From Gemmata obscuriglobus (GTDB lineage Bacteria > Planctomycetota > Planctomycetia > Gemmatales > Gemmataceae): a stretch of DNA of 32,000 bases. A program made the translations under genes and the position numbers. Below, one piece after another: positions 1 through 32,000 of this stretch. Positions within the stretch are counted from its first letter, which is position 1. Each line of letters opens with the position of its first letter. The notes beneath the pieces are model-generated. The model did no database searches, had not been told where the DNA came from, and saw only the letters and a program-made list of their open reading frames with translations. The stretch lies in the NCBI RefSeq assembly GCF_008065095.1, contig NZ_CP042911.1, positions 5,760,001-5,792,000 on the forward strand. The letters are read 5' to 3'.

Positions 1-194
1 TCAAGCGCCGCAGTGCGAACGACGAGAAACAGCCCGACGAACGCGGCCATCACCACCAGCCCCGCGCGGAACGGGGACACGTTCTTGGTGGGCGGCGGGA
101 GTTCGGCGGTCGGCTCTTTGTGTTCCGCGCGTGGCGTGGGCGCCGCCCCGTCGGGGTCGCCCGGGTTCGTAGCGGGTGTCGGCGTGTCGGTCAT
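1..194 (-). CDS. Partial CDS (first 64 codons; continues off the left edge): hypothetical membrane-anchored protein
   Basis: ATG at 192-194 (minus) opens a frame with no stop to position 1: MTDTPTPATNPGDPDGAAPTPRAEHKEPTAELPPPTKNVSPFRAGLVVMAAFVGLFLVVRTAAL. It has strong G/C third-position bias like neighbouring genes and ends in a hydrophobic helix. It is not in the supplied ORF track and I recognise no family. Confidence 0.35.
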   Translation of the reverse strand, partial: MTDTPTPATNPGDPDGAAPTPRAEHKEPTAELPPPTKNVSPFRAGLVVMAAFVGLFLVVRTAAL

Positions 195-258
195 TAGGAG
201 CGCCGTTGGAAACTGCCGAAAGGGTGACCCGCTCCCGGTCCGCCGAAGACACCAAACG

Positions 259-2061
259 TCAGTCGTCCGATTCTAATACCGCGAGGAACGCCTCTTGCGG
301 CACCTCGACCTGCCCGATCTGCTTCATCCGCTTTTTGCCCTCGGCCTGCTTGGCCCACAACTTGCGCTTGCGGGTGATGTCCCCGCCGTAGCACTTCGCG
401 GTCACGTTCTTGCGCATCGCCGCGATGTTCTCGCGGGCCACCACGCGCGCCCCGATGGCCGCCTGCAGCGCGACCTCGAACAGGTGCCGGTCGATCTCCT
501 CGCGGAGCTTTTTCAGCACCTGCCGGCCCCGCCGCTCGGCAGACGTCCGGTGGACGATCACCGACAGCGCGTCCACCTTCTGCCCGTGGACGAGGATGTC
601 GAGCTTCACGAGGTCCGCCGGGCGGAACCCGAGCACCTCGTAGTCCATCGTGCCGTACCCGTGCGTCACCGACTTGAGCTTGTCGTACAGGTCGTAAATG
701 ACTTCCGCGAGCGGCATCTCGTACACGAGGATGACGCGCTGCTGGCTCAGGTACTCGGTGCGGACGAAGGTGCCGCGGCGCTCCGTACACATGCCCATCA
801 GGTCGCCGATGTTCCCGGCCGGGATCAGGAAGCTGATGCGCACGATGGGCTCGCGGAACTCCTCGATCAGCCCCGCGTCGGGCACCTCCTGCGGCCCGTG
901 GACGGTGATCACCTCGCCGTCCCGCTTCTTGATCTCGAACGTCACGTTCGGGGCGGTCTGCACGAGGTTCAGCTCGCTGTCGCGCTCCAGCCGCTGCTGG
1001 ATGATCTCGCGGTGCAGCATCCCGAGGAACCCGCACCGGAAGCCGAACCCGAGCCCGTCCGACACCTCCGGCTGGAACGTGAAGGAGCTGTCGTTGAGCT
1101 TCAGCTTGCCGAGCGCCTCACGCAGGTCCTCGAACTCGTTGTTGTTGACCGGGAACAGGCCCGAGTACACCATCGGCTTCGGCTCTTTGTACCCCGCCAT
1201 CGGTTCCGCCGTGGGGGCGACCGCGTCCGTCACGGTGTCGCCGATGTTGACGTATTCGATGTTCTTGATGTTGGCGGTGAAGAACCCGACCTGCCCGGCG
1301 GACAGCTCGTCGACCTTGGTCGGCTCTGGACGGAACTGCCCCATCTCTGTGATGACGTACTCGCGCCCGGTGCGCATGAGCTTGATGCGCTGGCCCGGCT
1401 TCAGCACGCCGTCCATCATGCGGATGTAAACGACCACCCCTTTGTACGTGTCGAAGTGGCTGTTGTAGATGAGCGCTTTGAGCGGCGCGGCGGGGGAACC
1501 CGCGGGCGGGGGGACGCGGTCGATCACCGCCGCGAGCAGGTCCTCGACGCCGACGCCGGTTTTGCCGCTGACGCGCATGACCTCGTCGGGGTCGACCATC
1601 AGCGCCTGCTCCATCTCGCCGATGACGAAGTCCGGGCGCGCGTGCGGGAGGTCGATCTTGTTCAGCGTCGGAATGATTTTCAGGTTCGCGTCGATCGCGA
1701 GGAACGCGTTCGCGACGGTCTGCGCCTGCACACCTTGGAACGCATCGGCGAGCAGGATCGCCCCCTCGCACGCGGCGAGCGAGCGCGACACCTCGTAGTT
1801 GAAGTCGACGTGCCCCGGCGTGTCGATCAGGTTCAGCTCGTACTTCGTGCCGTTCAGCTCGTAGTAGACCGTGACCGGGTGCATGCGGATGGTGATCCCG
1901 CGCTCCCGCTCCAGGTCCATACTGTCGAGGGTCTGGGCCTTGATGTCGCGCTCAGACACCGCCCCGGTTTTAAGCAGGAACTGGTCGGCCAGCGTGCTCT
2001 TGCCGTGGTCGATGTGTGCGATGATGCAGAAGTTGCGGATGATCGCGGTCGGCGTCGGCAT
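259..2061 (-). CDS. lepA: Translation elongation factor 4 (LepA), 600 aa
   Basis: The internal ATG (2059-2061, minus) of track ORF 259..2523 gives MPTPTAIIRNFCIIAHIDHGKSTLADQF (P-loop AHIDHGKST), DTPGHVDF (G3) and LNKIDLP (G4 NKxD). Length and end-to-end sequence are typical of LepA. The 154 upstream codons of the track ORF are non-protein-like and run into the divergent neighbour. Confidence 0.95.
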   Translation of the reverse strand: MPTPTAIIRNFCIIAHIDHGKSTLADQFLLKTGAVSERDIKAQTLDSMDLERERGITIRMHPVTVYYELNGTKYELNLIDTPGHVDFNYEVSRSLAACEGAILLADAFQGVQAQTVANAFLAIDANLKIIPTLNKIDLPHARPDFVIGEMEQALMVDPDEVMRVSGKTGVGVEDLLAAVIDRVPPPAGSPAAPLKALIYNSHFDTYKGVVVYIRMMDGVLKPGQRIKLMRTGREYVITEMGQFRPEPTKVDELSAGQVGFFTANIKNIEYVNIGDTVTDAVAPTAEPMAGYKEPKPMVYSGLFPVNNNEFEDLREALGKLKLNDSSFTFQPEVSDGLGFGFRCGFLGMLHREIIQQRLERDSELNLVQTAPNVTFEIKKRDGEVITVHGPQEVPDAGLIEEFREPIVRISFLIPAGNIGDLMGMCTERRGTFVRTEYLSQQRVILVYEMPLAEVIYDLYDKLKSVTHGYGTMDYEVLGFRPADLVKLDILVHGQKVDALSVIVHRTSAERRGRQVLKKLREEIDRHLFEVALQAAIGARVVARENIAAMRKNVTAKCYGGDITRKRKLWAKQAEGKKRMKQIGQVEVPQEAFLAVLESDD

Positions 2062-2242
2062 TATTCTGCAGCGCTCGGGGCAAGGTGCGCGGTCCCGCCT
2101 CGGGCGGGGCCGCTCGGTGCGTACTCCCAATATCCTAGCAGCACTCGCCGGCACTGAATAGACAACTCGGACCGCCCGTCTGCGCGTCCAGCGGGTAACA
2201 TTCCAGAACGCCGTTCCGCCCGCGGCCCACGGGGACACTTTC

Positions 2243-2761
<519 letters not shown>

Positions 2762-2790
2762 CCCGAATTCCGTTTTACAAGGAGCAGAAC

Positions 2791-3321
2791 ATGTATCGAA
2801 CCTGGATCTGCGCCGGCATCCTGTCTGCAGCCGCACTCGGGGCGGGCGCGAACCGGGCCGCGGACGAACCCGGCAAGAACGTGACCGTCACCGAGGCAAA
2901 GGTTGACGCGCTCGCGAAAGCCGTGGCCGAACAGAAGAAGGTGGTGCTGGTGGACTTCTGGGCCACATGGTGCGGGCCGTGCATGAAAAAGTTCCCGCAC
3001 TTCGTCGACACCCACAAGAAGTACAAGGACAAGGGGCTCGTGTGCGTGAGCGTGAGCATGGACCCGAAGGGCAAGGAAGACAAGTACGACAAGGACGCCG
3101 TGCTCAAGTTCTTAAAGGAGAAGGGCGCGGCGTTCCCCAATTTTGTGCTGCTGGGTTACCAAGCCGACGAGGAGCAGGTGAGCAAGCGGTTCGGACTGGA
3201 CGGCGGCATCCCGTTCCAGGTGCTGTTCGGCAAGGACGGTAAGCGGGTGTGGACGAGCGAAGAGAAAGAACTCACGGACGCGGAACTCGACAAGCTCATC
3301 GAAACCGAGCTCGCGAAGTAG
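2791..3321 (+). CDS. TlpA/ResA-like secreted thioredoxin-fold protein, tandem paralog (176 aa)
   Basis: ATG at 2791 is preceded by aaggag (2779-2784) and is preferred over the track GTG at 2758, which overlaps the upstream stop. It has a Sec signal (MYRTWICAGILSAAALGAGANRA) and the same VLVDFWATWCGPC motif. It is colinear with the upstream paralog through to the C-terminal ...LIETELAK versus ...LIERELAK. Confidence 0.85.
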   Translation: MYRTWICAGILSAAALGAGANRAADEPGKNVTVTEAKVDALAKAVAEQKKVVLVDFWATWCGPCMKKFPHFVDTHKKYKDKGLVCVSVSMDPKGKEDKYDKDAVLKFLKEKGAAFPNFVLLGYQADEEQVSKRFGLDGGIPFQVLFGKDGKRVWTSEEKELTDAELDKLIETELAK

Positions 3322-3366
3322 TCGCACAGTGGACTCGAGTTAGCCGTCCGCGATCCGGAGGCTTAC

Positions 3367-3410
3367 AACGAGCCGGCCCTCGTCACCGGAGTGACGAGGG
3401 CCGGCTCGTT
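3367..3410. terminator. Bidirectional hairpin between the convergent thioredoxin gene and flp copy 1
   Basis: Perfect 20-bp stem aacgagccggccctcgtcac (3367-3386) / gtgacgagggccggctcgtt (3391-3410) with loop cgga. It lies between stop codons at 3321 (+) and 3429 (-). Confidence 0.6.
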
Positions 3411-3428
3411 TCAACTTTGGCTCAGCAC

Positions 3429-3629
3429 TTAGCTGGCGGCGGCGCCACCGGTCGGCGGCTTGATGGACGAGCCGACGAAGCTGAACGTGCTGTTCGCGTT
3501 GGAGCCCAGGGTGGTGATGGCGGCGATGCACACCACCACGATCAGGGCCAGCATCACCGCGTACTCCACGGCGGTCGGCCCGTCTTCGGCCTTCAGGAAG
3601 TTCACCAAGCTCTTGGTCAGGCTGCGCAT
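3429..3629 (-). CDS. flp: Flp-family (type IVb, Tad) pilin, copy 1 (66 aa)
   Basis: The internal ATG (3627-3629) of track ORF 3429..3836 gives MRSLTKSLVNFLKAEDGPTAVEYAVMLALIVVVCIAAITTLGSNANSTFSFVGSSIKPPTGGAAAS. It shows the Flp signature: a short basic leader, G/xTAxEY processing motif and a hydrophobic helix. Confidence 0.85.
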   Translation of the reverse strand: MRSLTKSLVNFLKAEDGPTAVEYAVMLALIVVVCIAAITTLGSNANSTFSFVGSSIKPPTGGAAAS

Positions 3630-3900
3630 CTGGTGCCCTTTCAACGGTGCCCAATTGGAGGGTGTGAGACCGGTGCGCGGGGGCGGTTGTTGCGCCCGAC
3701 GCGGTCGCCGGTTTCCGCGGCTCGGGGCGAGCTGGGACGGCTCACCTTTTACCTTGCGGGTTGACACCTGAGATTTAGGGCATGTACCGGTGAACGCTGG
3801 TCGGTTTTGCCGAATTGTGCGATCGTGCCGGGGCATTCTGCCGAAAAAGCCGGCGCCACGTTTGGCGAATGAGTGTGTTGTCGGTCCGAGCGCTTAAAAC

Positions 3901-3937
3901 GAGCCGACCCCGCCACTTTCGGTGACGGGGTCGGCTC
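3901..3937 (-). terminator. Hairpin downstream of flp copy 2
   Basis: Stem gagccgaccccg (3901-3912) pairs with cggggtcggctc (3926-3937). It is homologous in position and flanks to the 3367-3410 hairpin but carries paired (compensatory) changes in both arms. Confidence 0.5.
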
Positions 3938-3958
3938 GCTAAAGTTCCCGCAGGCCAC

Positions 3959-4159
3959 TTAGCTGGCGGCGGCGCCACCGGTCGGCGGCTTGATGGACGA
4001 GCCGACGAAGCTGAACGTGCTGTTCGCGTTGGAGCCCAGGGTGGTGATGGCGGCGATGCACACCACCACGATCAGGGCCAGCATCACCGCGTACTCCACG
4101 GCGGTCGGCCCGTCTTCGGCCTTCAGGAAGTTCACCAAGCTCTTGGTCAGGCTGCGCAT
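3959..4159 (-). CDS. flp: Flp-family pilin, copy 2 (66 aa)
   Basis: Track ORF. The protein is identical to copy 1, and by eye the 201-nt coding sequence is identical to copy 1. ggagag lies upstream of the ATG. Confidence 0.85.
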   Translation of the reverse strand: MRSLTKSLVNFLKAEDGPTAVEYAVMLALIVVVCIAAITTLGSNANSTFSFVGSSIKPPTGGAAAS

Positions 4160-4342
4160 CAGGCTCTCCTGTGGTTGGGGCGTCTCGCGCCCCGGGTCTT
4201 GTCCGAAAGGTCGCGTGTTGTGCGGGCACGTTGCCCGGACAGAAGGTTCTTAGAATCGCGTTCGGGTGATGCTGTACGGCTCTTCGTTTTTTCTACTTAT
4301 GCGGTCCGACGCCAGTCGGATTTTCGGTCACCGCTCGTGCAC

Positions 4343-4543
4343 TTAGCTGGCGGCGGCGCCACCGGTCGGCGGCTTGATGGACGAGCCGACGAAGCTGAAC
4401 GTGCTGTTCGCGTTGGAGCCCAGGGTGGTGATGGCGGCGATGCACACCACCACGATCAGGGCCAGCATCACCGCGTACTCCACGGCGGTCGGGCCGTCTT
4501 CGGCCTTCAGGAAATTCACCAGGCTCTTGGTCAAGCTGCGCAT
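4343..4543 (-). CDS. flp: Flp-family pilin, copy 3 (66 aa)
   Basis: Track ORF with a protein identical to copies 1 and 2. It has four nucleotide differences (4493, 4514, 4522, 4534), all synonymous and all within the first 17 codons. Confidence 0.85.
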   Translation of the reverse strand: MRSLTKSLVNFLKAEDGPTAVEYAVMLALIVVVCIAAITTLGSNANSTFSFVGSSIKPPTGGAAAS

Positions 4544-4801
4544 CAGACTCTCCTGCGGTTGGGGCGTCTATTCGGCTGGGTCTCGCCGCTCCATGGGCGA
4601 GAGACAGCCAACAACTAGTTCATGCGAGCAGGCGGTGCAAACGGTCGGAGCGAGTTTTCCGGCACAATCCGAGATATTCGCGCGGTGCGAAAAACTCCCC
4701 TCCCCCGCGTGGCCGGTGCGTGCCGGTTCCGGATAACAGTTTGAAACGGTTGTGTCGGTTCGTTCCGCCTCTCCACTTGTGACGACTGCGAGGTCTCTGC
4801 G

Positions 4802-6484
4802 ATGTCTGATGGTCCCACCCGTACCAGCCTGATCACCACCGGCGGCCAGGGCCGCGCGCCGAACCGCGCGATGCTCCGGGCGGTCGGGTTCACCGACGAG
4901 GACTTCGACCGGCCGGTGATCGGGGTCGCGTCGCTGTTCAGCGACATTACCCCGTGCAACGCGCACCTGAACCGGCTCGCGGAGAAGGGGCGCGAGGGGG
5001 TGCGCGCCGCCGGCGGCGTCCCCCAGACGTTCGGCGCGCCGACCGTGTCCGACGGGATCAGCATGGGGCACCGCGGGATGCGGTACTCGCTGGTGAGCCG
5101 CGAGGTGATCGCGGACGCCATCGAGACCGTGTGCGGGGCGATGAACCACGACGGGCTGGTCGCGTTCGGCGGGTGCGACAAGAACATGCCCGGCTGCGTC
5201 ATGGCGATGGCCCGGCTCAACATCCCGAGCGTGTTCGTCTACGGCGGCAGCATCATGCCGGGCGTCGGGGCGCACGGCGAGGACCTCGACATCGTCTCGA
5301 TTTTCGAGGCCGTTGGTCAGTTCCAGGCGGGCAAGATCGACCAAAAGGCGCTCCACAAGGTGGAGTGCGAGAGTTGCCCGGGTCACGGCTCGTGCGGCGG
5401 CATGTATACCGCCAACACGATGTCCAGCGCGATCGAAGCGATGGGCCTGTCGCTGCCTTACGGGGCGAGCAACCCGGCGGTGACCGCCGCGAAGGACCGC
5501 GAGTCGTTCCTGGCCGGTAAGGCGGTGTTGCGGTGCGTCGAGAAGAACATCCGCCCGCGCGACATCATCACCCGCAAGAGCCTGGAAAACGCCTACACAT
5601 TCGTGTTGGCTCTGGGCGGCAGTACGAACGCGGTGCTGCACCTGATGGCGATCGCGCGTGAGGCGGGCGTCGAGTGGACGCTCGAGGACTTCGACCGCAT
5701 CAGCGCGAAGACGCCGCACCTCGCGGACCTGAAGCCGGGCGGCAAGTACGTGATGTTTGACCTGTACCGCGTGGGCGGCACGCCCGCGGTGCTGAAGGCA
5801 TTGCTGGACAACGGCTTCCTGCACGGCGACTGCATCACCGTGACCGGCCAGACGCTCGCGGAGAACCTCAAAGACGTGCCCAGCGTGTTCGAGAAGCCGC
5901 AGAAAGTGGTAAAGCGGTTCGAGGAGCCGCTCTTCAGCCACGGGATTCACGTGGTGCTGAAGGGCAACTTGGCGCCCGAAGGAGCGGTCGCGAAGGTGGC
6001 AGGCCTGAAGCAACGCAGCATCACCGGCCCGGCCAAGGTGTTCGACGGCGAGGAGGCGTGTTTCGCCGCCATCCAGGCGCGGAAGATCGTCGCGGGCGAT
6101 GTGGTCGTGATCCGCGGTGAGGGGCCGGTCGGCGGTCCCGGGATGCGCGAGATGCTGAGCATCACCGGCGCGCTAATGGGCCAGGGGCTGGGCGAGACGG
6201 TGGGGCTCATCACCGACGGCCGGTTTAGTGGTGGTACGCACGGGCTGGTGGTCGGACACGTCGCGCCCGAGGCCTGGGTGGGTGGCCCGATCGCACTCAT
6301 CCACGACGGCGACTCGATCACCATCGACGGCGACGCCAAGACCCTCACGCTCAACATTCCTGACGCGGAACTGCAAGCGCGGAAGGATCAGTGGAAGGCG
6401 CCGGCGCTGCGGGTGACGGGCGGGGTGTTGGCGAAGTACGCGAAGCTGGCCCGCTCTGCCAGCGAAGGCGCCGGGACCGGGTGA
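4802..6484 (+). CDS. ilvD: Dihydroxy-acid dehydratase (560 aa)
   Basis: Track ORF, full-length IlvD-like: [38 protein letters not shown] (Fe-S cysteine region), [13 protein letters not shown]. Confidence 0.95.
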
Positions 6485-6485
6485 T

Positions 6486-6887
6486 ATGCCCTACTCACTC
6501 GCGATCAACGAGTACGACGAAGGGAACCGGTTGCGTGGCACGGTCGTCCCGAACCCGACGTGGGAGCTTTTCCTCAACGTGTTCAGGACGACTCAAAGCC
6601 GCGCTCGACGGTTCGCCGGCATTTCTGTTGTCGCGATGAACGGTTCTTCTCTCATGATCGACGGCTCCGACTGCCTCTTTTTTGTGCTTTACGAGCGGGC
6701 CGACGGTTTTCAGTTTCAGCCGCTTCCGGATCTGCACCAACCGGACGGAGGTGTGACGGTCGTGTGCGGTGGAGTGTTCACCACCTTGCCACGATCCTAC
6801 CTGCTCGACGAACAACGTTTGCTGCGGGTCGTCGAGGACTTCTGGTTTGATCGGCTGGACACTACTGTGGGTTGGGAGGCACTGTAA
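6486..6887 (+). CDS. Hypothetical protein (133 aa), low-GC3 orphan
   Basis: Its ATG lies 1 nt after the ilvD stop (tgatATG). Codon usage is visibly less G/C-biased at third positions than in the flanking core genes. I recognise no family with confidence; it only vaguely resembles small alpha/beta immunity-type proteins (the final ...VGWEAL). Confidence 0.55.
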   Translation: MPYSLAINEYDEGNRLRGTVVPNPTWELFLNVFRTTQSRARRFAGISVVAMNGSSLMIDGSDCLFFVLYERADGFQFQPLPDLHQPDGGVTVVCGGVFTTLPRSYLLDEQRLLRVVEDFWFDRLDTTVGWEAL

Positions 6888-6919
6888 CCTCGCTTTACGG
6901 AACATTGAAAGGGGCCGCG

Positions 6920-7504
6920 ATGTCTGCCCCAGTACAGTCCGGTTGGGAAAGGACGGTTCTCGCCGTGGAACAGGTCCGCGATCGGTTGCGCCGCGCCGTC
7001 GGGGCGCTCGACGGCGCAAGCGTGCCTTACGCCGTCGTCGGCGGTAACGCCGTTGCAGAATGGGTCGGCCGCGTGGATCAAGCGGCCGTTCGCAACACCC
7101 GCGACGTGGACGTGCTTCTCCGCCGCACCGATTTCGACGCCGCGAAGGCGGCACTGGAAGCCGTCGGGTTCGTGTACCGACATGCGGCCAGTATCGACAT
7201 GTTTCTCGACGGGCCGAACGCTAAGGCTCGCGACGCGATCCACATCGTCTTCGCGGCCGAGAAGGTGCGCCACGACCACATCACCCCGGCGCCGGACGTG
7301 GATGAGAGCGAACCGGGCGGCTCGTTCCGCGTTGCCGCGCTGACCGCGCTTGTGCGGATGAAGCTGAATGCCAACCGCGATAAGGACCGCACCCACATTC
7401 GCGACTTCATCGAAGTCGGGCTGATCGACGCGACCTGGGTCAGTCGGTTTCCGCCCGAACTCGGGGCCAGGCTCCAGCACCTTCTTGACACCCCCGACGG
7501 CTGA
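6920..7504 (+). CDS. Nucleotidyltransferase-fold (Pol-beta-like) protein (194 aa)
   Basis: ATG at 6920 is preceded by gaaagggg and is preferred over the track start at 6872, which overlaps the upstream gene. The motif YAVVGGNAVAEWVGRVDQAAVRNTRDVDVLL fits the hG[GS]...D-x-D minimal NTase signature. The C-terminal RMKLNANRDKDRTHIRDF resembles the uncharacterised NTase / AbiEii-like tail. Confidence 0.7.
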   Translation: MSAPVQSGWERTVLAVEQVRDRLRRAVGALDGASVPYAVVGGNAVAEWVGRVDQAAVRNTRDVDVLLRRTDFDAAKAALEAVGFVYRHAASIDMFLDGPNAKARDAIHIVFAAEKVRHDHITPAPDVDESEPGGSFRVAALTALVRMKLNANRDKDRTHIRDFIEVGLIDATWVSRFPPELGARLQHLLDTPDG

Positions 7505-7565
7505 CTCGGTCGCGACCGCGCGATACACTGGCCGGGACGTTTCACCGGCCAGGAAGGACTTCACC

Positions 7566-10409
7566 ATGTCGCGGTTCGCGCTCGGTTTGCCACCCCTTCT
7601 TGCTTTATCGCTCCTGGTTCCCATCGCACCAACCCGCGGCGAACCCGCGGCGAACCCGCCCGAACAGCCAGTGGCGGCACGCGCCGCGGACGCCACGTCC
7701 GACGCCGAACTCGTGAAGACCGCGCAAGGGATGTTCGCCGACCTCAAACTGGTCACCCTTGAGAACGGGTTGCGCGTTTACCTGCTCCCGGTGAAGGGGG
7801 CGCCGGTCGTGACGACGATGGTGGCGTACCGAGTCGGCGCCGCGGACGAGGAGAAGGACCAGACCGGGCTGTCGCACTACCTCGAACACCTGCTGTTCAA
7901 GGGTACCGCAAAACTGGTCCCGGGCGACATCGACCGCGCCACCCAGCGCAGCGGCGGGCGCAACAACGCTTACACGTCCGAGGATATGACGGTCTACCAC
8001 TTCGATTTCGCCGCCGACCGGTGGGAGATCGCGCTGGAGATCGAAGCCGACCGGATGCGCAACACGCTCATCGACGCCAAACACGAGTTCGAGCAGGAGA
8101 AAGGCGCGGTCGTCTCGGAACTGGAGGGCGGCGAGGACAATCCATGGGACCTGGAATACAAGGCGATCCTGCCGCTCCTGTGGCCCAAGGAGTCGCCGTA
8201 CTCCCACCCCGTCATCGGGCAGCGCGAGCACGTGCGCGGGGCCACCGCGGAGGTCATCAAGCGGCACTACGACAAGTGGTATCATCCGAACAACGCGTCA
8301 CTGATCGTTGCCGGCGGGTTCGACCCCGACGCGGCCCTGGAGAAGATCAAGAAGCTGTTCGGGCCGATCGCCAAGACCGAACTGCCGCCCCGCAAGAAGG
8401 CGACCTTCTACCCCGAGCGTAAGGAACCGGTTCGTAAGGAATTCGAGTCGAAGTTCGACGTGCCGCGCATGATGGTCGGGTTCAACACGGTTCAGGTCGG
8501 CACACCCGAAGACCCGGTTCTGGATGTGGTGCAGGAGATCCTTGCGGGCGGGAAGACCTCGCGGCTGTACCGGAAAATGGTGGAGGACGAGCGGATCGCG
8601 TCCGAGGTAAGCGCGGGCAACTACGCCGGCCGCTACCCCGGCTGGTTCGCGGTCAACGTTGAGTTGCTTCAGGGGAAGGACCGCAAGAAGGCCGAAGAAC
8701 TCGCGTTCGCGGAACTCGACAAGCTCGCGGCTGAGCCGGTGAGCGATGCAGAGCTGAACCGCGCCCGGCGCAAGATCCTGGCGTCGTTCATCTTCGCACG
8801 CGAGAGCGTCCACAGCCTGTGTGATGCGGTCGCACGGACCAGCACCTACCCCGGCGGTGAGGACGTGGCAAAGTTCTTCAAGAACTACCTCGACCGCGTT
8901 GCGAAGGTCACGAAGGAGGACATTCAGAAGGTCGCGAAGCAGTACCTCGTGCGCAACACGTCGGCGATCGTCTGGAGTGTGCCGGCGGCCCCGCCTCAGA
9001 AAGGCGGCATGCAGAACCCGGAATTCGGAACAAAGACCGAACAGGCGCGAGCCCTTCCGCGGGCGCCTTCGCACGTCGCGTTTCGCGCGTCGCACGCCGC
9101 ACCGAAGTCGGCAGAGGCCGGTACGAGCGGGTTCTCGCTGAACGCCGCCAAGAAGGTCGTTCTTCCGAACGGCCTCACCGTCGTTCTGCTCGAAGATCAC
9201 CGACTACCGGTCGTTGTTGCGGCGGCGGAAGTTGCGAACGTGCGGCTGCGCGAACCGCTGGAGAAGCTCGGGGTCGCCACGCTGATGGGTAACCTGCTCG
9301 AAGAGGGCACCGCGAAGCACACCGGCAAGGAGATTTCGGCCCTCATTGAGGGCACCGGTGGGAGCCTCTCGCTTTCGTCGAGCGGCGGTACCTTGAAGGT
9401 ACTCACTCCGGATACCGACCTGGGGTTGGGGTTACTGTTCGAGTGTCTCCAAGCGCCGACCTTCCCGGAGGACGCGCTCGAGCGGATGCGCGAGCAGCAA
9501 CTTTCCTCAATCGCCGACGCCGAAACCCAGCCGCGCACGCGGGCGGGTCGGCTTTTCAACGCTACGGTTTACGGAAACCACCCCAGCGGCCGGCCGGCTC
9601 TCGGGAAGAAGGAAATCGTCGAGAAGCTCACCGCCGCCGATGTGAAGGCGTTCCACAAGCTCGCGTTCGCACCCAACTTCGCGACCGTGGCCGTTGTCGG
9701 GGACTTCAAGACGGATGAGATGGTCAAGAAGCTCGAGGCGCTCACGAGTTCTTGGAAGAAGTCGGAACTGAGTCAGCCGGAGGTGGCGCCCCCGCCGGAG
9801 CCGAAAAGTGGCGAACAGATCGTGTCCGACAAGAACGCGTCACAGGTTCACGTCTACATCGGGCGGCTCGGGATCACCCGCGACCACCCCGACTATTACA
9901 AGTTGCTCGTGATGGACAACGTGCTCGGCACCGGGCCGGGGTTCACCGACCGGCTGTCGTCGAACCTGCGCGACCGGCTCGGCCTGGCCTACACCGTCAA
10001 CGCGACCATCACGACCACGGCCGGGAAGCAGCCGGGCACGTTCACCGGGTTCGTGGGGACGTTCCCGAACAAGTTTCTGGACGTGAAGTTCGGGTTCTTC
10101 AAGGAGGTGAACAAGCTCCGCGACGAGGTCCCGACCAATCAAGAGGTCGAAGACGCGAAGAAGTACCTGCTTGGCAGCCTGCCCTTCAAGTTCACAACGC
10201 TGTCGGGCGTCGCGGGCGAACTGCTCGCCGCGGAACGGTACGGCCTGGGCTTCGACTACCTGGAGAAGTACCGCAAGGAGGTGGCGGCGGTCACCCCGGC
10301 TGACGTGCAGGCGATGGCGAAAAAGCACCTCGACCCGAAAACGCTGGTGCTGGTGGCCGTTGGCGCGATCGATAAAGACGGTAAGCCGCTGGAGAAAGAG
10401 AAGAAGTAA
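7566..10409 (+). CDS. Secreted fused double M16 (pitrilysin/insulinase-family) zinc peptidase (947 aa)
   Basis: ATG at 7566 is preceded by aggaagga. It has a signal peptide (MSRFALGLPPLLALSLLVPIAP) and the HxxEH zinc motif HYLEHLLFKGT in the first half. The second M16-like half lacks the motif, which is the typical active+inactive arrangement. Confidence 0.9.
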   Translation: MSRFALGLPPLLALSLLVPIAPTRGEPAANPPEQPVAARAADATSDAELVKTAQGMFADLKLVTLENGLRVYLLPVKGAPVVTTMVAYRVGAADEEKDQTGLSHYLEHLLFKGTAKLVPGDIDRATQRSGGRNNAYTSEDMTVYHFDFAADRWEIALEIEADRMRNTLIDAKHEFEQEKGAVVSELEGGEDNPWDLEYKAILPLLWPKESPYSHPVIGQREHVRGATAEVIKRHYDKWYHPNNASLIVAGGFDPDAALEKIKKLFGPIAKTELPPRKKATFYPERKEPVRKEFESKFDVPRMMVGFNTVQVGTPEDPVLDVVQEILAGGKTSRLYRKMVEDERIASEVSAGNYAGRYPGWFAVNVELLQGKDRKKAEELAFAELDKLAAEPVSDAELNRARRKILASFIFARESVHSLCDAVARTSTYPGGEDVAKFFKNYLDRVAKVTKEDIQKVAKQYLVRNTSAIVWSVPAAPPQKGGMQNPEFGTKTEQARALPRAPSHVAFRASHAAPKSAEAGTSGFSLNAAKKVVLPNGLTVVLLEDHRLPVVVAAAEVANVRLREPLEKLGVATLMGNLLEEGTAKHTGKEISALIEGTGGSLSLSSSGGTLKVLTPDTDLGLGLLFECLQAPTFPEDALERMREQQLSSIADAETQPRTRAGRLFNATVYGNHPSGRPALGKKEIVEKLTAADVKAFHKLAFAPNFATVAVVGDFKTDEMVKKLEALTSSWKKSELSQPEVAPPPEPKSGEQIVSDKNASQVHVYIGRLGITRDHPDYYKLLVMDNVLGTGPGFTDRLSSNLRDRLGLAYTVNATITTTAGKQPGTFTGFVGTFPNKFLDVKFGFFKEVNKLRDEVPTNQEVEDAKKYLLGSLPFKFTTLSGVAGELLAAERYGLGFDYLEKYRKEVAAVTPADVQAMAKKHLDPKTLVLVAVGAIDKDGKPLEKEKK

Positions 10410-10411
10410 AC

Positions 10412-10435
10412 GCGAGGGCCCCATCGGCCCCTCGC
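10412..10435 (+). terminator. Short GC hairpin immediately after the M16 peptidase stop
   Basis: gcgaggg (10412-10418) pairs with ccctcgc (10429-10435), with 2 further inner pairs. There is no T-tract. Confidence 0.4.
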
Positions 10436-10443
10436 ACCATTGC

Positions 10444-10511
10444 CACAAACGGTTCTCCTCCGGTGATGCGGGGCGCCGGCCCCGTGCTCCCCCGGAGGAG
10501 AACCGTTTGTG
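10444..10511. repeat. Long perfect inverted repeat (20-bp stem, 28-nt loop)
   Basis: cacaaacggttctcctccgg (10444-10463) is the exact reverse complement of ccggaggagaaccgtttgtg (10492-10511). The loop holds a smaller ggggc/gcccc palindrome. It sits 54 nt upstream of the 10565 ATG. Confidence 0.8.
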
Positions 10512-10564
10512 TTCCGTTCGCGTACAATGTTTAACGACTCGAAGTTTCCGCGGAGCCGCGACAC

Positions 10565-12130
10565 ATGAGTTCGGGAGCCACCCCACCCCCCGCGTCCGGC
10601 GGGCTGAAGTCGGCGCTAAAGGTCGCCGTGCCGCTCGTAGCGCTCATGGCGGTGATCTTCGGCGCGACCCTGTTCTCGATGTACACCACGAAACCGCAAG
10701 AAGAGACGAAGAGCGGCGGAGATGGCGCCACGGCGAGCAACTCCGAGCCGCCTCTACGTTTCTTCAACAGCGAGCGCACGTGGGACCCGCCGTCGTCCGA
10801 GTTGAAGTACCGGCACCTCCCGAACTTGGCCCCGTCGGCGATCAAAGGGGACGATTATTCCCTTCAAGACCGGGTGTTCGCGGGGTTCTATGAGCCGAGT
10901 TCGGAGACCCTGCGCCGGGCCGCGTTCTGGTTCGAGAACCGCAACCCGAACCCGGTTCTCTTACAGTTGAAGGGGATCAGTTGCACGGCGTGCAGCGGCG
11001 GCCGGCTGGCCGCAATCCCGCCCGAAGTGACGAAAACGTACCTCCAGCGCACCGCTCTGGCGTCACTGCCGATCGGCACGTTCAACGCGTTCGGGGTCGG
11101 GTTGCTCGAACCGGCAGTAGAGTTCGACAAGCTGGAATGGACGACGCACAAGTATCGCGACGACCCGAACGCGACGTACAAGGTGCCCGCGGCGCCGGCG
11201 AACCCGGACAAGTGGACCGCGCAGTGGGGGATTCTCGAACTCACGTTCACGGTATCGAAGGACCCGAAAGTGCCGCTTTCGGCCCAGTTCGCGACCAAAG
11301 TCGAGGGTACCAACCAGGTCGGCGCGCACCTGTTCGGGATCATGTTCGCCGCGTCCGAGGCTTGTGCGGTCTCCCGCCCGACAATCGATGTCGGGGAGAT
11401 TAACCAACTCACCGGCGACCGCGAGTACACATTTGTACTGTACTCGGCGACACGCGGCCCCAAGTCCGAGTTCGACGACCTCCTGCCGCCGGTGTGTACC
11501 GTACAAGCCACCCCAGGCACCGACGCCGGACCGTTCGTCGCTGTGACGAAGGTGGTCCGCGTTCCGGACGCGGATCTGTTCGAGGTGGTGCAGGAGACCG
11601 CGAAGGCGGGACAGTTGACGAAAGTGAAGGCCGCCTACCGGGTGACCGTGGCGGTGCGTCCGCAGGTCGACGGGGCTCGCATCCCGCTCGGCGCGCTCGA
11701 CCGCACCATTTACATCAGCTCGGGCAGCGCGACCGCGGCCGTGAAAGTGAACGCGATGGTGAAGGGCGCGGTGTGGCTCGCGAACGGGAAAACCGAGATC
11801 GAGGTGCCGACCTTCAAGGGCCGGATGGGCACGGTCCACGTACCGGAACTGGTCACCGAGTCCACCGGGTTGGAACTGACCGTGGTCGAAGACGAGAGCA
11901 GGCCGCGGGCGTTCAAGTACCAACTGACGCCGAAGGCCGATCGCGGCGGGCAGGGGTACTACGACCTGAGAATCACGATCCCACCGTCGGCACAGTTCGG
12001 CGCGTTTCGGGACGCGGTGGTGGTACTCGAAGCGAGGCCCAAAAAGCCCGCCGGTGCCTCACCTGACGCGACCGCCCCGCAGGGGCAGCGGATTCGTATT
12101 CCGGTTCGCGGCTTTGGGGAACAGGGCTGA
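10565..12130 (+). CDS. Membrane-anchored DUF1573-like protein (521 aa)
   Basis: Track ORF with an N-terminal TM helix (VAVPLVALMAVIFGATLF). The segment AAFWFENRNPNPVLLQLKGISCTACSGG matches my recollection of the DUF1573 pattern (F-x-F-x-N-x-G..PL.I..v..SCGC). The rest reads as beta-rich repeats. Confidence 0.65.
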   Translation: MSSGATPPPASGGLKSALKVAVPLVALMAVIFGATLFSMYTTKPQEETKSGGDGATASNSEPPLRFFNSERTWDPPSSELKYRHLPNLAPSAIKGDDYSLQDRVFAGFYEPSSETLRRAAFWFENRNPNPVLLQLKGISCTACSGGRLAAIPPEVTKTYLQRTALASLPIGTFNAFGVGLLEPAVEFDKLEWTTHKYRDDPNATYKVPAAPANPDKWTAQWGILELTFTVSKDPKVPLSAQFATKVEGTNQVGAHLFGIMFAASEACAVSRPTIDVGEINQLTGDREYTFVLYSATRGPKSEFDDLLPPVCTVQATPGTDAGPFVAVTKVVRVPDADLFEVVQETAKAGQLTKVKAAYRVTVAVRPQVDGARIPLGALDRTIYISSGSATAAVKVNAMVKGAVWLANGKTEIEVPTFKGRMGTVHVPELVTESTGLELTVVEDESRPRAFKYQLTPKADRGGQGYYDLRITIPPSAQFGAFRDAVVVLEARPKKPAGASPDATAPQGQRIRIPVRGFGEQG

Positions 12131-12303
12131 TTTTGACGATTGCGGCGTGTTCGAGCAGCGTTTCTGCTTGCCCAGATCGTGCGACCCGACCGCCGGCGTG
12201 CCCTCCGAGGCGCGTCGGCTAAGCGCCCCCTCCTCTCGCCACCCGCTCTTTGCCGACATTCGGATGGGAGTGACTCCCGCCCCGTTCAGGAGGACGACCC
12301 GCG

Positions 12304-14139
12304 ATGTCCGATCCGATCCCGCGTCCGAACGCCCGCGCGACCGCGTCGCGCCTGTTCGCGCTCCTCGGCTTCGGTGCCGTGCTCGCCGCACTGGCCTCCG
12401 GAACGGCGGCCGATCCGCCGCGAGCGGTGCCGAAAGAAACGCTTGTTGACGGGAAGCCGCTGTTCGCGGACTGGCCCAAGGACCAGAAGCCGGACGCGAC
12501 CCTGGTGCTGACTGGACAGACGTTCGGGTACCTCCAGCCGTGCGGGTGCAGCCGCCCGCAGACCGGGGGATTGGAGCGCCGCGCGTACTTCATCGACCAA
12601 CTCAAGAAAAAGGGCTGGCCGGTCGCCGGGGTGGACCTTGGCGACCTGTACCCGGAAAAGGTGGCGGTTGGTGAGCAGGGCAAGCTCAAGTACCTCGCCG
12701 CCATGAACGCGCTGCGCGAGATGGGGTACATCGCGGTCGGGGTGGGCGAGACGGAACTCAAAGGTGGGCTAGACGGATTGCTCGGCAAATACATCGTGCA
12801 AAAAGAACAGCCCCCGTTCACGCTTGCAGGTAACATTGTCGGGCCGGGGGTGGACGCGGCCGGAAAGCCGGTTCTGTACCCGCGTGAGCAGCGGTTCCCG
12901 CCGGGAGCAGGTAAGCGTCCGATTGTCGAGTTGACCGAGGTGGCTGATGTTGGCGGCGTCCCGGTCGGGGTAGCGGGAGTCGTCGGTAGCCCGCTGGCGG
13001 TTCTGGCCCGAGAAAAGAAGTTCGACACCTCGATCGACTTTGCTAAACCGCAAGACGCACTGGTTGCCGCCCGCGACGCGCTCGCGAAGCACCCCAAAAA
13101 GCCGCGGCTGAATGTCCTGATTTACCAGGGAAGCATGGCCGATGCCCAGAACGTCGCCAAAAACTTCCCCGAGTTCAACGTGATCCTCTGCCAGGCGAGT
13201 GACGCGCTTCCGCCGCTGAAACCTAATTACGTGAACACGACTGCCGGCACGACCGCCATCGTCGAAGTCGGACACAAGGGACAGCACGTCGGCGTCGTGG
13301 GCGCGTTCAAGAAGCCGGGCGGCGGGTTCGAACTGAGGTACCAACTCGTCCCCATGGGCGAGGAGTTCAACCAGCCCGGCACGGACGCGGAGGCGCTCCA
13401 GAAGAATAAGGCGATTCAGTCGCTCCAGTGGTACGCGGAGCGCGTCAAGAAGGACATCGTACTCGGCAAGGATTACCCACGAACCCTGCACGCGGCGCAG
13501 ATCCACGCGGCCGAACTGAAGCCGAAGGGGGTGTCTCTCCGGTACGTGGGATCCGAGGCGTGCAAAGCTTGCCACCAAGCCGAGTACAAGAAATGGGCGG
13601 ATGTGGCCCCGGATGAGAAGTCGCTGGCCCACAGCCACGCGATGAAGTCACTGGAGAAATACGCCCATCGCCCGAACCTGCGCCAGTTCGATGGCGAGTG
13701 CGTGAAGTGTCACACGGTCGGGTTCAACCATAGCACCGGGTACGAGGACGAAAAGAAGACGCCACAACTTAAGAACGTGGGGTGCGAGAACTGTCATGGA
13801 CCGGGCAGCGGACACGTTGCCGACCCCAAGAACAAACAACTAACCGAACTTCTTTCTCAGTGGAAGCAGGGTCTTACACCGGCACCAGGACAGAACGCGA
13901 TTCGGCTGCCTGACAAGGCGTTCATGGAGAAAATGGCTAAACTCGGGCCGGAGGAGCGCGGAAAGATGGCTCAGGCGCCGGCGACGCAACTGTTGATCAA
14001 CCGCGTAAGTGCGATGTGTATGGAGTGCCACGACCACGACGCCGATCCGCATTTCGACATCTATAAGAACTGGGCGAAGATCGGCCACAGTGGGCTCGCC
14101 CCCCCGGGCGGTTGGCCGGCAGTGGCGCCCAAGCAGTAA
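12304..14139 (+). CDS. Secreted tetraheme cytochrome c with a large N-terminal non-heme domain (611 aa)
   Basis: ATG is preceded by caggagga, and there is a signal peptide. The C-terminal third has four CxxCH motifs (CKACH, CVKCH, CENCH, CMECH), resembling cytochrome c554. The N-terminal part has LVLTGQTFGYLQPCGC...GGLERRAYFIDQL...VDLGDL, which resembles a degenerate 5'-nucleotidase/metallophosphoesterase layout. Confidence 0.85.
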   Translation: MSDPIPRPNARATASRLFALLGFGAVLAALASGTAADPPRAVPKETLVDGKPLFADWPKDQKPDATLVLTGQTFGYLQPCGCSRPQTGGLERRAYFIDQLKKKGWPVAGVDLGDLYPEKVAVGEQGKLKYLAAMNALREMGYIAVGVGETELKGGLDGLLGKYIVQKEQPPFTLAGNIVGPGVDAAGKPVLYPREQRFPPGAGKRPIVELTEVADVGGVPVGVAGVVGSPLAVLAREKKFDTSIDFAKPQDALVAARDALAKHPKKPRLNVLIYQGSMADAQNVAKNFPEFNVILCQASDALPPLKPNYVNTTAGTTAIVEVGHKGQHVGVVGAFKKPGGGFELRYQLVPMGEEFNQPGTDAEALQKNKAIQSLQWYAERVKKDIVLGKDYPRTLHAAQIHAAELKPKGVSLRYVGSEACKACHQAEYKKWADVAPDEKSLAHSHAMKSLEKYAHRPNLRQFDGECVKCHTVGFNHSTGYEDEKKTPQLKNVGCENCHGPGSGHVADPKNKQLTELLSQWKQGLTPAPGQNAIRLPDKAFMEKMAKLGPEERGKMAQAPATQLLINRVSAMCMECHDHDADPHFDIYKNWAKIGHSGLAPPGGWPAVAPKQ

Positions 14140-14170
14140 GAAATTGACTGCCGGTAGGTGATTTATCGAT

Positions 14171-14208
14171 GTGCCCCCGGAACCGCACAATGTGGTGCCG
14201 AGGGGCAC
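14171..14208 (+). terminator. Imperfect hairpin downstream of the cytochrome gene
   Basis: gtgcccc (14171-14177) pairs with ggggcac (14202-14208), plus inner cgg/ccg pairs. It lies 32 nt after the stop at 14139. Confidence 0.35.
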
Positions 14209-14415
14209 TCGTTGCGTCTGGGTTATTGGCCCTCGTTTTGGCTTCCTGGCCCCGTCATACCTGTTGAGTAGAACGCGGTAGTTGGGTCAGCCGTGTGACG
14301 GGATGTTCGTCGGATTCGGTACCGGCGCATGAGTGCGAGCCGTGTACCCCTCATTCAGGCTCCGATACCGGTGCTCGGTTCCCGCGCGCTGGTGATCCGA
14401 TCAACGACGGCAGCG

Positions 14416-14476
14416 GCGGGACTGCAAGCGGCATAGAGGAGATCTGTGTCTCACTCCGTGTCGCTTGCAGTCCCGC
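14416..14476. repeat. Perfect 15-bp inverted repeat with 31-nt loop in a 500-nt intergenic gap
   Basis: gcgggactgcaagcg (14416-14430) is the exact reverse complement of cgcttgcagtcccgc (14462-14476). Confidence 0.8.
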
Positions 14477-14640
14477 GGTTCGCGGTGTCCGATGTGTTTG
14501 CCCAGGCAATGCGAGCTGGGCGTGTGGCATTTCATTGTTCAGGCAGAACAACTATGCTCCCCGATACCGCGTTAAGCCGAACGCGGTACCGAGAGCCGCG
14601 CTGGGTGGGTGAAACTGCGCGGTTGGAGTGACTTCCTGGG

Positions 14641-17600
14641 TTACTTGTTCGGATTGATCCGACCCCCGAAGCCTTCGACGATGTTGACGGAGCCGGTGCT
14701 GCGGTCGTAGCTGATGATCTTGCCGGTCTTTTCGGTCCCTTGGCCGCCACGGCTCATCACCCGAGCGGGAATGGTTGCACTGCCAATCAGATCAACTGCC
14801 TTGCCGTGCGTTTTGATCGTTTCGGCAGACCCGTCATAGTCGTCCGATTGCACATAGGCGTTGCCTACGGCCTCCATAACTTGTTCCAGCGCGGCATTCT
14901 GCTTCTTGTGGCTCCATACCACCATTTTTTTGGAGCATGTCATCAATACCGCACGATCCGGTGGGTTGTTCATGTTGACAGCGAGCGTCGGAGACTTCGC
15001 CGGGACGCTAACCGCCTTCACGTTGTCGCCGAAGGTGGCTTCTCGATACACCTTGCCCTTTTCCACGGCCGTCATCCGTCCGCTGAACTCGACGATCGTG
15101 AGCTTCATCTCCTGATCGTTCTTAGGGACCGGCTGCATCGGCTGGGGGGCCGCTCCTCCTGCCGGGCCGACCGGATTGGCTTCCCCCTGCTGCCAGATCC
15201 GGACCCTACCAGGCCCCTCGGCGATGATACGCTGGAACGTCTCTTTGCTGCCGGGCTCTTGTGCCTGCGCGAACATCCGGAGTTCCGAGGCACTGAGTTG
15301 CTGAACCTTAATCGGCTTGCCGTCCTTATCGTGCTCGACCTGGTTGAACCGCACCTCGAGGTCACGCTCGACATCGGCCGTGTCGCCGGGTGCCGGGTAA
15401 CAGAACACTTTGTCGAGTTTGGCTTTGCTGGTGTTCCCCTCTCTCGCGGCGGCCTGCTTTTGGGCGGTGTTGAAGTACATCGGGCGATCGAACACGACGT
15501 TCATTGTGTGGCAATTGACCGACGATTCGCCCTGGGTAGCTTGAACCTTGCCTACGAACTGGGCGGACCGCTTCGCGCCGTCGAAGGTCATTTTGTCGCG
15601 CCAGTGGATCACGACCACCTCGGGCTGGCGCAACTCGCCGCCGGCCAGGTCGCTGTTGGTCGGCATCGTGAGTGCCCCGCGGCCGGTCACCGACGCCGAG
15701 TTCCGCACCTGGTTCAGGACCACCTCCGGCCCGAGCAGCGACATCTCTTCTTGGTGCACCTCGCCGAGCCGGTTGGGCCAGCCGTACACGGTCATCACGC
15801 TGCCGTCCGCGGACCCGTCAATGAGCAGCAGCCGGCCGAGGATGTCCACGCCGCGCGACTTGGACGGGTCGGTCGGGTCCTGGTGAACGTTAACGGCCTC
15901 CTCGCACCGGGCGTGGTTGAGTTGATACCGGACGCTCTCGGCGGCCGGCTCCTTCGGCTTTGGTCCCGCAGGCGAAGGAGCGGTGAACCGCGTCAGGTGC
16001 ATTTCGATCGACTTGGCGCTAATCTGGTGCGGCGGCTTCGGTTTCTCGGGCGCTTTTGCCGCCGGCTCGGGCGGCTTGGGCGGGACCGGCGTGGCCAACG
16101 GCGTCGGGCCGGGTTGCGGCGCGGGGGCCGGGTCTTTCGTGGGCGGTGCGACCGCCCGGGTCACCACGACGGGTTTTGCGTCTGTAATGTGAACGGTCAG
16201 TTGGTCCGCGTAGGTGATGTCGTACTCGGCGGAGTGGCTCTTCACGTTCCCCACCGCGAGCACCCGGGACGGTTTCGCGCCGCCGGTCGGGGACGACAGT
16301 TCCGGGGCACCCGCCGCTTTATCGGCGCGCGGCTCCATCCAGACCTTGAGAACATTGCCGGTCAGCCAGTAGTCGGCCTTGCGGTCGTCGAACTTGGCGT
16401 TGTCGGTGAGGACGAACACGTCCTGTTCGCGACCGTCGATCAGATCCCGGCTCTGCAACAGGGACGTTCGCCACGACGCCGAAAAGGTGACGGCGTTGGT
16501 GCCGGGGTCACGCATCTCGATCTTCCCGGCGCCGCGGACCGTCATCTGTTGCTTCCGCACCGCGGGCTGACCCGGGCCGGCCTGGGGCGGCGGCCCCGGC
16601 TCGATGATGAGCGTGGCCGGCTCTTGCGGGGTGCCCGCGCTGAGTTCGCTCCGCCCCTGCACGACGCGGAGCGGGGTGCCGGAGAGCCTCGTGCGCGACT
16701 CGGCCTGCTGGTGGACCAGATCCCGCCCGTAAGCCACGACCGAGTTGTCGTCGGAGGCGAGGGTGATGTAGCCGTTTGGCACCTGGGTCCAGGCGTGGAG
16801 CTGCTTGATGGCTGGGGCGTTCGACGGGCGCGCGGCCCCGGTCGGCCCGCCGTTGAACTCGAGTTCCAGCACCTGACTGTACAAACTGCTGGCGCCGCCG
16901 TGCGCCGGGATCTTGGTCACCTGGACATCGTTCGGCAGGTTCGGGTCCGAGTGCGGGACCACGTCGAACCGGGCCAGCGCCTTTTCGGCGTCATACGAGA
17001 ACGGTCCGCGGGTGTCGATTTGCAGCAGCGCGCGGTTCAGGAGCCGGGCGTTGTACCCGATCGGCCCCAACCCGCCGGTGACGGCCGCGATCGCCGGCGG
17101 CGGGGGCACGAGCGCCAGCCCGCTGTTCTTGGGCGGCGGGGGCTGGCCTGGCGCGGGCGTCCCGCCCACGATCGACTGCCCGTTGTCGACCCAGAGGTTC
17201 ATTACCACCTGTTCAAGGAACTCGACGCGGCGGACGCCGTTCATCGGGCTGGCGCCGGGCTTCGGCGCCGGCTTGGGTTGCCCGGTCGCCTGCTTCTGTT
17301 CGAGGTACACGCGCAGGCCGAGCGCGGTGATGGTCGGGGGCGGGAGCCGCTGCCCGCTCAGAATTGCGGCCACGGCGCCGGAGTGGCGGTTCTCCTCGCT
17401 TCTGGTCGGGACCGCGACCGGGGCGGCCGAGCCGACCGGGCGGGGCAGGTTCTGCCGGTCCACGATCTCCACGGCCGCGTCGGTCCAGAAGTCCGGGCCG
17501 TTTGCGGCGGGGGTGCCCGCGACCGCCTTCGGGTCGCGGTAGAACATCGGCCCGACGGTGCGCAGCACGAGGGCCCGGTTCGGGTCGCTGGAGCGCTGGT

Positions 17601-18171
17601 TGTTGGTGATGTGGATGGTGCCGCGGCGGGGGTCCGGCAGGGCTTCGGCGAAGTCGCTGTGCAACTCCAACTGCACCAGGGTGGCCTTGCCCGGCCGCAT
17701 GTCGGCCGGGTTGGTGATGACCCGGTCGAACTCCAGCACGCCCTTGTCGGCGTGGATGGTCGTGATCTCGGTGACCTCGCCGGGCTGGCGCAGGTGCTCC
17801 CGCCGCTCCTTGCTGAAGATCGCGATGCTGAACGGGCTGAGCGTGACGCGCTTCGAGTTCGGGTTGCTCGGCGCTTTGCCGGCCGCGACCACGATCGACG
17901 ACTCGCCGTTACGGATCTCGATCTGGGTCTCGTAGTGGGAGTAGTTCGTTTCGGGGCTGTTCTCGCCGAACGCCACGACGAGCTTGTGCAGCGTCTGCGA
18001 GGTGCTGCGCTCGGGCGGCACAAAGCTCCCGGGGTCCGCCGGCACGAGCATCTTGGCGGGGAGCTGCGGTAGCCCGTCGAGCCAGCCGAGCAACTGTGCG
18101 TAAGCGAAGTACGCGCCCGCGGACAGCATGAACCCCGCGAGCAACAACATGGTCCGCCGCGGCGTCAGCAT
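14641..18171 (-). CDS. Giant membrane-anchored periplasmic protein with repeated LptC/LptA(OstA)-like blocks and Pro-rich linkers (1176 aa)
   Basis: The start is taken at ATG 18169-18171 (MLTPRRTMLLLAGFMLSAGAYFAYAQLL, a TM helix), 11 nt after the kdsC stop with GGAG between. The track start at 18519 adds 116 Arg-rich codons overlapping kdsC and is rejected. The CDS itself is secure; the Lpt-like assignment rests on synteny and motifs only. Confidence 0.8.
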   Translation of the reverse strand: MLTPRRTMLLLAGFMLSAGAYFAYAQLLGWLDGLPQLPAKMLVPADPGSFVPPERSTSQTLHKLVVAFGENSPETNYSHYETQIEIRNGESSIVVAAGKAPSNPNSKRVTLSPFSIAIFSKERREHLRQPGEVTEITTIHADKGVLEFDRVITNPADMRPGKATLVQLELHSDFAEALPDPRRGTIHITNNQRSSDPNRALVLRTVGPMFYRDPKAVAGTPAANGPDFWTDAAVEIVDRQNLPRPVGSAAPVAVPTRSEENRHSGAVAAILSGQRLPPPTITALGLRVYLEQKQATGQPKPAPKPGASPMNGVRRVEFLEQVVMNLWVDNGQSIVGGTPAPGQPPPPKNSGLALVPPPPAIAAVTGGLGPIGYNARLLNRALLQIDTRGPFSYDAEKALARFDVVPHSDPNLPNDVQVTKIPAHGGASSLYSQVLELEFNGGPTGAARPSNAPAIKQLHAWTQVPNGYITLASDDNSVVAYGRDLVHQQAESRTRLSGTPLRVVQGRSELSAGTPQEPATLIIEPGPPPQAGPGQPAVRKQQMTVRGAGKIEMRDPGTNAVTFSASWRTSLLQSRDLIDGREQDVFVLTDNAKFDDRKADYWLTGNVLKVWMEPRADKAAGAPELSSPTGGAKPSRVLAVGNVKSHSAEYDITYADQLTVHITDAKPVVVTRAVAPPTKDPAPAPQPGPTPLATPVPPKPPEPAAKAPEKPKPPHQISAKSIEMHLTRFTAPSPAGPKPKEPAAESVRYQLNHARCEEAVNVHQDPTDPSKSRGVDILGRLLLIDGSADGSVMTVYGWPNRLGEVHQEEMSLLGPEVVLNQVRNSASVTGRGALTMPTNSDLAGGELRQPEVVVIHWRDKMTFDGAKRSAQFVGKVQATQGESSVNCHTMNVVFDRPMYFNTAQKQAAAREGNTSKAKLDKVFCYPAPGDTADVERDLEVRFNQVEHDKDGKPIKVQQLSASELRMFAQAQEPGSKETFQRIIAEGPGRVRIWQQGEANPVGPAGGAAPQPMQPVPKNDQEMKLTIVEFSGRMTAVEKGKVYREATFGDNVKAVSVPAKSPTLAVNMNNPPDRAVLMTCSKKMVVWSHKKQNAALEQVMEAVGNAYVQSDDYDGSAETIKTHGKAVDLIGSATIPARVMSRGGQGTEKTGKIISYDRSTGSVNIVEGFGGRINPNK

Positions 18172-18182
18172 GGCACTCCGGA

Positions 18183-18716
18183 TTAAGTGGTGTAGCGGGC
18201 CGTCACTTCGCCCCAGCGGCCCGCGAGCTTCAGCAGCCACTCGATGGCGTCGCGGACGGCCCCGTGCCCGCCGGGCACGGCGGTGACGTAGTGGGCGACC
18301 GCGCGAGCTTCGGTACAGGCGTCCGCCACCGCGACCGCCAGTCCGCACGCCCGCAACACGGGGACATCGGGCAGGTCGTCGCCGAGGGCGCACACCCGGT
18401 CGGGGGGCACCCCCGTTACACGGAGCACCTCTTCGAGCGCCGAGCGTTTGTCCTCGCGCCCCTGAAGAACCGGCGACACGCCCAACTCTGCGGCGCGGCG
18501 CTCGACCGCCGACGAACACCGACCCGACACAATGGCGACCCGCTTACCGGCCGCGCGCCACAACTTCAAGCCCGACCCATCGCGCACGTGGAACCGCTTT
18601 AGTTCGCGCCCGTCGTCCAGGTAGGCCACGCTGCCATCGGTCATGACCCCGTCTACGTCGAGTAGGAGGAGTTCGATCGCGGCGGCGCGGGCGGCAAGCT
18701 CGGAAGTCTGCATCAC
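18183..18716 (-). CDS. kdsC: KDO 8-phosphate phosphatase (HAD-IIIA)
   Basis: LLLLDVDGVMTDG (HAD motif I), VAIVSGR, GDDLPDVPVL (motif IV), about 176 aa. The track start is GTG at 18716, and an adjacent ATG at 18713 is equally possible. Confidence 0.9.
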   Translation of the reverse strand: MMQTSELAARAAAIELLLLDVDGVMTDGSVAYLDDGRELKRFHVRDGSGLKLWRAAGKRVAIVSGRCSSAVERRAAELGVSPVLQGREDKRSALEEVLRVTGVPPDRVCALGDDLPDVPVLRACGLAVAVADACTEARAVAHYVTAVPGGHGAVRDAIEWLLKLAGRWGEVTARYTT

Positions 18717-18717
18717 T

Positions 18718-19752
18718 TTACGCGCTCTTACGGCCGATCAGGCGCAAATGGGATTGTGAATTTGTTTCACCGGCGTGCGAGTCGAGTCCGATTAGGTCGG
18801 TAATGTCGAGCATGCCGATCGGCCGCCCGTCTGCATCGACCACCGGCAGTTCGCTGAACTTCCTCGCCTTGAGCGCGTCCAGCGCGACCGTGACCCGAAC
18901 CTCGGGGCCGATGACGACCGGTGCGCGCGTCATGACGGCGGCGATGGGCGAATCGAGGAGCCGGTCCTCGCGGTTCTCGAACAGGCGCGCGAGGTCGCTG
19001 TCGGTGAACAGACCCGAGAGCCGTCCGGCGGCGTCCGTGAGCATGATGGCGCCGGTCCGGCGGCCGGTGTGCCGCACCTTGGCGAACACCTCGCGCACGG
19101 TGTCGGTTTCCGGGGCGACGCGCAGCTCGTCGCCGCGCCGCATCCACTCGGAAACCACCGCGAGCTTCCGCCCGAGCGACCCGGCCGGGTGGAACGTGGC
19201 GAACTCGTCCGCGGTGAACTGGCGCTGCTCTACCAGGGTGAACGCGAGGGCGTCACCTAGCGCGAGCATCACGGTCGTGCTGCTGCTCGGGGCCAAGTTG
19301 AGCGGACACGCTTCGATGACGGGGCCGTAGACGACGGCCGCGTCGACGGCGCGGGCGAGCGTGCTCGCCGCGCTACCCGTAATCGCGAGCACTCCGGCGG
19401 CCAACTTCTTGAGCGGGGCGATGAGTCGGATCAGCTCTTCCGATTCGCCGCTATGGGAGAGCAGCAGGGCGACATCGTCCGGGTGGACGCTGCCGAGGTC
19501 ACCGTGAACGGCGCGCGTTGCATCGAGGGTGTACGCTCGGGTGCCCGTGGAGTTGAGCGTGCCGACGGTCTTCTGCCCGATGTCCGCGGATTTCCCCACG
19601 CCGATAACCGCGACCCGCCCACGACACGCGAGCAGCACGTCCGCGACCCGGTTGAACCCGTCGTCGAGCCGACCAGCGACCACGTCGAGCGACGCGGCTT
19701 CGGCGCGCAACACACGGCGGGCGTATGCGAGTTGGTCAAAGGGGGCGGTCAT
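18718..19752 (-). CDS. kdsD: Arabinose-5-phosphate isomerase (KpsF/GutQ family; SIS + 2 CBS)
   Basis: SIS signature VIGVGKSADIGQKTVGTLNSTG with a C-terminal CBS pair, 344 aa. Its stop lies 1 nt before the kdsC start. Confidence 0.9.
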   Translation of the reverse strand: MTAPFDQLAYARRVLRAEAASLDVVAGRLDDGFNRVADVLLACRGRVAVIGVGKSADIGQKTVGTLNSTGTRAYTLDATRAVHGDLGSVHPDDVALLLSHSGESEELIRLIAPLKKLAAGVLAITGSAASTLARAVDAAVVYGPVIEACPLNLAPSSSTTVMLALGDALAFTLVEQRQFTADEFATFHPAGSLGRKLAVVSEWMRRGDELRVAPETDTVREVFAKVRHTGRRTGAIMLTDAAGRLSGLFTDSDLARLFENREDRLLDSPIAAVMTRAPVVIGPEVRVTVALDALKARKFSELPVVDADGRPIGMLDITDLIGLDSHAGETNSQSHLRLIGRKSA

Positions 19753-19830
19753 GATGGGGCACGTCCTTGTGCCGTAGAGTTCGAGAAGATGGGGTAATAA
19801 CGTAACTCGCTGTCATTTGCAACGGGTGTA

Positions 19831-20061
19831 ACTGGTCAAGTGATCAACGGAGTGCAGGACATACTTTGCGACGCCAAGTGAATCCCGAAATGCGATACGC
19901 CGTAACTGGCTTGTTGAATCAGTAGTTGCGATAGCCCTCTGTGGGCGTGCTCCCGACCCCCATCGGACAATTTTCCGACTCCGGTTCGCGAGGGTCAGCG
20001 GAAACCAAGTGAAACAGGGGTAGCCAATCGCAAACCCGGTCCTGCACTCTGATCAACCAGT
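19831..20061. other. 231-bp element closed by about 23-30-nt imperfect inverted repeats (candidate structured RNA or MITE)
   Basis: Left arm ACTGGT-caag-TGATCA-acgg-AGTGCAGGAC (19831-19860) pairs with right arm GTCCTGCACT-c-TGATCA-ACCAGT (20039-20061). Just inside, tttgcga (19865-19871) pairs with tcgcaaa (20028-20034). There is no ORF, and the element abuts the left end of the first ISAs1 copy. Confidence 0.35.
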
Positions 20062-20144
20062 CAGGGCAGGGCTGCGCACGGATCGGTGCTAGGTAAGCTG
20101 CGGCATGTGGGTATGGGTGCGGCTCCTCGTTTCAGGGGCCGTCG

Positions 20145-21288
20145 ATGTCCCGTTCCCTGGTCGAGCGATTGGCCGAGCTACCGGCCCCGCGGAGCCATCA
20201 CGGTCGCCAGCACCACTGGTAGGCCTGTTGACCCTGTACTTGGTAGCGGTGATGAGCGGGCACACCACGCCTGAGGCGATTTCTCCGTTCGGGCGACGGC
20301 GGCAGAAGCGGTTGGGGCACGCACTGGGGTTCCGGCACGGCAATATGCCGTGCCCCAACACCAGCGCGGGGTTGATGCGGAAGTTGGACGCCGACCACCT
20401 GGACCGGATCATCGGGGCGTGGCTGGCGGACCGGCACCCCGACGGGTGGGAGCACCTCGCGTTGGACGGCAAGCGGTTGCACGGGTCGCGAGACGGCGAG
20501 GTGCCGGGGGTCCACCGGCGGGCCGCGTGCGCCCCGGGCGTCTCGGCGGTGGTCGCCCAGATGACGGTCGAGACCACCACCCACGAGCACGAGGCGGCGC
20601 TCCGGTTGCTGGGCGTGTTGCCCCCGCTGGCGGGACCATCATCACCGGGGACGCCATGTTCACCCAGCCGGACGTGTGCGCCGCGGTACAGGAGCGAGGC
20701 GGGGATTACATCCTGTACGCCAAGAGCAACCAGGGTACGCTGTGCACGGACCTGGAAGCCGCGTTCGCCACCGCCGCGGGGGCGATTTTTCCCCCCGGGT
20801 TGCCGCGTCAGTGGGACCGGGACGCGGGCACCGCGTGTGAGGTGAGCAAGGGGCACGGGTGGGTCGAGCGGCGCACCATGACCAGCACCATATGGCTCAA
20901 CGAGTACTTGACCCGGTGGCCCGGGGTGCAACAGGTGTTCCGGCTCACGCGCACCCGTCAGGTCGGTGGGAAGACAACCGTGGAGGTGGTGTACGGGATT
21001 TCTAGTCTGAGCTCGGTAGCCGCGGCACCCGATGCGTTACTCCGGTACACCCGCACCCACTGGGGCATCGAGAGCCGGCACCACATCCGCGACGCGACCT
21101 TGGGCGAGGACCGGTGCCGGGTGCGCCGGGGCGCCGCACCACGGGTGCTGGCGGTGCTGCGGAACGTGGCCGTGTACCTGCTCCGGCGCCTCGGTACCGG
21201 CACCATCGCAGCCGTGATTCGGACGGTTGGTGCCAAACCTGAGCTGGCACTGGCGGCCGCCCATCAGCCAGTTTCAGTCTCTGAGTAG
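20145..21288 (+). pseudogene. ISAs1-family (H-repeat/DDE_Tnp_ISAs1) transposase, copy A, at least two frameshifts
   Basis: The reading is split over three frames: MSRSLVERLAELPAPRSHHGRQHHW* (from ATG 20145), then ...PLVGLLTLYLVAVMSG...LALDGKRLHGSRDG...LRLLGVLPPLAG, then TIITGDAMFTQ...YILYAKSNQ...HGWVERR...THWGIESRHHIRDATLGEDRCRVR. The frame breaks lie at the short C-run 20213-20214 and the G-run 20632-20634. It is colinear with copy B. Element ends are unclear, roughly 20060-21296. Confidence 0.8.
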
Positions 21289-21296
21289 CCCTGTAG

Positions 21297-22550
21297 CCCA
21301 GGGCCTTTCCTTGATTCACTCTACGTAACTCCGATAAGTCCCTTGGCCATTGCCGGGTCCATCTGGAGCCGCTCGATCGCCTCCGGGCAACTCACCGCCT
21401 TGACCTCACGCCACAGGTGCACCACGGCGTTCCGCAGCGCCGCCAGCACCTGTGGTGCGTGCCCCATGCGCACACGACACGCGTCCTCGCCCAGTGTCAC
21501 GTCACGCACGTAATGCAGTTCGTTCTCGATGCGCCAGTGCGTCCGCACATGGTTCAGGAGTGTGGCCGCATCCGCCTTCTCGGCCGACAGGCTCGTGATG
21601 CCGAAATGCACTTCGACCGTCGTTTGGCCTCGGACCGTCCGCTCACGCGTCAACTGGAAGCCCTGCTTCACCCCCGCCCACGTCGGCGAGCACGTCAGAA
21701 TCGAGGTCGTTTGCAGCGTCCGCTTCTCGATGCGGCCGTGACCCTTATCGACGGTCGTGGCGATGCGGCTCGGGGCGGGCGGAGGCCGATCCCCAGGGGG
21801 AAGTGGCCGCCGCGATCGATCGGGCGGCGGTCTCGAAGGCGAACCCGGCTCGGATGTCGATCCCCAATCCGGGTTGGTTGTCCTTCACCGTGAGCACGTA
21901 GTCGCCGCCGGCCCCGACCACCTCCTCGGCCAGGTCTCGCTGGCAGAACATGGCGTCGCCGACCACGACCTTCCCTCGCAGCGGCAGAATGCCGAGGAGC
22001 GTCAAGGCGGCCTTGTGCCCGTTGGTGCTCGCATCGACCTTGACCTGGGCGAGTACGGCACCGACGGTGGGGGCGTATGCGGCCAGCAGGTGCTGACCGG
22101 GGATCGCGCCGTTGCGAGAGCCTCGAAGGGTCTTGCCGTCGATGGAGATGTGTGTGAAGGCGGCCGGGTCGACGCGGCTGGCGATCCAGTACGAGAGGAC
22201 GTGCTCCAGTTGGTCGGCGTCGAAGCGTCGCAGGGTGCGGGAGAGCGTGGAAACGGCCGGGGTCTTGCCGCGTCGGAAGCCGAGGGCATGGGCGAGGGCG
22301 GGTCCGTGCTGTCGCCCGAAGCGAGCGATGCCATTGAGGCTGGTGCGCCCCATGAGCATGGCGAGGGCGACGAGTCCGAGGAAGGGGGCGAGTGGGTGGA
22401 TAAGGCCGTGCTTGCTGCGGGGATCGGGAACCGCCGCCAGGGCATCGACCAGGGTGCAAGGAGACATGGGTACCTTCCTGGCTGCGAGAAGGCGCCCCAC
22501 ATAGCCACGTTCCCTCGTGTAAGCAAGGTGAAATAAGGAAAGGCCCTGGA
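21297..22550 (-). mobile_element. ISAs1-family insertion sequence, copy B (1254 bp)
   Basis: Terminal IRs are cccagggcctttccttgattcac (21297-21319) and gtgaaataaggaaaggccctgga (22528-22550), with 20 of 23 positions complementary. They enclose the transposase frame. I saw no clear target duplication. Confidence 0.75.
21321..22467 (-). pseudogene. ISAs1-family transposase, copy B, one frameshift in a G5 run
   Basis: The N-terminal part starts at ATG 22465-22467 (MSPCTLVDALAAVPDPRSKHG...SIDGKTLRGSRNG...VVVGDAMFCQRD...YVLTVKDNQ). The frame is lost at ggggg 21796-21800. Removing one G restores ...TSPGDRPPPAPSRIATTVDKGHGRIEKRTLQ...VKQGFQLTRERTV...THWRIENELHYVRDVTLGEDACRVR. Confidence 0.8.
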
Positions 22551-22887
22551 GGGGCACCCAACCACATCTCCGCAAGTTGAATCAAGGTAACGAATCACTA
22601 TAATTAATCAGACTTCCGATTGGTCCACGCGCAAACCGTGACCTGACATCGGTGAAAGGTGGAACCACACTGCTGACACTACCCACCCGTTCGCGTTTCA
22701 TTACAATTTTTCAATCGGCGAGTGCAACTCTAATGTACCGAAATTTTGCGAGGCAATGGATCAGTGCTAAGTTTGGCCCAATAAAATGGCGGCCAAAGAT
22801 AACTTAAACGGGTTGAATCCTGACCAAAGGTGTGTAAAGCAAAAGTAATGGAACTGAATCCCAGTTCATACGCAAATGCTCAACTTT

Positions 22888-22958
22888 TACCCGGTAGTGT
22901 AACGGTAGCACAAGAGATTTTGGTTCTCTTTGTCTAGGTTCGAATCCTAGCCGGGTAA
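22888..22958 (+). tRNA. tRNA-Gln (anticodon UUG), 71 nt, no encoded CCA
   Basis: Hand-folded cloverleaf: 7-bp acceptor tacccgg/ccgggta with U1-A72, D stem gtgt/gcac with loop aacggta, anticodon stem agaga/tctct with loop ttTTGgt, 4-nt variable loop, and T arm ctagg-ttcgaat-cctag. Confidence 0.85.
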
Positions 22959-22964
22959 CTGAAG

Positions 22965-22989
22965 CAACCCCTGGAATTTCCAGGGGTTG
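22965..22989 (+). terminator. Hairpin directly after tRNA-Gln
   Basis: Perfect 11-bp stem caacccctgga / tccaggggttg with loop att, followed by the T-containing tgtcgttc. Confidence 0.5.
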
Positions 22990-23342
22990 TGTCGTTCATG
23001 TTCCCCGCTTGTACACCAGAATCTCGGTACGCCCAACAATAGCCCAACCTATTTTGGCCGACCATGCACCGCACTCACCCGCGGGCCACCAGCCTGCACC
23101 GGATCTTGGGACGAACTCGGAGCGCGAGCCTCGGTGTGCCCGGGGAGCGCCTCGACCGACACGGGGTTGCGGGTTGCTGAGGTGGACAGGTGTGACCGAC
23201 ACGGCCGACGGATTACCGTCCGCATCGGTCGGGTGGGCTCGCTGAGCAAAACGTGTTGCCGGCGGGACGTCGGCCTGATACATGAACCCGCCGAAGCTGT
23301 CCCATTTGGCTTGTCGTAAGTTCTTGGTCGGTAACGCGTTCT

Positions 23343-24287
23343 ATGAGGCTAGATGCGGCAGTCACGGCGGGTTCATGTATGAGAGCGGACCTGTTGCGGG
23401 AGTGCGGGGTGACCGAAGCGGAGTGGCAGTCGCTCCCGAACGTGGGGGCGCGATACGCCGCACTCAACCCCTGGTGGGGTGCGGATGGGAACACGTCCCT
23501 CACTCAATCGCGCAAGAGCCGACTCCTGTGGGCCGGGTGCGCACGCACGGGGTACGTCCGGCTGCCGTGGGTGTACCGGCTGATGGTGGACGTTGCCGAG
23601 CAGGTCGCCGACGGGCTTGTTCCGGAGTGGACCGAACTCCAAACGGCGCTCTTCTGTGGCGAGGAAGGGATCTGGGGTTGCGGTGACGACGTGGCGATGC
23701 GGCAAGCCGCGATCGACAGGCTCGAAGCCAGGCTGCGCGACGAGCACGGGCTGAAGCCGAGTGGCGACGAGCCCCCGTACGACAGCCCCGGGCAGGAATG
23801 TTGGGAGAAGCAGTGGGCCTGTTGGGCCATCCACGGTACGCCGCCATCAGGCCGCTGGATCGGCGACGGCCGTGTTGTGTCGGCCCTGTTCAGCGACATC
23901 TTCGGCAACTCATTTCGAGCCGCAACGCTGGGCGCGAACTGGCTCACCGATACCGCGGTCGCGATTGCCCGGCAGGCGTACGAGTCGCGAGACTTCTCCG
24001 CGCTCCCGATCTTGGCGGATGCCCTCCAAGACGCCGGGTGCGACTCCGCCGACGTTCTCAGCCACTGCCGCGACCCGAACGCCCCCCACGTGCGCGGGTG
24101 CTGGGTGGTGGATCTGGTGCTCGGAAAAGTGGCTGACCGGCCCGCGCATCCGGCAGACGGTCAGTGCCCCCCTTCCCCGCCATCGGCAGGCGACGGCCCG
24201 CTCGTCTTCTTCGACGTCGCCCCGAGCCGCTCGGCGAGTTGCCGCATCACCTCGTCGGTCACCTGCTGTTCGTCGAGCTTGACATAG
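23343..24287 (+). CDS. Member of a planctomycete paralog family of unknown function (TEAEW ... DIFGNxFR ... HVRGCWVVDLxLGK)
   Basis: VTEAEWQ, SRKSRLLWAGCARTG, SDIFGNSFRAATLGANWLTDTAVAIARQAYESRDFSALPILADALQDAGCDSADVLSHCRDPNAPHVRGCWVVDLVLGK matches a family I recall as abundant in Gemmata-type genomes, which normally ends at ...LGK(E). Here the frame reads on about 50 further codons into the convergent recombinase remnant. The start may be 23343 or 23379. Confidence 0.6.
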   Translation: MRLDAAVTAGSCMRADLLRECGVTEAEWQSLPNVGARYAALNPWWGADGNTSLTQSRKSRLLWAGCARTGYVRLPWVYRLMVDVAEQVADGLVPEWTELQTALFCGEEGIWGCGDDVAMRQAAIDRLEARLRDEHGLKPSGDEPPYDSPGQECWEKQWACWAIHGTPPSGRWIGDGRVVSALFSDIFGNSFRAATLGANWLTDTAVAIARQAYESRDFSALPILADALQDAGCDSADVLSHCRDPNAPHVRGCWVVDLVLGKVADRPAHPADGQCPPSPPSAGDGPLVFFDVAPSRSASCRITSSVTCCSSSLT

Positions 24288-24439
24288 TGCCTCATGACGG
24301 TGTCCGCATTGCACCCGATCGCGATCGCCGCCTTCCGAACGTCAATGCCGGCCCGCCACGCGACGGTGAACGCCCGCTTGCGGAGCTGGTGCGAGTGGAT
24401 CTTGGGCCGGTCCGGGTGGGCCTTACTTAGTCTATAGAC
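24161..24439 (-). pseudogene. Tyrosine recombinase/integrase, C-terminal catalytic remnant (about 92 codons)
   Basis: ...KIHSHQLRKRAFTVAWRAGIDVRKAAIAIGCNADTVMRHYVKLD resembles the HxLR ... G[HC] ... RHY box II region. It is cut at its 5' side by the IS at 24440. Confidence 0.55.
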
Positions 24440-25469
24440 CTCATTCACGATAGCCGCGGATTCGTATTTTAGCGGTGCCGATCTCGTCGCGGTGAGGGTC
24501 CCCATGATCGCACGTCTGGACAACCTGCGGCAGCATCGGGTGGTGTTTGAGCACCTGACCGGGTTGACAATCGCGGCGTTCGACGCGCTGGTGCGTGACG
24601 TGGCCCCGGTGGTGGAGGCGGGGCACCGCCAGAAGCTCAACCGTCCGGACCGGCCGCGGGCGGTGGGCGGGGGCGACCACTTCGACCTGAGCACCGCGGA
24701 CCAATTGCTGCTCACCGTCATCTGGCTGCGCCAGTACCCGACCAACGAGGTGCTCGGGTTCCTGTTCGGGGTGTCCGACTCGACCGCCAGCCGGGTCCGG
24801 ACCCGGTGCGTGCCGGCCCTGGCCCAGGCCGGCCGAGACACGATGCGGATGCCGGACCCGGGGGCCGCCCGCCGCAAGCGGTTGCCGGCGGTGCTGAGTG
24901 ACACCCCCGAGCTGGCGGTCATCGTGGACTCGTTCGAGCAGCGGACCCAGCGGCCGAAGCGGAGCCAGCGGGCGTACTACTCGGGCAAGAAGAAGGCGCA
25001 CACGCTCAAGAGCCAGGTGACCGTGGACGAGGCGTCCGGGCGCATCGTCCACGTGTCCGAGTCGGTGCCCGGGCGGTGGGCCGACATCAAGCTCCTCAAG
25101 AGGTCCCGGATGCTGGGGCGGTTGCCGGACCGGGTCGGGGCACTCGGGGACCTGGGTTACACCGGGATCCGGGACCTCCACACCGCGAGTGCGTGCCCGC
25201 GCCGCAAGCCCCGCGGGCAGGAGCGGCCGCCCGAGGACCGCAAGTACAACCGCGCGTTCAGTCGCCGCCGGATCGGGGTCGAGCATGCGATCGGCCGGCT
25301 CCGCCGGTTCCGTTCGCTGGCCCACGTGAACCGGCACCGGCGGCCCGGGCACGCGCTGCGGGTTCGGGCCGTGGCCGGGTTAGTCAATCGGATGCTCGAC
25401 CACCGGGCCAAGGCCGCTTGAGCACCGGTTGGGGAGGGGGACGAACACCCCCACCCTAGCGTGAATGAG
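24440..25469 (+). mobile_element. IS5-like / DDE_Tnp_4 (Harbinger-PIF type) insertion sequence, 1030 bp, apparently intact
   Basis: The IRs are ctcattcacgata (24440-24452) and tagcgtgaatgag (25457-25469), 12 of 13 complementary. A direct 3-bp repeat gac flanks the element (24437-24439 and 25470-25472). Confidence 0.8.
24504..25421 (+). CDS. IS5-like transposase (HTH_Tnp_4 + DDE_Tnp_4), 305 aa
   Basis: ATG at 24504 lies inside track ORF 24492..25421. Diagnostic segments: LLLTVIWLRQYPTNEVLGFLFGVSDSTASR, VIVDSFEQRTQRP...YYSGKKKAHTLKSQV, GDLGYTG, NRAFSRRRIGVEHAIGRLRRFR. Confidence 0.85.
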   Translation: MIARLDNLRQHRVVFEHLTGLTIAAFDALVRDVAPVVEAGHRQKLNRPDRPRAVGGGDHFDLSTADQLLLTVIWLRQYPTNEVLGFLFGVSDSTASRVRTRCVPALAQAGRDTMRMPDPGAARRKRLPAVLSDTPELAVIVDSFEQRTQRPKRSQRAYYSGKKKAHTLKSQVTVDEASGRIVHVSESVPGRWADIKLLKRSRMLGRLPDRVGALGDLGYTGIRDLHTASACPRRKPRGQERPPEDRKYNRAFSRRRIGVEHAIGRLRRFRSLAHVNRHRRPGHALRVRAVAGLVNRMLDHRAKAA

Positions 25470-25637
25470 GACTTGCTGGTGGAGATTGCGGAGGAATTGC
25501 TGCCGGTCCGTCGGAATCGGATCAACCCCCGGGTGATCAAACGGAAGATGAGCAACTGGCCAAAGAAGAGACCGGAACATCGTCGCTGTCCTCAGCCAAC
25601 AAAGAAGTTCCGGCAATCCATCGTCATGCTGAATTGA
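25470..25637 (+). pseudogene. C-terminal stub of an IS4-type transposase
   Basis: An open frame with no start codon reads DLLVEIAEELLPVRRNRINPRVIKRKMSNWPKKRPEHRRCPQPTKKFRQSIVMLN*. It parallels the C-terminus of the intact IS4 transposase in this window (...RDRLPQRPPDRRYEREAYPRRPKADQFKKRKP). Confidence 0.4.
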
Positions 25638-25683
25638 ACGGTATTGGGCCTAGGCCTCGGAGCGCCGGCCACGCGAGCTGAGC

Positions 25684-25896
25684 GTGGCCGGCACGGTGCA
25701 GGCGCTGGCCGCGTTTGCCGAGGTGTTGGATACGGAGGCCGGGTATCAGGCGTTCGTCTGCGTGGTGTTGGCGTACCCGGTGGGCGATCGCCCCGACCGA
25801 TTCGAGCCCCGCGCACGCAAACGACGGCCCAAGCCCTACCCACCACTCACCGTACCCAGAGACCAAGCCCGAAAACGGCTCGGCCGCTCAACTTAA
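25684..25896 (+). pseudogene. C-terminal stub of another IS4/IS701-type transposase
   Basis: The track ORF ends ...VGDRPDRFEPRARKRRPKPYPPLTVPRDQARKRL, the basic tail typical of these transposases. No catalytic part is present. Confidence 0.4.
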
Positions 25897-25964
25897 GGAC
25901 TCAGGAAGTGCCATTCGGATCAATCGGATTCGCTCTGATACACGTATCCGGTAGTATTGCCGCG

Positions 25965-27489
25965 TTCTTGACGAGCCGCGACCGCCAGGGTAATGGCACT
26001 CGTTTTCAGTTTTGGTGTGTTTCGGGTGCTAGTTGGCACGGTTATTGCGCACTGGTTGTGTCATCCACCGACGGAACCGTTGCCATGACCGAGCCTTCCG
26101 GACCGACGGGCGAGGAGTTCGAGCGCGCGTTCGACCTCCTCGCCGCTCATTTCGACCCATCCGAGGCCGATGCCCGGTTCCCCCGGCGGGCCAACGCCGT
26201 GTATACCGCCTCGGTCATCCTCTGGATGCTCGTGTACCAGCGCACCCACCCCGACAAGTCCCTGGAAGCCACCGTCAAGCATCTGCTCGACGCCCGACCC
26301 GATTTGCTCCCTAACACCAAGCGGGTGCGCGAGAACGCGCTGTCGTCGAATACCAGCAGCTACTCCGACGCCCGCCAGTGGCTACCGCTCGAAGCGGCCC
26401 GATGGTTCGCCGACCATGTGAGCCGCGCGCGCATCGACGGTGCCCCGCCCACGTGGTCCGGGCGGCGCGTGTTCCTGATCGACGGCACCACCCGGACCCT
26501 GGCCCCCGAACCCGAGCTCCGCGAGAAGTACCCACCGGCCACGAACCCGCACGGCCGCGGGGTGTGGCCGGTGGCACTGCTGGTGGTCGCCCACGAGTTG
26601 AGTAGCGGGGCCGCCGTGGTGCCCGAAGTGGGGGCCACGTTCGGCCCCCACGCGGTGTCGGAAACGGCACTGGCCGGGGCCGTCATGGACCGCCTGCCCG
26701 CCAACGGGGTGGTGATGGCGGACGCCGGGTTCGGGATCTTCGCGGTGGCGCTCGGGGCTCGCGCGCGGGGCCTGGGGTTCGTGTTCCGGCTGACGGCGGC
26801 GCGGTTCACCGCATACCGCCGCACGGCTCGTGAGGTGGGCCGTGGGGACGGGTGGTGGACCGGGGAATTCGCGTGGCGCCCCAGCGCCAAGGAGCGGCGC
26901 AAGCACCCGGAGTGGGCGGCGGACGCCGAGCTGAAGGCGCGGGTGCACGAGGTGAGCATACCGAACGGCGGGGCGCTGGCGGTGGTGACGGACACGGACG
27001 CCACGGCCAGCGACGTGGGCTCGTGGTACCGGCAACGGGGCACCGTGGAAGTGGACATCCGGAACGTGAAGGTGGTGCTGAACACCGAGCACATGGCGGT
27101 GCGAAGCGAGGCGATGTTCCGTAAGGAGTTGCTGATGTCGGTGGTGTCGTACAACCTAGTGGTGCCGTTCCGCCGGCAAGCGGCCGAGCGGGCCAAGTGC
27201 CGGCCACGGGAGCTGAGTTTTAAGCGCGTGTGGACCACGTTCCGAACGTTCTTGCTGGGAAAGATGTTCACGACGGCGGGGCAATGGCGCGCCGGTTACG
27301 AGCGGGCGCTCGGGTACGCCATGCGCGACCGACTACCCCAACGCCCGCCCGATCGCCGGTACGAGCGAGAGGCGTACCCGAGGCGCCCGAAAGCCGACCA
27401 GTTCAAAAAACGCAAACCGCGAACCACCACCAACCACACACCAACATAAAACGAGTGCCATTACCCCGGCGGTCGCGGCTCGTCAAGAA
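25965..27489 (+). mobile_element. IS4-family insertion sequence, 1525 bp, apparently intact
   Basis: The 42-bp terminal IRs are ttcttgacgagccgcgaccgccagggtaatggcactcgtttt (25965-26006) and its complement at 27448-27489, with one mismatch. I saw no obvious target duplication. Confidence 0.85.
26085..27449 (+). CDS. IS4-family DDE transposase (454 aa)
   Basis: ATG at 26085 (MTEPSGPTGEEFERAFDLL...) lies inside track ORF 25644..27449, whose upstream part crosses the left IR and the preceding stub. Diagnostic segments: VFLIDGTTRTL, VMADAGFG, YRQRGTVEVDIRNVK, and the basic C-terminal tail. Confidence 0.85.
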   Translation: MTEPSGPTGEEFERAFDLLAAHFDPSEADARFPRRANAVYTASVILWMLVYQRTHPDKSLEATVKHLLDARPDLLPNTKRVRENALSSNTSSYSDARQWLPLEAARWFADHVSRARIDGAPPTWSGRRVFLIDGTTRTLAPEPELREKYPPATNPHGRGVWPVALLVVAHELSSGAAVVPEVGATFGPHAVSETALAGAVMDRLPANGVVMADAGFGIFAVALGARARGLGFVFRLTAARFTAYRRTAREVGRGDGWWTGEFAWRPSAKERRKHPEWAADAELKARVHEVSIPNGGALAVVTDTDATASDVGSWYRQRGTVEVDIRNVKVVLNTEHMAVRSEAMFRKELLMSVVSYNLVVPFRRQAAERAKCRPRELSFKRVWTTFRTFLLGKMFTTAGQWRAGYERALGYAMRDRLPQRPPDRRYEREAYPRRPKADQFKKRKPRTTTNHTPT

Positions 27490-27605
27490 AAGCGACACCG
27501 CAGGTGGGCTCATGTACGAGTGGAATTGCACGGCTCGGAGGGGAGTAGGCCCGAGGTGCTCAAGGGTGCCCTCCTGGGACAGGCGGCAATAATCTACCAT
27601 TCGGC

Positions 27606-28148
27606 GTGTCGCAGCAGAGCGCCCCCGCAGCACTCAACAAAGGACGGAACATGCGTGGGACCACCTGGCGCGCCGCTTTCGTCGGCGCCGGACACGGCTG
27701 TGCGGCGTGTGGCGTGCTGTTCTTAACCGCCGACCGCTACACACTCGCCGACGACTGGTTCCTCGTGGTGATGGTGGTGCTCGCAAACGCAACCGGCTTC
27801 GCCGTTGCAGCCCGGTCCGGGGTGAGCCTGCCCGGCGTCGCCCTCGCGGGGCTGGTCGGGATGATGGCGGGCGGGTGGGTGGGAGTGCGAACCATCGGCA
27901 GTTACCATTACACCGTCCCGACTCCGCGGGAGCAGCGCGAGCTGCGCGTCATCACCGGCGGCCAGGAGCGCGTCATTGTGTTAAAAGGCGTGCCCGAAGA
28001 AACGGTCAAGCGTGTCCCGATCGGCGGCGGGCTGGGCGCCCTCGTCGGGTTCGTTGCGGGCGCCCTTGTGTATGCTCGCGTCTCACACGACCGGCAGCGA
28101 GTCTCTTCCGACGACGAAGCCGGCACGGAACCGGATCAGGGGACGTAA
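27606..28148 (+). CDS. Hypothetical integral membrane protein (about 165-180 aa)
   Basis: Track ORF with about four hydrophobic helices (GCAACGVLFLTA, FLVVMVVLANATGFAVAA, VALAGLVGMMAGGWVGV, GLGALVGFVAGALVYA). An alternative start lies at 27651. I recognise no family. Confidence 0.5.
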   Translation: MSQQSAPAALNKGRNMRGTTWRAAFVGAGHGCAACGVLFLTADRYTLADDWFLVVMVVLANATGFAVAARSGVSLPGVALAGLVGMMAGGWVGVRTIGSYHYTVPTPREQRELRVITGGQERVIVLKGVPEETVKRVPIGGGLGALVGFVAGALVYARVSHDRQRVSSDDEAGTEPDQGT

Positions 28149-28530
28149 CACCAGATTAGGAAGCGAAACAGACTGAAAAGCGATCGCACCGGCAAGCGAG
28201 AAGCCCGCTTGCATTGCCGCCCCGCTCCACCGATGTCCGCCGAGCCCGTCCCGGGCCACTGGCCCGCGTTTTGGTTGAGCAGTTGCACCAACCAACGAGC
28301 GGCCTTGCCGTGAGCGGCACAATTTTCTCGGTCAGCGAGCGAAGACTCCTGTAACGTTCGGCGGCGCAGCACACCGAAGCCAGTGACACCACGGCTACGA
28401 TCGGTGCTGGCCGGCGAACATCTTGTTAGCGACCGTGTGCGGGTTAATCGGCCTGTTTTCCGGCGGACGTAGGCCCGAATGCGTGACTCGATTGGTCAGA
28501 CACCGCGCCATGTCACACAGGGGGGAATCG

Positions 28531-29022
28531 ATGGCGACGACCAAACACGACGACGATGACGACGGCGGCGTGTACGCCCTGGCGCCGGAACCGCCAGTTC
28601 CCGTGTCACCCGCGTCCGCTTGCACCGCGACGCTCACGGCCGACAAGCGACGAGCGGTCCGGTCGTACCTCACCGACCTCGGGCCGGCGCTTCGGGCCAA
28701 ATACGGCCGCAAGCCGCACTACACACCGGCGCAGGTGCGGGAAACGGCACTGGAACGAGCGCTCCGCATCGACTACTTGTGCTGGGCCTACGTTCTGCAC
28801 TGCTCCGCCCCGGCGTTCGAGTCCCTGCACGCGGCCGCTGGCGAAGCGTGCGACTACCTCGCCATGCGAGCGGCGGTCGGGGCCGCGTTCTTCGGCGGGG
28901 GCACCGAGTTCGCCACACCGGCGGTGGTGGACGTGATCGTCTCCGGCGCGGCCCCGGTCGCGTCGGAGGCGGCCGGCTGGCTCGCCGGGGTCGACTGGAC
29001 CGTTTTACTCAACTGTCCCTAA
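28531..29022 (+). CDS. Hypothetical protein with acidic N-terminus (163 aa)
   Basis: ATG at 28531 is preceded by gggggaa and lies inside track ORF 28423..29022 (MATTKHDDDDDGGVYAL...). G/C third-position bias is good. I recognise no family. Confidence 0.5.
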   Translation: MATTKHDDDDDGGVYALAPEPPVPVSPASACTATLTADKRRAVRSYLTDLGPALRAKYGRKPHYTPAQVRETALERALRIDYLCWAYVLHCSAPAFESLHAAAGEACDYLAMRAAVGAAFFGGGTEFATPAVVDVIVSGAAPVASEAAGWLAGVDWTVLLNCP

Positions 29023-29089
29023 TACCGGTTCGTGCGGCCGACCATCCGTCAAATCTTGTCCGGCGCGGCCGGTGTCAACCGCCGGCGCG

Positions 29090-32000
29090 CTACCGCGTGT
29101 CCCAGGCCGCGAACTGGCCGTCGGCGCCGCTGAGCATGAACTTGCCGTCCGCGGAGAACTCGATCGCGGTCACCGCGGACGGGTGCCGCCGAACGCTGTA
29201 GAGTTCGACGCCGGCTTTCAGGTCCCAGAACCGCACCTCGCCCGTGCTCCCGCCGCTCACCAGAGTGCGCCCGTCCGGCGACGCCCCGAGCGCGGTCACC
29301 CGGCCGACGTGCCCGAACAGCGCGTGCTCCTCGCGTCCCGCGGCGTTGAACACCCGAACCACCCCGTCCCGCCCGGCCACAGCCAGCCGGTCGCCCGTCG
29401 GCAGGAACCGGAACACCGCCTGGTCGTCGACCGCGACGGCCGCGCGCGTCTCCGGCGTCCCGACGGTCCACACCAGTAGCCCGTTCGGGCCGCGCGCCGC
29501 CACGGTCTTACCGTCGTCGGATATGGCCACCGCGCCGGCGCGGCGCAACCCGGTGTCGTACCGGCCCGCCGCACTCCGCCCGGCCACGGACCACACCGTC
29601 ACGCCCCCGGCGTCGTCCGCCACCGCGACGCTCCCCCCGTCCGGCGTCAGCGCGGCCGACACCGGCAGCCGCCCGCCGGGCACCTTCGCGCGCAACCGCT
29701 CCGTGACCGCCGTGCCGGAGAGGTCCGCGACCTGAACGGTGGCGCCGTCGAACGACACCACCCCCGCGCGGCCGTCGTCGTACACGCGCACCGCCGCGAC
29801 CCGCCTCTTCAGCACCGGCACACCCGCCGGGGCGCGGCCGCTTTCGTACCGGGTCACGCGGGCGGCCCCCGCGATCATCCGCACCGCGCCGTCGGGCGAC
29901 AGGCCGATCGCCAGCGGCGTGTCGCTCGGGGCCGCGCCGCGGTCCCACGGGGCGCGGTTCACGTCCCACGAGCGAATGATGCCGTCCGCACCGGCGGTGA
30001 ACAGCGTCGCACCGTCGGGCGCGAACGCCCCGGCGCGCAGGTCGCCGGTGTCATCGGTTGCGATGACGGCCCCGGACGGCAGTTCGACCCAACCCGGGCG
30101 CGGGCTCCGCGCGACGCGCCCGTCGGGGGCCACGGCCAGCACGCCCGCCCCGCCCGCGGGCCGAACCCAAAAGGGCCAGGGCGGGGCCGCAATCGGCCCG
30201 CCGGCCGCGAACCCGATGCTAAGTGCGCCGGCGCCGGTCGGAGCCAGGGTCCCGGTCGGCCCAACGGCCCAAACGAGCGCCCCGGTGAGGCCGTTCGGAA
30301 CCGGACCGCCGGTCACGATCTGCGCCCCGCTCCGGTCGAACGCGACGCGGGACACCTCGCCCTCGTGGGCCTTGAGCGTGCCGAGCTGTGCCGCCGTCGT
30401 CCGGTCCCACACCGCGAGCGTGCCGTCGGCGTGCCCGCTCGCGAGCCGGGTGCCGTCGGGCGACACGGCCAGCGCCGTTACCGCACCCGCGGGGCACACG
30501 ATCACCAGTTGCCCGCCCCTCGTGAGCCGGGCGAGGTGGTCGTGCGCGAACTCGGGCGGGTCCATCACCAGGTCGGACGCGCGGCGGGCGGAGTCTAGCG
30601 CCTCGGCGGCGGCCTGCGTGTTCCCGCCGCGCCAAGCGTGGTACCCGTCGCGCACCTGGCGCGCGTACTCGCGCTGCTGGTCCGCCCGGTTCCGCTCCGC
30701 CTGGTCCCCCTTCAGCTTGTTGTTGTCGGTTTGCAGGTTCCGCGTCTTGTACGAGTTCCACGTCCCCAGCAGGGTCACGAACAGCGCGATGACGGCCAGC
30801 ACCGCGATCGCGACGAGCTGGTCGTTGCGGCGGAGCCACCGGCCGGCGCGGCCGCTCCACGCGAGCGGCCGCGCCACCGTCGGCAGGCCGTCCAGGAACC
30901 GCCGCAGGTCGTCCGCCAGGTCGATCGCGGTGCGGTACCGCTCGCCGACCGTACACGCCATCGCCTTCAGGCAGATCGCTTCGAGGTCGCGCGGGAGGTC
31001 GGGCCGCAGCTGTCGCGGCGCGACCGGCCGCCCCTCCACGGACTGCCGGAGCACCTCCACGTCGGTGGCGCCGTCGTAGGGCGCGCGGCCGGCGAGCAGC
31101 TCGTACAGCACCACCCCTAGCGCGTACACGTCCGCCGGCGGGCCGATGTCCTCGCGGCGGGCCTGGGCCTGCTCCGGGGCCATGTACTTCGGCGTCCCCA
31201 GGATCTGCCGCGTGCCCGTTTCCGACGGGCCGCCGCGTTCCGCCACCTTCGCCAGCCCGAAGTCCACCACCCGGGGCACGTAGCACGCGCCCCGGAGCGG
31301 CACCCCGCCCGCCGGCTGCTCGTCGCCCTCCTCGGTTTTCGTTTCCTGGAGCAGCACGTTGTTCGGCTTCAGGTCGCGGTGCAGCACCCCGCGGTCGTGC
31401 GCGTGCTGCACCGCGTCGGCCACCGTCGCCACGAGCCGCGCCGCCTGCCGCACCGGCACGGGGAACGCCTGCCGGTCGAGCCACTCGGCCAGCGTCTGCC
31501 CGGGGCAAAAGGCCGTGGCGATGAAGCACAGCGGCCCGACCTCGCCCCACTCGTACACGGGCACGAGGTTCGGGTGATCGAACTCGGACGCGGCGAGGGC
31601 CTCGAGCTTGAGCCGGCGCTTGGCGTCCGGGTTCATCAGCATCTCGGGCCGCGGCACCTTGAGCGCGACCTCGCGCCGCATCCGCGGGTCGTAGGCCAGG
31701 AACACGATCCCGCACCCGCCCTTGCCGAGCTGGCGGCGCAGCTCGAACCGCCCGATCCGGTGCCCCCCGCCGAGCGGCGGCAGGTGCAGCGGCCGGACCG
31801 GGTCCGGGAGCATCTCGCTCGCGGCCCCCTCGTGGGCCGCCCCGGAGTGCAGCGGCGTGACGGGCCGCTCGGGCGTGAGGGCCGGGTCACTCAGCGGGGG
31901 AAAATGGACCTGGAGCGTCGGCGCGCGACCGTCCCCCCCGTCGAGTTCCTGGTCGTACGCCGCCAGGAACCGCGCGAGGTTCTCGTCGAGCTTCAGCGAG
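29090..32000 (-). CDS. Ser/Thr protein kinase with TM helix and C-terminal WD40/beta-propeller repeats; 5' end probably beyond the window
   Basis: Kinase motifs: GKGGCGIVFLAYD, VALKV, HRDLKPNNVLL, DFGLAK, GTPKYMAPE. There is a TM helix LVAIAVLAVIALFVTLL and repeats ending in W-D-like dipeptides (GHADGTLAVWD, GADGIIRSWD, GSTGEVRFWD, GADGQFAAWD). The same frame stays open from 31814 to 32000 (...LKLDENLARFLAAYDQELDGG...), so the ATG at 31813 is probably internal. Confidence 0.9.
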   Translation of the reverse strand, partial: SLKLDENLARFLAAYDQELDGGDGRAPTLQVHFPPLSDPALTPERPVTPLHSGAAHEGAASEMLPDPVRPLHLPPLGGGHRIGRFELRRQLGKGGCGIVFLAYDPRMRREVALKVPRPEMLMNPDAKRRLKLEALAASEFDHPNLVPVYEWGEVGPLCFIATAFCPGQTLAEWLDRQAFPVPVRQAARLVATVADAVQHAHDRGVLHRDLKPNNVLLQETKTEEGDEQPAGGVPLRGACYVPRVVDFGLAKVAERGGPSETGTRQILGTPKYMAPEQAQARREDIGPPADVYALGVVLYELLAGRAPYDGATDVEVLRQSVEGRPVAPRQLRPDLPRDLEAICLKAMACTVGERYRTAIDLADDLRRFLDGLPTVARPLAWSGRAGRWLRRNDQLVAIAVLAVIALFVTLLGTWNSYKTRNLQTDNNKLKGDQAERNRADQQREYARQVRDGYHAWRGGNTQAAAEALDSARRASDLVMDPPEFAHDHLARLTRGGQLVIVCPAGAVTALAVSPDGTRLASGHADGTLAVWDRTTAAQLGTLKAHEGEVSRVAFDRSGAQIVTGGPVPNGLTGALVWAVGPTGTLAPTGAGALSIGFAAGGPIAAPPWPFWVRPAGGAGVLAVAPDGRVARSPRPGWVELPSGAVIATDDTGDLRAGAFAPDGATLFTAGADGIIRSWDVNRAPWDRGAAPSDTPLAIGLSPDGAVRMIAGAARVTRYESGRAPAGVPVLKRRVAAVRVYDDGRAGVVSFDGATVQVADLSGTAVTERLRAKVPGGRLPVSAALTPDGGSVAVADDAGGVTVWSVAGRSAAGRYDTGLRRAGAVAISDDGKTVAARGPNGLLVWTVGTPETRAAVAVDDQAVFRFLPTGDRLAVAGRDGVVRVFNAAGREEHALFGHVGRVTALGASPDGRTLVSGGSTGEVRFWDLKAGVELYSVRRHPSAVTAIEFSADGKFMLSGADGQFAAWDTR

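Follow-up and report, generated by a model that had tools for sequence, protein, structure and literature searches.

A candidate single-chain LptC/LptA-like bridge protein encoded behind kdsD and kdsC in Gemmata obscuriglobus

In Escherichia coli the genes for LptC and LptA directly follow kdsD and kdsC, and the order kdsD-kdsC-lptC-lptA-lptB, which had been given in the original prediction for the locus described here, was confirmed on strain MG1655. LptC has a single N-terminal transmembrane (TM) helix followed by a jellyroll, LptA sensu stricto is a soluble, stand-alone periplasmic protein of ~185 aa, and lipopolysaccharide (LPS) is presumed to slide along their jellyrolls, stacked head to tail; the copy number of LptA in this bridge, and the way in which periplasms of different width are accommodated, have yet to be settled. 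LptA shares its Pfam family, PF03968, with the N-terminal domain (OstA_N) of LptD, a protein that is exported to the outer membrane and inserts there. A second type of conduit is represented by AsmA-like proteins, TamB and YhdP, and by VPS13 and LPD-3/BLTP1, in which one chain makes one bridge: an N-terminal anchor leads into ~1,000 or more residues of β-groove thought to span the intermembrane gap. In Planctomycetes, HMM surveys have found the Lpt system to be "largely reduced" (PMC8871954), which is what would be expected if a divergent fusion concealed LptC and LptA from such searches.

The kdsD-kdsC locus and its conservation

The window, a stretch of 32,000 nucleotides, comes from the genome of Gemmata obscuriglobus, and its giant ORF corresponds to GobsT_49120; the databases hold an entry with 100% identity to the product. 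The locus contains the following features:

18718–19752, minus strand: kdsD, operon gene 1, arabinose-5-phosphate isomerase of 344 aa with SIS and two CBS domains (TIGR00393, KpsF/GutQ)
18183–18716, minus strand: kdsC, Kdo-8-phosphate phosphatase of the HAD-IIIA type, 177 aa (TIGR01670)
18172–18182, minus strand: spacer of 11 nt between kdsC and the giant ORF, read from the sequence, with GGAG at 18176–18179
14641–18171, minus strand: giant ORF of 1176 aa, candidate periplasmic bridge protein of a fused LptC-(LptA)n type, ATG at 18171, stop codon 14641–14643
12304–14139, plus strand: convergent gene, product UshA-like/multihaem cytochrome c554-type, beyond a 501-nt gap

The products of the first two genes exceed the cut-offs of their family models, the kdsD product scoring 231.9 bits against TIGR00393 (cut-off 203.7), with additional matches to PF01380 and PF00571, and the kdsC product 146.9 bits against TIGR01670 (cut-off 106.95). 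The description of the locus in the original prediction held in each respect: kdsD, kdsC and the giant ORF are co-directional, with the clarification that all three lie on the minus strand; the kdsC stop and the ATG of the giant ORF are 11 nt apart in a junction that reads TAA-tccGGAGtgcc-ATG, in which GGAG is likely the ribosome-binding site of the giant ORF; no lptB follows at the window locus, where E. coli has one; and the roughly 500-nt gap (501 nt, 14140–14640) ends at a convergent cytochrome gene. An in-frame GTG at 18519, upstream of the ATG and overlapping kdsC, was considered as a start and rejected because the homologues all begin M[WL]TP[KR]R. In this arrangement of kdsD-kdsC-X, co-directional and tightly spaced, the giant ORF occupies the slot held by lptC-lptA in E. 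coli.

The giant protein belongs to a family with 2,531 representatives at 50% identity, and its position behind kdsC, a trait of lptC, is kept across that family. In 49 of 49 loci covering the start of the giant gene (47 found by a genome scan, plus L001 and L002), its immediate upstream neighbour is kdsC in the same orientation, kdsD lies upstream in 44 of the related loci whose length would reveal it, and the kdsC-to-giant-gene order persists in distant members down to 25–30% identity. Neither lptB, lptF/G nor lptD adjoins the giant gene in ~55 loci. A comparison of ORF lengths, proposed with the original prediction, gave 1019–1347 aa among 78 aligned diverse members, each with six units of near-constant size, and the variation in length is concentrated in Pro-rich segments. 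No description of this fused architecture was found in the literature.

Modules of the predicted protein

An AlphaFold2 (AF2) model of the 1176-aa protein (pLDDT 78.9, pTM 0.61) shows ~68 β-strands behind the TM helix, arranged in six jellyroll-sized units with Pro-rich segments of low confidence between them:

18079–18162, minus strand: N-terminal TM helix, aa 4–31, from hydrophobicity and AF2 helix prediction
17185–17928, minus strand: unit 1, LptC-like β-jellyroll with helical insertions, aa 82–329, from AF2 and Foldseek
16597–17034, minus strand: unit 2, LptA/OstA_N-like jellyroll, aa 380–525, PF03968 in relatives, 14 AF2 strands
16180–16551, minus strand: unit 3, β-module with long hairpins, tentatively assigned to the jellyroll series, aa 541–664, pLDDT mostly 80–95
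16030–16179, minus strand: longest Pro-rich low-complexity segment, aa 665–714, pLDDT <50 at aa 669–708
15652–16029, minus strand: unit 4, putative β-module, aa 715–840, confident AF2 β-structure
15181–15636, minus strand: unit 5, LptA/OstA_N-like jellyroll, aa 846–997, PF03968 in the window protein
14671–15114, minus strand: unit 6, LptA-like jellyroll that ends the chain and leaves its C-terminal edge free, aa 1020–1167, PF03968 in relatives and a match to LptA by profile

The single N-terminal TM helix that had been predicted is borne out, residues ~8–28 being the sole hydrophobic segment of the protein. The motif M-W/L-T-P-K/R-R precedes it and LG-x-(I/L)DGLP-x-LP comes behind it in all the N-termini listed, and a hydrophobic segment within the first 60 residues is present in 113 of 119 full-length representatives; R6, G29, L37 and P38 are invariant in the 78 diverse members. 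In Gemmata the segment is followed by A-Y-A|Q, and cleavage of the helix as a signal peptide is conceivable. One N-terminal TM helix ahead of a predicted jellyroll is the layout of LptC, and it is kept in the family.

The resemblance of unit 1 to LptC lies in predicted structure. Modeled alone (pLDDT 81.6, pTM 0.71), aa 1–345 retrieved LptC, in four entries, as the best four Foldseek matches among 350,542 PDB chains (TM-score normalised to the target 0.49–0.67): 6mit_C (prob 0.97), 4b54_B (prob 0.97, TM-score 0.67), and 9dor_C and 6mjp_C (prob 0.69 and 0.91). The E-values of these LptC matches are weak, at only 0.07–0.23, and every non-LptC match has prob ≤0.2. Unlike the fold, the sequence of the giant protein has no detectable similarity to E. 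coli LptC: LptC models (PF06835 and the NCBIfam TIGR model) returned nothing at E≤1 in the window protein, nine distant members or isolated unit 1, and the unit 1 profile scored E. coli LptC at 6.2 bits, within noise. The original prediction had named Pfam families for both halves of the fusion, and it fared differently for each, with PF03968 (LptA) found above its cut-off and PF06835 (LptC) giving no match.

PF03968 (LptA/LptD_N; profile length 113, gathering cut-off 20.4 bits) is the only Pfam family found in the giant protein, and it places the window protein in that superfamily at the gathering score through unit 5 (aa 859–919, 23.7 bits, E 5.7e-5), a region that also matches in relatives P0157 (26 bits) and P0165. 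The equivalent of unit 2 matches profile positions 1–105 of 113 in P0207 (27.3 bits, above cut-off) and scores 16.9 bits in P0174, and unit 6 matches in P0174, P0183, P0207, P0240, P0262 and P0157, reaching profile positions 108–112 of 113. Modules scanned singly exceeded the cut-off (unit 2 of P0207, unit 5 of P0157, and unit 6 of P0174 and P0157), and the family was found in 24 of 37 close homologues and, at or above cut-off and up to 46 bits, in eight of nine distant members.

The last module carries the stretch in which a resemblance to E. coli LptA around LTGNAYLQQ...KGDKITY had been noticed. The LptA string given for comparison, LTGNAYLQQVDSNIKGDKITY, was verified on MG1655, and the Pro-rich and β-strand-like strings quoted with it were all located in the translation of the giant ORF. 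Pairwise, the GNAY resemblance is not significant (BLASTP E 0.14; hhalign with a close-homologue profile 1.9%), and it becomes so only with a broad family profile: the unit 6 profile scores E. coli LptA at 20.7 bits (E 0.0027 at PDB-sized Z), where the best of 3,000 shuffles reached 7.9 bits. The LptA equivalog model TIGR03002 scores the giant protein at 18 bits (cut-off 71.7), below the level of LptA sensu stricto, and for this reason, and because its modules are fused in a TM-anchored chain of 1176 aa, the protein should not be catalogued simply as "LptA".

Units 3 and 4 (aa 541–840) make up a quarter of the protein and have unusually long strands and no Lpt match by sequence, unit 3 being without an HMM match and unit 4 without an Lpt match in either profile-versus-PDB or Pfam searches. 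Similarity among units 2, 3, 5 and 6 is weak yet consistent by hhalign, with 58.8% over 113 columns for unit 2 against unit 6, and 32–70% probability over 23–66 columns for the weak profile-profile matches of unit 3 to units 5 and 6. Four of the six units have independent support, and we infer the other two, units 3 and 4, which are tentatively counted in the series on the strength of predicted β-structure.

A Foldseek search of the PDB with the whole AF2 model returned LptD, LptA, LptH and LptC as the best matches, in line with the serial jellyrolls that structure prediction had been expected to reveal. The model contains a β-jellyroll that superposes on LptA in this whole-model query (2r1a and 2r19, prob 1.0, target-normalised TM-score 0.58–0.66, with an rmsd as low as 2.9 Å over 122 columns), and LptH (4uu4) also has prob 1.0. 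A search of PDB sequences with a whole-family profile found no Lpt chain, which counts against the Lpt bridge reading. The pTM of 0.61 over 1176 residues suggests that the modeled units have a defined relative arrangement and are not beads on a string, and for the same reason the Pro-rich linkers may not be flexible tethers but loops that project from one continuous rod. In the family the longest of them varies between 40 and 146 aa and has a Pro fraction of 0.26.

Function of the protein and competing explanations

The presence of PF03968 in three modules, the LptC fold of aa 1–345, the whole-model Foldseek matches and the gene order support the idea, put forward from the sequence originally, that an anchoring module of LptC type is joined in one chain to several modules resembling LptA. 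It seems probable that the 1176-aa protein forms the periplasmic part of the Gemmata Lpt system in one polypeptide, as a covalent LptC-(LptA)n bridge. It shares with E. coli LptC and LptA the place after kdsD-kdsC and, presumably, the mechanism, and differs from them in being one chain of 1,019–1,347 aa in which the number of units is fixed at six and Pro-rich stretches are inserted.

Among the alternatives, the one that retains most weight, though we regard it as unlikely, is an Lpt-related jellyroll protein that is not the (sole) LPS bridge, acting instead as an accessory or paralogous carrier of another envelope glycolipid or lipoprotein, or as an anchor or ruler, with canonical LptC and LptA encoded elsewhere. 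The lack of an adjoining Lpt partner gene and the two modules of unrecognised affinity (units 3 and 4) are compatible with such a role, and Lpt-like systems with other cargo are known, for example in Borrelia, which lacks LPS (PMC10353723). Arguing for the LPS bridge instead are the placement of the gene exactly in the lptC/lptA slot after kdsC in the whole family, its apparently single-copy and full-length conservation, the reduced Lpt set of Planctomycetes in published HMM surveys, and the reported production of LPS by G. obscuriglobus (Mahat et al. 2016).

A more remote alternative, in our judgment quite improbable, is a bridge-like lipid transfer protein of the AsmA/TamB/YhdP type carrying phospholipid and not LPS, its OstA-like matches being convergent or a very distant β-groove similarity. 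Such proteins have the same overall plan, with one N-terminal TM helix ahead of a long β-sheet region (~1,100 residues here), units 3 and 4 consist of long hairpins without Lpt sequence signal, and eukaryotic LPD-3 (9cap_A) appears in the whole-model Foldseek search (E 1.3e-4, prob 0.51, TM-score 0.11–0.12). However, no AsmA, AsmA_2, TamB/DUF490 or related Pfam or NCBIfam model matched at E≤1, and the best 50 Foldseek matches include LptD, LptA, LptH and LptC at prob ~1.0 and no TamB, YhdP or AsmA structure. With the N-terminal module as query LptC is matched, whereas LPD-3 and Vps13 drop to prob ≤0.04. Where they can be assessed, the Gemmata modules are jellyrolls of the LptA/LptC type, PF03968 exceeding its cut-off in three separate ones, and the genomic setting is a strict operon with Kdo-synthesis genes, whereas that of the AsmA-like/TamB group is phospholipid homeostasis.

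That the protein is the planctomycete LptD orthologue, with an N-terminal jellyroll, a divergent outer-membrane β-barrel and an N-terminal helix cleaved as a signal peptide, is hardly credible, since although LptD chains lead the whole-model Foldseek matches (4q35_A, E 2e-6; 9a39, 5iv9, 8h1s), the matched Pfam family bears the name LptD_N and an A-x-A motif lies behind the hydrophobic segment in Gemmata, a TM-score to LptD of 0.15–0.18 with rmsd ~30 Å means no barrel-level superposition, PF04453 (the LptD 26-strand barrel) matches neither the window protein nor nine distant members, leaving it without a C-terminal β-barrel, the chain is interrupted by Pro-rich disordered segments, the hydrophobic segment has TM length and conserved motifs on both sides, as befits an N-terminal TM anchor, and the BLAST hit (E 1e-25) that Speth et al. 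(2012) identified as the LptD of G. obscuriglobus was of a different kind, obtained with a query that includes the barrel, and is possibly another gene.

A model for the proposed LptC-(LptA)n bridge

If the protein is the covalent bridge we favor, the TM helix and unit 1 would dock on the LptB2FG ABC extractor, and LPS with Kdo, partly supplied via the co-transcribed KdsD and KdsC, would be pushed into the groove of unit 1. It would then slide through the successive units in one continuous β-sheet groove, and the free C-terminal edge of unit 6 would hand it over to LptD, whose N-terminal jellyroll would receive it at the outer membrane. We infer the partners, groove continuity, transport direction and bridge length by analogy with E. 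coli. Fusion would fix the number of modules in the bridge genetically and not leave it to LptA oligomerisation.

The periplasm of planctomycetes is enlarged and irregular, and the original prediction envisaged a bridge several times longer than the proteobacterial one. This was overstated. Laguri et al. approximated four jellyrolls at 16 nm (PMC5575297), and at ~4 nm per jellyroll the Gemmata chain would measure ~24 nm, or ~32 nm including the jellyrolls of LptF/G and LptD_N. The bridge would then be roughly 1.5–2 times as long as the minimal E. coli bridge, because six fused units replace LptC and at least one LptA.

More tentatively, we suggest as a possibility that in Gemmatales, and probably in Planctomycetota more widely, the six-module chain replaces separate LptC and LptA as the only periplasmic LPS conduit and serves as a molecular ruler that sets, or depends on, a spacing of ~30 nm between inner and outer membrane at LPS export sites, with units 3 and 4 perhaps a new groove element between Lpt jellyrolls and AsmA/VPS13-type β-grooves. 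The role as a ruler is suggested by the genetically fixed number of modules, which is six in all 78 diverse members.

A single-chain protein of this kind makes modular Lpt bridges harder to set apart from the bridge-like lipid transfer proteins AsmA, TamB and VPS13. If the assignment is correct, the family would be a natural experiment on bridge stoichiometry and length, could provide a stable sample of defined stoichiometry in which to study the structure of a complete bridge, and would fit the view of Planctomycetes as having a normal diderm route of LPS export. It would also point to a specific protein as candidate for the LptC and LptA components that may escape HMM surveys of this group; database pipelines label its members "LptA/OstA family protein" or "LptA".

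The operon and its conservation

The three genes of the operon are co-directional, as had been predicted, and lie on the minus strand.

Genes of the operon (window positions)
18718-19752, minus strand: kdsD, with SIS and CBS domains (TIGR00393, 232 bits)
18183-18716, minus strand: kdsC (TIGR01670, 147 bits)
18171 (ATG) to 14641-14643 (stop), minus strand: giant ORF, 1176 aa by translation

Reading the sequence confirmed an 11-nt spacer containing GGAG (tccGGAGtgcc) between the kdsC stop and the ATG of the giant ORF, and because an M-(W/L)-T-P-(K/R)-R start is common to all homologues, ATG 18171 is taken as the true start and not the in-frame GTG upstream. The product is 100% identical to GobsT_49120, named 'Organic solvent tolerance-like N-terminal domain-containing protein' in UniRef. 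A 1110-aa ORF antisense to the giant gene (14740-18072, plus strand) is a shadow ORF of the kind usual in high-GC DNA, because the minus-strand frame is the one backed by conservation and by homologues. Rfam, terminator and promoter scans turned up nothing that bears on the operon. The original prediction was also correct about the 3' side, where a 501-nt gap without called features (14140-14640) separates the giant gene from a UshA-like/multihaem cytochrome gene that converges on it, and lptB is absent downstream in the window; the E. coli order that it quoted, kdsD-kdsC-lptC-lptA-lptB, was verified on MG1655.

At 50% identity the family comprises 2,531 representatives at E<=1e-3, of which 573 reach E<=1e-30, and the best 150 are full-length (about 1,020-1,310 aa) or obvious fragments. 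A genome-collection scan with a close-homologue query found 49 loci, in Gemmatales only (Gemmata, Frigoriglobus, Urbifossiella, Fimbriiglobus and MAGs), and a homologue search from one distant member returned metagenomic proteins only. Every one of the 49 loci that span the 5' end of the giant gene (47 from the genome scan plus two related loci, L001 and L002) has kdsC as the next gene upstream, in the same orientation, and kdsD precedes it in all 44 that are long enough to show this. Urbifossiella limnaea and one further MAG show the order kdsD-kdsC-giant gene, and it is kept in three members of ~28-30% identity and at a 1433-aa relative of 25% identity; downstream genes vary between genomes. 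Two MAG contigs titled 'uncultured Alcaligenaceae bacterium' (L035 and L047) carry a Gemmatales-type kdsD-kdsC-giant operon at 36-37% identity, and their titles probably reflect mis-binning or mislabelling in public records.

When the flanks of ~55 loci were searched with E. coli LptB, LptF, LptG and LptD, none of lptB, lptF/G or lptD was found adjoining the giant gene, and the only matches were to three generic ABC ATPases. This agrees with the report that clustering of lpt genes is confined to Proteobacteria (PMC8871954). The ABC ATPase beside the giant gene of G. algarum is of the ABC-F type. In the U. limnaea locus (L001, 15902-21793), a 1307-aa ORF without Pfam match is followed by genes for LptE (PF04390, E 2.4e-9) and for a TPR/YfiO-like lipoprotein, ~6 kb away from the giant gene on its downstream side; in this one genome they may form a loose neighbourhood for Lpt and outer-membrane biogenesis.

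Chain anatomy and domain content

The predicted single N-terminal TM helix was borne out: the only hydrophobic segment of the 1176-aa protein spans residues ~8-28, and an AlphaFold2 model (37 homologues; mean pLDDT 78.9, pTM 0.61) has a helix at 4-31 and, beyond a brief disordered segment, ~68 β-strands and hardly any further helices. The strand pattern and the low-confidence segments (336-351, 617-629, 669-708 and 1003-1017) divide the chain into six jellyroll-sized units.

Units of the 1176-aa protein from AlphaFold2 segmentation (residues)
U1: 82-329
U2: 380-525
U3: 541-664
U4: 715-840
U5: 846-997
U6: 1020-1167

Each of 78 diverse members that were aligned, 25-68% identical to the window protein and 1019-1347 aa long in total, has all six units at nearly constant length; overall length varies mostly in Pro-rich segments, that between U3 and U4 measuring 40-146 aa. 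The best-conserved region is the N-terminus, with the pattern M-W-T-P-K/R-R, a TM-length hydrophobic stretch and Y-x-x-Y-A-x-x-L-G-x-I-D-G-L-P-P-L-P; the hydrophobic segment was found in 113 of 119 full-length representatives. Conservation on both flanks of the helix argues for a putative retained, functional anchor and against a generic signal peptide. Four cysteines, C756, C887, C924 and C1079, are invariant or nearly so in the family and all fall within units 4-6; periplasmic disulfides among them could staple neighbouring modules, in a way that recalls LptD with its interdomain disulfides. No internal sequence repeats were detected with the close-homologue alignment, and weak similarities between units were seen with the broader alignment only.

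PF03968 (LptA/LptD_N, or OstA_N) is the sole Pfam family in the window protein, matching residues 859-919 in U5 at 23.7 bits (gathering score 20.4). It was matched in 24 of 37 close homologues and reached the cut-off in eight of nine distant members (best E-value 6e-12). With the modules of three distant members (P0157, P0174 and P0207) scanned singly, the proposed domain search and count gave above-threshold matches in three units, U2, U5 and U6.

PF03968 matches of single modules in distant members
U2, P0207: profile positions 1-105 of 113, 27.3 bits
U5, P0157: 26 bits
U6, P0174: 23.9 bits
U6, P0157: 22.5 bits

The U6 family profile also matched residues 103-152 of E. coli LptA (20.7 bits, E 0.0027 at PDB-sized search; best of 3,000 shuffled decoys, 7.9 bits), and the LptA string quoted in the original prediction falls within these residues. 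The claim that a C-terminal string resembles E. coli LptA therefore stands at the level of the family profile and not pairwise, where BLASTP of the C-terminal 163 aa gave only a non-significant 9-residue GNAY match (E 0.14). Apart from U6-LptA, no comparison of the units with E. coli LptA, LptC and LptD_N rose above noise (hhalign; HMMs with shuffles), and the whole-family profile found nothing but spurious proteasome matches among PDB sequences. At the profile-profile level U3 weakly resembles U5 and U6, and the U4 alignment gave no Lpt-related match in PDB sequences or Pfam; the assignment of these two units, a quarter of the protein, as jellyroll modules rests on predicted structure.

In a Foldseek comparison of the whole model with the PDB, the top ranks went to LptD chains (E 2e-6 to 1e-4) at TM-scores of only 0.15-0.18, so the similarity is one of local β-sheet geometry and not of the barrel; LptA came next (probability 1.0, TM-score to target ~0.6), ahead of LptH and LptC. 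Since sequence methods gave no match for U1, residues 1-345 were modelled alone (pLDDT 81.6, pTM 0.71), and the four best of 350,542 PDB chains were every one LptC.

Best Foldseek matches to residues 1-345
6mit_C: LptC, probability 0.97
4b54_B: LptC, probability 0.97, TM-score to target 0.67
9dor_C: LptC
6mjp_C: LptC

All non-LptC matches had probabilities of 0.2 or less. The E-values of the LptC matches are weak (0.07-0.23), and the evidence thus lies in the exclusivity of the ranking and in the layout of a TM helix followed by a jellyroll; the proposed LptC-like module was recovered by fold and not by sequence methods.

A candidate single-chain bridge

In E. coli the TM helix and jellyroll of LptC dock on LptB2FG, LptA links LptC with LptD's N-terminal jellyroll, and LptC, LptA and LptD_N share a common fold and stack head-to-tail with a continuous groove (PMC5575297). 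Judged by homology and gene position, the giant protein most likely does the work of both LptC and LptA as a single chain; the original prediction of LptC fused to several LptA-like modules in the lptC/lptA slot is supported by PF03968 in U2, U5 and U6, the LptC fold match and the gene order. The TM helix and U1 would act as anchor and entry module, U2-U5 as conduit and U6, whose PF03968 match reaches the last profile positions, as exit module.

Four jellyrolls have been approximated at 16 nm, and the E. coli periplasm is 21 nm wide (PMC5575297), which puts six fused units at an estimated ~24 nm, or ~32 nm with the jellyrolls of LptF/G and LptD_N. The bridge would be roughly 1.5-2 times as long as the minimal E. 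coli one, and not several times longer as first proposed. An extended periplasm has been described in Planctomycetes (PMC12673574), and any tie to the giant protein is speculative.

An Lpt-like paralogue that moves other cargo, with canonical LptC and LptA encoded elsewhere in the genome, is an unlikely reading, though the strongest of the alternatives. A phospholipid bridge of the AsmA/TamB type would have its overall design in common with the giant protein, and LPD-3 was among the fold matches (probability 0.51), but AsmA/TamB models gave no match, the N-terminal module finds its specific match in LptC and the operon relates to Kdo, making this highly improbable. An LptD orthologue can be dismissed almost entirely, as the barrel is absent and the TM anchor conserved.

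Members are tagged 'LptA/OstA family protein' or 'LptA' by automated annotation, so it was already known to which family one domain belongs; in the full-text literature searched, we found no description of a fused or giant, TM-anchored, six-unit LptC-LptA in the lptC/lptA slot. The Lpt set of Planctomycetes was called 'largely reduced' by HMM search (PMC8871954); a divergent fusion that concealed LptC and LptA would be expected to give such a result.

Other features of the window

The convergent cytochrome-type gene (12304-14139, plus) encodes 611 aa with a UshA-like region and multihaem cytochrome c554-type motifs (NF041198 at 164 bits, below the cut-off of 275; PF13435). Just upstream of it is a 521-aa ORF without Pfam match and with an N-terminal hydrophobic segment (10565-12130, plus); a 314-aa ORF at 23343-24287 (plus) likewise has no Pfam match. 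Within a stretch where G+C reaches 75%, compared with ~65% in the rest of the window, the gene at 29090-31813 (minus) encodes a 907-aa protein that joins a Ser/Thr protein kinase to WD40 β-propeller repeats.

Two IS-type transposase genes in opposite orientation, at 20105-21288 (plus) and 21321-22575 (minus), lie just upstream of kdsD (PF13808 DDE_Tnp_1_assoc and PF01609 DDE_Tnp_1). Each is split over two ORFs and is thus probably a copy that has frameshifted or decayed; the pair stands between the operon and its original upstream neighbour. With two further DDE transposases at 24492-25421 and 25644-27449 (both plus; PF13359/PF13613 and PF01609) and a tRNA gene at 22888-22958 (plus), they make up an IS-rich stretch of ~7 kb.
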